Of a stretch of 64,000 nucleotides of DNA, positions 1 to 64,000 are shown in pieces. The position numbers and the translations under genes are program-made. The stretch's first letter is position 1. Every line of letters begins with the position of its first letter. The notes under the pieces were generated by a model. It was not told where the DNA came from, ran no database searches, and worked only from the letters and a program-made list of their open reading frames with translations. The stretch is from an uncultured virus (IMG/VR IMGVR_UViG_3300010299_000003) (Duplodnaviria; Heunggongvirae; Uroviricota; Caudoviricetes), in IMG/VR virus record IMGVR_UViG_3300010299_000003; one strand, given 5' to 3'.

Positions 1-16
1 TCTTAAAAAAAATAAT

Positions 17-2782
17 TTGAAAAAAGCTATTTTTGTAGATACAAAAAGACAAGTCGTTGAAGAATCATATTTGACAGATGATGCCATAATCACTGAAATA
101 TACAGTGCTATGGATGATATGATATTAGATGACATAGAAGATAATGATATACCACAATTAACAAATAAATTAAAAAGATTAGATAAATTAAAAAAAACTT
201 ATGAAAGTACTTTAAATAGACCACTTTCACAAAAACAAGAGAGAGATAGAAGAGCTTTAAATGGCTCAATTAAAAAATTTTCAGTTTCAATACAAAGAGC
301 AATAAAAATAAAACAAGAAGAAAATGCTAAAAAAGGTATTGCAGAAAAACTATTTCCAAAATTTGCTAAAAAAGTAGGCAAAGAGTTTTTAGAAAATTTA
401 GAATCATCTTTAACTGACGATCCTAATGATATGGTAGGGGGAATATTAGGTTTTGGAGTATCAAAATATAAAGAATATAAAGAAGAAAAAAAAGAAAAAT
501 TAGAAGAAGAGAAGGAAAAACAAAAAGAAATGAAAGACGCAGAATTTGAAGATTCCAAAAGAATGTTCACTGCCGCTGGATATGATTCTCCTTATTCTGT
601 AATAAACGCAAAAAGTAATAAAAAATCAGCCGAAAGTGAGACTGACTATGAAGATTTAGATTTCAGTTCAATGGATTCGTTGAGTTCAATGAATTCGTCA
701 TTTTCCGATTCAAGTATTTCTGGTTCAAGTAATGCTATTGTTGAAATTCTAAAACAAATATCAGATAACACAATTTTCAATGATATAATAGCACAAAGTT
801 TAGAAAAAATTGCTATGACTTCTGACTATGTTGTATATACAGAAAATATAGCAGAAAACACAGATGCAATAAAAATTGGAATTGATAGGTTATTGCGATA
901 TTCAGAAAAAGCTGATATTAGAGATACCGATTGGAGAATGGATGAATTAGAAGCACGAAGGGAAGCTAAAAAAATAGATTTTACACAAGATAAAATGACA
1001 AGCGAAGGCCCATCAGGAGAATCTGGTAGTGGTGGTGGAATTTTAAGTAGCGCATTAGGAGGTGTATTGGGTGGAGCCGCATTGAAAAAAACATTAGGTG
1101 GATTATTTAAAAAAATGTTTAATCCAAAAACTATGCTTAAAGTTTTGGGAAAAGCTGTCACTAAACTTGCGCTACCACTAACTATAATTGCATCTCTTGG
1201 TGCTGGAATAATAGATGGCTTTAAAGAATATCAAAAAACTGGTTCAATAAAAGATGCATTAGTTGCAGGAGTTTCTGGAATAATAGATTTTCTTACATTT
1301 GGTCTTTTTGATATAGAAAAAGTTAAAAAATTTATTGAGCCATTTATGGCTTTTAACGTCAAAATAATTGGAGGTTATTTTAATTTTTTGAAAAGTACTT
1401 TTACTGCAATATGGAATGCTGGAAAAAGTATGATAGATAAATTATTGAATATTGTTGATCAAATACAATTAACCGCAATAGATTGGGCAATAAGTCTACT
1501 ATCTAAAATTCCTATTGGAACTGGAGGATTAATTGACTCTCTAAAAAAACAAAAACAAGATGTTCAAAAAGGAATTGAAGCAAGACAATCTATAGTAAGT
1601 GACATAGATTCTTCGCCAGTTTTAGGAGAAGATAAAACATCCACAACATCTACTGGAACATCATCTATGACAATGCCAATGGAGTCATATTCTAAAGAAC
1701 CTCTGTCTGCAAAAGATACCAAATCTAATCTAATAAAAGATTTAGAATCTCAAGGAATAACCGACAAAGATGCTCAAGCAAATATATTAGCAAATATAAA
1801 AGCAGAATCAAACTTTAAACCTCAAAGTGAAAATTTAAATTATTCTGCTAAAACATTAATGAGATTGTTTGGGCCAGGAAGTGGTAATAAAGTTAGAGTC
1901 AAAAGCATGGCTGAAGCACAAGCTATTGTAGATCAGGGCCCAGAAGCTGTAGGAAATCTGATATATGGCGGAAGAATGGGAAATAAAGCCGACGAAGGCT
2001 TTAAATATAGAGGTAGAGGTCTTGTTCAACTAACTGGAAAAAATAACTATGAAGAAATGGGTAAAAAATTGGGGCTTGATTTAGTTAATGATCCAGATTT
2101 AGCAAATCAACCAGAAATTGCATCAAAAATTGCGGCACAATATTATGCAGATAGAAAAAATAGATTCAATTATAAAGATATATCACAAGTAGCAAAAGCT
2201 ACAGGACATGCTGGAGGTCAAGCAGAGACATTAAAAAGAGCACAATATGCACAGCAAATAAAAATGGAGATGTCATCTACTGAAAGTCAACCTCAACTAA
2301 AATTATTAAAGGGTGAAGAAGGTGTCGATTGGGTTAAAGATGTAGATGGAAATATTATAAAAGGTAAAGAAAATGTAGATTGGGTTAGAGATGAAAATGG
2401 AGATATTTTAGATATGCATTTTGATAGCGAGAGGGTTCGTGATCGCAATCCAAACAAATATAAAAAAGTAAGAGATCCTTGGAAAGGAATAATGCCAAGT
2501 GAAATTTCACCAGAAACAAGAAAAATGATGGAAGAAGAGGCCAATTTAAATAAACGTCCACCAGCAATTCAAATGGCTGCAAATCAAACTAGAGAAACTC
2601 CAAATCCATATTTAACTGTTACAAAAACTAAATCAGGAAGTGATAATAATCAACCAGTAATAATTAATAATAACAATAATAAAACAACTGCCATCCCATC
2701 TCAAACAAAAAGCTCTCCACCAGAAAGAACCGATACTGGAACTTCAAGTAGGAGAGCATCTTTTACATCGGCATTTTCATAG
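17..2782 (+). CDS. Baseplate hub/tape-measure-like tail protein with a GH19-type (lysozyme-fold) peptidoglycan hydrolase domain
   Basis: 921 aa. Coiled-coil N-terminus, Gly/hydrophobic tape-measure-like middle, then AESNF...ENLNYSA...YGGRMGN...YRGRGLVQLTGKNNY (GH19 signature), then a low-complexity NNNN C-terminus. Converges on gene 32. Confidence 0.75.
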   Translation: MKKAIFVDTKRQVVEESYLTDDAIITEIYSAMDDMILDDIEDNDIPQLTNKLKRLDKLKKTYESTLNRPLSQKQERDRRALNGSIKKFSVSIQRAIKIKQEENAKKGIAEKLFPKFAKKVGKEFLENLESSLTDDPNDMVGGILGFGVSKYKEYKEEKKEKLEEEKEKQKEMKDAEFEDSKRMFTAAGYDSPYSVINAKSNKKSAESETDYEDLDFSSMDSLSSMNSSFSDSSISGSSNAIVEILKQISDNTIFNDIIAQSLEKIAMTSDYVVYTENIAENTDAIKIGIDRLLRYSEKADIRDTDWRMDELEARREAKKIDFTQDKMTSEGPSGESGSGGGILSSALGGVLGGAALKKTLGGLFKKMFNPKTMLKVLGKAVTKLALPLTIIASLGAGIIDGFKEYQKTGSIKDALVAGVSGIIDFLTFGLFDIEKVKKFIEPFMAFNVKIIGGYFNFLKSTFTAIWNAGKSMIDKLLNIVDQIQLTAIDWAISLLSKIPIGTGGLIDSLKKQKQDVQKGIEARQSIVSDIDSSPVLGEDKTSTTSTGTSSMTMPMESYSKEPLSAKDTKSNLIKDLESQGITDKDAQANILANIKAESNFKPQSENLNYSAKTLMRLFGPGSGNKVRVKSMAEAQAIVDQGPEAVGNLIYGGRMGNKADEGFKYRGRGLVQLTGKNNYEEMGKKLGLDLVNDPDLANQPEIASKIAAQYYADRKNRFNYKDISQVAKATGHAGGQAETLKRAQYAQQIKMEMSSTESQPQLKLLKGEEGVDWVKDVDGNIIKGKENVDWVRDENGDILDMHFDSERVRDRNPNKYKKVRDPWKGIMPSEISPETRKMMEEEANLNKRPPAIQMAANQTRETPNPYLTVTKTKSGSDNNQPVIINNNNNKTTAIPSQTKSSPPERTDTGTSSRRASFTSAFS
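2309..2410 (+). repeat. Degenerate in-frame 51-bp tandem duplication (KGEEGVDWVKDVDGNII / KGKENVDWVRDENGDIL)
   Basis: Two adjacent 17-codon units seen directly. Confidence 0.85.
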
Positions 2783-2783
2783 A

Positions 2784-3713
2784 CTAATCTTCATTTGCTA
2801 ATGCTTGCAAATAAGATAGATCATCATCTACTTCAACATCATTAGATGGCAAATCATCATCTGATAGATCCAAATCTGATGCAGACTCTTGTTTTGTACT
2901 TATTAACTTGGAAGATTGTGTAGCTTCAGAAAGAGCTTTACTTGAAGCTAGACCCAAAACTCTATCCAATCTCTTCTTTAACTCTTCATATGATTTAAAC
3001 TCTGATGGAGCAGTCAATTCAGAAAGAGAGTGTTGTTTCTTCCACAGTGCTTCAATTTCTACATCATCACCATCATGTAGTGCAGAAGGCGATGAAAATG
3101 TCGATTGATCATAATTAGGATATCCTTCCACCTTTCTACACTTCAGCTTAAAGTTAGCACCATTCCACGGACAAAAAGGATTTAAAGGATCTTTTTGATC
3201 TACTGGATCGTGCTCAGGAATCATAGCCTCTTGTATTTTTTGAAATATCTTTTTACCATACTTGAATAAAAAGATTTTACCTTCATTTTCAGGATTAGCA
3301 GGATCTTTAACAACTAAAATATTAGAAATATATCTTTGAGTTCTCTTTTGTTTTCTAGCCAGATCTTTATTTGCTTCTACACCCGAAGTCCATAACTCAT
3401 TATTATATTCAAAGACAGGATCTTTTTCTCCTTTACCCAAACTAGTTCTTGACTTTTCAATATACCATCCACCAGGACCTTGAAATGCGTGTTCATATAG
3501 TGTCACCCACGGTAGACTATCACCTTCAGATTCTGGCAAGAATCTAATAACAGCCGCACCTACACCAGACTTGTCAACTTGTAGTCGCCAAAATCTATCA
3601 TCAGATGATGATGAATTTTTACTATCACTTTTTGTATTAAGTTTTTCTAATTCGTCTTGAAGTTTTGTAACACCAGCTAAACCTTTATTCTTTTTTAAAT
3701 CTGCAAAAGACAT
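2784..3713 (-). CDS. gp32: Single-stranded DNA-binding protein gp32
   Basis: DDRFW, AVIRFLP, HAFQGPGGWYIE, GANFKLK, NYDQSTF motifs and acidic tail DDDLSYLQALANED. Confidence 0.97.
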   Translation of the reverse strand: MSFADLKKNKGLAGVTKLQDELEKLNTKSDSKNSSSSDDRFWRLQVDKSGVGAAVIRFLPESEGDSLPWVTLYEHAFQGPGGWYIEKSRTSLGKGEKDPVFEYNNELWTSGVEANKDLARKQKRTQRYISNILVVKDPANPENEGKIFLFKYGKKIFQKIQEAMIPEHDPVDQKDPLNPFCPWNGANFKLKCRKVEGYPNYDQSTFSSPSALHDGDDVEIEALWKKQHSLSELTAPSEFKSYEELKKRLDRVLGLASSKALSEATQSSKLISTKQESASDLDLSDDDLPSNDVEVDDDLSYLQALANED

Positions 3714-3789
3714 ATCTATTTCTCCATATAATATAATTTCACTATAACTTTAGTGTTCTAAACAATATTAGCAAACGATAAACCACAAA

Positions 3790-4407
3790 TCAAGTTTTTT
3801 TTTGTAAAAAAACATTTTTCATTGACTTTTTATACTTGTTTAGATCTACTTGAACAAATGATGAGTATTTTATACATTTTCGTTTAAATTCTGGCCAAAT
3901 TATTTCATCTTCAATATTTTTTCCCATTGTATTCATGAAGTTTAATACCTTATTCATTATTATAAATGTCTCCAATGAAATTTCCTTTTTTATAGCTAGA
4001 TTTACTATTAAAGGCCAATTATCATTATTTGCTATTTTAAAAATATCATCAAAAGTCAAATTGTATGAAATTAAAATATCGTTTATTTTATTCAAATCTT
4101 GCTTAAAAGTGTAATCTAAAGATTGTTGCGTTTTTTTCCAATTTTGAAATTTTTGTCTACATTCATCTGATAATATATCACCTATCCATAAATTTTCATT
4201 TTCTAAAAAATTAGCAACCAATAAAAATTCGTACTCTTTATCATCATATAGTTTGCATATTCTATCAAAAAAATACTTATCTTTTCTAGTTAAGAATTTA
4301 TCTTTTGATACTTTCACAACCCCATTAAATTTAAAATAATCATATTTTTCTTGTTGGAAGTGTAACTTTATAGCAACATATTTTTTGTATGCTTCATACG
4401 AATTCAT
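3790..4407 (-). CDS. gp59: Helicase loader gp59
   Basis: YVAIKLHF..YDYFKFNG, RKDKYFF, ISLETF motifs; 33-59-32 synteny. Confidence 0.93.
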   Translation of the reverse strand: MNSYEAYKKYVAIKLHFQQEKYDYFKFNGVVKVSKDKFLTRKDKYFFDRICKLYDDKEYEFLLVANFLENENLWIGDILSDECRQKFQNWKKTQQSLDYTFKQDLNKINDILISYNLTFDDIFKIANNDNWPLIVNLAIKKEISLETFIIMNKVLNFMNTMGKNIEDEIIWPEFKRKCIKYSSFVQVDLNKYKKSMKNVFLQKKT

Positions 4408-4410
4408 GAT

Positions 4411-4641
4411 TTAAAATAATTTAGATGGTTTTTTACCTCTATAGATCAAGTTCAAATCTATTGCTTCTGCTTCTATTTTTTGTTTTATATTAACATTCAA
4501 CAGCTTTGATATTTTTTCTGGTTCTAAATTATTTTTTTCCATATATTCACATACAGCTTCAAAATATGTTAATTTATCTACTCTAACAATTTTTTCTATT
4601 TCCTGTGAGAATGTAGTTTGCGTAAATACTTTTAAAGTCAT
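4411..4641 (-). CDS. gp33: Late transcription coactivator gp33
   Basis: FSQEIEKIV..YFEAVCEY..KQKIEAEAIDLNLI; synteny. Confidence 0.92.
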   Translation of the reverse strand: MTLKVFTQTTFSQEIEKIVRVDKLTYFEAVCEYMEKNNLEPEKISKLLNVNIKQKIEAEAIDLNLIYRGKKPSKLF

Positions 4642-4871
4642 TATATTAATCCATTATCATTTAATAATTTTTCTAGAGTAGAATCTTCCATGTAACCACC
4701 AATATCAAATTGATCTATTGATAGTGTATCAACAAGTTTATCATCACAAATTATTTTTGTTCTACCACACCTATAAGATATTTTAATTTTTTTTCCATCT
4801 ACAGTTTTACCTTCCCATTCAGATGGAAATCCTAAATGAGTTCTCACTAAAGATGAAAAATCTATTTTCAT
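4641..4871 (-). CDS. Hypothetical protein (PSxWEG motif)
   Basis: Translationally coupled ORF; resembles its neighbour 4868..5149. Confidence 0.7.
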   Translation of the reverse strand: MKIDFSSLVRTHLGFPSEWEGKTVDGKKIKISYRCGRTKIICDDKLVDTLSIDQFDIGGYMEDSTLEKLLNDNGLI

Positions 4872-5149
4872 TTTTTCTCCAATAAATCATAATTATCTAG
4901 TATTTCATATAGTACATCAGTGCTTATATGACTACATTCTGGTTTATGTAAAATATCTTCTATAGATAGTACCAGATATTGTTTTAAATTACAAGTATTT
5001 AAATCTATTTTTTCTACGGAAGAGTATATATCTAATTCATCATTATCATATACTATATAACAAAAAGATTCATCATCAAATTTACCTTCCCATATACTAG
5101 GTAGTGTTTCACTAATTTGATTTAATTTTGAAAAAACTATTTTTTTCAT
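4868..5149 (-). CDS. Hypothetical protein (PSxWEG motif)
   Basis: ATGA overlap with the next gene; downstream of a TATAAATA late promoter. Confidence 0.7.
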   Translation of the reverse strand: MKKIVFSKLNQISETLPSIWEGKFDDESFCYIVYDNDELDIYSSVEKIDLNTCNLKQYLVLSIEDILHKPECSHISTDVLYEILDNYDLLEKK

Positions 5150-5189
5150 TATAAATCTAGCCCATAATGATGAATCTAAACTATATTTT

Positions 5190-5197
5190 TATTTATA
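5190..5197 (-). promoter_or_regulatory. T4-type late promoter TATAAATA
   Basis: Exact consensus in intergenic DNA about 40 bp upstream of the ORF starting at 5149. Confidence 0.6.
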
Positions 5198-5309
5198 GAC
5201 AAAATTTTGCACAAAAAAGATAACAAACATACGCCATCTTTAATAAGGTAGCACAAATTGTATTGATAAGAAAATTAATTTTATATTAAATGTTTAAGAA
5301 AAATTTGAG

Positions 5310-5347
5310 AAAAAAGAAGTTCCGAATTATTTTAATTTGCTCGGAAC
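5310..5347 (-). terminator. Intrinsic terminator
   Basis: GTTCCGA-N15-TCGGAAC followed by TTCTTTTTT on the minus strand. Confidence 0.6.
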
Positions 5348-5510
5348 CACACAAAATAATAAGATATTTTATCAATATCTTTTTGGTGCAATCGCCACAT
5401 AGTAGTGTCCAATGGTTATTTTAAGTATCTTGAAAGTAGTGACTTAAAACTTCAGGTTATAGTGTTGTTATATGCGCTACCAACTACTACGCAAGTCGTA
5501 TTAAGTTTAT
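5310..5510 (-). ncRNA. Candidate ~200-nt structured non-coding RNA
   Basis: Region lacks a long ORF and is richer in GC than its flanks. It has nested stems, an upstream TTGTGT-N17-TATACT promoter and a downstream terminator. Confidence 0.5.
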
Positions 5511-5516
5511 CAATCA

Positions 5517-5545
5517 AGTATAGTATATATATAAACTGCACACAA
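5517..5545 (-). promoter_or_regulatory. Sigma70-like promoter for the candidate ncRNA
   Basis: -35 TTGTGT (5545-5540), 17-bp spacer, -10 TATACT (5522-5517). Confidence 0.45.
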
Positions 5546-5569
5546 AAAATTCATTTTTTTTAAAAAAAA

Positions 5570-5923
5570 TTATCTTAAATTTTGGATTTGTCTAATTACA
5601 TTGGTGACGGTATTTGCAGTTGTATGAACTGCATTGATATTATTCATAATGTTTCTATAACGGATTTGATTATTTTGAGCATTTCTGGCATTATTATTCA
5701 TCATTTCTCTATTAATTTCACTTTGAGATCTCATTCTTAAAGATTCTTGTTGGTATCTTTCATTTAATATTTGAGTTTTTATGCGTTCTCTAGCCAATTC
5801 TATCTCTAATGATTGAAGATCATCATCAAAAGATTGTCCGTATGAAAAATCCACAGATAACAATTTTAACATAATTATTAAAAGTATGGTAATTTTAAAC
5901 ATTTTTTTTACATTCATAGTCAC
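5570..5923 (-). CDS. Hypothetical exported/membrane protein
   Basis: Signal-peptide-like N-terminus followed by an N/Q/R-rich coiled coil. Confidence 0.65.
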   Translation of the reverse strand: MTMNVKKMFKITILLIIMLKLLSVDFSYGQSFDDDLQSLEIELARERIKTQILNERYQQESLRMRSQSEINREMMNNNARNAQNNQIRYRNIMNNINAVHTTANTVTNVIRQIQNLR

Positions 5924-5952
5924 ACCTAATGTATAGTTTAAGCTATAATATT

Positions 5953-5982
5953 ATTATACCATAAATTTCCACAACTAGTCAA
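5953..5982 (-). promoter_or_regulatory. Sigma70-like early promoter
   Basis: TTGACT-N18-TATAAT with TGn extended -10. Confidence 0.65.
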
Positions 5983-6068
5983 GCACTACTTTACGGTTAA
6001 AAGTAGACCATAAAGTATTAAAATAATAAAAGAAACTACTACTAAAGGGTATATTTTATCCATAATTA

Positions 6069-6401
6069 TTACTCTTCAAAGTGTTTAAAGTAATAGCCCA
6101 ATCTTTCTAATTGATCTTTTATTTCTGAATATATTAGTCCATTTTTTGACATATCTAAATGTAGAAAATTAAAAGTTTCATTAGAAGAAAAAATTTTTAT
6201 GTTACGAACTAGTTTAAAACTATTTTCTGCATTATACTTAATAACAAAAGAATTATTTTTTGTAGAAAAAATTTCATTATCACACAATGCATAATAAAAC
6301 TTTTCAGCAAATTCATCAATTTTCATTAAATTCAAAAAAGTATTATCGTTATATAATATACTTTCAAATTCATTTATTTCACTTTTTAATTCATGTTGCA
6401 T
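6069..6401 (-). CDS. Hypothetical protein
   Basis: 110-aa ORF in operon context. Confidence 0.6.
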   Translation of the reverse strand: MQHELKSEINEFESILYNDNTFLNLMKIDEFAEKFYYALCDNEIFSTKNNSFVIKYNAENSFKLVRNIKIFSSNETFNFLHLDMSKNGLIYSEIKDQLERLGYYFKHFEE

Positions 6402-6405
6402 AAAA

Positions 6406-6879
6406 TTAATTTAAATTAACATTTATTGATTCATCATTATCTTCTTTGGAATTGTTTTTAAGTTCTTTAATTTCTTTTTCATATTTACTTAAAACCTTTA
6501 CAACATTTTCCATAAAACTAACATCATCCATACTTTCCAAAACATCTTCACTTAATTTTGGTCTATCATCAATTCCGACTTGTCTCAATTCCCAAGCTAT
6601 TAGAAAAAATAAACAACAACCAGCACTAGCTAAATGACTTAATGATGTTTCTTTATCTTTATCTTGACCATGATACCAAATAGTTAGATGTCTTTGGAGA
6701 GCACCAAATGCTCTAGACCAATTCATTCCTTTTTCCCAATTCCTTTCTGAATACTTTTCTGCACCAAAAGTTAATACTTTTGCTATTTCATTTACTACAT
6801 CATAAGGCACAAGATCCATTCTAACTTTCTTTTTATCATATTTAACACCTTGATTTTTTTTACTCATCACATACCCCAA
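6406..6879 (-). CDS. dATP/dGTP diphosphohydrolase-domain protein
   Basis: GVKYDKKKVRMDLVP..VLTFGAEKYSERNWEKG..ALQRHL..SHLA pattern of this phage family. Confidence 0.85.
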   Translation of the reverse strand: MGYVMSKKNQGVKYDKKKVRMDLVPYDVVNEIAKVLTFGAEKYSERNWEKGMNWSRAFGALQRHLTIWYHGQDKDKETSLSHLASAGCCLFFLIAWELRQVGIDDRPKLSEDVLESMDDVSFMENVVKVLSKYEKEIKELKNNSKEDNDESINVNLN

Positions 6880-6939
6880 TTATATTGAAAATTATTATTA
6901 GAACATTTTACACCAAATTAAATAAAAATCAATATAATT

Positions 6940-7704
6940 TTAATCAATTCCTAATTTAATTCTAGTTAGCAAATATTCTTTTACAAATCCAGATCTAACA
7001 ATATCTTCAATATCGAATTTAACTGCACAAAAAGATCTCATAGATTTTGCAACAGTTAATAATATATTCATTCCAGTATTTTGTTGTTTTTTTCCAGTCA
7101 TTTTCAAATCATCTTGTCTGGTATCACCACACAAAATTACCCTAGAATTTTTTCCAATTCTAGTTAATATTGAATTTATTTCATGGTCTGTACAATTTTG
7201 AACTTCATCTACTACTATTAATGCGTTATCAAATGTAACACCACGAATAAATGAAGTTGACATGAACTCTAAAAAATCTTTCTTTTTTAATAGATCATAC
7301 ACATCTCTTCTACCATTACATAATTCAGAAAATATTTCTCGATATGGAGTCTCATACAAAGCCATTTTTTCTTGTAAAGTGCCAGGCAAAAAACCCTGAT
7401 CTCTTGTACTAACAGCACTTCTAATAATTATTATTTTTCTAACATTACCCAAAAGTAGATCTCTCAAAGCAAAGTATGATGCTAAAAAAGTTTTACCACT
7501 GCCAGCAACACCATACATAATTAAATTTTTTGAATTTTCATTTGCCATAAAACACTCTTTCTGATTTATGGTCAATGGTGTTATTTCATTAAATTTGAAA
7601 TTATGTTTTAATATTTTCTTTTGTCTTCTATAAGGATCTTTTTCATGTTCGACAATAGATTCTTCAATCTCATATTCATCAACATTTTTAGGTCTTCTTC
7701 CCAT
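6940..7704 (-). CDS. phoH: PhoH-like ATPase
   Basis: GVAGSGKT Walker A, GFLPG, FIRGVTF, VDEVQN, TRIG, GDTRQ, DIVRSG. Confidence 0.95.
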   Translation of the reverse strand: MGRRPKNVDEYEIEESIVEHEKDPYRRQKKILKHNFKFNEITPLTINQKECFMANENSKNLIMYGVAGSGKTFLASYFALRDLLLGNVRKIIIIRSAVSTRDQGFLPGTLQEKMALYETPYREIFSELCNGRRDVYDLLKKKDFLEFMSTSFIRGVTFDNALIVVDEVQNCTDHEINSILTRIGKNSRVILCGDTRQDDLKMTGKKQQNTGMNILLTVAKSMRSFCAVKFDIEDIVRSGFVKEYLLTRIKLGID

Positions 7705-7967
7705 TAATAATCCTTTAAATTGTGTCTTGCTTTTCCAATACCACTCTTTATTTGTTGCATTCTATCTCTAAATTGTCCAGTGGGTTTTTTTAAACCATCA
7801 ACTCTAAATGGACTCATTAAAGATGGTGCAGTAATACATAACTCTATTGTATCAGATTGTGAGCAATTAGGACAAGGTTCTTTTGTAGGCAATTCTCTAT
7901 CACTTATTTTTAATATTTTATCAAAAGTTATATTACACTCATTACAAATATAATCATAAGTTGGCAT
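7704..7967 (-). CDS. FmdB-family zinc-ribbon protein
   Basis: MPTYDYICNEC...CPNC. Start reassigned to the ATG at 7967, behind a GGAG SD. Confidence 0.85.
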   Translation of the reverse strand: MPTYDYICNECNITFDKILKISDRELPTKEPCPNCSQSDTIELCITAPSLMSPFRVDGLKKPTGQFRDRMQQIKSGIGKARHNLKDY

Positions 7968-8526
7968 AAACATCTCCATTAGAAAACCAAGATGGTACAT
8001 CTCTATTAGTCCACTTAGCAAATTTTGCTTTTTCTGCAATATAATATTTTCGATATGCCACTACTGGATTTTGATCTTTGTATTGATCTGGCATAGCTTG
8101 TGCAGGCTCAGATATAGATTTATTTGAAATAGATTTTGGCGCAGTTTTTAACAAATCTCTGAACATAGAATCACACTTATGAACTTTTCCATACCTATAT
8201 GTATATTCATCACATAAACATATAAACAAATTATATAACCACATATAATTATTTATGCTATCTCTAGACCATATTGCACAAGGATGGTTAATATGAGTAG
8301 CAGAATATAATATAGATTCTAAGTTAGAGTCTGACAGTCTATATCTTTTGACAGTTCTTTTTTTATTAGCTTTATTGATTTTAGTCTCTGTATATTCTGC
8401 ACCATCCAGAATTCTATGCGAAGTGCATAATAACTGAGCAGATTCTAGTATCATTTTAACAACATGCTTATCGATGTGTTCTTTTGATGCAACTTGTGGA
8501 TTGTTAGATAGATAAAATATATTCAT
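7954..8526 (-). CDS. Pyrimidine-dimer DNA glycosylase (DenV-like) family protein
   Basis: MNIFYL..DKHVVKMILESAQLL..HINHPCAIW..NYMWL..EYTYRYGKVH..QAMPD..AYRKYY. Confidence 0.8.
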   Translation of the reverse strand: MNIFYLSNNPQVASKEHIDKHVVKMILESAQLLCTSHRILDGAEYTETKINKANKKRTVKRYRLSDSNLESILYSATHINHPCAIWSRDSINNYMWLYNLFICLCDEYTYRYGKVHKCDSMFRDLLKTAPKSISNKSISEPAQAMPDQYKDQNPVVAYRKYYIAEKAKFAKWTNRDVPSWFSNGDVYANL

Positions 8527-8532
8527 AAATAC

Positions 8533-8543
8533 ATTATATCACA
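8533..8543 (-). promoter_or_regulatory. Extended -10 early promoter motif TGTGATATAAT
   Basis: Identical 11-mer also at 15495-15505 and 44400-44410; one-mismatch copy at 43070-43080. Confidence 0.6.
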
Positions 8544-8577
8544 AATTTTATGTTAGTAAAATATAAAAAGAGGAAAT

Positions 8578-8721
8578 ATGAGTATTAAAAATAGAGTAAA
8601 ATGTATAGTTTGCAAAATTCTTGTAAAACTTGGATTAAAAAAACCTTGCAAATCTAAATGTGTAGTTAAACCAAAGAAAGCTACTAAAAATAAAAAATCA
8701 GTAGCAAAAACTAAGAAATAA
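8578..8721 (+). CDS. Small Lys/Cys-rich basic protein (47 aa; not in ORF track)
   Basis: GAGG SD, then MSIKNRVKCIVCKILVKLGLKKPCKSKCVVKPKKATKNKKSVAKTKK*. Fills the gap between two minus-strand genes. Confidence 0.6.
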   Translation: MSIKNRVKCIVCKILVKLGLKKPCKSKCVVKPKKATKNKKSVAKTKK

Positions 8722-8730
8722 GAGTTTCTA

Positions 8731-9606
8731 TTAGTTACTTTTCTTAGGGCCAATAATTGTTATTTTTATTGGCTCTTTATTTTTTATTTTCATTTTAGGT
8801 GGATGCAAAAGATTCCTTCTTAAAATAACTTCCTTAGATGCATCATAATATGGTGGCTCACATTCACTCCATATTTTTTGAAAATGACCACCACCATCAG
8901 ACCCTTTTACATGTATATTCATAAAATAATGCTGTAATTCATGTCTATAAATTTGTTTAATGTCTATATTTTCAATTAAATATACAGTTCTAGTTTCTGG
9001 TTGATATACACCAACTACAGCACCACCCATAATTGGAACAAAATTAAATCCTAATCTATCTAAACTGTGTACATCAACTGCACTGGCTTTTACTACAAAA
9101 CATCTAGGTATATTAGTTTCCATTACTGGATTTTTAGGCCATACTTTTGTATTAACACATTGTAGTGCTTTGTTATATTCTTCTTGCTCATTAATAAACA
9201 CACCGCAAGGAGCTAAATCGTTCCATGTAGCATTTGGGAATAATTCATGAATTACATGTTTATTTGTAGCAGTCGTTATTACAGATTGTCCTTTTTGATT
9301 TGTGCTTTTATTTAAAATTTTATCTACTGCAATTAATAGAGCAATTACACATACAGCTACAGTGAGTGTAGTTTGTATAGCTTTTAGAACTTTAACTATT
9401 CCAGATAATATACAAGAAGTTATGGATTTTAAAGGATTGAGTATTTTGGCAAGAATTTTAGATATTTTAGAAAGTTTATTAGATATTGAGTTTATAACTT
9501 TATCTATTTTTTTAGATATTTTTTTACAATTTTTATCTAGTTTTTTTATTTTAGTTTGTATTAGCTTTATTATCTTTTTCACAAAAATTCCTACAAAAAT
9601 AAACAC
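8731..9606 (-). CDS. Membrane-anchored putative zincin metallopeptidase
   Basis: Basic amphipathic N-terminus, TM helix, then GVY..RHELQHY..GGGH (HExxH plus distal His). True start uncertain. Confidence 0.6.
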   Translation of the reverse strand: MFIFVGIFVKKIIKLIQTKIKKLDKNCKKISKKIDKVINSISNKLSKISKILAKILNPLKSITSCILSGIVKVLKAIQTTLTVAVCVIALLIAVDKILNKSTNQKGQSVITTATNKHVIHELFPNATWNDLAPCGVFINEQEEYNKALQCVNTKVWPKNPVMETNIPRCFVVKASAVDVHSLDRLGFNFVPIMGGAVVGVYQPETRTVYLIENIDIKQIYRHELQHYFMNIHVKGSDGGGHFQKIWSECEPPYYDASKEVILRRNLLHPPKMKIKNKEPIKITIIGPKKSN

Positions 9607-9612
9607 TGTTTA

Positions 9613-9620
9613 TATTTATA
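9613..9620 (-). promoter_or_regulatory. Late promoter TATAAATA
   Basis: Exact consensus, intergenic. Confidence 0.6.
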
Positions 9621-9640
9621 GTATTTTATTTCTACCAGCA

Positions 9641-9910
9641 TTAATCCAATTCTTCTGGTTTTATTGGCACAATAGCAATTTTAGTTTTCTTTTTAGAATC
9701 TTTAAATATTTGTGGCAAAGAATCGGTTATATGCTCTGCTAAAATTTTATTAATTTTTTCAATCAATTCTTTAGTTTCTGCTTCTATTTTTTCATTAGGA
9801 TTTGAAGTATCAAAGGTTAAAATAACCTCATACACTTTCACCATCGCCCTTAGTTTTTTTTCTTCCACTTTTTTTGGCAGATTTTCGTTCTTTTTCGACA
9901 TTACTATCAA
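9641..9910 (-). CDS. Hypothetical protein
   Basis: 89-aa ORF overlapping the tail of the upstream gene. Confidence 0.6.
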   Translation of the reverse strand: MIVMSKKNENLPKKVEEKKLRAMVKVYEVILTFDTSNPNEKIEAETKELIEKINKILAEHITDSLPQIFKDSKKKTKIAIVPIKPEELD

Positions 9911-10337
9911 TAACCTCGTCTTTTATTAATCCAGGAAATGCCTCGTTTATAACTTTTCTGGTCAATCCAATATCTAATTTTTTATCCTTTGCATGTATTA
10001 AAATTTCAGATTCCTTTGAATCTAATTGTTCTAGCAATTCTATGAATAAGCTCTCTCTTTTAGATTGTTTAATCTTTGGAGATAACTCTTTTACAAAAAC
10101 ATACCAACCTCTAGAACTAGCTTTTAATGTAGTATCACCAAATCCATCGGGGTTCTTGTTCTTTTTGTAAGGTGGAGCACCTTCAGGTAGAGCAAGAGAT
10201 AAAGATTTGTCATAATTTAATCTCAAAATTCCTCTTAATGCAGAACAATCATTTTTAACTAAAATATCAATTCTTTCATTATTTGTTTTTGCTGTTTTAA
10301 CTTTATCTAAAATTTCAGCAACACTCAAAGATGACAT
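9828..10337 (-). CDS. Conserved T4-like hypothetical protein (usual rnh neighbour)
   Basis: EILDKV..ILRLNYD..LPEGAPPYK..KRESLFIELLE..AFPGLI. Confidence 0.75.
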   Translation of the reverse strand: MSSLSVAEILDKVKTAKTNNERIDILVKNDCSALRGILRLNYDKSLSLALPEGAPPYKKNKNPDGFGDTTLKASSRGWYVFVKELSPKIKQSKRESLFIELLEQLDSKESEILIHAKDKKLDIGLTRKVINEAFPGLIKDEVIDSNVEKERKSAKKSGRKKTKGDGESV

Positions 10338-10354
10338 AATATCTAACTCCCATT

Positions 10355-11242
10355 TTAAAACTCAGAAATACTCTCTAATAGATACTTCAATCTATTTTTA
10401 ACAAAATAATTCAATAAGTGTCTTTTTTGACCTTGAGGGCCTGTTTCATAACACTTTATTATTTTCTCTTGTATATTTATAGGCGTAAAATCTAAATCTA
10501 TTAATTGTTGATTTCTTTTATAATTTCTTAGAATATTTTCATCTTCAATACTGTCTAAATTTTCCAATTCAATCCAAGATTTTATCTTGTCTTTTCTTAA
10601 TGGTTTTTGTCTGGTTCCCTCAGTAACAAATACCGAATCTTGAGATAATACGTTTGGAATTCCATCTCCAGAATCACCAGTTAATATATGTTCTTTTAAA
10701 GTCTTTTTTGGATCATCACATGTTATATATTTCTTGAACATTGGTGAATATTGTCTTACGTTATTATATTTTTGTAATTGAACAAAGTCTTTATCACCAG
10801 ACAATATTAAAACCTTTTCTGGTTGAGGATCTAATGTTCCAGATGATAAATTATTTTTTTGAGAATATCTAACCATAGTTCCGATAATATCATCAGCTTC
10901 TGCACCATCAACTTGAATTACCGTATATGGAAAGAATTCTTTTATTTCATCTCTAATTTTATTCAATGTGGTAAAAATTAAATTCCAATCATATTTTGAA
11001 GCATCACGCATTTTTTTTCTGTTTGCTTTATAATATGGAAAGACATCTTTTCTCCAATACGTTCTATCATCGGTACAAAAAATAAGCTCACCATACTCAT
11101 CAGAAAACTTTTTCTTATATGATAAAATCGTAGATAGTACCATATGTCTAATCATATCCTCAGAAAGCTCTGAGGTTGGACTGGCATTAATCTGAGACAT
11201 CAAGTTTGATATTAGGGTTTGGTTAAAGTCTATAAGTATCAT
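10355..11242 (-). CDS. rnh: RNase H (T4 FEN-type 5'-3' exonuclease)
   Basis: ILIDFNQ, WRKDVFPYYKANRK, EADDIIG, SGDKDFVQL, GDSGDGIPN, RNQQLIDL. Confidence 0.96.
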   Translation of the reverse strand: MILIDFNQTLISNLMSQINASPTSELSEDMIRHMVLSTILSYKKKFSDEYGELIFCTDDRTYWRKDVFPYYKANRKKMRDASKYDWNLIFTTLNKIRDEIKEFFPYTVIQVDGAEADDIIGTMVRYSQKNNLSSGTLDPQPEKVLILSGDKDFVQLQKYNNVRQYSPMFKKYITCDDPKKTLKEHILTGDSGDGIPNVLSQDSVFVTEGTRQKPLRKDKIKSWIELENLDSIEDENILRNYKRNQQLIDLDFTPINIQEKIIKCYETGPQGQKRHLLNYFVKNRLKYLLESISEF

Positions 11243-11296
11243 AATAAAACATTATACAAAATATATTAACATAAAGCAAATTTTTTACCATTTTTA

Positions 11297-12103
11297 TCAA
11301 GCACCAACATTCCAAAATAATATGGGTTCAACTCTTTTATTATTTTCATAATAATCGATCATGGGCTTCCATGCTTTAGCATCATATTCAGGAGCAGAAG
11401 GAAATGGTGGCATTTCGGCTTGTTTCACTCTTTGATTCCATTTATATTTTGATGGATGGAATATAGCTCTTCCAATTTCTCTTTCATTCATATTATGACC
11501 CCCAGATGATACTACATGCACCTCTGCATTTGGCCATGCTAATTGTAGTGCTCGATTTAATGTTCCACTTGAGCCTATACTCCACACATGACTAGGAATT
11601 ACAGGCAAAGATCTAGCAACTTTTATAAAACATGCAAAAACAGTAGGATGCTCAAGACCTATTGGCAATAAAGCTCTAGTAGAAGGATCTTCAGCTACAT
11701 AATCTCTAGCTCTTTTTTTAGTTACAGTAAGCATACCATCTGGTATCCAATGATATTCTGCACCAAGCTCAATTCCCTTTTTTTGATATTCATGTAAATT
11801 ATTCATGTTTCTTTTTGCCATGAATATTACAGCTTTTTTATCATATCTATTGCATAAAAATGGTAAGCTAATTTGTGCATAACCTGTTGCTGGACACGAG
11901 CCATATACCCATTCTTTTATATGCTTATGTTTTTCACAATGACCTATTAAATAATCAGCACCCCTTATCTTTGTTCCTGCATCTAGAAGATCATCTCTAA
12001 CAACATATATTCCATTATGCAATTCTAAAACTGGTTTTGGGTAAGGATCATTCCAATTTTGTATTAGATTTAAATATTGATCATCCAATATCTGCTCAAT
12101 CAC
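11297..12103 (-). CDS. PLP-dependent enzyme (fold type II-like) of the type found in phage base-modification loci
   Basis: VVRDDLL..GTKIR (Schiff-base Lys), GYAQISL, SIGSSGTL phosphate loop, YDAKAW, LFWNVGA. Confidence 0.75.
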   Translation of the reverse strand: MIEQILDDQYLNLIQNWNDPYPKPVLELHNGIYVVRDDLLDAGTKIRGADYLIGHCEKHKHIKEWVYGSCPATGYAQISLPFLCNRYDKKAVIFMAKRNMNNLHEYQKKGIELGAEYHWIPDGMLTVTKKRARDYVAEDPSTRALLPIGLEHPTVFACFIKVARSLPVIPSHVWSIGSSGTLNRALQLAWPNAEVHVVSSGGHNMNEREIGRAIFHPSKYKWNQRVKQAEMPPFPSAPEYDAKAWKPMIDYYENNKRVEPILFWNVGA

Positions 12104-12105
12104 AA

Positions 12106-12363
12106 TTAATGCTTCCTTTCGCCATGTAATATTGCTTTGAATTCTTTATAAGAGTTTTCAGCCATTTCTTTTTTAAATAATTCTGGTTTATACTCATCTA
12201 TTGTATAGTAGATACCATCTTCAAATCCACGAAAATAAAAAAACTTTTCTAAATTTTCTTTTGCAATATTAGATTTTAAACTCTGATACAATTTTCCAAA
12301 AATTGCACCACATATAAAATTTATTAAGCAACAAAAAAATAGTATTAAAAAATAGCTGTCCAT
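12106..12363 (-). CDS. Small membrane protein
   Basis: N-terminal TM helix; YFRGFEDG motif. Confidence 0.65.
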   Translation of the reverse strand: MDSYFLILFFCCLINFICGAIFGKLYQSLKSNIAKENLEKFFYFRGFEDGIYYTIDEYKPELFKKEMAENSYKEFKAILHGERKH

Positions 12364-12365
12364 AA

Positions 12366-12476
12366 TTATTTAAATCTAATTTTTTTCATTTTTCTTATAG
12401 CATCATTAAAACCTAAATTATAGCCGACAAAGATGCCCAACAAAAAAACAACAAGATATAAAATAATATTAATCAC
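12366..12476 (-). CDS. Small membrane peptide (36 aa; not in ORF track)
   Basis: GTG start, MINIILYLVVFLLGIFVGYNLGFNDAIRKMKKIRFK*. Fills the gap exactly. Confidence 0.55.
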   Translation of the reverse strand: MINIILYLVVFLLGIFVGYNLGFNDAIRKMKKIRFK

Positions 12477-12735
12477 GTTTTAAGTTTGTCATTTCATCAG
12501 TTAATTTCATTGAGAGTTCAGTAATAGTCATATCTTTTATTGCTTTACCAGATATTGCACATTTTTTATCCAATTTTTTAACACACTGTAGTATTACAAT
12601 AATTTCCATTTGTCTTTTTGACAAAGCTATTGCATTTGCAAGTCTTACACCAGCCATAAAACAAAATATGGCACTTAACATACATATGATAATTAATTCT
12701 AAATTTAGGTTTTCCATTTTAATAATTTTCTCCAA
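12469..12735 (-). CDS. Small membrane protein
   Basis: TM helix LIIICMLSAIFCFMAGV. Confidence 0.6.
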   Translation of the reverse strand: MEKIIKMENLNLELIIICMLSAIFCFMAGVRLANAIALSKRQMEIIVILQCVKKLDKKCAISGKAIKDMTITELSMKLTDEMTNLKRD

Positions 12736-13022
12736 AAACTTTGATTACTTTTTACATTATCTTTCATCCAATTTAATATTTTTATAGAAGAATTTATCCT
12801 ATCTATTTGTTGAACAAAATATATTTGTTCATCATGCGTTAATGGTTTTTTTAAATTTTCCATATACATTATATCAAATTTTGATAACTCAAAAGATTGA
12901 ATCAAAAATTCAATATTTGTAACTAAATTATTTTTTCGATAATCATATTTTTTAACTTCCTCAGTATTGTTTGTCTTAAAGGTATTTACTAGTTTTTTTA
13001 TAGATACCAATTTCATAATCAA
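12705..13022 (-). CDS. Hypothetical protein
   Basis: Coupled ORF in operon. Confidence 0.6.
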   Translation of the reverse strand: MIMKLVSIKKLVNTFKTNNTEEVKKYDYRKNNLVTNIEFLIQSFELSKFDIMYMENLKKPLTHDEQIYFVQQIDRINSSIKILNWMKDNVKSNQSFWRKLLKWKT

Positions 13023-14380
13023 CTATCTTTTAATCTTTTGATATTTTTTAGATCATCACCAGCTAAACTTGATACTATGCTATTTTGATAAAAATCTTTT
13101 AATCTACGCATGATAAAATTATTTTCTGGTTCTTGAGATAATGTATCTATAATATCAATAAGTTCGTTATAAGTTCGATGAAAACTTTCACTAAATATAC
13201 CCTCTTGATATTCAATTTCAAAATTATACTTATCCAACTTTAATTTTCCACCATATCGATAAATTGCATAGTCTTTTAGAGTCGATTCTATTTTATCTAT
13301 ATCTAAATTATTGCATAAAAATCTCAAGTATAATTGACTTGCAAATTTACATTTTCTATCTTTTATTAAAAATAAATCATTTCGCCATATGGCATCATAT
13401 AATGCAGATATATCGCCAATAGGCATCATGTAAATGAACTGTTCAATATCACAATTCTTGGGTGGAAAGAAATTTTCTAATGTGATATGAGATAACTCTT
13501 GTTTTGCAACTGAAGCTCTAGATTTTAATGTATCATCATTTAAATATTCTTTTACAAAAAACGACGATGTGGTTTTATTATACCAAGATACAGATTTTTT
13601 CTCCAACCCTTCTTCAAATTTTTTTAAGTTTATCCACAATGCTTGATTTTTATTCTGTTCTAAAACGGCATAATAACAATACTCATCAGAAACCTTATTG
13701 CCATTTTCGTCAATAAATGGAAATACCTTAACTACATCAAATCTATTCTTTTTGACTTCATACGAATGATAATTTCTAATATCTAAATTATAATTATCTG
13801 ATAAATGTTTTGCCAATTTTATTGTTAAAAGAACATCAGCTAAAGATTCATGCTCTTGAGTTTCATCTATATTAAGTAAACCTAATGATTTTAAAACAGA
13901 TTCAAGTTTATATACAGTTCTATTATTTTCATTTTTTTCCAACAGATTTACAAAATCTTCATTATCACAGCATAATCTTTTTACTGCATGTAAAACATCA
14001 CCATAGTTTAAACAACCACCAAAATATGGATTAAGTCCATTTCTAATCATGCTAGTTCTTAAATATGGAACATCAAATATATTTGAATTATATCCAATTA
14101 ATTTAACTTGATCTTTTTCAATAACACTTTGTAGATACTTTTGTATTTTAGCTACGGCTATGTGTTCAGGATCTGTAGACTCTTCATTATGTTTTATAAC
14201 ATCAAGTTTAGTTGCAAGTATTGCATATGGATCTGGAAGTTGAGTTCTAGAAATTTTTACAGTTCCAGTTAATTTCGACTGAATAGACCAATCATCATTT
14301 ACCTCAACAAAGGCATAATTTAATATTTGACCGACAGTATTTAAGTCGGTAGTTTCTAAATCAAAAAATATACTTTTCAT
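13019..14380 (-). CDS. Exonuclease I (SbcB)-like DEDDh 3'-5' exonuclease
   Basis: FFDLETT, QIL, PDPYA, GYNSNIFDVPYLR, HESLADV; 453 aa, similar in length to ExoI. Confidence 0.75.
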   Translation of the reverse strand: MKSIFFDLETTDLNTVGQILNYAFVEVNDDWSIQSKLTGTVKISRTQLPDPYAILATKLDVIKHNEESTDPEHIAVAKIQKYLQSVIEKDQVKLIGYNSNIFDVPYLRTSMIRNGLNPYFGGCLNYGDVLHAVKRLCCDNEDFVNLLEKNENNRTVYKLESVLKSLGLLNIDETQEHESLADVLLTIKLAKHLSDNYNLDIRNYHSYEVKKNRFDVVKVFPFIDENGNKVSDEYCYYAVLEQNKNQALWINLKKFEEGLEKKSVSWYNKTTSSFFVKEYLNDDTLKSRASVAKQELSHITLENFFPPKNCDIEQFIYMMPIGDISALYDAIWRNDLFLIKDRKCKFASQLYLRFLCNNLDIDKIESTLKDYAIYRYGGKLKLDKYNFEIEYQEGIFSESFHRTYNELIDIIDTLSQEPENNFIMRRLKDFYQNSIVSSLAGDDLKNIKRLKDS

Positions 14381-14381
14381 A

Positions 14382-15488
14382 TTATAATACTCTTAGTAAG
14401 ATAGTATCTTTATTAATTCTACCTGTCAATTTTTTTTCTTTTGTTCTGATAGAAGGCATTAATTTTCTTAAAGAGACCTTACCATCATTTAAAACTTTAT
14501 CCAGAATTTTTTCAGGTTGTCTTAATTTTTTACACACAGATTCTGACACATCAAAATTCATTATTGTACATCCCTTAACAGAAAAGCCATGATTATTATT
14601 ACACACATAAACACCCAAAATTCTATATTTAACATTATACACCCATAATTGACTAGCACCAACAATTTTTGTAGGTGGAATACTTTTTAATGACTCATGT
14701 TGTTTTAAAAATTGAAGTTTTTCAACTTGTTTTAATGGAGATTTTGGTTTTTTCTTTCTAGGTGTTTTATTGTTTAAAGAAATTTGTTTAGTTACATCAA
14801 ACCATCGATCACACGCATCTATTATATTTTCTACAAATTTTATAAATTTATTTAATTGATTTTTATCTAAAAAATTATATGCTTCAGATAATTGATCGCA
14901 CTTGTTTGATTTTGCTAATTTTAATTCAGATAAAAGAGTGTTTTGATAATATTCTTTTATATTTTTAGTTTGCTGATGTTTAACATTATTCTTTTTTAAC
15001 CACTCATAAAAATCAATTTTTTTCTTAAAATTTGATTCTATTAAAGAATCAATAAAAAAAGCAATTTCACTTAAATACTCATTTAACTGATTTTCTATAT
15101 TTTCTTGTATTGTTGGCTTTACAATTTTTTTGTCTGTATCATCACTTTGGACTTCAACATTAGTTGATGAATTTAGTATTTTGTTTTTTTCATTAGTAAT
15201 ATAATGGTCGTATGAATTTGGAAACTTTTCCGCATTCAATAATTTAATTCTACACAACCACCCTATTGTTGTTGAAATATTGTTTGCATTTTTTACAATA
15301 CTATCTAAAGTATCTTTTTTCTCGCCACTCTTTTTAAGAAATTCTATAAAATACTTTTTAGCATCTGAAGAATTTTTATTATAGTTGTACCAATTTAATA
15401 TATTAATTAATTGGGTTTTATCGTCCTCAAAATCAACTTTCCATAATGGTTCTTGTGTCGATACTGAATGTTTGGCTTTTCTTCTCAT
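14382..15488 (-). CDS. Conserved T4-like hypothetical protein
   Basis: LNWYNY; C-terminal IVGASQLWVYNVKYR..KKLRQPE..GRINKDTILLRV. Confidence 0.75.
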   Translation of the reverse strand: MRRKAKHSVSTQEPLWKVDFEDDKTQLINILNWYNYNKNSSDAKKYFIEFLKKSGEKKDTLDSIVKNANNISTTIGWLCRIKLLNAEKFPNSYDHYITNEKNKILNSSTNVEVQSDDTDKKIVKPTIQENIENQLNEYLSEIAFFIDSLIESNFKKKIDFYEWLKKNNVKHQQTKNIKEYYQNTLLSELKLAKSNKCDQLSEAYNFLDKNQLNKFIKFVENIIDACDRWFDVTKQISLNNKTPRKKKPKSPLKQVEKLQFLKQHESLKSIPPTKIVGASQLWVYNVKYRILGVYVCNNNHGFSVKGCTIMNFDVSESVCKKLRQPEKILDKVLNDGKVSLRKLMPSIRTKEKKLTGRINKDTILLRVL

Positions 15489-15494
15489 AATTCT

Positions 15495-15505
15495 ATTATA
15501 TCACA
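15495..15505 (-). promoter_or_regulatory. Extended -10 early promoter motif TGTGATATAAT
   Basis: Recurrent motif, here ending 6 bp upstream of the start codon. Confidence 0.6.
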
Positions 15506-15666
15506 TTACAGACAAAAATAAAACGATTTTATTGTTCAATAATGTCAACAAGTTAAACTATATAAAATAATTTAAATTGACACTTTTGGTATATGGGTAT
15601 GATTGTACTATTTTATTTGATTTAAGTCAATATATGGTCTATTATTATTTTTTGGATTTAAAAAAT

Positions 15667-16206
15667 TTACAATATAGAATGACCATATTTTGCTATGTAG
15701 TAAGAATCAATAATATCTGACATTGGAGATTCACCTTCCTTACAGTGAATTATGCTAGAAATGTCAAACTCAGTTTGTTTTACAAAACTTTCATACATTA
15801 AAAGTTTATTGGCATTTCCCTTTCCAGTTGCAAACTTTTTTATGGTAGTTGGAGCAACTATACTTAAATTGTCTATTAACTTATTTTTATATAACTTATG
15901 CTTTAGTATTCCAGTATTTTCTGCAATATTAAAAATAACACCTTTTGCAGAAAATGCATACCCTTCTATGAATATTGATGACTTTTTTGGAATAACTGAT
16001 AAAGCCCAATCAGATATGTTATTAAATCTTTCTTCTTGAGATAAAAAATCTTTATGCAAACTTCCAAAAAAAATTTTATCTGTAAAATGACACTTTTTTT
16101 TATTAGTTAAAAAATGAAATTTGCAATTACTAAAAGACCAATCTTTTCCTTCATGAACACATATTGAAGGACTTGACATAGAATAGTCTATTCCAACTAT
16201 ATTCAT
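15667..16206 (-). CDS. RuvC-like Holliday junction resolvase
   Basis: GIDYS, FIEGYAF, PTTIKKFATGKGNANK, DIIDSYYIA. Confidence 0.85.
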   Translation of the reverse strand: MNIVGIDYSMSSPSICVHEGKDWSFSNCKFHFLTNKKKCHFTDKIFFGSLHKDFLSQEERFNNISDWALSVIPKKSSIFIEGYAFSAKGVIFNIAENTGILKHKLYKNKLIDNLSIVAPTTIKKFATGKGNANKLLMYESFVKQTEFDISSIIHCKEGESPMSDIIDSYYIAKYGHSIL

Positions 16207-16211
16207 GATAA

Positions 16212-16439
16212 TTAATCTTCATCATCTGTATAATAGTCATCTTCAAAATTATCATAATCATCAAAGTCTTTAAGTAGAGGTGTTGTATTCCAAGTATCTG
16301 CAACATCTCCACAAAAAGGACAAATTTCTACTATTTTTTTATCAGAAGAGCTACCAAGATGTTCTACTATTTTTATAGTAAAGACAACTTCACACTCTTC
16401 GCATACATATTTTTTATTTTTACTCATTTTAAATCTCAC
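16212..16439 (-). CDS. Small zinc-ribbon protein with acidic tail
   Basis: CEEC...CPFCG. Confidence 0.7.
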   Translation of the reverse strand: MRFKMSKNKKYVCEECEVVFTIKIVEHLGSSSDKKIVEICPFCGDVADTWNTTPLLKDFDDYDNFEDDYYTDDED

Positions 16440-18354
16440 ATTTTCCAGCAGTACATGCTAATTCATGTGTTGCTGTTGTATTATCTTCCTTTTCATATAT
16501 ATATAATTTTTTCCAGTCTATATTTGTTGGCATTTTTCCTAACAATTCCAAATACTCTTTTTCACTACACTCTTGATATGGTGCTTGCTTGTATACATGA
16601 TCACTATATGGCAAAAATGATATACCAGATATATGATCAAAGTTTTTATAAACATATGATGCAATATCTAACCATTCATTTTCTTTAACTGAAATTGTGA
16701 TTGATACAGTATGTTCAGCCCAATATTTTTTGTAACATAACCACAAATCCAAATGCTCTATTGCACTTAATTCATTTCTATGAATTGATTTTGCAGGAGA
16801 CTCTACAGGAAATGAAAATACACTAGTATGCTCTGGTTTTGTAACATCAGGTTCATTAGGAAACCCAAGATCTTTCATCATCTTACATAATGGATCTTTA
16901 TTGTCAGAACGAACTGTTCTAATATAATATTGGGAATGTCTTGGGTGTATTCCAGATGCGCTATTAACAAGCTGAGATACAGTTCCTGACGGTTTAACAC
17001 AAGTTATAGATGCAGATTCTGGTATGCCTAATAGCTTTGCATATTTTATATTTGTTTGTATTGCAGTATCTTTTAGCTCAACGAGTATTTCTTTTAAGTT
17101 AGAATTAGGATTTGACATTATTGCATTATCAAGAATGCCAGTCAAAGAAACACCTAGTAATCTCTCTTCTTCTGCATTTTTTTTCCAATCTTTTGTCAAA
17201 TATCTAAAATGAGTTAAGGTTGATTGAAATGTGCCCAATATAGTAGCAAGTTCAACTTTTCTTTTCAACGATTCTACAGTATCTTCTGAACGAACTACAA
17301 CTTCAGATAAATTACAAAATCCTTTATTTCTTAATAATATTTCAGCACATGGATTTGTTCCAGCAATTTTTTCTACATTTCTTCTTGGCACACTTCCATT
17401 TGAAACTAGATTTTCAGCAGACTTTTTTGCGGCAACTAGATTGAAAATACCACGTTCACCAGATCTAGACTCATACAAAGATTTCCATTCATCCATGAAA
17501 ATTCCTATATCTGGTTTTTCAGTATAACATGCTGAGTTGTTTGCCAATGCTCTTTGCGAGTTTTCTAACCACCACTGACCAGATTTAGCACTTCTCATTC
17601 TATCATCAGATAAATTACTTAAAGATATTAGAGCAGATCTTCTGACTCCACCCACTACAATAACTTCAGCTATTTTACATACAATATCGTGACACTCGAT
17701 TGATTGTAATTTTCTACCAGATGCATTTTTAAAAGTTGTTATACAAAAATTAAATAGATCTACCAATGGCTCTGGGCCCGATGCTCTTCCACCAAAAGTC
17801 TTTAATGGAGTACCAGATGGTCTAACTCTACTGGTATCAATTTGTGGTATTTGACCCTGATATAAAAGACCTATTAATTCTTTCAAAGATTTTGCCCAGC
17901 CTATGCGAGAATCCTGAACAATAATTGTGGTATCTGTATGATAAAAAGATTCTGCTATAGATGGTAGCTGAGATACATATTGTCTTTCTACAGAAAAACC
18001 TACTCCAACGCCACACGATAAAATATATAGAATTTCATCAAATGCTCTTGTATTATCTATTGCTATGAATGAGCAATTATAGCCAGCAACTTCATCTCTT
18101 TCTAATGCTTCACCAGCAGTCATTAAACATCTCATCGAGGGCATTATGTCAAGAGATGTTATTGCATTTTTTAACTCTTCTGTTAAGGAATCGTCTAACT
18201 CATAATTACATCTATCTTTTAAATGTTTTTTAAAAAAGTTGAAATATCTATCTACAGTTTCTTCCCAAGTTTCTCTTCTTTTTTCAGATTCAATCCAACG
18301 ACTATATCTAGACAAGTGAATAAATTCTTGATAGAGAGATGGAAGTGTTTTCAT
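16429..18354 (-). CDS. nrdJ: Class II (adenosylcobalamin-dependent) ribonucleotide reductase, monomeric RTPR type
   Basis: RETWEETV, PSMR, YNC, GGVRRSALISL, TNPCAEI, CNLSEV, TCVKPSGTVS, C-terminal CTAGKCEI. Confidence 0.93.
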   Translation of the reverse strand: MKTLPSLYQEFIHLSRYSRWIESEKRRETWEETVDRYFNFFKKHLKDRCNYELDDSLTEELKNAITSLDIMPSMRCLMTAGEALERDEVAGYNCSFIAIDNTRAFDEILYILSCGVGVGFSVERQYVSQLPSIAESFYHTDTTIIVQDSRIGWAKSLKELIGLLYQGQIPQIDTSRVRPSGTPLKTFGGRASGPEPLVDLFNFCITTFKNASGRKLQSIECHDIVCKIAEVIVVGGVRRSALISLSNLSDDRMRSAKSGQWWLENSQRALANNSACYTEKPDIGIFMDEWKSLYESRSGERGIFNLVAAKKSAENLVSNGSVPRRNVEKIAGTNPCAEILLRNKGFCNLSEVVVRSEDTVESLKRKVELATILGTFQSTLTHFRYLTKDWKKNAEEERLLGVSLTGILDNAIMSNPNSNLKEILVELKDTAIQTNIKYAKLLGIPESASITCVKPSGTVSQLVNSASGIHPRHSQYYIRTVRSDNKDPLCKMMKDLGFPNEPDVTKPEHTSVFSFPVESPAKSIHRNELSAIEHLDLWLCYKKYWAEHTVSITISVKENEWLDIASYVYKNFDHISGISFLPYSDHVYKQAPYQECSEKEYLELLGKMPTNIDWKKLYIYEKEDNTTATHELACTAGKCEI

Positions 18355-18433
18355 TCAAATTACCTCATTAAAAATTAATTGAGAAACTAATATACAACAA
18401 AAAAAGATTATATGCAAGAGTATATATTACTTT

Positions 18434-19756
18434 TTAATCGATTCTTATGCGAGGATTTTTAATTTTATAGCATATTTTTTTATTATTTGTTTTATATGTC
18501 AAATATACATTAAAAGGATATGTTATAGGAGATTTGTTTGATCTAAAAAGTTTTCTACCATCTTTATATGAACCAATTTTTATATATCTATCTACAACAG
18601 TTTTTCCATAAACTATTTTTACTAAATTAGCATCATTTGGTAATATTAAAACACCACCTCTTTCTCTAAATTCAGATTGTTTTAGTAATCTACCTTTTTT
18701 ATAACCATCTTCAAAATTTGAATATACTTTATCACAAGATTTTTCTGGTAATAATTCTTCTTCTGTATATTCATGCACACTCGGATGAATTTTCCCTTTT
18801 TTATGCATAAATACTATATCTTTCATAATTGTTCTATATTTTTTTAATGATACATTATGATTTCTATTTCTCGGATCAACAAATCTTTTAGATTTATAAT
18901 CTAATCCATTTGACTCAGCAGTCCATACAAATGCTATTTCACAAACATTTGCATATTTTTCTAAAAGTTGCCTAAGAGGTCTACCACTTTCAACCCAATT
19001 TTTACTTTGATCATCGGTATGCTCAGGCTCTCCAAGAGCAGGTCTATTTGGATAAGAAACATCTGTTCCATCTAAATTGTAAATACATGGTGCATTAATT
19101 TTAGGATTTAAATTGTGTCCCTCTAATAAATCAGCATTTGTAGCACTTCTTTTTTTGGGATGTGGTATAAAAGGATTCCACACTATTCTAGCAGTAGGAA
19201 ACAATTCTCTTGTATATGATACTAAAATTTTTCCAGCTTTATTAGTTAAATTACTTTCCAGTCCTGGATTGATAATAAGATCAGTATGAGATTGTAAATT
19301 ATTTTCCAAAAAAACTCTTAATCTGTTTGTATATTTTACATATTTTGCTTTTAATTTAGGATCAGATCTTCTTAGTAAAGAATCATATCTTTGTACACTA
19401 CCGACATTTTTTAAAAATTCATAATCACCAAGTCTATTATTTCTATGTCCAGGCTCATTAATCAAATGAATTTGTAAAGTTTTGAGTCTTTCATCTTTTA
19501 GTAATTTTTTTAAGCAAGAAAAATCATTACCAAAAGTATTATACAAAAAAGATATGTGTATTTCATTTAATGGAGCCAAAGATTTTCTAAATGCTCTACA
19601 ATTAAATTTTGGCGAAGTTAAGTTAAATGGTGCATATCCAATATTAGATAATCCTTGAGTTTCAGAATTAGAAAATAAAAAAGAATAGTCTGTACTATTT
19701 GACGCAAAAATGGCAATTAATATAGCTAAAATTGTTGATGTAATATATTTTATCAT
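18434..19756 (-). CDS. Hypothetical exported protein, possibly glycoside-hydrolase-like barrel
   Basis: Signal/TM N-terminus, HLINEP motif, alternating beta/alpha pattern. Confidence 0.55.
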   Translation of the reverse strand: MIKYITSTILAILIAIFASNSTDYSFLFSNSETQGLSNIGYAPFNLTSPKFNCRAFRKSLAPLNEIHISFLYNTFGNDFSCLKKLLKDERLKTLQIHLINEPGHRNNRLGDYEFLKNVGSVQRYDSLLRRSDPKLKAKYVKYTNRLRVFLENNLQSHTDLIINPGLESNLTNKAGKILVSYTRELFPTARIVWNPFIPHPKKRSATNADLLEGHNLNPKINAPCIYNLDGTDVSYPNRPALGEPEHTDDQSKNWVESGRPLRQLLEKYANVCEIAFVWTAESNGLDYKSKRFVDPRNRNHNVSLKKYRTIMKDIVFMHKKGKIHPSVHEYTEEELLPEKSCDKVYSNFEDGYKKGRLLKQSEFRERGGVLILPNDANLVKIVYGKTVVDRYIKIGSYKDGRKLFRSNKSPITYPFNVYLTYKTNNKKICYKIKNPRIRID

Positions 19757-19775
19757 AATGATATATATAAAAAAT

Positions 19776-20039
19776 TTAATATAATTTTAGTATTATTTTT
19801 TCATCATTTTTCATGGTACTAAACAATTTCAAAATCTCTTTTTTATCTGGCAATTTAAAATAATCTTCCGATTCATAAACATTATTTTTAAGCATTTGAA
19901 ATAGTGTAGAATATTTGTTTTTAGAAAAACTTTGACCATCAACTTCAACAAAATTTTCTGGTAATTCTACATCGCATTTAACCAAAATCATATACCCCAC
20001 TGGTAATTGTAATAAAAAATCTTCTAGCATTTTTTCCAT
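19776..20039 (-). CDS. Stand-alone phage tail-collar-like domain protein
   Basis: PVG.MI...LPENFVEVDGQSFSKNKYSTLF...FKLPD matches the tail collar pattern. Confidence 0.7.
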   Translation of the reverse strand: MEKMLEDFLLQLPVGYMILVKCDVELPENFVEVDGQSFSKNKYSTLFQMLKNNVYESEDYFKLPDKKEILKLFSTMKNDEKIILKLY

Positions 20040-21037
20040 TGTGAAAATTCCAGTTGTGCTTTTAATCCAGTAAAAGTTCTATCATGAATTATAGATAATA
20101 TTTCTTCTTTTGTTTTGCCATTCAATATCATATCATTTATATCTTTTTCTTTCATATCTTTTGGCCAAATACAAACATTATTTCCATTATCTATTGCAGA
20201 TTTAATTAAATTTACAATTTCTCTATTTCTTGGCTCATTGTCATATATCAATACCAAGTTTTGCAAATTTAACTTATGAGAAACAGAAACCAAATCTGAG
20301 TTTGCTGGAGATATACAATTAGGAATGAATAAGCTATCTATTGGGCCCTCAACTACATAACCAGTTTTATTTCTATCAAAACAGTCTAAACCATATATCA
20401 AATCAATATCTTTATTTGCTCTTATTGTTATATATCTAAGTTTTTTATCAGCCCCGAATGATCTGCCCTGCATTCCTATAATTTTTTTATCTGAACTAAA
20501 AAATGGTATTACGAGTCTTGGATCATTTTTTTGCAAATTTTCATACATGTTAGGAAAAACATCGTCTACTAATTCTGAAAAATCTTCTGTGAAAAAAATT
20601 CTATTAAACACACTTCTTGGTATTTTTCTAGAAATTGCATATTTTTTTGCATAATGATTATCATCTAACTCAGACAATTTTTTTGCATAAGATGTTTTAA
20701 ATTCACATAGCTGTATTTTTTTTACCACATCTAATTTCTCTATGGTATCTTTTTTTATTTCTGTATTAGATTTATATTTTTCTAAAACATATTGATCATA
20801 TTGTGCAGGAAAACACTCTTTTAAGAAATTACCAATACTAAGTCCAGCACCACAATTATGACACTTATAAAACATTGAAGAGTTTTTTTGATAGAAATAA
20901 CCTCTAGCTTTTGCTTTTTTCTTTTCACTATCACCACATAAAGGACAAGAGCAATTATATAAATTATCTTTTTTCTTCTTGAAATTTCTTAAATAAAATC
21001 CAACTGTAGTGATATACTTTGTATCAATGAATAGCAT
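20024..21037 (-). CDS. gp61: DNA primase gp61
   Basis: CPLCGDS..RGY..CHNCG zinc finger, RLVIPF, VEGPIDSLF, YDNEPRN, KDINDM. Confidence 0.96.
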   Translation of the reverse strand: MLFIDTKYITTVGFYLRNFKKKKDNLYNCSCPLCGDSEKKKAKARGYFYQKNSSMFYKCHNCGAGLSIGNFLKECFPAQYDQYVLEKYKSNTEIKKDTIEKLDVVKKIQLCEFKTSYAKKLSELDDNHYAKKYAISRKIPRSVFNRIFFTEDFSELVDDVFPNMYENLQKNDPRLVIPFFSSDKKIIGMQGRSFGADKKLRYITIRANKDIDLIYGLDCFDRNKTGYVVEGPIDSLFIPNCISPANSDLVSVSHKLNLQNLVLIYDNEPRNREIVNLIKSAIDNGNNVCIWPKDMKEKDINDMILNGKTKEEILSIIHDRTFTGLKAQLEFSQWKKC

Positions 21038-21056
21038 ATCTTATTATAAACAACTT

Positions 21057-21314
21057 TTACTTGCTTTGTAAAGATTCTTTTATACTTTTCAATTCAGATT
21101 CTAATAGTGCTATAGAAGATTTTAAATTGTCTAATTCAACTATTAGATTATGCGGTAAAAGCCTTTTCTTTTTACTTAATTCTACATTTGTCACTTTAGA
21201 CATTAAAGAATCATCTTTAGATTTTACATCTTTTTGTTTACTACTTTGAGTCTTTGTAGCTTTTGTTTTGCTCTTGGTGGTCTTTTTACTATCTTTCTTC
21301 TTTTTCTCCGCCAT
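21057..21314 (-). CDS. Small basic/coiled-coil hypothetical protein
   Basis: GAGG SD before MAEKKKK; Lys/Thr/Ser-rich N-terminus. Confidence 0.6.
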   Translation of the reverse strand: MAEKKKKDSKKTTKSKTKATKTQSSKQKDVKSKDDSLMSKVTNVELSKKKRLLPHNLIVELDNLKSSIALLESELKSIKESLQSK

Positions 21315-21642
21315 CATTTTCCTCATAATACTTTTTATATAATTCAATTATCTTTTTTTGGTTTTTTATCAATGCTTTGATTCTTTTCATATTCAATGCA
21401 AGATTTTTATAGTTAGATTCAGTTAATGCGAAGATAACAATATCTTTACCATTTTTATTCGAGTCTTTAAAAAAAGATTCGACATTATCTTCATGTAAAA
21501 CTTTAAATTCAACTTTATCCAATTTTATTGCAGTTGCTTCTGGTAAATCTAAATTAGGTCTACTAGTAACTATTGGGGATTTTAAAGTTCTGGTACAAGA
21601 ACATAATAATAAAATTAAGCATATTAAAAAACTTTTTTTCAT
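21289..21642 (-). CDS. Putative o-spanin lipoprotein
   Basis: MKKSFLICLILLLCSC lipobox, Pro-rich stretch, ALT..YKNLALNM..YY C-terminus; follows the i-spanin. Confidence 0.75.
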   Translation of the reverse strand: MKKSFLICLILLLCSCTRTLKSPIVTSRPNLDLPEATAIKLDKVEFKVLHEDNVESFFKDSNKNGKDIVIFALTESNYKNLALNMKRIKALIKNQKKIIELYKKYYEENDGGEKEER

Positions 21643-21643
21643 A

Positions 21644-22078
21644 TTAACAATCTCCACCAGAAGATAGCAACTCAAAACACTTAATAACATTTTCGGTTGC
21701 AACATTTACTTTAGACTCTATTAATGATGTCTTTTTTCTTGCAATTTCTTCTAAAGTTTTCTTACCTCTATCTTTTCTAGATAAAACTTTTTGCAAATCA
21801 TCAATTTCTTTTCTGGCACTATGAATTTCTTCAACCAATTCATCACGAGACTTTATTATTTTTTTATAATTATTTTTTAAGTCATTCATAAGAATTTCTT
21901 GTTGAGCTAGTCTATGCTCCAACAGAGTTTTTCTCTCTTTAAGATCTTTTATTCTAGCAGAAGAATAATGATAGTATGTAAAAAATGATAACAATACTAC
22001 CATCAATGTAGATAATAGTACAATACTTTTATTTTTCCAGAGTGTTTTAAGTGTTAATAATATAGCAGTCAAATTCAT
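21644..22078 (-). CDS. Putative i-spanin
   Basis: N-terminal TM helix plus long coiled coil ending in Cys residues. Confidence 0.7.
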   Translation of the reverse strand: MNLTAILLTLKTLWKNKSIVLLSTLMVVLLSFFTYYHYSSARIKDLKERKTLLEHRLAQQEILMNDLKNNYKKIIKSRDELVEEIHSARKEIDDLQKVLSRKDRGKKTLEEIARKKTSLIESKVNVATENVIKCFELLSSGGDC

Positions 22079-22084
22079 AAAATA

Positions 22085-22474
22085 TCAAATTCTTTTAATC
22101 ATCCATTTACCATCATGTATTATACTATATATATTTTTTATTTCAATTAATTTATACACTGTTGCATGAATAGTTTCTATATTATCATCATCTAATATAT
22201 AACACTTTGTTTTTATTGGTTCAGTTAATCCACTTTTTGCACCAATAAAATATTCAAGCTCATCTATTTGATTGGTATTATCTGTTGTCCATATTTGACC
22301 ATGAACTTTTGTAATTCCTATTGGTGTATATCCAGCATCGTTACCAATATCCCAAAGAGTTCCATCTATAAAACTTTGATGTTCCCATGTCAAAACATCA
22401 AATCCAGGAAATGGACTATCTTGTAGTAAAAAAGTATTTACTTTTAAATTGTTAAAAATAAAAAATGCTTTCAT
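22085..22474 (-). CDS. Divergent gamma-glutamylcyclotransferase-fold protein
   Basis: GTLWDIG..G..KVHGQIW..IDELE..ATVY..IHDGKW. The canonical YGTL loop reads FNNL. Confidence 0.6.
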   Translation of the reverse strand: MKAFFIFNNLKVNTFLLQDSPFPGFDVLTWEHQSFIDGTLWDIGNDAGYTPIGITKVHGQIWTTDNTNQIDELEYFIGAKSGLTEPIKTKCYILDDDNIETIHATVYKLIEIKNIYSIIHDGKWMIKRI

Positions 22475-22486
22475 TAGCTCTATAAG

Positions 22487-22825
22487 TTAATTCCAAGTAT
22501 TTTTATCGGGTATAGAAGACACTCCATTATTAAATTCTTGAATAAGATCATAAGCATCATTTTTAATCATATCAGCCATAGCTTTAATCTTGTTTGAAAG
22601 AAGTGCGGCTTCTTCGTAATTTTGATCTTTAATAAAAGGTTCCATCTCATCAATATATTCATACTGTTTATTAAGAATTAAATAATACTCATCTAATCTC
22701 TTTACGGCATAATGTTCTTTTCCGTATTTTGTAAGAAGACCCTCTTTTGCAACGTCTATAGATTGTTTTAGATCGTCACAAGAACTAATTAAGAGTTTTC
22801 TAATATTATTAAAATCATTAATCAT
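22487..22825 (-). CDS. Hypothetical helical-bundle protein
   Basis: 112 aa, coupled to the upstream ORF. Confidence 0.65.
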   Translation of the reverse strand: MINDFNNIRKLLISSCDDLKQSIDVAKEGLLTKYGKEHYAVKRLDEYYLILNKQYEYIDEMEPFIKDQNYEEAALLSNKIKAMADMIKNDAYDLIQEFNNGVSSIPDKNTWN

Positions 22826-23124
22826 TATTGCACCATTTTATTCGATTTGCCAAAAATTATTACAGAACAGTCTCCTATAATTTTATCTTTGTTATTCAAA
22901 ATTTTTGTCATAAAAATGCCTGGCTCAAAAACCCGACTTTTTAGTAATTCAACGGTACATGAATCTGTTAATTTAACATTTAGTGTAATATTATCATTAA
23001 TTTGTAATATAATGTCATCAGATGAACTATCTAATATATTAGAAATATATCCATAAATAGGATATACTTTTCCCACCTCAACATCGACATTTTTAAATTC
23101 AAAATTTAATTCAGTATTTTCCAT
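22825..23124 (-). CDS. Hypothetical beta-rich (OB-fold-like) protein
   Basis: 99 aa with AGGT SD. Confidence 0.65.
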   Translation of the reverse strand: MENTELNFEFKNVDVEVGKVYPIYGYISNILDSSSDDIILQINDNITLNVKLTDSCTVELLKSRVFEPGIFMTKILNNKDKIIGDCSVIIFGKSNKMVQ

Positions 23125-23181
23125 AATTTATACCTATATTAATGTTTATAATATAAGTATATCAAATTATGCAATTAGAAA

Positions 23182-23379
23182 TCAAGAAGTATTTTTATCT
23201 TTTTTCTGTCTTCTTACAAATTTCATAACAGATTTTGGATGTATAGGTTCTGTTAATCCCGCAACTCCAGAAACTGAATTGGCAGGAACCTCTTCTTCTA
23301 CAGAATCTTTTTCATCTTCTTTTTTTTCAACATTTGCTATAATTTCAGCTTCTTCTAAAATTTCAGATAATTTTCTCAT
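23182..23379 (-). CDS. Small protein with capsid-targeting-like N-terminus
   Basis: Start reassigned to MRKLSEILEEA (ATGA overlap); EEVPANSVSG.AGL motif. Confidence 0.65.
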   Translation of the reverse strand: MRKLSEILEEAEIIANVEKKEDEKDSVEEEVPANSVSGVAGLTEPIHPKSVMKFVRRQKKDKNTS

Positions 23380-23792
23380 ATTTTTCTCAAGATATTTACT
23401 GCATGATGATCTAATGGTATATCTGATGTTATTATATCGCAATTATCCAAGAATGTCAGTTTTTCTGGCATATAATTTAAATATACCAAAAATGTTTTTA
23501 ACGTAGACCAATGATCACTATCAATTTTAAAAAAAAGTAAGTTGGTTGCAACCTCTACAGGAAAAACATTATATAATATTATTAAATGATTTAATATCAA
23601 CCTTTCTTTTAATTCATTATCATTTTGATACCTAACCAACAACCTTTTAATATAATTGATTCTTTTCAAATCATCATTAAATTCATCAACATCTACACAC
23701 TGAATATTGTCATAATGTTTCATCGCATACATTACAATATTTTTTTCAGTTAGTCTTATAGTCATAAGATTATTTTCAGTCAAATCAAACAT
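23376..23792 (-). CDS. Conserved T4-like hypothetical protein
   Basis: YAMKHYDN..EFNDDLKR..YIKRL..LKERLILNHLIILYNVF..LKTFLVYLN. Confidence 0.8.
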   Translation of the reverse strand: MFDLTENNLMTIRLTEKNIVMYAMKHYDNIQCVDVDEFNDDLKRINYIKRLLVRYQNDNELKERLILNHLIILYNVFPVEVATNLLFFKIDSDHWSTLKTFLVYLNYMPEKLTFLDNCDIITSDIPLDHHAVNILRKI

Positions 23793-23809
23793 ACTAATAA
23801 TTAATATAA

Positions 23810-24115
23810 TTATGGTTGGTCTAGACCAGCATCAGTTTCAATAGTATCACTTTCATCAGCAACGCCAGCAGGTGCATCAGCAATAGCAATTAAGAGTTCC
23901 ATTCTTATTCTTTCTTGTGGTGTTCCAGCATTAGTTGTCAATACCAGATACCATCCAGCTCCGCAAGCACCCTTATCTACGTTTTGTGCGGCTTCTGCTT
24001 CGTCAAGAAATACTAACTTTTTTCCAGATGCATCTTGTGCTATGACTCCATTACCATCAACTTCAATAAACTTAGGTCTATTAGCAACGGTGTCAGTTTT
24101 ACCCCATAGTGCCAT
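23810..24115 (-). CDS. Putative virion protein (MALWG N-terminus)
   Basis: Strong AAGGAG SD; MALWG..D and AGW motifs. Confidence 0.7.
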   Translation of the reverse strand: MALWGKTDTVANRPKFIEVDGNGVIAQDASGKKLVFLDEAEAAQNVDKGACGAGWYLVLTTNAGTPQERIRMELLIAIADAPAGVADESDTIETDAGLDQP

Positions 24116-24150
24116 TTTTTATCTCCTTAAAATAATAAGTTTATTATTAT

Positions 24151-24705
24151 TTATGTAAATCCTAATCTTTTTAGTTTATTAATGACATCAGAAGCAGATG
24201 TAACTCTTATTGCAATACCACCAGATGATTCAAATTCTTTACAATTTTTTATATAATCATCTATAAGTATATTTGATGATCCAGATTTATCTTGTGCATA
24301 TAATTTCTTTTGATCTCTTCTAACTAAGTGAATATTTGATAGATTTTTTAATCCAATCTTTTTATTTAACCAATTCATCTTACCCTTTTTACAGGTTTTA
24401 GCTTCAGATCCACATGCGCTCAATATGCTGGGTTTATATTTTCTAACAAATTTCCATATTTTTATTCCATCAGCAGTGAATTGTAGATTTTCCCAAAAAT
24501 TTTTGGTATTGTTTAAAATTTTCCATTTTTCTTGATCTGCATTTGGAACTTTATCCCAATACTTATCGTTCCAATTTGGCTTTCCTGCTAGATTTAATGC
24601 TGTATTAGCACCAGACATCCAATCTACTAATGTCTCGTCCATATCTAAGTAAATATGAGGGAGGTTACTAACGTCCTCCTTCAAATATTCCTTAAACTTT
24701 TTCAT
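24151..24705 (-). CDS. HAD-family 5'(3')-deoxyribonucleotidase (NT5C-like) with capsid-targeting-like peptide
   Basis: YLDMDETLVD, FWENL, ILSA, GKMNW, ILIDDY; N-terminus MKKFKEYLKE. Confidence 0.85.
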   Translation of the reverse strand: MKKFKEYLKEDVSNLPHIYLDMDETLVDWMSGANTALNLAGKPNWNDKYWDKVPNADQEKWKILNNTKNFWENLQFTADGIKIWKFVRKYKPSILSACGSEAKTCKKGKMNWLNKKIGLKNLSNIHLVRRDQKKLYAQDKSGSSNILIDDYIKNCKEFESSGGIAIRVTSASDVINKLKRLGFT

Positions 24706-25815
24706 TTATGCATCACCAGATATTGAAGGATCTTCAGAAGGAATGTCTAAAGCATTAGTTAGAGCATCTTCAACTTCTTGACCATACCATGACATTCCAC
24801 TAACAAGTTCTCTAAGCTCTTCAATACTAGAAGCTCCAGGCAAAGATGGCGGAGGTACTATTTTCGGTATATCATTCACATTGAATTGAACAAAAAGTCT
24901 ATATTGAAGTTCATCTTTATTATGATGTCTATCTTTTAGCACATCAACATGAACTGGCATTTGTTTTTCAGGATCTGTAACACCCACCGCACCATTTGTT
25001 GCAATATCTTCAGGTTCTGTTTCTATACCCTCTTTTAAAGCATTTTTGTGAAATTTGGATAATTTAATTACAATAGGATTCTTATACCTATTACTTTTTG
25101 TAGAAACTATTTTTTTATTAATTATAACAGATGAATCAATATCTATATTATAAAGTTTATTAATAGTTAATAAATTGGCATGACTCAAAAAAAGTTTTTC
25201 TTTAGCATCTTCAACAGTTACTAAAGGATTTTCGTTAGATGATTCAATATTGGTATTGAATTTAATAGTCTGTAATGCTTCTTGAACATTAGAAGTTCCT
25301 CTTGCTTTTTTAACAGCCGCGGCTGCCATATCAATTATTTCATCTTTAGATTTACCTTTAAATTGAGGTGCGTCACTTTTTAGAAAATCATCTATTGCTC
25401 TTTTAATTGCTTCTTCTTCCGTTCCAGAAGTTAAATCTAACACTTCGTTTATTGATTCATTTTTAGCTTTTACTTTAACTTCTACTTTATTGAAAAGTTC
25501 TTTCTTCTCTTCTGGGGATAATTCACCTAAAGATTTTCCCATTTTTTCAAGTTCAGCTTTTACCACATCATCAGCAGATAATTCTTCTTTCATCTTATCA
25601 CATCCACAACAAGATGCTTCTTGAAGTTGTAGTTGAATCCAAGAATGTAGAGATTTTTGTTCATCTTCCGATAGTTCAGAAATTGATGAGACTTTAAATT
25701 TTTTAAGACCTTCTGATAAAGTTTTATCATAAAGTTTTGAAGAATCTTTATTATGAGCATCAATGACAGAATTAACTGCATCTATTAATGACTTTGATAA
25801 ATCTAAAATTGACAT
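24706..25815 (-). CDS. Putative internal head polyprotein
   Basis: Acidic, modular protein with the DFLKSDAPQFKGKS..MA module and several L/I/V-x-E candidate gp21 sites. Confidence 0.6.
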   Translation of the reverse strand: MSILDLSKSLIDAVNSVIDAHNKDSSKLYDKTLSEGLKKFKVSSISELSEDEQKSLHSWIQLQLQEASCCGCDKMKEELSADDVVKAELEKMGKSLGELSPEEKKELFNKVEVKVKAKNESINEVLDLTSGTEEEAIKRAIDDFLKSDAPQFKGKSKDEIIDMAAAAVKKARGTSNVQEALQTIKFNTNIESSNENPLVTVEDAKEKLFLSHANLLTINKLYNIDIDSSVIINKKIVSTKSNRYKNPIVIKLSKFHKNALKEGIETEPEDIATNGAVGVTDPEKQMPVHVDVLKDRHHNKDELQYRLFVQFNVNDIPKIVPPPSLPGASSIEELRELVSGMSWYGQEVEDALTNALDIPSEDPSISGDA

Positions 25816-25827
25816 AACTACCTCTAA

Positions 25828-26700
25828 TTACTTATTAAAATCTTTAAAACTAATTAATTTTCTTGTTGATACCACTTCAAAGAATGTTTTTTCTTCACTA
25901 CTATTTAGTTTATCTAAATTGAACGTAGTTTCACACCAAATAGCTCTATAATGCATAGTATTTTCAGATGGAACTAATACTATTTGACCTGTAGTTCTCA
26001 TAGAATTTCTTTTAGTATCTATTCTTAAAGGATTCATTTGTGGATTATCATCTGATGTGTCAGATACAGCTTCTAATATTTCATCAAAAGTTTTTGCAGA
26101 TTTTAATTTGTCTACAACTTTTTTATATCTAGCTTCGGAACTTTTTCTACTATCAGCTTGCTCTGGAATATCTGCATTGTATCCAGTCCAAGGCAATAAT
26201 ATTCCGTGATTTGTTCTGACTGCAATTCTGTCTTTTGGAACTTCTACTACTTTATGTGTATATTCTTGAGTATCTAAAAATGCACCCTCTAAAAGAAAAC
26301 ATCTATCTTTATCTGCTACTATTGTATTGCCTGGAATTTGAAGCTCTATTAATTTTTTTACCGCATCTACTGCATTTTTTTCAAATAATGCAGTTCTTAT
26401 TCTAAACCCATCTGGTGAATAATAAATTCCTTTTTGTATTTCTATCTTTTTTTTATTTCTTTTTATTGCTACAGAACCTTCTGCTTCATCTTCTTTTACA
26501 GTAACACTTGCACTGATTATAGCAACCCCAAATTCATTTACTCCTTCTGTATATTTTGTATTATTATCCCAAAGATATAATCTTTCTATATCTCTTCTAA
26601 AAGATTTTCTAATAATAACATTTGGTTTATAATTTCTATCTCGATTTTTAGTTAAAACCCAACCAATGTTATCCAAATATTTACAACAAACTACACACAT
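25828..26700 (-). CDS. N-terminal nucleophile (Ntn) cysteine hydrolase
   Basis: M-C start, KNRDR, EGVNEFGV, RTNH, SSEARY, RTTGQ. Confidence 0.8.
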   Translation of the reverse strand: MCVVCCKYLDNIGWVLTKNRDRNYKPNVIIRKSFRRDIERLYLWDNNTKYTEGVNEFGVAIISASVTVKEDEAEGSVAIKRNKKKIEIQKGIYYSPDGFRIRTALFEKNAVDAVKKLIELQIPGNTIVADKDRCFLLEGAFLDTQEYTHKVVEVPKDRIAVRTNHGILLPWTGYNADIPEQADSRKSSEARYKKVVDKLKSAKTFDEILEAVSDTSDDNPQMNPLRIDTKRNSMRTTGQIVLVPSENTMHYRAIWCETTFNLDKLNSSEEKTFFEVVSTRKLISFKDFNK

Positions 26701-26889
26701 TTAAGACCTTACCTTTTTATAATCAGTTTTATAGAATCCACTTCCATTAAATTGTGGATCACTAGTAACTGACATAAGTTTAGATACGTCTTTATTACAG
26801 TTTGGACATTTTTGTAGAGGTTCATCAGATATTTTCTGAAGAACCTCTATTTTCCCACAATTTTCGCAAGAATATTCATATAATGGCAT
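26701..26889 (-). CDS. FmdB-family zinc-ribbon protein
   Basis: MPLYEYSCENCG..CPNC..FNGSGFYKTDY. Confidence 0.9.
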   Translation of the reverse strand: MPLYEYSCENCGKIEVLQKISDEPLQKCPNCNKDVSKLMSVTSDPQFNGSGFYKTDYKKVRS

Positions 26890-26903
26890 AAAAATATGCT
26901 TTA

Positions 26904-26911
26904 TATTTATA
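26904..26911 (-). promoter_or_regulatory. Late promoter TATAAATA
   Basis: Exact consensus, intergenic. Confidence 0.6.
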
Positions 26912-26921
26912 TTTTACAAAA

Positions 26922-27317
26922 TTATTGCGTCACAACAGTTTCAACAGAAGCCGATTCTGTTTCAGAATCTGATGTCGTATCTGATGTGGCAGTTTTGGTA
27001 GTTGTAGTAGTGGTGGTAGTAGAGCCAGCAGAAGATGTTGTAGTAACAGTATCACTTGTGCTTTTTGCAATCAATGAATTTGCAACAACGGCAATAGTAT
27101 CCAAAACCTGACCCCAACTATTACTTAAACTTCCAGGCACTCTATCAAAATCTGATAGAAATTGATGAACATTTCTTAATGCTTGAATTTCTTGAGTTGT
27201 ACTTAATACTTGAGCAGTAACATCAGTTTCAGTAGAAACATCGGCAGAAATAGTAGTATCTGTAGTATTGGATGTATCTGTCTCTGCGTTTGTAGTTTCG
27301 TTTGATAATGTAGTCAT
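26922..27317 (-). CDS. Thr/Ser-rich low-complexity protein with a small helical core
   Basis: GGAG SD; T/S-rich ends. Confidence 0.65.
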   Translation of the reverse strand: MTTLSNETTNAETDTSNTTDTTISADVSTETDVTAQVLSTTQEIQALRNVHQFLSDFDRVPGSLSNSWGQVLDTIAVVANSLIAKSTSDTVTTTSSAGSTTTTTTTTKTATSDTTSDSETESASVETVVTQ

Positions 27318-27394
27318 TTTATATCTCCATATTTAATATATTAAATTAAAAGCAATTATATTATAGTAATAGATATTTATCAATATTTTTTTTA

Positions 27395-27601
27395 TTAGTC
27401 TGTTGACTTTTTTATCAGCTTTTCTTTTTCTTTTTGTCTAACTTCATTTTGTTTATTTTCAAAATCTTGCTCTTTTGCCCTTTCTAATTCACGAGAATGC
27501 TTTATTGATAATTGTTCTTTTTCTCTTTCTTGTTTTTCTTTTACTCTATCTGTTACCGTAGGAACATCAGCTTCTTGTAGTATATCATTTAATGTTTTCA
27601 T
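27395..27601 (-). CDS. Nested in-frame ORF (68 aa) with its own SD
   Basis: AAAAAGGAGAGTAAT-ATG, MKTLNDILQEAD..., charged coiled coil. Confidence 0.55.
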   Translation of the reverse strand: MKTLNDILQEADVPTVTDRVKEKQEREKEQLSIKHSRELERAKEQDFENKQNEVRQKEKEKLIKKSTD

Positions 27602-28642
27602 ATTACTCTCCTTTTTATTAGAAATTATTTTATCATTTATAGTTTTTTTATACGTTTTTGGATAAGATTGTGCATATAATAGCAATTCAGATATTGGAAT
27701 ATCAACTGATACGCAATCTACTTTTATATTCTCATCTAAACTTTTTAATGCATATAGTTGATGATGACCATCTAATATGTGATTATCAGAAGATACTATA
27801 AAAGGTTTTATAATACCAATGTTATTAGATATTTTTTCAGATTTCTGTTTAACTTTTTCTAAATTAATTTCATTTTGAGTAGGCAATAAAAAATTTACCA
27901 ATATTTTTTTTCTTGTTATTTTTACGTTATTATTTTTTAAATATTCTAAAAAATTTTGTATATCTTGCTCTTTTATTTGAGGCATTTCACTTCTAGGTAT
28001 ATTTAATGTATTTGTTAATTTTTGTATAGATTCAATCATCTCTGTAATTTTAAGAGATTTTCTAATTTTGTCAAACAATTCTTTTTGATATTTTGTGCTT
28101 AATCCAGATAATGTACCCTTTTTAAAAGAATTAAAGTTATTGGATTTTGCAAAATCTCTCATTTTAGATGCGCTCATTCCAGATACTCCTCCAGAATCAG
28201 GATCTCTATTACCTGCACTAATAACATTAAAAGATTGTAAATTCAAACTTTTGGATAAATCTGGATGATTAACATACTTGCCAATAGTTTTCTTAAATTC
28301 CCGAACTCTATCTTGACCAACAACCATAACTATATCGGTATATCCCATATTTTCTAAATGTTTTATGGCATCAAATGGTGTTTTTATAGAAGAATCATTA
28401 ATAATATTTTTTGAAATTTTTGGCACACCCAAAGAAATATATTTTTCTTTATCTTTTGACGATAAAGGATTTTTTCTACTATCTTGAGTTTGTGATAAAA
28501 ATAAAAATGGAGTTGAATTAGTGCTATTTGCAGTTGATAATAATTTATTAATTAACTTTTCGTGACCAACAGTAGGGGGATTCATTCTACCGAATGACAT
28601 TACAGCTTTTTTAGTTTTTACTATTTCATTGAGAAGTTTCAT
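27395..28642 (-). CDS. HIGH-family nucleotidyltransferase (cytidyltransferase-like) fused to a ParB/Srx-like domain
   Basis: FGRMNPPTVGH, KNPL, VVGQDR, SASKMR; then PRSEMPQI, PTQNEI, VSSDNHILDGHH. Confidence 0.85.
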   Translation of the reverse strand: MKLLNEIVKTKKAVMSFGRMNPPTVGHEKLINKLLSTANSTNSTPFLFLSQTQDSRKNPLSSKDKEKYISLGVPKISKNIINDSSIKTPFDAIKHLENMGYTDIVMVVGQDRVREFKKTIGKYVNHPDLSKSLNLQSFNVISAGNRDPDSGGVSGMSASKMRDFAKSNNFNSFKKGTLSGLSTKYQKELFDKIRKSLKITEMIESIQKLTNTLNIPRSEMPQIKEQDIQNFLEYLKNNNVKITRKKILVNFLLPTQNEINLEKVKQKSEKISNNIGIIKPFIVSSDNHILDGHHQLYALKSLDENIKVDCVSVDIPISELLLYAQSYPKTYKKTINDKIISNKKESNMKTLNDILQEADVPTVTDRVKEKQEREKEQLSIKHSRELERAKEQDFENKQNEVRQKEKEKLIKKSTD

Positions 28643-28644
28643 AA

Positions 28645-28887
28645 TTAATTTGCATGGGCAACTTTAACAGCTTTTACATCTGATGTTGCAACAACTAAAT
28701 GACTTGCTTGTTTCTGCAAATGTATAATTTCACCTTCAGCAAGAGTTACTGAAGATACCGTAGTTGCACCATCTTTAACTTCAACTAGCACATCAACACC
28801 AGAATTATAGAGTCTAACTACAGTAGCTTGTTCCACATCTGTAGCAACTCCTAAATCAGTTTCTTCTGCTAATAATTTTACTATCAT
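28645..28887 (-). CDS. Small beta-rich putative virion protein
   Basis: AGGAG SD; ATVVRLYN..TLAEGE..K..VKVA. Confidence 0.7.
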   Translation of the reverse strand: MIVKLLAEETDLGVATDVEQATVVRLYNSGVDVLVEVKDGATTVSSVTLAEGEIIHLQKQASHLVVATSDVKAVKVAHAN

Positions 28888-28901
28888 AATTTTCTCCTAT
28901 A

Positions 28902-29300
28902 TTAATCATCTAATAAATCTGATACTGATTTTTTAGCCCAAAATTTACAAGACCAGTAGTTAGCTTTCCATTTAGGGCCAGGATCTGCACAATTATGTCT
29001 TGCTCTGTAATTTTCCCTTCTTTTAGGATCGTCACGTTTTATTTCCATATTAGGATCACCAAAAGTAACTTTTACTACATTACCTTTATCATTTTTAACA
29101 TATACTGCAAACTTTTTAGGGCCATCTGGAGTTCTGAATGGATTATTTAATGTAACTTTTTTACCTTCATATTCAGCCTCTTCTTGCAATTCATCATCCT
29201 CTTTCATGCAAGATCCCTTTTCATAGGGCTTTTTTCCAGGAGTAGGTTTATAACCTTTCCAACATCGACTTTCTATTAAAAAATGTTTAAAACTCTTCAT
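28902..29300 (-). CDS. Putative internal head protein
   Basis: MKSFKHFLIE, CWKGY..GSC module, EAEYEGKKVTLNNP..VYVKN..RARHNC..YWSC. Confidence 0.8.
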   Translation of the reverse strand: MKSFKHFLIESRCWKGYKPTPGKKPYEKGSCMKEDDELQEEAEYEGKKVTLNNPFRTPDGPKKFAVYVKNDKGNVVKVTFGDPNMEIKRDDPKRRENYRARHNCADPGPKWKANYWSCKFWAKKSVSDLLDD

Positions 29301-29301
29301 A

Positions 29302-30513
29302 TTAAAACTTACTAATATTAAAATTTGCTCTACTAAATTCTAGTCTATCTACTAACTTAAATGCATTACCCAAATGATCTACTGCAACAAAACCTTCTGG
29401 TGCAGTCACTTTAAATCCATCTGGAGTTTCCAAAAAAGTACCAATCGAATTAACTGTATTTAGTTTTTTCAAAAAAACCATTTTTACATCTATTATTGTT
29501 GCCGATATAAGAAACATATTCAATATATCAGATTTATGAATATCTATAAAACTCAATATATCTTTTAACTTATCTAATTTTCTAGATTTTGCCACATCTG
29601 TTTTTAGTTTATCTACCTCATTTTTTAATTTACTTTTGATAAAATCGATTAATCCATTAGCATATTTTTTTGTTGAAGATATGTTTTGTCCATCTTTTAT
29701 TTTAGAGTTGATATACATTTTTATCATAGATACTAATTCAGTATTAGATATTATATTTGATATACTACTAGAATTTAATTTTGAAACAAGAGAATTTAAC
29801 AATTCTATTCTATCATTTACATATTTAAGTTCTGTTTTAGTCATTGTCGCAGTTCCTGTATTATCTCGAAAATCAGCATCTGTTACCCAAACATTAGAAT
29901 TTTTTTTCAAGCCAGAAATATTGACTCCTATAGAAGCTGAAAGTTCTTTTATACTTTTTCCAGAATAAGAAGTATGAAATACTATTCCTATTTTTGAAGT
30001 TAAGATTTTATTAGCAAGATCTGAATTTTGAGGAACTGCATAAGTTATAGTATTTGGTTTAAATGCTATCAAATTTTCACCACCATGTGAAATTTTTTTA
30101 ACATCTCCAGTGGTAAATAATAAATCACCTTGAATAACTCCCCTTATTCCAAGTTTTGATAAATGTTCTAGTGCTATTGTTAATTTTGTTGCAAGTTCTC
30201 CAGCACCATGATTTTTTAGAATATCAGATTTTGTATAGTTTATTTTTGGCTCTTTATTAAATACAGATTTTGTACCAACAAAAAATTTTTTATTTTCTGG
30301 ATTAATACCACAAACTATTGCTGGAGCACCATCCCATTTTACAGATAAATTTATTGATTTATTTGAATTTCCTTTAAACATTTCTAAAAGTGTTTTTAAG
30401 AATATTATAGAAGAATTGATTCCAGAAACTCCAGAAATAAAAACATAATCTTCTAAATGTTCTAAATGTGTGTTTTTACTAGATTCTAATAAAAACTGTT
30501 TAAAATTTTTCAT
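29302..30513 (-). CDS. KxDG ligase/nucleotidyltransferase-like protein (probably DUF6267-like) with capsid-targeting-like peptide
   Basis: MKNFKQFLLE; HLEHLED, VKWDGAPA, QGDLLF, PEGFV, KLVDRLEFS. Confidence 0.75.
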   Translation of the reverse strand: MKNFKQFLLESSKNTHLEHLEDYVFISGVSGINSSIIFLKTLLEMFKGNSNKSINLSVKWDGAPAIVCGINPENKKFFVGTKSVFNKEPKINYTKSDILKNHGAGELATKLTIALEHLSKLGIRGVIQGDLLFTTGDVKKISHGGENLIAFKPNTITYAVPQNSDLANKILTSKIGIVFHTSYSGKSIKELSASIGVNISGLKKNSNVWVTDADFRDNTGTATMTKTELKYVNDRIELLNSLVSKLNSSSISNIISNTELVSMIKMYINSKIKDGQNISSTKKYANGLIDFIKSKLKNEVDKLKTDVAKSRKLDKLKDILSFIDIHKSDILNMFLISATIIDVKMVFLKKLNTVNSIGTFLETPDGFKVTAPEGFVAVDHLGNAFKLVDRLEFSRANFNISKF

Positions 30514-30545
30514 AATTTCATATAATTTTACTTATCATAATTAAG

Positions 30546-30553
30546 TATTTATA
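30546..30553 (-). promoter_or_regulatory. Late promoter TATAAATA heading the internal-protein block
   Basis: Exact consensus 32 bp upstream of 30513. Confidence 0.7.
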
Positions 30554-30563
30554 TATGAATTGA

Positions 30564-31973
30564 TTACCAATCAAAGTCATCTATATCTTTAGCTTCAGAC
30601 ATCATAGAACTACCAAACTTTGATTTATCAAAAACTGACTTATCATCTTTTTTTGTTAGATCGGTATCAATCAATTCATTTTGTGCAGAATCATCTAAAT
30701 CGAATAATCTCATTTTTGATCTATCAATACCAAGAACAAATCTACGCAAAACTGAAATATCATTATATCTATTTTTTAATTGCTTTACTAATATTTGACC
30801 TAATTGTTCCAATTCTTCTGTAGTAGATAATGCTATCATAAAATCAGCAGTAGCAGGCAATCCAAAAGATTCTGAAGTATTTTCTAAACCAATATCACTA
30901 GAAACATAACCTTGTCTATTTGTTTGAGTTGCAGTCCAGATAGGAACATTATATTCAACCGCAAGACCTCTAAATTCTTCTGCTATACTTTTAACATAAG
31001 CATAGCTATTAGTATGATTAGCATTACTTAAACGAGCACTAGAAGCAATATTCAAATAGTCTATTATTATAACATCTGGAACAAAACTTTTTTTCAATAA
31101 AAGTTCATTGAGTAGTGATCTAAAATGATTTGTTGTTGCTGTAGCAGTTGGATACTCTTTTACAATTAATTGACCCACTGTTTTTGATTTAACATTACTA
31201 ATCTTTTTATCATACATTTCTTTAGAAATTTTTTGAAGATCAGATAAACTAACATTTAAGAGATTTGCATCTATTCTTTCTGCAATTCTATTTTCTGACA
31301 TTTCTAATGTTATATACAAAACATTCTTTCCTGACATAAAATAGCTAGAAGCCATATGACAAAGAGCTAGTGATTTACCAACAGCAGTTCCTGCAAGTAT
31401 AACATTAAGAGTTTTTCTGGGTACACCATCTTTTGTTATTTTATTCATACAATCTAAATCAAAAGGAAACTTTTCTTCTACTTTATGATAAAAATCATAT
31501 CTAGAATCAGTGTCTTCTAGATAGCTGTGGCCTATGTGAGGATCAAAAGATACTGATAAAGCATCTGTTAATATTTTAGGTATTGTGCCCCTACTTAATT
31601 TACCACCCTTATCATCAGCAATTTTTATACTATCCATCAAAGCAATATAAATTGCACGATCTTTACACCACTCTTCTGTTTGATCAATTAACCATTTTTG
31701 ATTTGTTTCACTTTTTTCTAACGATAAAATTATCTCTTTGCAATTATTTTCTATAGAATCAAATAGTTTTTTATCATTTGATATATTAATTATTAGTGAT
31801 TCTTTTGTAGGCAAAGAATCATATGTAAGTATAAAATGTGATATTTTATCATAAATTATTTTTTCTGCTTCATTTGAGAAATATTCTTTTTTTATGAAAG
31901 GTAAAACTTTTCTGCAATAATCTTCATTATAAATCAAATTAGTTAATATAATTGATTCTATATTGTCATTCAT
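30564..31973 (-). CDS. gp41: Replicative DNA helicase gp41
   Basis: AGTAVGKS, YITLEM, VKEYPT, IDYLNI, ATQTNR, ESFGLPATAD, KQLKNRY. Confidence 0.97.
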   Translation of the reverse strand: MNDNIESIILTNLIYNEDYCRKVLPFIKKEYFSNEAEKIIYDKISHFILTYDSLPTKESLIINISNDKKLFDSIENNCKEIILSLEKSETNQKWLIDQTEEWCKDRAIYIALMDSIKIADDKGGKLSRGTIPKILTDALSVSFDPHIGHSYLEDTDSRYDFYHKVEEKFPFDLDCMNKITKDGVPRKTLNVILAGTAVGKSLALCHMASSYFMSGKNVLYITLEMSENRIAERIDANLLNVSLSDLQKISKEMYDKKISNVKSKTVGQLIVKEYPTATATTNHFRSLLNELLLKKSFVPDVIIIDYLNIASSARLSNANHTNSYAYVKSIAEEFRGLAVEYNVPIWTATQTNRQGYVSSDIGLENTSESFGLPATADFMIALSTTEELEQLGQILVKQLKNRYNDISVLRRFVLGIDRSKMRLFDLDDSAQNELIDTDLTKKDDKSVFDKSKFGSSMMSEAKDIDDFDW

Positions 31974-32316
31974 TATCTTTTACCAGTTCCAAATACAATT
32001 TACCATCTTCTGATTTTGTTTTATCTAGATTATCTTCTATTATATCAAGAAGTATTCTTGTTAGCAAGGTTTGCATTTCATTTTCTTTTTCATCAGGAAG
32101 TTCAACTCCACGCAATCTATCTGGAACGTATAATATATCAGTTTCAAAAGTTATTTTTTGAGTTCCAGAATCATCATTAATGCTAAACTTACCATATGAT
32201 AAAATTATCTCATCAAATGGCTCACAAGGTTTCAATAGTTTAACACACCATTTTTTTAAATCATTTTGATCTAAAACTACTTGATAATAATCTTTTATAT
32301 TTTTAATGTGCTTCAT
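31966..32316 (-). CDS. Hypothetical protein (gene 40 position)
   Basis: Lies between uvsX and 41. Confidence 0.65.
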   Translation of the reverse strand: MKHIKNIKDYYQVVLDQNDLKKWCVKLLKPCEPFDEIILSYGKFSINDDSGTQKITFETDILYVPDRLRGVELPDEKENEMQTLLTRILLDIIEDNLDKTKSEDGKLYLELVKDNE

Positions 32317-33370
32317 TTAACATCTCTTCCAAAACATCTTCTGTTTCTATAGAAGAACCATAGGAATATTCTTTTTGTGCGGCTTCATCAATTTTTTGAA
32401 GAACCTCTTCAGTAAAATACTTTTCAGGATTATTTATTATATGCTTTTCAAAATGAGTTGTACCATCAGCAACTTCAATTTTAGTAGACATTTTTTTAAA
32501 TATTCCATGCTCTAATGCAAGATCTATTAAACCATAATATCTATCTAACCCTTTATCATATGACAACATTACACTAGCTTGAGTATTTTCTTTAGTCAAA
32601 CGAGACTTTAAATTTTTACATCTAATAAAAATTCCAGTGACATTACCAGAAGAATCTTTATTTTTAGACTTAGATAAAGCAATAATATTATTTGCGGCAT
32701 ATTTTAATCCACCACCGCCACCCATTTCTTTAGATGGAAACATACCCATAGTTGTATACACATGATTAGTTACAAGCAGTGGTATTTTTGCTTTACTAAG
32801 TTTTAATGTTAATACACGAAATGCGGCTCTTATTTCAGCAGTTCGTGTCATATCTTTAACTTCTTTACCAGTACCAGAATCATTCATTTCTTTTGTAGTA
32901 GATAACATACCCAGAGAATCTAATACCATCATTAATGGTCGTCTTTCATTATCTGATGTAGATAGATGATTTTCAACTATTTTTAATGCCTGTGTTTTAA
33001 ATTGCTGAACAGTTTCTACAGGAACTATTAGAACTCTTTTGGTATCCACACCTCTAGTTTCTAAAATTTCTTTTGTGATTGAGCCTTCAGATTCAAATAT
33101 TATACTAACAGCACTTTCATTAACATCTAAAAAGTTCTTTACAATACCTAAAGCAAAGAATGTTTTACCAGTTGCTTCTTCACCAGCAAGTGCGCTAATC
33201 TTGTTTGCTGGCATTCCTTTATAGATGCTACCAGAATAAAGTGCATTAAGTGCATACGAACCTGTATCAATAAAGCCTACTACGTCAGCAGACGTACCTT
33301 CATCAGCAACAGTAGCATATTCATTATCTAAAACTTTTAGAACATCAGTAAATATATTTTTCTTAGCCAT
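32303..33370 (-). CDS. uvsX: RecA-like recombinase UvsX
   Basis: DTGSYALN, AGEEATGKT, LDSLGML, DMTR, TNHVY, MGGG.GLKY, KSRL. Confidence 0.96.
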   Translation of the reverse strand: MAKKNIFTDVLKVLDNEYATVADEGTSADVVGFIDTGSYALNALYSGSIYKGMPANKISALAGEEATGKTFFALGIVKNFLDVNESAVSIIFESEGSITKEILETRGVDTKRVLIVPVETVQQFKTQALKIVENHLSTSDNERRPLMMVLDSLGMLSTTKEMNDSGTGKEVKDMTRTAEIRAAFRVLTLKLSKAKIPLLVTNHVYTTMGMFPSKEMGGGGGLKYAANNIIALSKSKNKDSSGNVTGIFIRCKNLKSRLTKENTQASVMLSYDKGLDRYYGLIDLALEHGIFKKMSTKIEVADGTTHFEKHIINNPEKYFTEEVLQKIDEAAQKEYSYGSSIETEDVLEEMLNEAH

Positions 33371-33381
33371 AGTTTCTCCTA
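33337..33381. repeat. 45-bp perfect direct repeat, copy 1 (uvsX SD and first 11 codons)
   Basis: ttagaacatcagtaaatatatttttcttagccatagtttctccta, identical to 34598-34642. Confidence 0.95.
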
Positions 33382-33426
33382 CAAATTTTATATTAAATAA
33401 TACTACAGCAACAGAGTATATTCAAC

Positions 33427-34509
33427 TTATTTTTTTAGATAATATAAGTATTCCTTTAATTGTGGCTTTTTTACAGAATATTTTCCTTCTTTTGTTACCA
33501 TTTTTCCCTGTACATTTGTTTTATATTCTTTTTCATATACGACTATTTTATAATCTTTACAAAAATCTAGTACATCTTCTTTACTTACTACGGCTTGATT
33601 GGATAGTGAGATAAAAATATGTTTACCATTTGCCACATCAAATAATTTTTTAATAAGTGGTAAAAAAGTTTCTTTTTTATTAACTTCAAATTTATCAGTA
33701 TTGGCTTTACTATCTACTCTTCGATTTGCTTTACCAAATATTTCAGGTTCATCATTTAATACTAGCGTGTTCCAAAAATGATAAAATGCAGAGTATCTAG
33801 TAGCAACTGGAACGTGGTGATTTATTGTTCCGTATGGTGGATCAAAATAAAATACATCGTGATAATCAGATATGTAATCAAATATATCTCCAGTTAAAAC
33901 TTTATTAAATTTTTTATTATGTGAGGGTGGGGCTTCAATTTTTTTATAAGTTAAAGCATTTTGTGAGTTGGGAGAAAACTTTTTAAAATACCCATTTTGA
34001 TGTCCAGGAGATGATTGCACTTTTGCGGCGGCAATCATTAAATAATATAAGTATTCGTAACTTAAATTATTTTCTGAAATAAAATCTCTTATTGCCTGTA
34101 TTTTTTCCGCATTTTCTTTTGTAAATAATCTAGTTTTACCATCAGATTGAATTGATGATGAATTTGTGCCAAGTTTTCCACCGTAGGTTTCTGATAAAAA
34201 ACCACATTTTGGAGGAAGGCAATTAATTTCAGATATTATTTTATCATCCACATTAACATCATTTAATAATGCTTTACCAAGTACAAAAGAATATTTTTGT
34301 TTATCAACAGCGGTAACAGATTTATAGTAGGATTGCACTGCCGCACCAACTCGATGAGAACCACAAAACCCATCAAAAAATGTTAAGTTTTTATTACAAG
34401 GAATATGCGTAAACAAAAACGGAAGTAATTTTGTTTTTGCTCCCATATAATTAATAGACTCTATCTTAGAAAAATTAATTGTGTTAGTTTGCTTAACAAA
34501 TTGTTTCAT
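33427..34509 (-). CDS. DNA adenine methyltransferase, alpha/D12 class
   Basis: NYMGAK, DGFCGS (motif I), YFDPPY (motif IV), Y..FYH. Confidence 0.88.
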   Translation of the reverse strand: MKQFVKQTNTINFSKIESINYMGAKTKLLPFLFTHIPCNKNLTFFDGFCGSHRVGAAVQSYYKSVTAVDKQKYSFVLGKALLNDVNVDDKIISEINCLPPKCGFLSETYGGKLGTNSSSIQSDGKTRLFTKENAEKIQAIRDFISENNLSYEYLYYLMIAAAKVQSSPGHQNGYFKKFSPNSQNALTYKKIEAPPSHNKKFNKVLTGDIFDYISDYHDVFYFDPPYGTINHHVPVATRYSAFYHFWNTLVLNDEPEIFGKANRRVDSKANTDKFEVNKKETFLPLIKKLFDVANGKHIFISLSNQAVVSKEDVLDFCKDYKIVVYEKEYKTNVQGKMVTKEGKYSVKKPQLKEYLYYLKK

Positions 34510-34631
34510 AGTATATCATCAAAATTTCTACCAATATTTTTAGATGCACAAAGCAATCTTTCTTCAGCTAATTTAATATACTATGGATTTAGTTCTATTA
34601 GAACATCAGTAAATATATTTTTCTTAGCCAT
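34506..34631 (-). pseudogene. Chimeric remnant: uvsX N-terminus joined to the C-terminus of a beta-class methyltransferase
   Basis: Reads MAKKNIFTDVL-IELNP*YIKLAEERLLCASKNIGRNFDDIL*; internal TAG at 34581-34583. Confidence 0.7.
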
Positions 34632-34642
34632 AGTTTCTCCTA
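34598..34642. repeat. 45-bp perfect direct repeat, copy 2
   Basis: Identical to 33337-33381. Confidence 0.95.
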
Positions 34643-35383
34643 TAAAGTCTTATATTTTATATTAACACAATCAAGGGTGTTTAGTCTAGTTTTAATTATA
34701 TCAAAATAATTTGGATCTTTTTCTATTCCAATAAATTTTCGATTTAAATTTTTTGATGCCACAAGAGTTGATCCACTGCCAGCAAAACAATCCAAAACAA
34801 CTTGTCCTTCAGTAGTATACGTTTTGATCAAGTACTCTAACAAATCAACTGGCTTCTGGCTAGAATGAACTCGTGAGTAATTATCTACACAGTCAAATTG
34901 TAACACATTGTTTGGAAATCGAGTGGTTTTTCCACCCTCATAGTTACGTTTATTTTTACCGTGATATGCAACACCATTTGAACAACCCTTTGCTGAGTTT
35001 GTTGGAATATGACCATCTGTAATTTGTGGATGATAAATTTTTCCCCCAAATATACAAATTTCTTCGACCTTTCGTATAGGCATCCGTTTTGCATGAAAAA
35101 AATTTGTACCTTGATTCTTGATCCAATACCAACAATATCGAAACTGTTTTATATTTGATGTGATGACTTGAGTAGTAAATGGTTGACTACCAAAAATAGC
35201 TACACAAGAATTTTCCGTAAGTATTCTATTGAAGTGTGGCCACAAAAAATCAAACGAAACAACAGAGTCCCATTCTGGTGCAGTCATTCCGTAGGGCGGA
35301 TCTGTTAATATAAAATCAACACTAGAGTCTGGTATCGTCGGTAGTATACTTAAACAATCGCCCAATAAAACAGAATTGCTCAT
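34640..35383 (-). CDS. DNA amino-methyltransferase (N4C/N6A), beta class
   Basis: GDCL, TDPPY, W.K, HSSQKP, LDCFAGSGST, GIEKD. Confidence 0.92.
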   Translation of the reverse strand: MSNSVLLGDCLSILPTIPDSSVDFILTDPPYGMTAPEWDSVVSFDFLWPHFNRILTENSCVAIFGSQPFTTQVITSNIKQFRYCWYWIKNQGTNFFHAKRMPIRKVEEICIFGGKIYHPQITDGHIPTNSAKGCSNGVAYHGKNKRNYEGGKTTRFPNNVLQFDCVDNYSRVHSSQKPVDLLEYLIKTYTTEGQVVLDCFAGSGSTLVASKNLNRKFIGIEKDPNYFDIIKTRLNTLDCVNIKYKTL

Positions 35384-36483
35384 AAATCATCAAAGCTCAT
35401 TTTTCTTTCAGTAGACCAGTTAATTGCGTTTAGAACAATCTTTAAAGGATCTATAAATGTCTTTTCAAACTGTAAATCATAATCAATATACTTGTGCAAT
35501 CCAAGCTCTTTCGGCAACCCCTCTTCACTCATTGTAATAACATTCTGTTGTATAATATTTGGTTCTTTCAAGTATATAAATTTTATCTTATCTCCTTCGT
35601 GAATGCAAGGATATTTTCTATCTAATTTATGGTCTTTTATTAGCTTGTTATAAACTAAAGCACCTCTAACGTGAATTGGTGTGCCTTTTTTGTAAATCAT
35701 TTTGTGATCAAAATATTTACTAACCCCATTACATCCACGAGGAAAAGCAATATCTTCTGGATTTAACTTTAGAAATTGATCTTTAAAGTTATTAATATAT
35801 TTGTGCAAATCACTTTGAGTTTTTGTCAATATGAGTTCAATGGCATCTTTAATTTTCTGTCTACAAACTTCTGGTGTAGATGATTTAACAGCTTCAATTC
35901 CCTGAATTTTTAGTTTTGGTGTCTCATATCTAACACCTTCATTATCATATACATTCAATATGTATCTTTTCTTAGCAGTCCATATTGCTTTATCTGCTAT
36001 AGACTCTCTCTTCATTACCATCTTTTGATGTCTAGCATTAAGATAATTTTTAAGAGACTTACAACTATTATCGATTATTTGCTGTATTTTTGTATCAGAA
36101 ACTTTGTCTAAGAAATCAATTATTTTAGTCTTATCATCTGGTAGTTTAGGGAAGATCTTATCTACCATATTTTTTAGATTTAGATAAATCGAATCTGTAT
36201 CTATAGCAATAACATAATCAAAACTATTAGTCTTCAATAATTTATTAAGATATTCATTAACATCTTTTGCAATCCACTGTATCACTAATTGACCAGATAA
36301 AGTTACAGCTTCTGCTAGTCTAACATCATAAAATCTAAAGTATTGATTCCCCATAGCACCATATGCGGAATTGAGTTGTATCTTTTTAGTTAATTGATAA
36401 TTATGATATTTTGATATTTCAAATTGTAACTTTCTTTTATATTCCTTTAGTTCAGAATCAGACAGTTTTTTCAAATCTTTCAT
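35380..36483 (-). CDS. gp43B: Family B DNA polymerase, C-terminal subunit (gp43B)
   Basis: KKIQLNSAYG (motif B), IDTDS (motif C), KKRY, GIEAVKSSTP, clamp-binding tail MSFDDL. Confidence 0.95.
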   Translation of the reverse strand: MKDLKKLSDSELKEYKRKLQFEISKYHNYQLTKKIQLNSAYGAMGNQYFRFYDVRLAEAVTLSGQLVIQWIAKDVNEYLNKLLKTNSFDYVIAIDTDSIYLNLKNMVDKIFPKLPDDKTKIIDFLDKVSDTKIQQIIDNSCKSLKNYLNARHQKMVMKRESIADKAIWTAKKRYILNVYDNEGVRYETPKLKIQGIEAVKSSTPEVCRQKIKDAIELILTKTQSDLHKYINNFKDQFLKLNPEDIAFPRGCNGVSKYFDHKMIYKKGTPIHVRGALVYNKLIKDHKLDRKYPCIHEGDKIKFIYLKEPNIIQQNVITMSEEGLPKELGLHKYIDYDLQFEKTFIDPLKIVLNAINWSTERKMSFDDL

Positions 36484-36493
36484 ATGAAGTATA

Positions 36494-36979
36494 CTAGCAA
36501 AAATTTATCACGATGTCATCTTTTTCTGAATTATACTTAACTATATTAACTCCACCATTAAGCAAGATTCTTTTAGCACCTTCCATTGATACTCTATATC
36601 TATCTGTTGGTGCATGTTTTAAATAAACTAATTTTTTTATACCAGATTGAACTATAGATTTTGCACAATCTGCACACGGAAACCAATTTAAATACATAGT
36701 ACAATTTTTAACAGATTCTGATGAATGATGAATTGCATTAGGTTCTGCATGTATTATATACATATACTTATTTTCTAATGGATCTTCAGAATCTTTTCCC
36801 CAAGAAAATACTTCATCGTTATTCATATCATTAATTGTTTTTGGCATACCATTCCAACCAACACCAATAATTCTATTATCTTCACTTACTATACAAGCAC
36901 CAACTTTAGTTTTATCTTTACTTCTATGAGAACTTAATACAGCAACTCCCATAAAAAACTGTTCGGAATTAATATTCAT
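36494..36979 (-). CDS. cd: dCMP deaminase
   Basis: RSKD..KVGACIV, GWNGMP, HAEPNA, PCADC. Confidence 0.92.
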   Translation of the reverse strand: MNINSEQFFMGVAVLSSHRSKDKTKVGACIVSEDNRIIGVGWNGMPKTINDMNNDEVFSWGKDSEDPLENKYMYIIHAEPNAIHHSSESVKNCTMYLNWFPCADCAKSIVQSGIKKLVYLKHAPTDRYRVSMEGAKRILLNGGVNIVKYNSEKDDIVINFC

Positions 36980-38439
36980 TATATTCCTCTTCTACTCATC
37001 TCTTCTTTGACTCTTTCCAATTCTTTTTGACTTTCAATCATTTTTTTCTTATAGGTTTTTCTATCTTCATACATTTTCATGAGAATTTCTGGTAAAAAAC
37101 CAATTCTATTATTATCGAAACAGTGACCATTTGCCGCAAGACTAATATTATTTTCTTTAAGATCTGAGGTATCAATCTTTTTGTCCAATAAAGATGTTAT
37201 ATTAACACTTCTAAATTTACTCTGGAGTAACGATTCTGGTGATATATTAAATTGTGCAATTAAATTTGGATACAGTGAATTCAAATCAAATGACGCAACC
37301 CACTCATACATACCTGCAACAACATCTTTTACATACGCACCTGCATATTCAGAATTTTTAGTGTTGTTATAATTCAATCTTGGTATGACAATGTTTTTAT
37401 TTTTAAGATGGTTGTATATTATTACATCCCACATTCTTACTTGAGAAAATACATCAGAAAAATTTACCTTAGCATCATAAGCTATAGAAGCAACCATTTC
37501 AATTAATCTAAGTTTTTCTTCTAGCTTTTTAACCAATTCTACATCTTTGATATTATATTCAATAAACTTTTGAAAATCATGTTTATATAAAGAATGTAAA
37601 CTTCCATATTCTTCATAAGAGATTTTCTTTTCCCCAAGTTCAATATATGTGATGTAGTTAAGTTTTTCACTTTCTCTTTTGGGTTGAAATCGAGAATATA
37701 ATTCCATATAATCTAAAGTTGATATTCCAACCACTTCAACATATGTCTGCTGTCTACCTTTATGAAATGCAGTTTTTGTAGAAAGATACTTCCACGGTGA
37801 AAGTCGTTTAGCTTCTTTATCATCAAATACTCTTGATATTCTATTCATCAAGTATGGCAAATCGTAAAACTTTATGTTCCAACCAGTAACAATATCTGGT
37901 TTTAAAGATTCCCAATATTCAAGATATTTACTCAAAAGTTCAACTTCATTTTCACATCTTATATACTTGATATTATTTTTATCGGTTTTAAATTCATCAC
38001 AACCAAAAACAACATATTGATCATTAGTTTCTATTGTTATTGCTATAACTTCTTCATATGGATTCTCTGGTGGAGCAAAGCCACCTTCTGATGCAACCTC
38101 AATATCTATATTAGCAATTACTAATTTAGAAAAATCATAATCTATATGATGAGGAAATTTATCACAGATATAAACATATTGATATTTTGTGTTACCATAG
38201 TATACAAAATTATCTACATTTTCATACTGCTTTACAAATTGTTTGCATTCATTTATACTAGGAAATTTTATCTTATCTGCATGTCTACCATCTAGAGTTT
38301 TCCATTTGGTTTGTTTATTTGTAGGTAAAAATAAAGATGGTTCTATTGTGAGTTTTCTATCGATTCGCTCATCATTTTCAATGGATCTATAAAGTACATA
38401 GTTACCTATGCAGGTACAATTCGTATAGAAATCACTCAT
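36979..38439 (-). CDS. gp43A: Family B DNA polymerase, N-terminal subunit (gp43A: exonuclease plus motif A)
   Basis: DIEV (ExoI), GWNIKFYDLPY (ExoII), YNIKDV (ExoIII), SFDLNSLYP. Ends in the fingers helix. Confidence 0.95.
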   Translation of the reverse strand: MSDFYTNCTCIGNYVLYRSIENDERIDRKLTIEPSLFLPTNKQTKWKTLDGRHADKIKFPSINECKQFVKQYENVDNFVYYGNTKYQYVYICDKFPHHIDYDFSKLVIANIDIEVASEGGFAPPENPYEEVIAITIETNDQYVVFGCDEFKTDKNNIKYIRCENEVELLSKYLEYWESLKPDIVTGWNIKFYDLPYLMNRISRVFDDKEAKRLSPWKYLSTKTAFHKGRQQTYVEVVGISTLDYMELYSRFQPKRESEKLNYITYIELGEKKISYEEYGSLHSLYKHDFQKFIEYNIKDVELVKKLEEKLRLIEMVASIAYDAKVNFSDVFSQVRMWDVIIYNHLKNKNIVIPRLNYNNTKNSEYAGAYVKDVVAGMYEWVASFDLNSLYPNLIAQFNISPESLLQSKFRSVNITSLLDKKIDTSDLKENNISLAANGHCFDNNRIGFLPEILMKMYEDRKTYKKKMIESQKELERVKEEMSRRGI

Positions 38440-38460
38440 TCAAAACACCATTATATAGAA

Positions 38461-38484
38461 TGACACATATTTATTTTTGTGTCA
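38461..38484 (-). promoter_or_regulatory. Hairpin upstream of gp43A, candidate autogenous translational operator
   Basis: TGACACA-AAAATAAATA-TGTGTCA, ending 21 nt before the ATG. Confidence 0.5.
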
Positions 38485-38488
38485 ATTA

Positions 38489-38794
38489 TTATAAAGAAAC
38501 ACCACTAGCATTAGGTAGTATTATGCCACTATACATTGTTTTATACTTACTAACAATTTCTTTTACTGGCTCATATTGACATAATACAAAATTTAAAGAT
38601 AATGTTACCTTTTTCTGTGAAGAAAGAGGTATATATGGCGCCATATGTATATCTACATTTCCAGTTTTAGGATTAGCACCAGCCGAAATATGCGTTGGAT
38701 TTGATACGCAACACTGAGTACCACAGTCGCTCAATTCAACCTCACCCAGAATTTCTTCTCCAGTTACAAGTCTAGTTATTAATACATTCATCAC
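38489..38794 (-). CDS. Conserved T4-like hypothetical protein (Sm-like fold)
   Basis: RLVTGEEILG..NP..APYIP..Y..SGIILP. Confidence 0.75.
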   Translation of the reverse strand: MMNVLITRLVTGEEILGEVELSDCGTQCCVSNPTHISAGANPKTGNVDIHMAPYIPLSSQKKVTLSLNFVLCQYEPVKEIVSKYKTMYSGIILPNASGVSL

Positions 38795-39233
38795 AATCCT
38801 CCAAAAACAATTCTTTTTCAGCTTCTCTTCTTCTCACTAAACCATTCAATACTTTCCCACCAGCACGAGTCCATCTAAGAAGTTGATTAGATGCTTCTTC
38901 ATAATCACCTTTATTCAATTTCTTCAATAAAGTGGATTTTTTGAAATTAGCTATGCCTACATTATACACAAATGAAACTAATGCGTCAAATTGATTTTGA
39001 TTTATTTCTACTAAAACATTGTGATTGATAGCATCTTCAAATACTTTTAAATCTTGCTCCAAAAAAACCTCGGCTTCATCTGAAGTAATTTTCATACCCT
39101 CTTTAACTCTAGAACCATTTATTCTAGTAGTACCATAACCTATTGTTGGTACTCCAGCAGGACATATATAAGCAATAGCTCTAAATCCTTCAAAAGATTT
39201 TATTAGTTCTTTACCCCTCATTCCTGTTTTCAT
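38772..39233 (-). CDS. Endolysin, GH24 lysozyme
   Basis: FEG.R..AY.CPAGVPTIGYG, NQNQFDALVSFVYNVG, STLLKKLN, GLVRRR.AE. Confidence 0.93.
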   Translation of the reverse strand: MKTGMRGKELIKSFEGFRAIAYICPAGVPTIGYGTTRINGSRVKEGMKITSDEAEVFLEQDLKVFEDAINHNVLVEINQNQFDALVSFVYNVGIANFKKSTLLKKLNKGDYEEASNQLLRWTRAGGKVLNGLVRRREAEKELFLEDCDECINN

Positions 39234-39238
39234 AAGAA

Positions 39239-39763
39239 TTATATTCCAGTAGATCCAAATCCACCATTTCTATCTCCAGATTTAGATATTTCATCTGATG
39301 TCTCAATTAATTCAACTCGCAAATCTTTTACTAATTCTGCTTGACAAATTCTATCTCCATGTTTTATTTCAAAAGATTTATGTGATATATTATATATAGG
39401 CACAAAAACTTCTTCTTTATAATCTTCATCTATAATACCTTCACAATTAGCAAGAACTATGCCATTTTTAAAAGATAGTCCAGATCTTGGATGTAATCTA
39501 ATAGAGTGGCCCTCTGGTATACTGAAAATTAATCCAGTAGGAACTAATATTCTACAATTTGGAGGAACATATATTACACCATCCACAGATTTTATTGTAT
39601 GTAAACTTTCATGTAATGTTCCCATATAAAACATGTGATTGGAGGTAAAAGATTTTATCTTGGTATTGGGATCTAAACAAGCATGTATATCAAAACAAGC
39701 TGATTTTAAAGTTGCATACTTAGGTATTATTGCAGTTTTATTTTTCTTATATACTTTCAGCAT
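39239..39763 (-). CDS. dut: Trimeric dUTPase
   Basis: SACFDI, PRSGL, GIIDEDY, GDRICQ, RNGGFGSTG. Confidence 0.95.
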   Translation of the reverse strand: MLKVYKKNKTAIIPKYATLKSACFDIHACLDPNTKIKSFTSNHMFYMGTLHESLHTIKSVDGVIYVPPNCRILVPTGLIFSIPEGHSIRLHPRSGLSFKNGIVLANCEGIIDEDYKEEVFVPIYNISHKSFEIKHGDRICQAELVKDLRVELIETSDEISKSGDRNGGFGSTGI

Positions 39764-39764
39764 T

Positions 39765-40217
39765 TTATACTTTTATAGATGGATTAGACACACTTTGTCT
39801 ATTTTTATTACCACCTATATTATACTTAGCTTCTAGCTTCCAGTCAACTTTTTCTTTATGTGGAACAATCTTTACAGTGGATATTGGAGATATTGGACTT
39901 TGACTTTTTTTAGGATCAACTAAAGATATTAAATTCCATTCTGCAAGAATATTAGCTATTGTATTCCTTCTTGCCAAATCATCTTGACTTAGTTCTGCTG
40001 GCTTACCATCTAGTTTAAAAAGTTCTTTGAAATGAACAATATAATATTTACTTTCTTTTGTCTCTTTATCCCTTTTATGTAAAATGTGACAAGATTGATA
40101 TAAAACTTTTTCTTTTTTAGAAGCAACTCCAATTCTAGTCAGAGTTTCTCTAACTTTAAGAAAATCATCTGGAGAGCTTAATCGTACCTCTATTAATGTT
40201 TCAATCACATTTGACAT
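39765..40217 (-). CDS. regA: Translational repressor RegA
   Basis: DDFLKVRETLTRIGVAS, LYQSCHILHK, YYIVHFKELF, RRNTIA. Confidence 0.97.
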   Translation of the reverse strand: MSNVIETLIEVRLSSPDDFLKVRETLTRIGVASKKEKVLYQSCHILHKRDKETKESKYYIVHFKELFKLDGKPAELSQDDLARRNTIANILAEWNLISLVDPKKSQSPISPISTVKIVPHKEKVDWKLEAKYNIGGNKNRQSVSNPSIKV

Positions 40218-40250
40218 TTGTTTACCTAATAAAAATATATAACTATTGAT

Positions 40251-40258
40251 TATTTATA
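40251..40258 (-). promoter_or_regulatory. Late promoter TATAAATA upstream of regA-dut-endolysin
   Basis: Exact consensus, overlapping the stop codon of the upstream ORF. Confidence 0.5.
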
Positions 40259-40442
40259 TTTTTATCTTTCTCATAACCCAATTTATAGGCTTTTTATATA
40301 GAGGAATTTTATCTTCCATTATTTTGCTTTTTATCATAAGTAAAATTTTATTACAATCTTTTATATTTTGATTATTATCTTCTATTAACAATTCTATTTC
40401 TTTTATAGTGTCTATTAGTTTTTTGTATTCAACATCATTCAT
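40254..40442 (-). CDS. Hypothetical protein
   Basis: 62-aa ORF in operon. Confidence 0.55.
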   Translation of the reverse strand: MNDVEYKKLIDTIKEIELLIEDNNQNIKDCNKILLMIKSKIMEDKIPLYKKPINWVMRKIKI

Positions 40443-40445
40443 AAT

Positions 40446-40823
40446 TTAATTACCACCTTTATTCAATTTAGATTTAATATACTCTAAATCTTCTTTTGAA
40501 AAAATATTTAATATCTCTTTTGAAAGGCTTTCTTTATAACCATAATATTCACGAATTAAATCTATATCATCTTGTCTTTTATTTTTAATGTAATTAAATC
40601 TTCTTTTATGCTTTTTAATTGAATGTAAATAGTAATCATATTGCATATCTTTTGGAAGAGAAAAGCACTTATTCATTTCTTGAGCATAAAGAATAGTATC
40701 TACTCTCATAGAAAGCCATCTATTTAAGAAGAATGGTTTTAGATCTTTTAGATTTTCTTCAGAAAGAATATTTTTTTTATCATAAGATATATCATTTAAA
40801 AAATCGAAAATTGAAGTTTTCAT
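40446..40823 (-). CDS. gp62: Clamp loader small subunit gp62
   Basis: FDFLNDI, PFFLNR.LS, QEMN, QYDYY, EYYG, KGG end. Confidence 0.92.
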   Translation of the reverse strand: MKTSIFDFLNDISYDKKNILSEENLKDLKPFFLNRWLSMRVDTILYAQEMNKCFSLPKDMQYDYYLHSIKKHKRRFNYIKNKRQDDIDLIREYYGYKESLSKEILNIFSKEDLEYIKSKLNKGGN

Positions 40824-41794
40824 GATACAAACTCAGATGTCATTGATATTTCAATCAAACATGCCATTAAATTAATCTCATTATCAACTACCATAGCATT
40901 CATATACTTTGCAATAATTAAAACACAGTTTGGTATTGAAGATGCTTTAACATTTTGTTTTAGATTGTCATATAATTTTCTATAGATTATGCTAGGATCG
41001 TTATCTAAATTTTCAACAACCCATTGTCGCACATCTTGAAATTTTTTATCCTTCATCATTTTATACAATTTAGTGATATTAATATCACCAGCAAATGCCA
41101 ATATACCCTCATCAATTTTACCATGCTGTTTACTAAATGCTTGAAGCTCATTTAATAGTCTTCTAAAGTCTGGAAAAAATTTAACTACAACTGATGCTAA
41201 AACTTTCCCATCATACTCAATACCCTCATCTTCTAGTATTTTAACAACACGTTTATAGCAAGTTTCAATTATTTTACTCTTTTCATTTTTAGGTATTTTA
41301 AATTCTTTTATTGAACATCTAGACTGTAGAGGATCGATTATTTTATTCTTATAATTACATGTTAATATGAAAGAACAATTTCTTGAAAACTCTTCCATAA
41401 CACCCCTAAGAGCAGGCTGAAAACTTTGAGGATTCAAATAATCTGCTTCGTCTAATATAATAACCTTTCTTTTGCCATTGAATGATAGTGAAGATGCAAA
41501 CTGTTTAACAGTAGTTCTTAGAGTATCAATATTTCTATCATCAGACGCATTGATAAGTATGCTTGTGTAATCTAATTCATCACATAATGCTTTTGCAACT
41601 GTAGTTTTACCAATGCCAGCAGTACCACAAAACAACATGTGTGGTAATTCACCACTTTCAACAATTCCATTAAATGTATCTTTTAAACCAACAGGTAAAA
41701 TGCATTCTTCAATTTTAGATGGTCTATATTTTTCCATCCAAACTATATGCTTTCTTTCAGATGCAGAAACATCACCCATAATATAACCCCACAC
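40820..41794 (-). CDS. gp44: Clamp loader large subunit gp44
   Basis: EKYRP, GTAGIGKTT, INASD, DEAD, SRC, PDFRR. Confidence 0.96.
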   Translation of the reverse strand: MWGYIMGDVSASERKHIVWMEKYRPSKIEECILPVGLKDTFNGIVESGELPHMLFCGTAGIGKTTVAKALCDELDYTSILINASDDRNIDTLRTTVKQFASSLSFNGKRKVIILDEADYLNPQSFQPALRGVMEEFSRNCSFILTCNYKNKIIDPLQSRCSIKEFKIPKNEKSKIIETCYKRVVKILEDEGIEYDGKVLASVVVKFFPDFRRLLNELQAFSKQHGKIDEGILAFAGDINITKLYKMMKDKKFQDVRQWVVENLDNDPSIIYRKLYDNLKQNVKASSIPNCVLIIAKYMNAMVVDNEINLMACLIEISMTSEFVS

Positions 41795-41810
41795 ATAATA
41801 TAAAGTTCAA

Positions 41811-42032
41811 TTAAGAATCTTTTTTTGATTCTTTAGATGCCAAATCTAATTCACCAATTACTTCGTTGGTTAATGATATAGCATCTGCAAGTGTATTTGT
41901 TTTATTCACTACTGATGAAAATATAATACTTTTTGATAATAGATACAAGTTATACTTTATCATATGACCAAGTATTAAATAATCATCAGTTTTTTGAATA
42001 GTTTGTTTTTCTTTTTTATTCCAAAGTTTCAT
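41811..42032 (-). CDS. Hypothetical protein
   Basis: 73-aa ORF between 45 and 44. Confidence 0.55.
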   Translation of the reverse strand: MKLWNKKEKQTIQKTDDYLILGHMIKYNLYLLSKSIIFSSVVNKTNTLADAISLTNEVIGELDLASKESKKDS

Positions 42033-42038
42033 AATTCA

Positions 42039-42707
42039 TTAAACAGCTTCCATTACAATCCAATACTGGACACCAGTAGTCTTACCAATAAAATGTGCAA
42101 CTGTTGGAGAAACTTCTACATCATAAGAATCGGGAAGAATCTTTAAATTTTCAAATAGCATATTAAAGCTACCAGAACTTTTACATTCCCCAGAAACATT
42201 CAATGTAAATTTACCTTGAGATGGTGTGGATAAATCTTGACCTATAACTTTTATAGAAGATTCATCACTAGAAAATGTAATATGCGTCAATGCTAATAGT
42301 GAAGCATTTTGTCTAAGCATTTTTAAATCGTCTTCATTTATTGTAAATTTTTGAACAATAGAATCTTCATTAAAAACAGTTGGTATTTTTTGTCTGGTTG
42401 GTTCTGCATCTTGAACAACTGTAGGATCTGAATAAAAATAATCTAAGAATCTACTTTCTCGATTAAAAACTACTTTATCTTGTTTAAAATCTAGATCGGA
42501 ATTTTCCCATATAGAATTTACACCTAAAAATTTATTAAGATCATAAATTGCAAAATCTTGTGGCAAACTTTCATTTATATTTGCGTCGGCAACAATTCTC
42601 TTTTGAGGATCTACTGTTACAAGTGAATTACCTTTTCTAATTAGAATTGTATTATTAATATCTGAAAAATTTCTTAGGATTTTTAATGTGGAATTAGATA
42701 GTCTCAT
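42039..42707 (-). CDS. gp45: Sliding clamp gp45
   Basis: MRLSNSTLKILRNFSDIN, FAIYDLNKFL, NLKILP.SY, YWI.ME. Start set at the ATG after GAGGAG. Confidence 0.94.
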   Translation of the reverse strand: MRLSNSTLKILRNFSDINNTILIRKGNSLVTVDPQKRIVADANINESLPQDFAIYDLNKFLGVNSIWENSDLDFKQDKVVFNRESRFLDYFYSDPTVVQDAEPTRQKIPTVFNEDSIVQKFTINEDDLKMLRQNASLLALTHITFSSDESSIKVIGQDLSTPSQGKFTLNVSGECKSSGSFNMLFENLKILPDSYDVEVSPTVAHFIGKTTGVQYWIVMEAV

Positions 42708-42720
42708 AATATATCTCCTC

Positions 42721-42751
42721 AAAAAATAGGTGATCGAATACGACCACCTAT
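42721..42751 (-). terminator. Intrinsic terminator directly upstream of the gp45 SD
   Basis: ATAGGTGGTCG-TATT-CGATCACCTAT followed by a T run on the minus strand. Confidence 0.7.
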
Positions 42752-42766
42752 CAATGTTTTGTTTAA

Positions 42767-43030
42767 TTATACACCAAATTGTTCGAGTAGAGAAGATGTT
42801 TCTGAAGATTCAACATGAAGTCGATAGGCAGTTACAACTCTTCCACGGTCTGCACCACCTTTTACTTTTACTCTATTAGTAAATATCGTAAATCCAGCTT
42901 CTCTGAGTTCACTAATTCTAGCAGAAACATTTTGTATTCTATATCTAGAACTAGCTTCTCTAACAGTTAGGTTCTTTCCAGAACTTAGTCTTTCTAATAG
43001 TTTTTGGTTTTGTGTCTTTGACATATACAT
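42767..43030 (-). CDS. Small winged helix-turn-helix DNA-binding protein
   Basis: L..GKNLT..EA..Y.I.NVSARISELREAGF.I. Confidence 0.8.
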   Translation of the reverse strand: MYMSKTQNQKLLERLSSGKNLTVREASSRYRIQNVSARISELREAGFTIFTNRVKVKGGADRGRVVTAYRLHVESSETSSLLEQFGV

Positions 43031-43069
43031 TTTCCATCCATATTATAATTATACATTAATAATAATTAA

Positions 43070-43097
43070 ACTATATCACATTTTTTATTATTGTCAA
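43070..43097 (-). promoter_or_regulatory. Sigma70-like early promoter
   Basis: TTGACA-N16-TATAGT with TG extension. Confidence 0.65.
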
Positions 43098-43119
43098 TTT
43101 TTTATGCAAAAAGTTTAAT

Positions 43120-44361
43120 TTAAGATTGATTCATCAATATTGATAAAATATCTTTAGGTTCCTCTTTTACTTCATTTTGACTTTCATCAGATAAAACTCT
43201 AAAATTATCATCTTCATCCAAATTAAGATATGGATCAATAGTCTCATAAAAATCTATAAAAGACATTTTTGTGCTATCATCAAACCTATTAATACACAAC
43301 TCTATAGATTGTTTTCTTCTATTGCCAATTTTTCTTTTATCACTCTCATCAGGATGACCTAATATTGCATATGCATTAGCTATATGCACTAATCTTCTTG
43401 TACTAATGAGATCTGATGTTCCACCGCTATCATAAGTTTTTCGGGTTCCATATGCCCAAGTTACTAACCTGAGAATAAAATCGTCTATACAATCACTTGA
43501 TAAATCATGTGATGAAAAAATCTTTTTTAATATACTTGTTTCAATTCTTTCATCTGGATACTTTTGTTCAAAAGTGACACAGAATCTTTCCAAGAATGCT
43601 TCATTTAATATATTAGTACCAACAAATTTTCCACTTTCAGATCCTTGTCCTTTTGTATTTGCGGTAGCAACTATGGTAAATCCAGGAGCTGGTTTAACAT
43701 ATTCATTTATTTTTTTTAAAAGAATACCTTTACCCTCTAATACTGGCTGTAAACATAAAAGTTTATTGCTACCCAAATCAACTTCATCTAGAAGTAAAAC
43801 TCCACCAGATTTCATAGCACGAATTACAGGGCCATCAAACCATTTAGTTTCATCTTTGACAAGTCTAAATCCACCCAATAAATCATCTTCATCAGTTTCA
43901 ATAGTAATATTTACTCTGAATAACTCTCTTTTATTCTTGGCACAGGCTTGCTCAACTGCAAATGTTTTTCCATTACCAGACAATCCAGTAATAAACATAG
44001 GATAAAAAACTCTAGAATCTAAAATTGTAGAAATTAAATCAAATTCACCATGTTTAACAAACAAAGGATCTATATCTGGTATATTATTTTTTTCTAATGT
44101 CACTTCTTCGGAAGTTAATACATTATTAACAACATTGGCATGATTGAACTCTTTTTGTACATTAAAGTCATCAGCTACCGTTTCTGATAATTGATATAAA
44201 CCCCTACCAACTTTATATTCTTCAGAATTTAAGAACCAATTTAAATTAGTAAAATTATTTTCTTTACAAAAAGACAATAATTCTTTACGAGAAAAAGTGC
44301 GATTTCCAAAAACTTTGGTTAAAAATTCATTAAATGTTTTTTTATTATTTTTAGTATTCAA
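43120..44361 (-). CDS. MoxR/CbbQ-type AAA+ ATPase (phage 'CobS-like')
   Basis: GLSGNGKT, DEDDLLGGFRL, LLDEVD, ATANTKG, NEAFLERF, ISTRRL. Confidence 0.92.
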   Translation of the reverse strand: MNTKNNKKTFNEFLTKVFGNRTFSRKELLSFCKENNFTNLNWFLNSEEYKVGRGLYQLSETVADDFNVQKEFNHANVVNNVLTSEEVTLEKNNIPDIDPLFVKHGEFDLISTILDSRVFYPMFITGLSGNGKTFAVEQACAKNKRELFRVNITIETDEDDLLGGFRLVKDETKWFDGPVIRAMKSGGVLLLDEVDLGSNKLLCLQPVLEGKGILLKKINEYVKPAPGFTIVATANTKGQGSESGKFVGTNILNEAFLERFCVTFEQKYPDERIETSILKKIFSSHDLSSDCIDDFILRLVTWAYGTRKTYDSGGTSDLISTRRLVHIANAYAILGHPDESDKRKIGNRRKQSIELCINRFDDSTKMSFIDFYETIDPYLNLDEDDNFRVLSDESQNEVKEEPKDILSILMNQS

Positions 44362-44399
44362 TTTATCACCTCATACATAATATTACAACTTATACTATT

Positions 44400-44410
44400 A
44401 TTATATCACA
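44400..44410 (-). promoter_or_regulatory. Extended -10 early promoter motif TGTGATATAAT
   Basis: Recurrent motif with TTGTAG 18 bp upstream of the -10. Confidence 0.6.
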
Positions 44411-44471
44411 TAAACACATCAAACTACAATATAAAAATACTTTTTTTTATATAATAATTTTAATATGTTAA

Positions 44472-45047
44472 TTATTCAACAGACAACTTTTTACTTGCGG
44501 CTCTTCCGATTAAAGGATATTGTTGCATTTCAACGGACTCAAACGTAAAAACTTTATTGTTTTTCATTTTACTCCAATATTCACCAGTTTTTTGTGGTCT
44601 AAATTTTCCCAAATTATGCTCTTTACCCATGCCAGGAAATCTACCAGAAGCAGTTCCAATAAGATATGCATCATCGGAATTAGCAGATTTATAAAAAACA
44701 GAATCTTGATTGTATAGTTTTCCCATTTTGGTTACAAATGATTTTAATTTACCATTATCATTAGGTGATGATGTAATAAAAAAAGATTTTTCTTCAACTT
44801 GTCTTTGGTCTGGATCACCTTTATTCTCTATATAATTTCCAGTCATTTGTACATAACCAAATCCAGCAGAACTAATTTTACTTTTTAATTCTCTATTTCT
44901 TTTTTCATTTTGTGATTTATCAAATTCACCTCTATATGCAGTTATCATAGCTATATTAGATTCTTTTGTATGTTGCCATATTCTAGATAAACTTCTGGTA
45001 GCCCCCTCATGAATTAGCATTTGTTTAAATGTTTTTAATATTTTCAT
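44472..45047 (-). CDS. Putative internal head protein of unknown function
   Basis: MKILKTFKQMLIHE leader; LSRIWQH, ITAYR, GNYIE, EKSFF, YNQDSV. Confidence 0.7.
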   Translation of the reverse strand: MKILKTFKQMLIHEGATRSLSRIWQHTKESNIAMITAYRGEFDKSQNEKRNRELKSKISSAGFGYVQMTGNYIENKGDPDQRQVEEKSFFITSSPNDNGKLKSFVTKMGKLYNQDSVFYKSANSDDAYLIGTASGRFPGMGKEHNLGKFRPQKTGEYWSKMKNNKVFTFESVEMQQYPLIGRAASKKLSVE

Positions 45048-45064
45048 TACCAATACCCTTTAAA

Positions 45065-47275
45065 TTAACATATATTATCAATAAATCTATTAAGTAATAT
45101 TCTACTTGTATATTTAGCTTTCATATGTTTATCAAAATCTTTTGCTATTTGTTTAATTACTTTTTTAGATTCTTTTTTATTAGTATCATCTAATGGTGCT
45201 GAAACTTCTTTATCAGTTTCAAAATCAGAATTATGTATTGATAGTTTATTACCAGAAGGTAGAAAGTAATAAGAATCATAACCCAATATGTTTTTTAATT
45301 CACAAAACTTATTATTAATATAAAAATCATGATACTCTTTACTCAAATTCCTATCTTGAATATTTTCATATAAAAATGATTTAAGTTCTCTATTATCAAT
45401 TAATCTAAATCCTATTATATTACAAAATGAAATTTCTTTAAGAATTTTTAGAACATCTTCAGTCTGATCTTGACTAGTCAATTTCCAAGTTTTTTTACTT
45501 TCATTATCTCTAATATAAATATCATGCGAAAATTTTGAATATCTAGCATACCTACTTTGTGTCAATGTTTCATGTAAATATTCATCATTTTTTTTATATG
45601 TCAGTCCGTGATTATCATAACCATCAGTTAAAAATATTGTATTCACAATATCTACAGAATTCTCTTTTCTCATTTTTTTAATTAAATCCCTAGCACATAA
45701 TATTGATGGTATTAATGGCGTTGTATTCAATCTTTCTTCTCTAGGAATATTGGTATATTTGTTTTTGTATGATTCCATAATACATAGTATATTATGCAAA
45801 GCAGTATTAAATTCAAATCCACTCATTTTACTACTGAAATATTGTCTTAATGAAAATCTAGATGATATTGTTAAATCATTCATATTCCACTTTTGATTTT
45901 CATATGTTTTACAATAATTTTCATCAGTAAATCCGTAAACATCAAAAGGTATATTAATTCTCTTACAGAATAAAACAAGATTTAATAATTGTTCATATGT
46001 ACTTACCATGCTATTATTCATGCTACTACTCATATCTAAAAACATTATTAGACCATGTGATTTTCCCTCTGGAATTGTAGTAACTTTTTTAAAAACATCT
46101 TCATTATACCTATATGAATAAATTTTATTAGTATCCAATTTGCCAGTTCTTGATGTTAAACTTTTTATATCCAACTTAGCCTTTTTTTTCATCTCAAAAA
46201 TATTTGCTAGTTGATTTACCACAGTTTTTGTATAATTTTTATAGCTATTCACTAAAGAAAATGTAGAACTATAATGATCTGGAAAAAAACTGGTGTAATA
46301 ATCTGTTATTTGTTTATGAACAATTTTATATGGAACTATAAAATTATTAACATCAATATTAGGAAGATTAGCATATATAGTTTCTTTATTATCAACTAAA
46401 TTTTTTAATTGAGAATCAAGTGCAGATTGTGTTTCACATGTTAAACCTCTACCTTGAGATCCTGAGTTTTCATCAATGGAAGATTGAGAATCTATATCTT
46501 CATTATCAAGTTCATCATAAGAATTATCTTGATCGGATTGATCTTCAGAATCATCATTAGATAAAACTTTATTAGATTGATCACTATCTCCAGTTTCAGA
46601 TTCATTTAAATTTTTACCATCGCCTAATTCTTGAGACTCATTTTCACTAAATTCACAATTTTCTACAGTTTCGGGAGTACCCTGAGATTCTGGATTTTCT
46701 TCTATAAATTGTTTTAATTCATTAGCAACTCTAACAACATCTGAAAATGTTTTACAATTTTTTACTTTATTTACCCATTGAATTTCATTATCTGAGAATG
46801 GTATTTTTAAATACCCATAATGACCTAACTTAAATTGTAGATTTAATCTATCTAGAAGTCCATAAGTAGAAATATCTCTACCATGTGTTTTAAAAAGATT
46901 AGATTTTTCTAACTCATTATATCCAGCTCTAAATGATTTTATAGTGCCAGGATATTTTCTTTGAATTAATCTTTCAATTCTAACATCCTCCACTATATTA
47001 ATAACCATTTTAAGATCATCATTATAATTATTTTTATCATCTTTAACACTAGTACTCCATTCATCAGTTGGTGTAAATAGAGCATGTCCCACCTCATGAG
47101 AGATCAAAAGTGTATAAACATCATTTGAAATATCTTTCCAATTTGGTAGTAATAATTTTCTATTAATTAAATCAAATGCGGCTGTGGGTATATTTGAATG
47201 CTCTACTGTTATATTCTCAGTAGACATCAATTTAGCTAAAATTTCTTTGGATGATTGTATATTTTTATTAGACAT
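45065..47275 (-). CDS. vWA-domain partner of the AAA ATPase with N-terminal HExxH domain ('CobT-like')
   Basis: HEVGHALFT, EDVRIE, acidic linker, LDMSSSM (MIDAS), TP, FLTDG. Confidence 0.88.
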   Translation of the reverse strand: MSNKNIQSSKEILAKLMSTENITVEHSNIPTAAFDLINRKLLLPNWKDISNDVYTLLISHEVGHALFTPTDEWSTSVKDDKNNYNDDLKMVINIVEDVRIERLIQRKYPGTIKSFRAGYNELEKSNLFKTHGRDISTYGLLDRLNLQFKLGHYGYLKIPFSDNEIQWVNKVKNCKTFSDVVRVANELKQFIEENPESQGTPETVENCEFSENESQELGDGKNLNESETGDSDQSNKVLSNDDSEDQSDQDNSYDELDNEDIDSQSSIDENSGSQGRGLTCETQSALDSQLKNLVDNKETIYANLPNIDVNNFIVPYKIVHKQITDYYTSFFPDHYSSTFSLVNSYKNYTKTVVNQLANIFEMKKKAKLDIKSLTSRTGKLDTNKIYSYRYNEDVFKKVTTIPEGKSHGLIMFLDMSSSMNNSMVSTYEQLLNLVLFCKRINIPFDVYGFTDENYCKTYENQKWNMNDLTISSRFSLRQYFSSKMSGFEFNTALHNILCIMESYKNKYTNIPREERLNTTPLIPSILCARDLIKKMRKENSVDIVNTIFLTDGYDNHGLTYKKNDEYLHETLTQSRYARYSKFSHDIYIRDNESKKTWKLTSQDQTEDVLKILKEISFCNIIGFRLIDNRELKSFLYENIQDRNLSKEYHDFYINNKFCELKNILGYDSYYFLPSGNKLSIHNSDFETDKEVSAPLDDTNKKESKKVIKQIAKDFDKHMKAKYTSRILLNRFIDNIC

Positions 47276-47363
47276 CGAATAACCTCATAATAATATTATG
47301 TTATAATCATAACATGAAAAATAATATAATACAAGACTTTTTTGATAATGTAAATTATTGTTA

Positions 47364-47615
47364 TTACTTATATTTTATATAATTTGTTATTATCATATAA
47401 GAAATTATTGCATTTAGTATGTAATTAGCTAGTAATGGTATGTCTTTAGATGTTAAAAAAACATATATTGACATTAGAGTACATCCAATAGACCATAAAA
47501 CTAAATTTACTATAGATAAACTAGAAACATTTTTTGTTATTAAAACTTTCACAAGTTGTGGTATAGCACATAAAGCTAAACAAACTGCCCCAACGTAACC
47601 CATTATTTGAATCAT
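47364..47615 (-). CDS. PQ-loop/SemiSWEET-like three-TM membrane protein
   Basis: GYVGAVCLALCAIPQ..K..SSLS..W..G..Y...PLLANY. Confidence 0.82.
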   Translation of the reverse strand: MIQIMGYVGAVCLALCAIPQLVKVLITKNVSSLSIVNLVLWSIGCTLMSIYVFLTSKDIPLLANYILNAIISYMIITNYIKYK

Positions 47616-47618
47616 AAA

Positions 47619-49277
47619 TCATATCTTTTTAAATATAAAAATTGGTTCATACTTTAGCCAAAGATGTTTCTTTGCTACTTTTATACCTCTTGTTGTTTCT
47701 TTTATTCTACAAAAGTTTTTACAATTTGGTTTTCCAGTTACAGGATCTACCCTATTACCTCCAGGCATTTGAGCTAGTGTCATTTTTAATTTGCCCTCAT
47801 ATGACATACCAAAAGATGTTAATAAATCATGGGTATATTTTTCCAATTCATAATTAGCATTTTTCCCCAAATTTATATCTGCTATATTCCAAATTAAATA
47901 TCTATTTGGTGCTAACCAATCATATGCAGTCTTTAAGGTGGGCTTTAAATAATATTCTAACCAGTCTTCATATTCAGAAAATTTTCTAGAACTTTGAGTA
48001 TCATCTTCTGAATAAACCTCTTTACAGAAATATGGTGGACTAGTAAAAACTAAATCTAATTTGCCTTTATACTTTTGAAAATTTTCCTCTTTATGCATAT
48101 TTTCGCTACCAACTTGATATATTTCATATGTATGAGCATCATTAGAAAATGCAGAATGATTATACTTATTGTAGAAGTCTGCTAACTCATGATACTTAGT
48201 TCTACCATTTTCTGTTGTATTATCAGTATTAGGATCTGTTCCAATATAGTGAACTTTTCTTACATCATTTTCTATAGACATAGCACCCAATATTCTACCA
48301 CCCCAGCCAGCAGAAGGATCCCAGATGTTAATCACTTCTTGATCTTTAATATGTTCAGTGAATCTTTCATACAAATATCTTGCAGTTAGTGGAGGAAAAT
48401 TCACAGCTTGTTGACAAAATGTTACTCTAAATGCTTTTAATCCAACTGGAAATAATTTAGTATCTCTTTTAAATATTCTAATCTGATAAAAATTTTTATT
48501 CTTTAATGTTTTATGATTGATATTAACTTTACACTTATCATCTATAGAATTTGATATTTCCTCATATTCATCAAAAGATAGAAAAAAATTATTTAAATTC
48601 AATTCTTCATTATAACCAGTATATGATTGATTGTCACTAACAGGATCTAACCAATAATCAAAATCCTTTTCATAACCATTTCTATTCTGTTCATATGCCA
48701 AAATCCAACTTTTAGCACTGTCTTTTGGTTCTATAAAATATTTTTTAACATACGAGTCTACACTTTCTTTATCTGAGTATTTTTTTACAACTGGAGAGTA
48801 ATGATAAAAAGAATCTCTTTTAAAATTCCTTTTAGCATATAGTAGCATTTTATCAAATAAGGAATCTTCTTTAAAATGATCATATATTGACAATGCATCA
48901 GATAAATTTTTTGTATAACTAATTTTTGTAGTCATCATATTGGGGAACCATTGATTTGCACAATTTCCCAACTTTGTATTATTTGTAATACAATCTTTTT
49001 GATTAGTTTCTAAATCAATTTTTTCCACTCCATCTTTTTTATGAAAAATTGGATAAGATCTAATCTTAGACATCTCTTTAATTATGTCAGATTTTTGTTT
49101 TCCAGTTTTAGGTGGTATACCCTTTTCATCCCAAACTTTTACTACAAATTTCCTAAGATCATATAACCAAGATCTAAAGTCTTCATTAGACATCCACAAT
49201 ATCTCTGCAAATGTCTTATTAAGATCACTATTCAATAAGTCATCATTATTTTGATAAAACCACTTATCTTCATTCAT
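47619..49277 (-). CDS. Large SAM-dependent DNA amino-methyltransferase-like protein (SPPY, alpha order)
   Basis: NFPPLTA, WDPSAGWGGR (motif I), GTDPN, DLVFTSPPYF..E.YS, WNIAD, YEPIFIF; about 290-aa N-terminal extension. Confidence 0.82.
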   Translation of the reverse strand: MNEDKWFYQNNDDLLNSDLNKTFAEILWMSNEDFRSWLYDLRKFVVKVWDEKGIPPKTGKQKSDIIKEMSKIRSYPIFHKKDGVEKIDLETNQKDCITNNTKLGNCANQWFPNMMTTKISYTKNLSDALSIYDHFKEDSLFDKMLLYAKRNFKRDSFYHYSPVVKKYSDKESVDSYVKKYFIEPKDSAKSWILAYEQNRNGYEKDFDYWLDPVSDNQSYTGYNEELNLNNFFLSFDEYEEISNSIDDKCKVNINHKTLKNKNFYQIRIFKRDTKLFPVGLKAFRVTFCQQAVNFPPLTARYLYERFTEHIKDQEVINIWDPSAGWGGRILGAMSIENDVRKVHYIGTDPNTDNTTENGRTKYHELADFYNKYNHSAFSNDAHTYEIYQVGSENMHKEENFQKYKGKLDLVFTSPPYFCKEVYSEDDTQSSRKFSEYEDWLEYYLKPTLKTAYDWLAPNRYLIWNIADINLGKNANYELEKYTHDLLTSFGMSYEGKLKMTLAQMPGGNRVDPVTGKPNCKNFCRIKETTRGIKVAKKHLWLKYEPIFIFKKI

Positions 49278-49283
49278 ATAAAA

Positions 49284-49922
49284 TTACTTTTTCTTAGATG
49301 GTTTCTTAGATGGTTTCTTAGATGGTTTCTTAACATTTTTTTGTTTACTACTAAGTCTAGACTCTTTTATAATATCTAAATTATAAAGTGACTCTATAAC
49401 TGGCACACCAATATGATCTACAATACCGTGTTTTAATGCTTCTTTTGAATCTAAGTACCAATTTACATGCTTCTTTTCAGTAATAATTTGTTGAAAATAT
49501 GTTTTTGGTTTATCACAATTTTTACTTAATATTTCATAAATTCTATTGTTCAATCTATCACCTTCTCCAACATCTGCTTTCAATTCTTCTATTTTACCTA
49601 TTGAAATAGATGCAACATCATGAATCATAACAGTAGCATTTGGGCCAACAAATCTCAAACCTTTTGTTCCTGAAGATAGCAATATACTACCACAACTCAT
49701 AGCTTTTCCCAATGCTATAGTTGCGATTGGCTTATTTGCTGTAGACATTATATCTAACATAGCTAACAGAGAATAAACTTCACCACCAAAGCTATCAATT
49801 ATGATTGGAATAATTGGTATTGAAGTGGACATTAATTCGTCAAAGTCAGCTTTAAAATCTTTTACAGCATCTTCATGAAATCCATTTACCACAACACAAT
49901 TTTTAATTTTACTTTCTGCCAT
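49284..49922 (-). CDS. clpP: ClpP-like serine protease
   Basis: IDSFGGEV, GKAMSCGS (Ser), MIHD (His), WYLDSKEALKHGIVD. Confidence 0.88.
   Translation of the reverse strand: MAESKIKNCVVVNGFHEDAVKDFKADFDELMSTSIPIIPIIIDSFGGEVYSLLAMLDIMSTANKPIATIALGKAMSCGSILLSSGTKGLRFVGPNATVMIHDVASISIGKIEELKADVGEGDRLNNRIYEILSKNCDKPKTYFQQIITEKKHVNWYLDSKEALKHGIVDHIGVPVIESLYNLDIIKESRLSSKQKNVKKPSKKPSKKPSKKK
49290..49332. repeat. 12-bp tandem repeat (about 3.5 copies) encoding KKPS
   Basis: (tttcttagatgg)x3 plus tttctta. Confidence 0.9.
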
Positions 49923-49943
49923 AATTATAATCTCACTACATTT

Positions 49944-51656
49944 TTATTTTATGATACTAAAATTTTTACTTTTTGTAAAGGAAATTACCTTATTAAATTT
50001 ATCAAGAATAGTTTCTTTATGTGATATTACAAATATATTAGTATTATTAAACAATTTGGAATTTAATAAGTTCAAAACATTTTCTGTAGCAGTGACATCT
50101 AGATAACTATCTAGAACTTCATCTAATATTAAGAGATTAGTATTAACACTATTTTTCATCTTTGCAATAACTCTCCAAGTAAACAGTAGTGCCAAATCTA
50201 TTCTTTGTTTTTCACCCTCAGAAAAGTTTTCGTATACAAAATCATCTCTACCTCTCGATTTTATACTTTCATTGAATTCTTCATCTATATTAAATGAAAC
50301 AAAAAAGTTCATAGAATTTAAAAATATATTAGTATGTTTATTGATGAGAGGTAAGTATTGTTTTATTATTTTTGCTTTTACTCCACCATCTTTCAGCAAA
50401 GAAAGCACATGTTCTTGAGTATTTTTTGTAATCAAATTATCTTCTTTTTGTAATTCCAATTTTTTTAACTCATCACTTAATTCATTTAATTTATGTTCAT
50501 AATTAGATGATTGATCTTCTTCCTTTTTCAATTCTATAGTTTGTTTAGCAATTTTTTTAATAAATTCTGTTATTCCATCAATACTACTATTATTTTTTAA
50601 TATTTTTGTCTGTATCTCGGAAATTTTATCTTCTATATTTTTTGCTTCACTCATTTTTAAGTTTAGCTTATTTAAAATATCATCAATATCAGTCAAACCA
50701 GAATTCCACTCTGAAACTTTATTTTGATGTTTTTCTATTTGTGAATGTTTAAAATTAGTAGGAATAGATTGTGTGCAGGTAGGACAATTATCATTTTCGG
50801 AATAAAATGATATTTCTTTTGTAGACTTTTTTATATTAATGTCCAATCTATCTTTAATAGTTTTTATTTTAGATAATTGCTCAACAATATCACTTTTAAA
50901 ATCTAATTTAGATTTCAATTTTTCAATTTCTTGTTTATGCTCTTCGTTTATATTTTGCAAATTTTCCATTTGAAGTTTATTTTCTTCAATAACTTCTTTA
51001 TTTTTTATAATTTTTTCATTTTTACTTTGTGATAAGTCTTCTATGTATTTTTTTTGTAGTTCTATTTTTTCTCTAACTAAAGAAATGCTATACTCATTAG
51101 TTTGTATTGAATTTTTCAAATTTGATATTTTTTGCTTTAATATACTATTCATTAAAGAAAATATTTCAATATCAAGTAAACCTTCAATAATAATTCTTCT
51201 ATCAGCAGGTTTTAACTGCATGAAAGGTGTAAAATTTGATGCACCCAATACTATTATTTGAGTAAATGCTTTATAGTTAAATTTTAATATTTGCTTTTCT
51301 AAGTATTGCTGATAATCTTTAGAATGAGAATCTTGATTAATTAATCTATTATCACAATGTATTTCAAAGATGTTTGGTTTTATACCACGTTTTATTAGGT
51401 AATTCTGTTTTCCTATAGTAAATTCAATTTCAACTAAACAATTTTTTTGATTGATCATATTGATCAATTTATTTTTGTTTATATTCCTAAATGGTTTATT
51501 AAATAGACCAAAAGATATTGCATCTAATAATGTACTTTTTCCACTACCAGATTCCCCATGAAGAATAGTGGTTTTATTTTGAGAAAGATTAATCTCTATA
51601 AAATTATTTCCAGTAGCAAGAAAATTCTTCCACCTAACTTTATTAAAAACAATCAT
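49944..51656 (-). CDS. gp46: Recombination ATPase gp46 (Rad50/SbcC-like)
   Basis: GESGSGKS, CPTC hook, FSEGE, ILDEV, ISH. Confidence 0.96.
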   Translation of the reverse strand: MIVFNKVRWKNFLATGNNFIEINLSQNKTTILHGESGSGKSTLLDAISFGLFNKPFRNINKNKLINMINQKNCLVEIEFTIGKQNYLIKRGIKPNIFEIHCDNRLINQDSHSKDYQQYLEKQILKFNYKAFTQIIVLGASNFTPFMQLKPADRRIIIEGLLDIEIFSLMNSILKQKISNLKNSIQTNEYSISLVREKIELQKKYIEDLSQSKNEKIIKNKEVIEENKLQMENLQNINEEHKQEIEKLKSKLDFKSDIVEQLSKIKTIKDRLDINIKKSTKEISFYSENDNCPTCTQSIPTNFKHSQIEKHQNKVSEWNSGLTDIDDILNKLNLKMSEAKNIEDKISEIQTKILKNNSSIDGITEFIKKIAKQTIELKKEEDQSSNYEHKLNELSDELKKLELQKEDNLITKNTQEHVLSLLKDGGVKAKIIKQYLPLINKHTNIFLNSMNFFVSFNIDEEFNESIKSRGRDDFVYENFSEGEKQRIDLALLFTWRVIAKMKNSVNTNLLILDEVLDSYLDVTATENVLNLLNSKLFNNTNIFVISHKETILDKFNKVISFTKSKNFSIIK

Positions 51657-52732
51657 TAATCACCTTGAACATACTCATTTGTGTTGATTGCTTCAAGATA
51701 CAATTCTCTTAATAAATTGTTTACAGAATCTTTATCTTCAATATCTAACAATTCAACACAATCTTTTAATATAGTTAAAGTATCTTTAGCTTCATCAATT
51801 TCATGATTATCTATATTATCTGTATCTAAAAACGATTCTATAACTGATATATCAGAAGGATTATGCGTTTGTAAATTTTCTAAAAACTTATCAAATAAGT
51901 ATGGATTGGTTTTTTTATTAACTATTAATTTAATAAACATACCAGATATAAAGGAATAGTCTTGTGACATTAAATCTTCATAACTTTTGCCAGTATCATC
52001 ATAATATATTTTATTAAACATTTTGATTGGATTTTCTATGAAGGTTAATTCCATAGTTTCAGTATCTAGTATATGAAAACCTTTTGGTGAACCATAATCA
52101 CCCCACATCATAGCATAAGGAGCACCAAGATAATGTATACTACCCATACTAGATTTCTGATGAAAATGCCCACTCATTGTCATATAAAACTTATCAAATA
52201 ATTCCTTTTTAAATCCTTTATCGACGTTTATATGACCAGCATACATTTCAAAACCAATTAACTCTAAATGACCTAAACATATTTTAGCATTACTCCTATT
52301 CAATAAGTCTAAAGAATGATTTTTATTTTCTTCACAAATCCACGGAAGATATAGTAATTTTAAATCTCCAAAATTTACTTCAGATGCATTTTCATATGAA
52401 TGTATATTTTCATACACTCGCAAAAGTTCATTGACGCTATTAATTGAATTTGTATTTTTATAATAGGTATCATGATTACCTATCAATATATCAACTCTAT
52501 CGCAAGTATCATTAAGTCTTTTAAAAACTCTTGTTTGCCAAGAATTCAATGTTTTGAAGTTTATATATTTTCGTCTATCAAACACATCACCAAGATGTAT
52601 AACATTTTTTATGTTATGCTTTTCCAGATATGGGAAAAAAATATCTTCATAAAACTTTAAAAAAAATTCATTCAATGCGGTATTATCATTACCTGATCCG
52701 CAGTGAGTATCAGTTATTAAAGCAATTTTCAT
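51656..52732 (-). CDS. gp47: Recombination nuclease gp47 (Mre11/SbcD-like)
   Basis: TDTH, LGDVFDRRK, GNHD, GHLE, SGHFH. Confidence 0.96.
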   Translation of the reverse strand: MKIALITDTHCGSGNDNTALNEFFLKFYEDIFFPYLEKHNIKNVIHLGDVFDRRKYINFKTLNSWQTRVFKRLNDTCDRVDILIGNHDTYYKNTNSINSVNELLRVYENIHSYENASEVNFGDLKLLYLPWICEENKNHSLDLLNRSNAKICLGHLELIGFEMYAGHINVDKGFKKELFDKFYMTMSGHFHQKSSMGSIHYLGAPYAMMWGDYGSPKGFHILDTETMELTFIENPIKMFNKIYYDDTGKSYEDLMSQDYSFISGMFIKLIVNKKTNPYLFDKFLENLQTHNPSDISVIESFLDTDNIDNHEIDEAKDTLTILKDCVELLDIEDKDSVNNLLRELYLEAINTNEYVQGD

Positions 52733-52733
52733 T

Positions 52734-53003
52734 TTACCTACCCCTTCTTTGAGGCATCCTTTGAGGTGGTTTTACACTTGGTCTTTTAGTGGGATTAGGC
52801 ATCTTTTTAGGGCCCACTGGTTGCTTTGGTTTCTTTTTTTTATCTAATTCTTTTTTATTTTTTACACAATCAGTTAATATACTGACTATTGCATTTTCCA
52901 CCGAAGAATATTTACCATCTTCTACTAGTTTTTCAATTTTCGATAGGGTATCTAAAGATACATCTAATTCTACTTCAACTAATTTTTGTTTTTTAGATTT
53001 CAT
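52734..53003 (-). CDS. Ribbon-helix-helix-like protein with basic Pro-rich tail
   Basis: VELDVS..TLSKIEKLVEDGKYSSVENAI. Confidence 0.6.
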   Translation of the reverse strand: MKSKKQKLVEVELDVSLDTLSKIEKLVEDGKYSSVENAIVSILTDCVKNKKELDKKKKPKQPVGPKKMPNPTKRPSVKPPQRMPQRRGR

Positions 53004-53311
53004 GTGTAATCAAATCCATTATCATTTTCGTTTATATTATCACTCTTGGAACTAGTTTCTTTTTTAGGTGCAGGAGGATATAATATATCATATAACAAAT
53101 CTATGGTTAGTTCAAGATTTTGACCAGTATTTTTATATAACCTTATTATTTCCAATAAGCTATCTTCAGTATCAACTTTTGGAATTTTATTAATATCTTT
53201 AAGTAATCTAGATAAAACATCAACAGATGTATAAGTTTTATCACTTGAATGTTTATATAAACTATTTAAGATATTATCTTTTATTTTTTTTATATGCTCT
53301 TTATCATCCAT
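53000..53311 (-). CDS. Hypothetical protein
   Basis: Coupled to gp55. Confidence 0.6.
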   Translation of the reverse strand: MDDKEHIKKIKDNILNSLYKHSSDKTYTSVDVLSRLLKDINKIPKVDTEDSLLEIIRLYKNTGQNLELTIDLLYDILYPPAPKKETSSKSDNINENDNGFDYT

Positions 53312-53982
53312 TACTGTTCTGGTAAATGTTTGTAATTTTCATATACATCATCAAAAGATAGTTTTTTCTTCTTTTTAGGTTTAATAGATTCACTTATTTT
53401 ATCATCATTATTAATTTTAGTTTTTTTAGATGACACTTTTGTTTTTGTTTTTGTTTTATTTTTAGATTTTGTTTTATCGTTCTTTGTTTTTTTACTACTC
53501 TCATAATTTTCTAAAAATTCATACATATTTAAATCAGATTGTTCACTACCATACTTTGTATTATTTAAATGTTCGCTATCTGCAACATCATGTATTAATG
53601 ATTGTGAAATCATCTTATACTTTGTATAAAGTTGTTTCTTTTCTTTTTGAATCCTTCTAACAAATGCGTAGTAAATAATTTGAGTGAAATACGCAAAGGG
53701 GTTAGAACTTTTATCTGGATTAAAATTATTAAGATATTGTAAACAATTTTCTATGCCGTCACATACCATTTCTTCTCTAAATGGATAATTTACAAAATTC
53801 GGTCTGTTAGCTAGTTTATTAGCAATTTTAACTATGCATTCACCTATGTATTCTGAAACTTGTGGTATGGGTTCTTTTGCTTTTTTTGATTTTTTTACTT
53901 CTTTTATATGATGCTTCATAGCTTCGAGGAACTCAGCATTGTTCACATAATGTTTATCATCTTTTTTTGGTTTTTTGTTCAT
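53311..53982 (-). CDS. gp55: Late sigma factor gp55
   Basis: HYVNNAEF, YIGEC, PNFVNY, DGIENC, NPFAYFTQIIYYAFVRRIQKEKKQ. Confidence 0.97.
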   Translation of the reverse strand: MNKKPKKDDKHYVNNAEFLEAMKHHIKEVKKSKKAKEPIPQVSEYIGECIVKIANKLANRPNFVNYPFREEMVCDGIENCLQYLNNFNPDKSSNPFAYFTQIIYYAFVRRIQKEKKQLYTKYKMISQSLIHDVADSEHLNNTKYGSEQSDLNMYEFLENYESSKKTKNDKTKSKNKTKTKTKVSSKKTKINNDDKISESIKPKKKKKLSFDDVYENYKHLPEQ

Positions 53983-54197
53983 ATTTAAATAGTATCATCG
54001 TATTAAAATTAATACAAGAAAATATATGATTTATTATCAATAAATGAAATAAAACTATTTGAAAATGGGAATACTAAAAATTTTTAATAAAAGAAATGAA
54101 GTCCATTATTATTAATATTAAAAAAATAATAAAGTTTTATTCAAACCTGCACACAGGTATATAGTAATCCAAGTTTAAAAAAAACAGTTAATCCAGA

Positions 54198-54261
54198 AAT
54201 ATTGAAAAAAAAGATCTAAAATCGAAAATAATATTGAAAAAAAAGATCTAAAATCGAAAAT
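54198..54261. repeat. Perfect 32-bp tandem duplication in an AT-rich non-coding region
   Basis: aatattgaaaaaaaagatctaaaatcgaaaat x2 (54198-54229 and 54230-54261). Confidence 0.9.
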
Positions 54262-54363
54262 AAACGACTTTTTTTGAGTAGTCTAAGGGTAGAATCAAAC
54301 TAGTTAATTCTATTTATTTTAGGTAGTATAAGCTATTAAAAATACTATAAAATAAAAATGGAA

Positions 54364-54807
54364 TTATTGAAGATCATCATCACTGAAATCGGTTTTTCGC
54401 AAAAGCTCATTTAGCTTATCTGATATATCATTTTTTTCAGATTTAGTTGAACTTAGCTCTAAATCATTTGCTTCATCACCTTCAGCTTCAGACATCATTA
54501 AATGTCTAGCTAATATTAGTTCACAGTAATGTTCTTCTAGCTTTTTAGTTGGATTGCCTAAAGTTAGTATGTTGCTTTTATCAATAGGTAGTGTTTCATC
54601 ACCGATTGATGGCGCCCAATCAGAAAGATATAACGCATGAACCTTGTGCTCTTTACTATATTCACTTGTTATTTTAAGTGGTGATGAAATAAAAATTAAA
54701 TTGTCTGTAGTATATCCATCATTAGTATCATCCAATTCTGTACCATCTTGAATGATTCCTATTACTTCTTCGTCAGTTATTAGTTTTATTACTTTTAATT
54801 GTCCCAT
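54364..54807 (-). CDS. Conserved T4-like hypothetical protein (Sm-like fold, uvsW neighbour)
   Basis: VIKLITDEEVIG..P..W.P; acidic tail. Confidence 0.7.
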   Translation of the reverse strand: MGQLKVIKLITDEEVIGIIQDGTELDDTNDGYTTDNLIFISSPLKITSEYSKEHKVHALYLSDWAPSIGDETLPIDKSNILTLGNPTKKLEEHYCELILARHLMMSEAEGDEANDLELSSTKSEKNDISDKLNELLRKTDFSDDDLQ

Positions 54808-54852
54808 GAAACTAAACTCCTATGTGCATCATGCGTTTAACCATATTTTTAT

Positions 54853-56331
54853 TTATGAAAATAAATTTACCTTAAATAATTTGTACTTGAACTTCTCTTC
54901 GTCATATATTTTAACTCTTTCTAGAAAATGTTTAACTGCAAAATTTTTATGCGATTTGTCAGTCATATCATCTACTATATCATATAGTTTTGCTTTATTT
55001 GAGTTGTCTCCAATTCTTAATGTTCTTCCTATTGATTGTAGAGTTTTTATTCTTGATTTTGTTGGAGATGCAAATATAATATTCTCTAAATTTTTAATAT
55101 TAATTCCTGTACTAAAAACTCCACTCGATGCAACTATGATAGCATTTTTTTCCTTTTCTGTTATACTTCGTACTTCTTCTCTAGATTCAGCATCTGTTTC
55201 ACCCGATACAAAAAATACTTTTCTCTTTGGATCTGTTTTATCAACTTTTTCTTTTATTAATTCGTATAAAATTTTTCCATGCTTTTCTACAAATTGAAAT
55301 ATCACTAAACAATTTGATTCCGTTTTTATTGCTAAATTTTTTATGAAATTATTTCTTCTTTCATTTTGTATTAGAAATTTCATTTCATCTTGATATGAAT
55401 CTTTTTTATGAAGTTTAATAACATTTTTGTCATATTTTAATACAATACAGTCTATACTTAATTCAGCTAAATGTTTTTTATCCATCAACTCTTTTGTGCT
55501 AGTAACTGAAAACTTTGTACCGAAAAGTCCCTCTAAAACTAACTTATTCACTTGAGTTCCATCTAGTGTTCCAGTTGTTCCAAAACGATATTTTGTTTTA
55601 TCCAACTTTTCCATTATGCTAGTTAATGATTTTGCTTTAAATAGGTGAACTTCATCTCCTATTACAACATCAAACTGCTCAAACCATTTTCTAGATAATT
55701 TATAAATTGACTGCCATGTAGATATTACAACATTACTATCTGTTATTTTTTCTTTTCCACTATAAATTGGATGACAAACTTTATCTACATGGTATTGTGG
55801 CTGATTCTTTGCATACTCTTTAAAGTCAGAAAACATTTGAGACACAAGAGATATTGTAGGTACAATAATTAATGTTTTTTTGTTGTAATATCTTGTCAAA
55901 GAGTATATTATTAAACTTTTGCCAGAACCAGTGGGAGATACTAATAATGACCTATTATTTTTTATTGCATTATGTATTGCTTTTATTTGATATTCTCTTG
56001 CTTCAAATGGTAGTTCTAATGTCTTTAAAAAATCTTCACAATCTTTTTCTGAAAAAGAATTTTTTTCCAAAAGCTGTGGTTCTATTTCTAAATGGTATTG
56101 TCTCGATTCGCAGAATTTTTGTATATATGGTAAAAGACCATAATATATATGACCATTCATCATATTATATAAACGCACGAAGCCATCCCATATTCTCATT
56201 TTATATGCTGGCATGAATTGATAGCCCGGCACTTTAAACTTAAAGAAGTCGGAAAGTTCTCTATGTATTGATGAAGATGTATCTACACTGATATAAACTT
56301 CATTATGTTTTTTTACAACAATTTTTTCCAT
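54853..56331 (-). CDS. uvsW: SF2 DNA helicase UvsW
   Basis: REYQ, SPTGSGKS, DEVH, GTTGT, STGINI, QSIGR.LR. Start set at the ATG at 56331. Confidence 0.96.
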   Translation of the reverse strand: MEKIVVKKHNEVYISVDTSSSIHRELSDFFKFKVPGYQFMPAYKMRIWDGFVRLYNMMNGHIYYGLLPYIQKFCESRQYHLEIEPQLLEKNSFSEKDCEDFLKTLELPFEAREYQIKAIHNAIKNNRSLLVSPTGSGKSLIIYSLTRYYNKKTLIIVPTISLVSQMFSDFKEYAKNQPQYHVDKVCHPIYSGKEKITDSNVVISTWQSIYKLSRKWFEQFDVVIGDEVHLFKAKSLTSIMEKLDKTKYRFGTTGTLDGTQVNKLVLEGLFGTKFSVTSTKELMDKKHLAELSIDCIVLKYDKNVIKLHKKDSYQDEMKFLIQNERRNNFIKNLAIKTESNCLVIFQFVEKHGKILYELIKEKVDKTDPKRKVFFVSGETDAESREEVRSITEKEKNAIIVASSGVFSTGINIKNLENIIFASPTKSRIKTLQSIGRTLRIGDNSNKAKLYDIVDDMTDKSHKNFAVKHFLERVKIYDEEKFKYKLFKVNLFS

Positions 56332-56335
56332 TAAC

Positions 56336-56378
56336 AAATATCCACTTATGGAATGTGTTCATATTGTGGATATTTATA
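56336..56378 (-). promoter_or_regulatory. Late promoter TATAAATA overlapping a hairpin that would sequester the uvsW ribosome-binding site
   Basis: Perfect 10-bp arms at 56366-56375 and 56336-56345; promoter at 56371-56378. Confidence 0.7.
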
Positions 56379-56410
56379 TTGATAAAAATAGTAGTTTTTG
56401 GATGAACTAA

Positions 56411-56842
56411 CTAGTTACCACTAGTAAATTTAATGAAGTCTACAGCATTTTTTATTAAGAAGCCACGAGTATTTAATGTTTTTATTATACTTTCTAATAA
56501 ATCTACTTTTTCTCTTTGAACTTGTAGCTTCAATAATCTATCTGAAATATCTGCATCGGAATCTATATACACTTGAAGATCATTTTTTAAAAGAAATTGA
56601 AATGGTTCCCATCCATGTTCTTGTAGTTCTTCTTGTGACATTTTTCCAGTATAATATTCATATTTTACTTTATAGTATTGCTTATACTCTTGCTCTTCAG
56701 ATTTTAACTGAACCTTTTCTCTTAAATATATTTTATAATATTTGCTATGTAAATTTGGTATTTTTAGACTTTCGTTATCTAAATCAGTTCTATCTATTTT
56801 TGAATCTTGCTCCCAGAGAGCTTCAATTTCTTCTAATTTCAT
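56411..56842 (-). CDS. uvsY: Recombination mediator UvsY
   Basis: W..DSKID, IPNLHSKY, YYTGK, RGFLIKNAVDF.KF..G. Confidence 0.94.
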   Translation of the reverse strand: MKLEEIEALWEQDSKIDRTDLDNESLKIPNLHSKYYKIYLREKVQLKSEEQEYKQYYKVKYEYYTGKMSQEELQEHGWEPFQFLLKNDLQVYIDSDADISDRLLKLQVQREKVDLLESIIKTLNTRGFLIKNAVDFIKFTSGN

Positions 56843-56844
56843 AA

Positions 56845-57123
56845 TTAAACCACTTGATATGCATACCAGCTACTAAAGCTAGTTCCATTTAACGCATAAT
56901 CATCATACAACAAATCTTCATGTCTTGTAAACTTATTAATATAATTAACTGTTAGTATTCCTATATATGAACTGTATAATTCTTGTGGAATATTTTCTAC
57001 AACTTCAGCAAATAAAATCTCATTAGTATATGGAAATGTGATCATTAAATGATCACCCTTTTTAAGTTTAAACACCCAATCTGGTATATCGTTAATCATC
57101 TTTTTTATTTGAATTTTGTGCAA
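56845..57123 (-). CDS. Hypothetical protein
   Basis: ORF in operon; true start probably downstream (MINDIP). Confidence 0.55.
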   Translation of the reverse strand: MHKIQIKKMINDIPDWVFKLKKGDHLMITFPYTNEILFAEVVENIPQELYSSYIGILTVNYINKFTRHEDLLYDDYALNGTSFSSWYAYQVV

Positions 57124-57448
57124 TCCATTCTAAAAAGTTTGGGTTATCTTTAAATACGGTATGTAATCCATTTGCTAATTTTCTCACAACACTTTCTTCA
57201 TCTTTCATATTTTTAAATGGTATATCATACATATATACAATGCCATGTATTACTTCATGTAGTATTGTATTAACTAATTCATCTTTTTTCAAGTTATTAT
57301 TGTATTGTATTTTAGCATTTTCTGGCTCACACATTCCATATGCTTTATTTCTAATGCCCCAATGTTTGGATCTTGGTATTATTTTAAAATTTGAATAACC
57401 TATTTTTATTCTTTTTGGTATTTTTCTTGTTACTTTATTCTTTGACAT
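57092..57448 (-). CDS. Small zincin-like metallopeptidase-domain protein
   Basis: YGMC..I..TILHEVIHG..EE..V..LANGL..VFKDNP. Confidence 0.75.
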   Translation of the reverse strand: MSKNKVTRKIPKRIKIGYSNFKIIPRSKHWGIRNKAYGMCEPENAKIQYNNNLKKDELVNTILHEVIHGIVYMYDIPFKNMKDEESVVRKLANGLHTVFKDNPNFLEWIAQNSNKKDD

Positions 57449-57461
57449 TTACAATCTCCTA

Positions 57462-58019
57462 TTATAGTTTTTCAACTGTATAGTAATCATATTTAAAAGT
57501 TACTGATGCTGTAGCATATAAAACGTCGCTCTCTCTAGTGTCAAAAGATAGCTCACCTAAAGATATTGGGTGCATATCTATAAAAGAAATTTTTAATACA
57601 GGCTCATTTTGACTTGAGTTTATTATTAATGTTCCTTGACCATAAATTAAACCATGAGTTCTTTGTGGTATTACTTTTAATGGAAGATCTCCATTTAAAT
57701 CTGGTATTGTTCCACTTTTTAATTTTCCATATTGATCTATATTTTCTGGAAAACCTATGCCCTGCATCCAAGAAAATATTTCATACCAGTTATACATACC
57801 CTCATTAACTTTAAAATCTATAGAAAGATCACCAAATCCAAGATGATCTCCAGTATAAGCAATTTGTGAAAATGGTGTAGCACCACCATTATTTGCAAGC
57901 CCTATACTTAAATCAGGAACATTTATTTTTTGTACAAAATAATTAAAGTCAGTTAGTTTGTCTACTGCAAACTCAAAATTTAATGGTGGTTGAAAATTTC
58001 TGGTATCTACTGTTGCCAT
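57462..58019 (-). CDS. gp3: Tail tube terminator/completion protein gp3
   Basis: NF.P..F.F, Q..NVP, F.V.E...NW.EI..W, P.SL..L.F, ATASVTFKY; position after gene 23. Confidence 0.85.
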   Translation of the reverse strand: MATVDTRNFQPPLNFEFAVDKLTDFNYFVQKINVPDLSIGLANNGGATPFSQIAYTGDHLGFGDLSIDFKVNEGMYNWYEIFSWMQGIGFPENIDQYGKLKSGTIPDLNGDLPLKVIPQRTHGLIYGQGTLIINSSQNEPVLKISFIDMHPISLGELSFDTRESDVLYATASVTFKYDYYTVEKL

Positions 58020-58144
58020 TTGATTTATTATGTGATATTATTATAGTGCATATATTTATGATATACACATAATACAAACTCTGTCAAGAAAAATATATTT
58101 TATAAAAAAAGATAATAATAAAAATAACTTACAATTTTAACTAT

Positions 58145-58176
58145 AAAAAAAGGGAACCATAAAGGCTCCCTTTTTT
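58145..58176 (-). terminator. Intrinsic (likely bidirectional) terminator after gene 23
   Basis: aaaaaaagggaacc-ataaa-ggctccctttttt. Confidence 0.85.
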
Positions 58177-58202
58177 ATTTGATATATTATACTACTTCAG
58201 AA

Positions 58203-59498
58203 TTAGAGTAAGTTAGTAATCTTAACCTTTCTGTAGTAGTTATTAGCACCATCTTTCAGACCAGCACCTTGAGTAACAGATGCAGTCGAGAATGGATTTG
58301 CTACTAGACCATAACGAGTCTTAAATCCAATTTTTGGTTGGAAAGAATCTTGGTCAGTTGCACGAACCATTTGTAGAGGTACATAAGGACAGTAGAATAG
58401 TCCAGCATCATATTGATTTGCACCCTTGAAGCCTAAAACCATAAAGTGGCTTCCAAGTGGAGCAAATGGATCGATGTAAACTTTGAAACGTCCATTTAAT
58501 ACACCAACAAAAGTGTTTCCAGTATCATCTACTGAGAGAGAGTCTTTGAGAGCAGAACCACAATCAAGAAGTCCAGCTACACTCAAAGCACTTGCCGTAT
58601 CACTATCGCAGATGAGAATGTTTCCACGTCCTCTACGAGTAGTCTTAGCAATCGCATTTGCTTCTCTTTCAATTTGAACCATCAACCCCTTGTACTTTTC
58701 AACAGACCAACGACCGTTTGAATCAACGTCTAGGTCAAAAGTTCCAGGAGTAGCAGTTGTCGTAGCACCTGTAACAGCACTTTGATAGATGGTACGAACT
58801 ACTTCACGATTGATTTCTGCTAAAATTTCAGCAGAAAGAATGTTTGCTAGTTCAGTTTCTGCATCAAGACCATGAACAGCTTTAAGGTCTTGTGCTAGTT
58901 CCATTGAGTATTCAGCTTTCAAAGCACGAGTCTTAGCTTCTACAGAAACCTTCTCGATACTGAATGCCATTTCTTGAAATACTCCACCAGCAGGAGCTGA
59001 AGTTGTCCCCAATGCTTCTCCAGCAGTTGTTCCCAATCCAGTACCTGAACTTAAAGCCGCATCAAATGGATCAGCACCACCAGCATGTGATCCTGTACCA
59101 GAATGAGATGTAAGAGCTTCGTCGTGTAGTGCTTCAGTTCCTCCTTGAGTCGAATACTTACTCTTCATAGCAAATATGAGTCCAGTTGGAGCTTTCATAG
59201 GTTGAACTCCACAAACATCAAACGCCATCAAATTTGGTAGCGCACGACGAAGTAGAGAAATCAAAACTGGATCATAACCAGCCATATTTGCATTAGTATG
59301 ACTTGTGCTAGGTGTTGCTAGACCAGAGTTTGCTGGAGCAGCCTCAGTAATCGTCATACTAGATTTCTTTGCTTCATTTACTTGATTTTCAAGAAGAACA
59401 GTTAATACTGCCCTTTTGTGTGCATCACGAACTTCTGGTAAATCAGGATGATTTAACACCTTTTCCCATTTGTTTTGTAGTTCTTCAGTAAGGTACAT
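58203..59498 (-). CDS. gp23: Major capsid protein gp23
   Basis: LLENQ, ITE|A maturation site, DPVLISL.RR, VQPM..PTGLIFAM, RALKAEY, EINRE, YCPYVPL, FQPKIGFKTRYG. Confidence 0.98.
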   Translation of the reverse strand: MYLTEELQNKWEKVLNHPDLPEVRDAHKRAVLTVLLENQVNEAKKSSMTITEAAPANSGLATPSTSHTNANMAGYDPVLISLLRRALPNLMAFDVCGVQPMKAPTGLIFAMKSKYSTQGGTEALHDEALTSHSGTGSHAGGADPFDAALSSGTGLGTTAGEALGTTSAPAGGVFQEMAFSIEKVSVEAKTRALKAEYSMELAQDLKAVHGLDAETELANILSAEILAEINREVVRTIYQSAVTGATTTATPGTFDLDVDSNGRWSVEKYKGLMVQIEREANAIAKTTRRGRGNILICDSDTASALSVAGLLDCGSALKDSLSVDDTGNTFVGVLNGRFKVYIDPFAPLGSHFMVLGFKGANQYDAGLFYCPYVPLQMVRATDQDSFQPKIGFKTRYGLVANPFSTASVTQGAGLKDGANNYYRKVKITNLL

Positions 59499-59558
59499 CT
59501 TTTATTCTCCTTTATTATAGTTTTGAAACCATTCTTCTCTAAGACATATTTATTATTT

Positions 59559-60713
59559 TTATTTTTTCACCATTCTAGAAATAGCTTGTGCATATAAATC
59601 TACTTCAGTAGTAATTTTCTGAGTATCTTCAACATGTTCCAAACCACCTTCACTCAATAAATCAGCATCAATGTCTCTAGAGCCTCTTGTTGGTGTATTA
59701 GGAAAATAAGTTTCCTTAATTACAGTTAGCTTTTGACTAAATGATGCACTATCATTAAATGATACCCCTTCACAGAGTTCATTAAATTTAGAAGCCTCAC
59801 TTTCAGTTAAACCTTCAGTGAGTTTCTTGATAATTACAGACTTCTTGAGATTTTTATTTTCTTTACGAAGTTCTACAGATTTATGCAGTTCATCGTTAAG
59901 TTCTTTCTCAAGAGTTTTGATTTTTTCTTCTTGTTCAGCAAGTATATCTACTTTCTCAACAGGAACTTCAATATAGTGACTTTCAAAAAGTGTTTTAAGT
60001 CCATTGATAAAATCTTCTGTTACCTCTGAACGAAGTGAACTTTCAATAGCCACTGCATTTTCTTTCATCCACTCTTCTACAACATAATCTAGGTATCCAT
60101 CAATTTTGTTTACAAGAGTTTCAGAAACTTGTTGTTTAGTTGATTCTAATTTTCTATTATATGATTCAACTAACTTTTTATTTTGAGCATCAGATCTTCT
60201 TTTAGAAGTTCTTTTTACAGCAGATTCAAATATAGAAGAAACTTTTGTTTTAAAAGATTCTGGCAATTCTTCATCTTTAGTTAAAGCATCTGTTGCTTCT
60301 TTAACTTCTTCTTCAGTTTCTTCTTCTATTTTTTCCTCTTCTTCTTTAGATAACTTTAATTCCTCTTCAGAAATTTTTTCGTCTTCCTCTTCTTCTACTT
60401 CCTCTTCTTCTTTTTTACAGCTAGATTCTTCTACTTCTTCTTCTTCCTCTACTTCTTCTTCCTCTTCTAAATTTTTACCTTCTTTAACAACTCCATCACC
60501 ACCCATTTCATCATTAACCTTAGGGCCGTCAACTTCAGGCTTCGCTACTTTAGAAACTTTTGCAGCCTTTTCTTCATCATCTGGAATTTCTTCACTTGCA
60601 TCAGAAGCATGTGTTGGAATGTCAGATTCTAGATTCTCTGCTACTTCCAATTCTTTCTTTTCCATTTCAGCACTCTCGCTAATATCTCTCAAAAATCTTG
60701 ATGTAATTGCCAT
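59559..60713 (-). CDS. gp22: Prohead core scaffold gp22
   Basis: FK.K...IFESAV, YLDYVVEEWM.EN..AIE, FI.GLK.LF..HYI; Glu-rich N-terminal half. Confidence 0.93.
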   Translation of the reverse strand: MAITSRFLRDISESAEMEKKELEVAENLESDIPTHASDASEEIPDDEEKAAKVSKVAKPEVDGPKVNDEMGGDGVVKEGKNLEEEEEVEEEEEVEESSCKKEEEEVEEEEDEKISEEELKLSKEEEEKIEEETEEEVKEATDALTKDEELPESFKTKVSSIFESAVKRTSKRRSDAQNKKLVESYNRKLESTKQQVSETLVNKIDGYLDYVVEEWMKENAVAIESSLRSEVTEDFINGLKTLFESHYIEVPVEKVDILAEQEEKIKTLEKELNDELHKSVELRKENKNLKKSVIIKKLTEGLTESEASKFNELCEGVSFNDSASFSQKLTVIKETYFPNTPTRGSRDIDADLLSEGGLEHVEDTQKITTEVDLYAQAISRMVKK

Positions 60714-60761
60714 TTTTAATAATCTCCTGATATTTTTTTATTATATAAAATAAGGCATCTT

Positions 60762-60769
60762 TATTTATA
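60762..60769 (-). promoter_or_regulatory. Late promoter TATAAATA for 22-23
   Basis: Exact consensus, intergenic. Confidence 0.7.
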
Positions 60770-60774
60770 TAATT

Positions 60775-61125
60775 TTAATCTTCTCTTACTCTAACAAATA
60801 TTTCTTGTTCTATTTTGGATGAATTATCAAATGTAACCAATAGGGTAATTTGATAATCATAGTTATCTTCACCACCAACCGCTACCACCCTTACAGATGT
60901 TTTGTTTGGATCTAGTATTTCTGGCTCGGTCGATAGTAAAAAACTGTCTACTTGCTCAATATCATTAGGATATTTTCTTCTCCATCTTTTTGCAGATGCT
61001 TGAGTTGCTACTATTTCTGTAGCACCTCTAGGTAACACATGAAGTTTACTGAAACTCACATCTATAGGCAACACCTCACTTGGTTGTTTTATATGTGTTA
61101 TTAAATGTGATAATCCAATATTCAT
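60775..61125 (-). CDS. Putative virion adaptor (Ig-like beta protein)
   Basis: KQPSEVL..DVSF...V.GG.D..DY.IT..VT.....E.E..V.V pattern of phage fibre-adaptor-like proteins. Confidence 0.6.
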   Translation of the reverse strand: MNIGLSHLITHIKQPSEVLPIDVSFSKLHVLPRGATEIVATQASAKRWRRKYPNDIEQVDSFLLSTEPEILDPNKTSVRVVAVGGEDNYDYQITLLVTFDNSSKIEQEIFVRVRED

Positions 61126-61131
61126 ATTTTT

Positions 61132-61560
61132 TTACAATTTAAAAATTATATCATCAGTTCCTGCCCAATCAATTTGAATATCAGATCCTGTAGTGGTTAA
61201 TCCACCATTTTGACCTGTTATGCCATCAGCAGTATCTATATGTGCAATTAAAATAGTTTGATTTTCAGTATCAGTTGGATTTTGTTTTACTATTACCATC
61301 GATTTAACAACTTTATTTGCATCAACACCAGTAAAAGTAGTATTAGATGCACTAGCAGAACCAGATGTTATTCCTTTATTTGTTAAAGCATCTGATGTTG
61401 CAATTCTACTTGTCTGTGCAATATCTGTTAAATTTGTGTGGTTAGACTTGTCTGCAATATAATCACTTGTTAGTAACAAAACTTTAAATGTATCTCTTGA
61501 CCAAGAAATATCACCATTCAAAAATTTTTCTCTTGCATTATCATATAAAAAATTAGCCAT
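61132..61560 (-). CDS. Putative virion structural protein
   Basis: MAN.LY......L.G.I.W..DT.KV.LL...Y....H...LIA.ID.....G.DI.I.W....IF.L. Confidence 0.7.
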   Translation of the reverse strand: MANFLYDNAREKFLNGDISWSRDTFKVLLLTSDYIADKSNHTNLTDIAQTSRIATSDALTNKGITSGSASASNTTFTGVDANKVVKSMVIVKQNPTDTENQTILIAHIDTADGITGQNGGLTTTGSDIQIDWAGTDDIIFKL

Positions 61561-61580
61561 AAAAAACTCACATGAAATTA

Positions 61581-62240
61581 TTATTTGTTTTCCAATTTTT
61601 TTATAAAATGCTCAAATGCTTTTATACTAACTTCTTTTATTCTTTTTTGTGGAGCATTTTTTATACTTCTTTTAATTCTTTCCAATTCTCTTTCTCTTAA
61701 TATTCCATTTTCCCAAACCCATTCACGACCTTCCATTATACCATTTACAAACGCATCTGGAGCAGAGGGATCTGCAACAATATCTGCCGCAGTAGCAAGA
61801 TAAAAATCATCTTGAACTATTTGAACATCTCTACCTTCTGTTTTTATTGATCCCATACCTCTAGATGAAACACCAAGTCTTGCACCTTCATCAATCAGTG
61901 CTTTAACTATATTTCCATTTGGTGTATTTAATATTTTAGCTTTTCCAATAAAATCAGATCCATCTTGTCTAAGTTCCGTTATCATATGAGAAACTCTATC
62001 TAGATTTATTGTGGGCCCTTCAGGATGTCCGAGTTCACCAAAGGCTCTTTTTTTATCTACATATTCTTTAACATATCTATCAATTTCACTTTTAAGCATT
62101 TGCTCTGGATACATTCTTCCATTTCTGTTTTTAATTTCAGACTGCATGAAAACTCCTTCTATATAATAGTTCTTAGAAGAGTCTTCTTTTCCTTCTTTTA
62201 TAACTTTAATTTCTTCGGTTACTTCGCAAATGAGTTTCAT
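61581..62240 (-). CDS. gp21: Prohead protease gp21
   Basis: NRNGRMY, GELGHP, RVSH, TPNG, GVSSRGMGS, DIVADPSAPDA. Confidence 0.97.
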   Translation of the reverse strand: MKLICEVTEEIKVIKEGKEDSSKNYYIEGVFMQSEIKNRNGRMYPEQMLKSEIDRYVKEYVDKKRAFGELGHPEGPTINLDRVSHMITELRQDGSDFIGKAKILNTPNGNIVKALIDEGARLGVSSRGMGSIKTEGRDVQIVQDDFYLATAADIVADPSAPDAFVNGIMEGREWVWENGILRERELERIKRSIKNAPQKRIKEVSIKAFEHFIKKLENK

Positions 62241-62241
62241 T

Positions 62242-62409
62242 TTAGCTCTCTTTGTTTATTAAATTTCTAGCAATTTCTTCTTTTCTTTCTTTTATCTTAG
62301 ATTTAACTTTTTGAAATAAAACTTTTTTTATACCACTTTTCAATCCAGAAACATTATCACTAAGTAATTCTTTCAATGATTTTCTAATTAATTCTTTATT
62401 ATTTGACAT
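62242..62409 (-). CDS. Small prohead core protein (gp67-like; 55 aa; not in ORF track)
   Basis: AGGAG SD; MSNNKELIRK...KEEIARNLINKES*; sits between genes 20 and 21. Confidence 0.75.
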   Translation of the reverse strand: MSNNKELIRKSLKELLSDNVSGLKSGIKKVLFQKVKSKIKERKEEIARNLINKES

Positions 62410-62434
62410 TGTATTTCTCCTAAAATATATATTT

Positions 62435-62442
62435 TATTTATA
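62435..62442 (-). promoter_or_regulatory. Late promoter TATAAATA
   Basis: Exact consensus just after the gene 20 stop. Confidence 0.7.
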
Positions 62443-62445
62443 CTT

Positions 62446-64000
62446 TTAAATATATTCATCACTATCAAATGAATCCAAGTCTATAGGACTATCATTTGAA
62501 GAAGTTTTATTCAACTCACCTTGCTCATCATTATTGTTTTGTGACATAAATGAATCTTCATCTCCAGATGTTTCATCTTGATTTGATTTCTCAGATTTTA
62601 TTTCAGAGTCTATCTTTTTTATTTCCTCTTCAGTATGCATTAAAACATTTTTTCTTATCCAAGAATCCGAAAAATATCTACCTGAATATGATTCAATAGA
62701 TTGTAATATATTTAATCTATTTTGTAGAATTTCACTTTCTTTCAATTCTGCATAATGATTATCAATGTTAAAATCAAATTTTATTTTATTTTTAATATCT
62801 AGCCACTCATCTTTAGATAAAATATTTTTTAAAACTAATTGTTTTTGCAATATTTCATCAAATAAGTGACTAAATCTCAATCTAATTCTATGAATAAATT
62901 TTGAAAATTTAACTTCATCTCTAGTAATTTCTGCGGCTCTTCCAACTTGAAATCCTTGCTGTGCTTCCATTCTAGATATTGGAACATTTAATGCTTTATA
63001 AACTTTCTTTTGAAAATACTCTACATCTGCAAGTTCACTTAAATTTTCTCCTCCAGGCAAGGTATCTATAGAAGTGCCTTGAGAACCCTCTCTTCTAGGC
63101 AACCAATAATCTTCCAACATTGACATAAATCTTTGTTCATTTTTAATTTCACCAGTTTCAATATTGTATTGAAGTTTATTTCTATATCTTGTCATTATGC
63201 TTCTTAGATAATCTTCAGCTTTTGATTTTGGCAGATTACCAACATCTACATAAAATATTCTTCTTTCTGGTGCTCTGGCAATACGGTATATTACAAGAGC
63301 ATCTTCCATCATTTTTAATTGATTTATTGGCTTTATTGCTTTATGAAGATGAGATAAAATAGATGCGGAATACTTATCTACTATTCCAGAATGAACATAA
63401 CAGATACTATCTGTTGTTATTTTAACCCCACCTACAGTAGACACTGCACTGTAAGAATTTGGGGCGTTAAATTGCATACCTCTAGTATTATATGTAAAAT
63501 ACTCATTTGTTACTTTTAATAAATTTGCTCCAGTTGCAGTGTCAATTTCTCTTTTTACTTCTCTTACTTTTCTTATTTGTCTGGGATCTATGTACCTAAG
63601 TTCTAAAATTCCTTTTTTCTTATTATTTTTATCTAATATTAAATGATAATATAATCTACCATCAATATACCACTTTCTAGCAATCTCATATGCTTGATTA
63701 TTCCAATCTAGTAGAGTTAATATATTTTGAAATTCTTCTTCTATTTTTAATTTTATAGATTTTGCTAATTTGACATCATCTAAATTGATTTTTACTGGAT
63801 CTTTATGACCATCCATAACAATCATTTCATTTATAACATCATCTATTGCAGAGTCTACATCTGGTAGAAGTGAAAGTTCTCTATATCTTGTTATTAATTC
63901 AAATTCATTTTTTACAGTGCCGTCAAAATCAATATATGCACCATAAGCACCAGCAAGACCTTCTACATTTATTGCACCATCTTGATTTTCGGGTAAAACA
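62446..64000 (-). CDS. gp20: Portal vertex protein gp20 (5' end beyond the window)
   Basis: WYIDGR, LHKAIKP.NQL.MMEDALVIYR..RAPERRIFYVDVGNLP, EDYWLPRREG, ITRDE. Frame stays open to the window edge. Confidence 0.97.
   Translation of the reverse strand, partial: VLPENQDGAINVEGLAGAYGAYIDFDGTVKNEFELITRYRELSLLPDVDSAIDDVINEMIVMDGHKDPVKINLDDVKLAKSIKLKIEEEFQNILTLLDWNNQAYEIARKWYIDGRLYYHLILDKNNKKKGILELRYIDPRQIRKVREVKREIDTATGANLLKVTNEYFTYNTRGMQFNAPNSYSAVSTVGGVKITTDSICYVHSGIVDKYSASILSHLHKAIKPINQLKMMEDALVIYRIARAPERRIFYVDVGNLPKSKAEDYLRSIMTRYRNKLQYNIETGEIKNEQRFMSMLEDYWLPRREGSQGTSIDTLPGGENLSELADVEYFQKKVYKALNVPISRMEAQQGFQVGRAAEITRDEVKFSKFIHRIRLRFSHLFDEILQKQLVLKNILSKDEWLDIKNKIKFDFNIDNHYAELKESEILQNRLNILQSIESYSGRYFSDSWIRKNVLMHTEEEIKKIDSEIKSEKSNQDETSGDEDSFMSQNNNDEQGELNKTSSNDSPIDLDSFDSDEYI

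What the first reader, a model, noticed from the sequence alone, without database searches (positions are those of the whole stretch)
11297..12103. PLP-dependent enzyme suggests DNA base hypermodification
Seen: a compact PLP enzyme directly upstream of rnh. Known: PLP-dependent decarboxylases act on amino-acid-modified DNA bases in the thymidine hypermodification pathways of phages ViI and M6. Seen: no hmdU kinase or amino acid:DNA transferase is evident in this window, and the phage has a dUTPase and dCMP deaminase. Inference: the substrate may come from another route, for example transfer of the aminocarboxypropyl group of SAM by the atypical enzyme at 47619..49277, followed by decarboxylation.
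Basis: partly seen in the sequence, partly recalled or inferred. Interest (0 to 1): 0.7.

Follow-up and report, generated by a model that had tools for sequence, protein, structure and literature searches.

The report
Phage PLP enzyme paired with methylase
This marine T4-like phage gene encodes a small vitamin-B6 enzyme related to one proven to trim amino acids attached to phage DNA, and it works as a pair with an odd methylase-like gene 36 kb away, so the phage probably decorates its DNA with a chemical group nobody has described yet.

Summary
The ORF is real: 11297..12103, minus strand, 268 aa, just upstream of rnh. It is a confident fold-type-II PLP enzyme (AF2 pLDDT 95.9) with an invariant Lys45. 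It is not a cellular ACC deaminase or threonine dehydratase. It belongs to phrog_7093, whose prototype M6 gp52 is an experimentally shown PLP decarboxylase acting on amino-acid adducts in DNA (hhalign 98.9%).

None of the thymidine-hypermodification partners (hmdU kinase, amino-acid:DNA transferase, radical-SAM enzyme) was detected in the window or in relatives' contigs.

- The two are fused in single proteins elsewhere.
- An MTase-like gene lies in the flank of 61 of 78 viral loci and 32 of 40 bacterial, mostly prophage-like, loci.
- In 11 related T4-like phages the order is gp46-PLP-MTase.
- In this lineage the pair is split by about 36 kb but retained.

The chemistry is untested.

This scan noted the same module on three other genomes. 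I found no paper describing it. Cultured Erythrobacter and Microcystis phages carry it, so it can be tested.

The parts
11297..12103 (-). PLP-dependent enzyme, 268 aa; member of phrog_7093 (M6 gp52-type DNA-adduct decarboxylase family), fold type II
   Evidence: ORF. phrog_7093 E 2.8e-37. AF2 pLDDT 95.9. Foldseek top hit 1j0a, E 3e-12. hhalign to M6 gp52 98.9%.
11969..11971 (-). Codon of Lys45 (in AGTKIR), the predicted PLP Schiff-base lysine
   Evidence: Translation. Invariant in 57 of 57 sequences. Aligns with M6 gp52 K36, which PMC8989533 names as the likely aldimine lysine.
11561..11572 (-). SSGT (residues 178-181), predicted PLP-phosphate-binding glycine loop; G180 invariant
   Evidence: The profile aligns this loop to the GTGGT loop of O-acetylserine sulfhydrylase.
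11369..11410 (-). PPFPSAPEYDAKAW, C-terminal family signature shared with M6 gp52 (PFPCNPFYDLKAW)
   Evidence: Used as the search motif.
12112..12118 (-). AAGGAAG, Shine-Dalgarno-like stretch about 8-10 nt before the GTG start (tentative)
   Evidence: Read directly from the sequence.
47619..49277 (-). Partner: 552-aa methyltransferase-like protein. Unknown N-terminal half plus a class I SAM-MTase fold C-terminal half. No Pfam hit even at E<=1.
   Evidence: phrog_498 'DNA methyltransferase' E 8e-11 and phrog_12517 E 5e-12. No Pfam hit. End-to-end homology (E 1e-55) to the N-terminal 459 aa of fused protein P0125, whose C-terminus is 49% identical to the target. AF2 pLDDT 84, with Foldseek hits all class I MTases.
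48294..48320 (-). Motif I, DPSAGWGGR (SAM-binding loop) of the partner
   Evidence: Translation. D320, S322 and G324-R328 are invariant in 25 of 25 homologues.
48027..48044 (-). Motif IV, TSPPYF (amino-methyltransferase catalytic motif) of the partner
   Evidence: Translation. T412-F417 are invariant in 25 of 25 homologues. Aligns with SCPPY of Erythrobacter phage R6L gp1.

Best explanation
The gene encodes a PLP-dependent tailoring enzyme of the M6 gp52 / ViI gp226 family. These enzymes decarboxylate amino-acid groups that hang on bases of polymeric DNA. Here it does not belong to a thymidine (5-hmdU) pathway. It is one half of a conserved two-enzyme module whose other half is the methyltransferase-like protein at 47619..49277.

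Proposed working (inferred):
1. After replication the methylase-like enzyme flips out a base with an exocyclic amine. The invariant SPPY motif points to adenine N6 or cytosine N4.
2. It uses SAM to attach a group that carries a free alpha-amino acid. The only such group SAM itself can give is 3-amino-3-carboxypropyl.
3. The PLP enzyme forms an aldimine with that alpha-amine through Lys45 and removes CO2.
4. This leaves a cationic 3-aminopropyl group in the major groove that would shield phage DNA from host nucleases.

Shown here: family membership, PLP-site conservation, and the genetic link of the two genes.
Inferred: that the substrate is DNA, the target base, the group transferred, and decarboxylation as the reaction.

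My odds: about 0.7 that the two genes form a nucleic-acid base hypermodification module (the confidence given for this explanation), and about 0.25-0.3 for the specific acp-to-aminopropyl chemistry.
For: Family:
- Target matches phrog_7093 at E 2.8e-37 over residues 29-268. M6 gp52 matches phrog_7093 at E 2.2e-159 over its full length.
- hhalign of the 57-sequence family alignment against gp52 gives prob 98.9%, E 1.3e-17, 224 columns, with K45 on K36 and a shared PFPxxxxYDxKAW...FWNxG tail.
- tblastn of gp52 against the window gives E 2.7e-8.
- gp52 and ViI gp226 were shown biochemically to decarboxylate C-alpha-glycinyl-T and O-seryl-T in DNA (PMC8989533, passages read).

PLP site:
- K45 and G180 are invariant in 57 of 57.
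- Fold type II model, TMq 0.78 to 1j0a.

Partner link:
- Fused proteins P0123-P0127 (1057-1191 aa) carry MTase-like + Asp/Arg-hydroxylase + this PLP domain.
- 12 of 22 fused proteins tested by tblastn hit both window genes and nothing else in the window.
- 15 of 34 long family representatives carry PF01555.
- In Erythrobacter phage R6L gp1 the PLP domain is inserted between MTase motif I and motif IV.
- An MTase-like ORF lies in the flank of 61 of 78 viral loci, within 300 bp in 50, and of 32 of 40 bacterial-genome loci.
- In 11 of 13 loci examined the order is gp46-PLP-MTase, the slot where the window keeps its MTase-like gene.
- The two closest relatives with long contigs keep both genes about 37 kb apart, as in the window.
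- On the PLP tree the window nests among MTase-adjacent PLPs, and partner type clusters (0 of 500 shuffles as low; quick tree).

Not a thymidine pathway:
- No M6 gp51, gp53, gp54, gp55 or gp58 homologue in the window.
- In the viral loci searched the only such hit was one TS-like (gp58) match, in L056.
- No gp51 or gp54 homologue in G001-G004.
Against: - No experiment. The substrate, target base and reaction type are inferred from homology at about 25% identity to gp52, which sits on a very long branch in the tree.
- Pfam PALP is under its cut-off.
- The best structural matches are deaminases and desulfhydrases that act on free amino acids.
- The usual substrate-carboxylate 'asparagine loop' is replaced: TSGNT of OASS aligns to PAxGYAQ. 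The pocket therefore differs from known enzymes in ways I cannot interpret.
- In the window the two genes are 35.5 kb apart and need not still act together.
- 17 of 78 viral loci show no MTase-like gene in the flank. A 14-row PLP clade sits beside a SLOG/LOG-like gene and DNA polymerase instead. The PLP enzyme can therefore serve other partners.
- Two fused proteins add a PCIF1-type (mRNA cap adenine) methylase domain, so RNA is not excluded as substrate.
- The phage carries a SAM-lyase-family gene at 44472..45053, which sits oddly with a SAM-consuming pathway.
- Only 64 kb of the genome is visible. Other pathway genes, such as an amino-acid ligase or a glycosyltransferase, may lie outside it.
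Confidence: 0.7

Rival explanations
1. Same module and same product, but reverse order. The PLP enzyme first acts on SAM or another small molecule to make an altered donor, for example decarboxylated SAM. The methylase-fold enzyme then transfers the aminopropyl group to the base, as spermidine-synthase-type enzymes do to amines.
For: - Fusion of the two domains in one polypeptide, and insertion of the PLP domain inside the MTase, would suit channelling of a cofactor.
- The amino-acid 'asparagine loop' is atypical, consistent with a larger substrate such as SAM.
- Recalled, not tested: aminopropyltransferases have a class I MTase fold, and CmoA/CmoB set a precedent for an altered SAM donor.
Against: The only characterised family members (M6 gp52, ViI gp226) act on adducts already on DNA (PMC8989533). 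Known SAM decarboxylases are, from recall, pyruvoyl rather than PLP enzymes.
Confidence: 0.12
2. The methylase-like protein is an ordinary m6A/m4C methyltransferase. The PLP protein then does something other than decarboxylating an acp group: it tailors an adduct installed by genes outside the window, adds an amino acid by beta-replacement, or serves as a non-catalytic DNA-recognition domain.
For: - Motifs I and IV are those of ordinary amino-methyltransferases and are invariant.
- In R6L gp1 the PLP domain occupies the position between motifs I and IV where target-recognition domains sit in some MTase classes (the class layout is recalled).
- Richer cassettes add a 2OG oxygenase and a YunG-like protein, which could oxidise a methyl group for further chemistry.
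- Other PLP clades sit beside glycosyltransferase or SLOG genes.
Against: - Lys45 and the phosphate loop are invariant, which argues for catalysis.
- Many loci and two-domain fusions contain only MTase-like + PLP.
- This lineage shows no oxygenase or YunG-like gene in the window or in G001/G002, so the pair seems sufficient.
- A decarboxylase-family enzyme needs an amino-acid adduct that plain methylation cannot give.
Confidence: 0.15
3. The module modifies RNA (tRNA, rRNA or mRNA) rather than DNA.
For: - Fusions with a PCIF1-type domain in P0128 and P0130, one on an 865-kb contig.
- Foldseek hits of the partner include tRNA amino-methyltransferases such as Trm11.
- All known acp modifications are on RNA (recalled).
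Against: - Fusion to ParB N-terminal domains.
- Placement in ParB-methylase-terminase loci of phages and prophages. PMC4738411 (passages) predicts that such loci modify phage DNA at packaging.
- Homology to DNA-acting gp52.
- Placement among replication and recombination genes in T4-like phages.
Confidence: 0.07
4. An auxiliary metabolic enzyme acting on free amino acids (ACC deaminase, D-cysteine desulfhydrase or threonine/serine dehydratase type), unrelated to nucleic acids.
For: Top structural matches are such enzymes. PHROG and GenBank labels read 'threonine dehydratase'.
Against: - No NCBIfam match at E<=0.01, and Pfam PALP is under its cut-off.
- Recurrent fusion and adjacency to DNA-methylase-like, ParB and terminase genes.
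- The 'threonine dehydratase' label is carried by M6 gp52 itself, which is a DNA-adduct decarboxylase.
Confidence: 0.04

Closest known systems
PLP-dependent decarboxylases of thymidine hypermodification: Pseudomonas phage M6 gp52 and Salmonella phage ViI gp226 (Lee et al. 2021, PMC8989533)
   Same: Same PHROG, phrog_7093. Same size (268 vs 278 aa). Same fold-type-II template, 1j0a. Aligned Schiff-base lysine and shared C-terminal PFPxxxxYDxKAW...FWNxG signature.
   Different: Only about 25% identical, and gp52 is a very long branch. None of gp52's partners was found here: no 5-hmdU DNA kinase, no amino-acid:DNA transferase, no radical-SAM isomerase and no TS-like hydroxymethylase. The partner here is an amino-methyltransferase-like protein, so the modified base is probably A or C rather than T.
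ParB-methylase-terminase (ParB-Tls) loci of phages and prophages (Iyer, Zhang, Aravind 2016, PMC4738411)
   Same: One large branch of the family (Erythrobacter phage R6L and ZS04, Microcystis phage Mae-JY30, 32 of 78 viral loci and 29 of 40 bacterial loci) sits in exactly such loci, next to or inside the ParB-fused N6/N4 methylase. It is often a few kb from terminase and portal genes.
   Different: The passages I read do not mention a PLP domain; 'PLP' and 'pyridoxal' each occur 0 times in the text. The window's own partner lacks ParB and has a different, unknown 290-aa N-terminal half.
Cellular fold-type-II PLP enzymes: ACC deaminase homologue PH0054 (1j0a), D-cysteine desulfhydrase (4d8t), threonine deaminase
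   Same: Best structural matches: E 3e-12 to 2e-10, TMq 0.72-0.78. The lysine and the glycine loop are in place.
   Different: 13-17% identity. About 50-60 residues shorter. No NCBIfam hit. The Asn-loop is replaced. The genomic context is DNA modification, not metabolism.
SAM-dependent aminocarboxypropyl and aminopropyl transferases (Tyw2, Tsr3, TapT; spermidine synthase); analogy recalled from knowledge, not tested
   Same: They show that SAM-binding enzymes, some with the methyltransferase fold, can transfer the acp or aminopropyl part of SAM or dcSAM to a nitrogen or carbon of a base or amine.
   Different: No sequence relation was tested or claimed. All known acp targets are RNA or protein. 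None is coupled to a PLP decarboxylase.

Membership tests
phrog_7093 / M6 gp52-type PLP decarboxylases acting on DNA adducts | Significant full-length match to the family profile that contains the characterised member | tested here: met
   Target E 2.8e-37, residues 29-268 on profile positions 15-279 of 279. M6 gp52 E 2.2e-159. hhalign 98.9%.
phrog_7093 / M6 gp52-type PLP decarboxylases acting on DNA adducts | Schiff-base lysine equivalent to gp52 K36 | tested here: met
   K45 aligns to K36 and is invariant in 57 of 57. K36 is named in PMC8989533.
phrog_7093 / M6 gp52-type PLP decarboxylases acting on DNA adducts | Gene neighbourhood of thymidine hypermodification (5-hmdU kinase, aGPT-Pplase2/AADT, dUMP hydroxymethylase) | tested here: not met
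   No homologue in the window (best E 0.14). One TS-like (gp58) match (L056) among the viral loci searched. No gp51 or gp54 homologue in G001-G004. This lowers the claim 'thymidine pathway member', not the claim 'works like gp52'.
phrog_7093 / M6 gp52-type PLP decarboxylases acting on DNA adducts | Decarboxylation of an amino-acid adduct on polymeric DNA | not testable with these tools
   Needs enzyme assay or LC-MS.
Pfam PF00291 PALP (fold-type-II PLP enzymes) | Score at or above the gathering cut-off (35 bits) | tested here: not met
   18.9 bits, E 0.001. Relatives P0122 (46.3 bits) and P0121 (40.6 bits) pass.
Pfam PF00291 PALP (fold-type-II PLP enzymes) | Tryptophan-synthase-beta-like fold with an N-terminal lysine and a Gly-rich phosphate loop | tested here: met
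   Model pLDDT 95.9. At least 500 PDB matches at E<=0.001; every listed match (top 50 ranks) is a fold-type-II PLP enzyme. Loop alignment.
Pfam PF00291 PALP (fold-type-II PLP enzymes) | Substrate-carboxylate 'asparagine loop' (S/T-x-G-N) | tested here: not met
   TSGNT of O-acetylserine sulfhydrylase aligns to PAyGYAQ of the family profile. The window has CPATGYAQ. The name and role of the loop are recalled.
ACC deaminase / D-cysteine desulfhydrase (cellular) | Match to curated NCBIfam models of these enzymes | tested here: not met
   0 NCBIfam families at E<=0.01. Similarity is at fold level only.
N6/N4 amino-methyltransferases (partner gene 47619..49277) | SAM-binding motif I and catalytic (D/N/S)PPY motif IV on a class I MTase fold | tested here: met
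   DPSAGWGGR and TSPPYF, invariant in 25 of 25. Class I MTase Foldseek hits. phrog_498 E 8e-11.
N6/N4 amino-methyltransferases (partner gene 47619..49277) | Pfam PF01555 match | tested here: not met
   No Pfam hit even at E<=1. Homologues reach only E 1e-6 to 5e-5 near or under the cut-off.
N6/N4 amino-methyltransferases (partner gene 47619..49277) | Transfers a methyl group (rather than another part of SAM) | not testable with these tools
   Needs product analysis (SAH versus MTA release, adduct mass).

The most novel reading that the evidence does not exclude
A two-enzyme module, widespread in ocean T4-like phages, siphophages and prophages, writes a new kind of DNA base. The methylase-fold enzyme transfers the 3-amino-3-carboxypropyl group of SAM onto N6 of adenine or N4 of cytosine. 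The gp52-like PLP enzyme then decarboxylates it to a 3-aminopropyl group. In richer cassettes a 2OG oxygenase and a YunG-like protein elaborate it further. This would be the first acp- or aminopropyl-modified DNA and the first hypermodification built on a purine or cytosine exocyclic amine by a methylase homologue.
Probability: 0.25. Interest if true: 0.9.

Novelty: new variant of a known kind. Interest (0 to 1): 0.68.

Why it matters
Known phage hypermodification pathways that use this PLP enzyme family all start from 5-hydroxymethyl-uracil. Here the same tailoring enzyme is wired to a methylase-like installer in hundreds of sequence clusters: 919 representatives at 50% identity. Carriers include abundant marine T4-like phages related to pelagiphage HTVC008M, as well as prophages of Alpha- and Betaproteobacteria.

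If the module makes a new base, several things follow:
- It would widen the chemistry known for DNA.
- It would explain a recurrent 'DNA modification methylase' mis-annotation.
- It would bear on phage resistance to restriction and CRISPR, and on sequencing and base-calling of marine viromes.
- It could give enzymes for site-specific installation of primary amines on DNA.

It is directly testable because three cultured phages carry the module.

Tried and rejected
- Complex prediction of the two window proteins, each with its alignment: verdict 'no answer', score 0.00, controls not run. This says nothing either way.
- The fetch from genomes for the window's own genome: none is held, so the rest of the phage genome could not be searched.
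- megablast of 9000..16000 against cultured phages: no match.
- phmmer of the single protein against PDB sequences: only chance hits, E 0.7-0.9. The profile search was needed.
- The search for related loci with the 57-sequence alignment: failed because no stretch was conserved enough. I used the back-translated C-terminal motif instead. This biases the loci towards members that keep PPFPxxxxYDAKAW exactly. For example, M6-type and ViI-type genes are not sampled.
- The search for related loci with the single protein: gave only 5 close loci.
- Search of the window for the extra cassette genes (Asp/Arg-hydroxylase-like, YunG-like, DUF3102, ParB) by tblastn with 22 fused proteins and Pfam scans of ORFs of at least 90 aa: none found. 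PF05118 and PF24585 were also absent from G001 and G002.
- Foldseek of the partner's model: only generic class I methyltransferases, and nothing informative for its N-terminal 290 residues.
- treekit careful tree: did not finish in 300 s, so only the quick tree (SH-aLRT) is reported. Rows with PLP matches shorter than 200 aa were left out.
- Idea rejected: that fold type II excludes decarboxylation. The proven decarboxylase ViI gp226 was modelled on the same fold.
- Idea rejected: that the SAM-lyase gene travels with the cassette. It was not among window genes recurring within 4 kb of PLP in other loci.
- Literature searches for a description of the MTase-PLP module: none found in the library searched.
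Full report
**1. What is there**

The window is part of a T4-like phage with about 24-36% G+C. It carries the following genes:
- gp32, gp59, gp41-like helicase, UvsX, UvsW and UvsY
- gp44/62/45, gp46/47 and gp55
- gp23, gp20 and the prohead protease
- a class II ribonucleotide reductase, PhoH and CobS

Its major capsid protein is 57-60% identical to those of Pelagibacter phage HTVC008M and Methylophilales phage Melnitz.

The finding's coordinates match one ORF exactly: 11297..12103, minus strand, 268 aa, GTG start.
- It starts 2 nt after the stop of an 85-aa ORF and sits behind an AAGGAAG stretch.
- It ends 54 nt before the RNase H / 5'-3' exonuclease gene at 10355..11242.

**2. Is it a PLP enzyme?**

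Pfam alone is weak: PALP E 0.001, 18.9 bits against a 35-bit cut-off. No NCBIfam model matches, and phmmer against PDB sequences finds nothing. Three other lines are strong:
- The protein has 919 relatives at E<=0.001 in the 90%-cluster database.
- It also has 919 representatives at 50% identity.
- A 57-sequence alignment (A1) has four invariant columns: G43, K45, G180 and W264.

The AlphaFold2 model built on that alignment is very confident (pLDDT 95.9, pTM 0.92). All its listed PDB matches are fold-type-II PLP enzymes, led by the ACC deaminase homologue 1j0a (E 3e-12, TMq 0.78), D-cysteine desulfhydrase and threonine deaminases.

A profile search of PDB sequences gives two residue-level alignments:
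- The SSGT loop (178-181) aligns to the GTGGT phosphate loop of O-acetylserine sulfhydrylase.
- The GGTK stretch falls on the GAHK lysine region of tryptophan synthase beta. HMMER offsets it by an insert, so I read this as positional equivalence, not proof.

The usual TSGNT 'asparagine loop' is replaced by PAxGYAQ.

**3. Which family?**

The best profile match is phrog_7093, labelled 'threonine dehydratase' (E 2.8e-37). I fetched Pseudomonas phage M6. Its gp52 carries the same label in GenBank.
- gp52 is the full-length prototype of phrog_7093 (E 2.2e-159).
- hhalign of A1 against gp52 gives 98.9% probability, E 1.3e-17, over 224 columns.
- Lys45 aligns with gp52 Lys36, and both share the C-terminal signature PFPxxxxYDxKAW...FWNxG.
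- tblastn of gp52 against the window hits only this gene at significance (E 2.7e-8).

Lee et al. 2021 (PMC8989533; I read the passages returned) report the following:
- Purified M6 gp52 and ViI gp226 are PLP proteins.
- They decarboxylate C-alpha-glycinyl-thymidine and O-seryl-thymidine in DNA.
- K36 is the likely aldimine lysine.
- ViI gp226 was modelled on 1j0a.

So the ACC-deaminase-like fold does not speak against a DNA-adduct decarboxylase.

**4. Not a thymidine pathway**

M6's amino-acid:DNA transferase (gp51), radical-SAM isomerase (gp53), 5-hmdU kinase (gp54), gp55 and TS-like gp58 have no homologue in the window (best E 0.14). Among the viral loci searched, the only hit was one TS-like match, in L056. 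gp51 and gp54 also have no match in four long related contigs. As those outputs note, an empty answer in fragments is weak evidence.

**5. The partner**

*Cultured phages.* tblastn against cultured phages finds the target in only three records: Microcystis phage Mae-JY30 and Erythrobacter phages R6L and ZS04. In all three the match lies under a gene annotated 'DNA modification methylase'.
- In R6L, gp1 (807 aa translated) is a ParB-type N-terminus followed by a methylase.
- Its motif I (DPFAGGS) and motif IV (SCPPY) are separated by the PLP domain at residues 368-623.
- In Mae-JY30 the PLP gene directly follows ParB/methylase genes and lies 1.7 kb before the terminase.

*Fused proteins.* A search for longer relatives found eight proteins.
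- Five, of 1057-1191 aa, combine an MTase-like N-terminus, an Asp/Arg beta-hydroxylase (2OG oxygenase) domain and this PLP domain. One is from Nitrosomonas nitrosa.
- Two combine an MTase-like segment, the PLP domain and a PCIF1-type methylase domain.

*The decisive comparison.* The window's 552-aa protein at 47619..49277 aligns end to end (residues 29-551, E 1e-55) with residues 1-459 of the Nitrosomonas protein P0125. P0125's residues 900-1148 are 49% identical to the target.

Of 22 fused proteins run by tblastn against the window, 12 hit both genes and 10 hit only the PLP gene. Nothing else in the window was hit.

*Architectures among long representatives.* I scanned the 34 long (>=349 aa) representatives from the exhaustive search:

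| Partner domain | Count |
|---|---|
| PF01555 N6_N4 methylase | 15 |
| YunG-like (only one above Pfam's cut-off) | 9 |
| Asp/Arg-hydroxylase | 2 |
| ParB_N | 2 |
| DUF3102 | 2 |
| No recognisable partner domain | 7 |

**6. Neighbourhoods**

I scanned IMG/VR with the back-translated motif PPFPxxxxYDAKAW. I then BLASTed their ORFs.

| Feature | Viral loci |
|---|---|
| Loci with flanks | 80 |
| With a PLP ORF | 78 |
| MTase-like ORF in the flank | 61 |
| ...of the window's type | 29 |
| ...of the R6L/ParB type only | 32 |
| MTase-like ORF within 300 bp | 50 |
| Asp/Arg-hydroxylase-like gene | 11 |
| YunG-like gene | 3 |
| No MTase-like gene | 17 |

Full cassettes read hydroxylase - YunG-like - PLP - MTase, for example in L024, L032 and L076 (Pfam check).

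The same motif in one genome per bacterial species gave 42 stretches:
- 40 have a PLP ORF.
- 32 have an MTase-like gene.
- 9 have a Mae-JY30-like terminase and portal within 8 kb.

These are mostly prophage ParB-methylase-terminase loci, of the kind described in PMC4738411. The passages of that paper returned do not mention PLP; the term occurs 0 times.

All these loci were selected by an exact motif, so the proportions are not an unbiased census.

**7. Synteny explains the 36-kb separation**

I examined 13 loci gene by gene. In 11, all T4-like marine phages, the order is:

gp23 ... UvsW - gp55 - gp47 - gp46 - (hydroxylase) - PLP - MTase-like - then either peptidase-CobS or phrog_11903-rnh - gp45 - gp44

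A gp46 homologue lies within 4 kb of PLP in 22 of 78 loci.

The window keeps gp55 - gp47 - gp46 - [ClpP-like 49284..49922] - MTase-like - peptidase - SAM-lyase - CobS - gp45 - gp44. The PLP gene now sits between the phrog_11903/exonuclease genes and rnh, 35.5 kb away.

The two closest relatives with long contigs are G001 (87.6 kb) and G002 (53.2 kb). Their PLP is 82-85% identical to the target. Both hold an MTase-like homologue, 57-59% identical, about 37 kb from the PLP gene. The pair was therefore split in this lineage, yet both genes were retained.

Neither PF05118 nor PF24585 is found in G001 or G002. This lineage therefore seems to carry the minimal two-gene form.

In a quick maximum-likelihood tree (83 rows; the careful search did not finish):
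- The window's PLP groups with L003 and L005 (SH-aLRT 96).
- It lies inside a 17-row group that is otherwise almost all MTase-adjacent (SH-aLRT 91).
- Partner type is strongly clustered on the tree (0 of 500 shuffles as low). Relatedness alone can produce this.

**8. The partner protein itself**

- It has no Pfam hit even at E<=1.
- It matches phrog_498 'DNA methyltransferase' (E 8e-11) and phrog_12517.
- In a 25-sequence alignment, motif I (DPSxGWGGR) and motif IV (TSPPYF) are invariant.
- Its AF2 model (pLDDT 84.1) matches only generic class I SAM methyltransferases over the C-terminal half. These include Trm11 and M.BseCI. The N-terminal ~290 residues remain unexplained.
- From recall, (S/D/N)PPY is the catalytic motif of methylases that act on exocyclic amines: N6-adenine, N4-cytosine and N2-guanine.

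**9. Mechanism**

The characterised relatives need a free alpha-amino acid hanging on the base. In this lineage, and in the many two-domain fusions and two-gene loci, only a SAM-binding methylase homologue is available to install it.

SAM can itself donate an amino-acid-bearing group, 3-amino-3-carboxypropyl. From recall, Tyw2, Tsr3 and TapT do this on RNA. Decarboxylation would leave 3-aminopropyl. I hold it at about 0.25-0.3.

The rivals are:
- The reverse order (PLP enzyme makes an altered SAM donor first).
- Plain methylation plus other chemistry.
- An RNA target.
- Free-amino-acid metabolism.

Each is listed with its evidence in the rival explanations. The oxygenase and YunG-like genes of richer cassettes would elaborate the adduct. 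From recall, TYW5 hydroxylates the acp chain of wybutosine.

The general claim is that this is a nucleic-acid base hypermodification module made of these two genes. I hold it at about 0.7.

**10. Novelty**

I searched the full-text library. I also read passages of PMC8989533, PMC4738411, PMC13229309, PMC9599517 and PMC13458397. No description of a methylase-PLP module turned up.

The library omits most subscription journals, and I saw no supplements. Supplements of PMC8989533 and PMC13229309 list metavirome gene clusters and might include such contigs.

Within this scan the same module was noted on three other genomes. Those notes agree with what I tested independently here.

I class it as a new variant of a known kind: a known DNA-tailoring enzyme family coupled to a different, uncharacterised installer.

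Noticed in passing
window 35380..38439 (-): The family B DNA polymerase is split into two ORFs: the N-terminal exo+pol part at 36979..38439 and the C-terminal pol part at 35380..36483. A dCMP deaminase gene (36494..36979) sits between them. A related contig (L011) also shows a split polymerase next to its PLP gene.
   Followed up: no
window 49284..49922 (-): A ClpP-like protease gene (PF00574, E 5e-27) sits between gp46 and the methylase-like gene. This is the slot the PLP gene fills in 11 related phages.
   Followed up: partly
window 44472..45053 (-): A SAM-lyase-family gene (PF23780, E 4e-17) lies 2.5 kb from the SAM-binding methylase-like gene. It is not among genes recurring near the cassette in other loci. 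How a SAM-degrading enzyme coexists with three methylase-type genes is unexplained.
   Followed up: partly
window 33427..35383 (-): Two further, ordinary DNA methylases sit side by side: a D12-class Dam-like enzyme (33427..34509) and an N6_N4 methylase (34640..35383).
   Followed up: no
window 6406..6879 (-): A dATP/dGTP diphosphohydrolase N-terminal domain (PF18909, E 1.7e-33), the MazZ-like type known from 2-aminoadenine phages (role recalled). No PurZ-like gene was seen in the window.
   Followed up: no
window 24151..24705 and 27395..30513 (-): A 5'-3' deoxyribonucleotidase-like gene (phrog_2643), a cytidyltransferase-like gene (phrog_3041/395) and a DUF6267 gene (PF19782, E 3e-117). These are further nucleotide-related genes of unknown role.
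   Followed up: no
window 17..2782 (+): The only long plus-strand gene in the window: a 921-aa protein with a class I chitinase / lysozyme-like segment at residues 659-710 (PF00182, E 9e-8).
   Followed up: no
L011 8603..10180 (and 10 similar loci): A separate PLP clade (about 298-301 aa, 14 rows in the tree) has no methylase-like neighbour. It sits directly after a SLOG/LOG-like 'possible lysine decarboxylase' gene (PF03641, E 2e-31) and before a split DNA polymerase. Two long contigs of this type lack the methylase-like gene.
   Followed up: partly
L020 3883..7052: The PLP gene closest to the window's lineage outside it lies next to a glycosyltransferase-like gene and an NAD-dependent sugar epimerase/dehydratase, beside gp23. 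The contig is only 14 kb, so a methylase-like gene may lie outside it.
   Followed up: no
L032 6782..12539: A full cassette with two tandem methylase-like paralogues: hydroxylase - YunG-like - PLP - MTase - MTase, on a 135-kb viral contig.
   Followed up: no
P0128 / P0130 (1176-1180 aa): Proteins combining a methylase-like segment, the PLP domain and a PCIF1-type cap-adenine methylase domain. One lies on an 865-kb contig, possibly eukaryotic or giant-virus.
   Followed up: no
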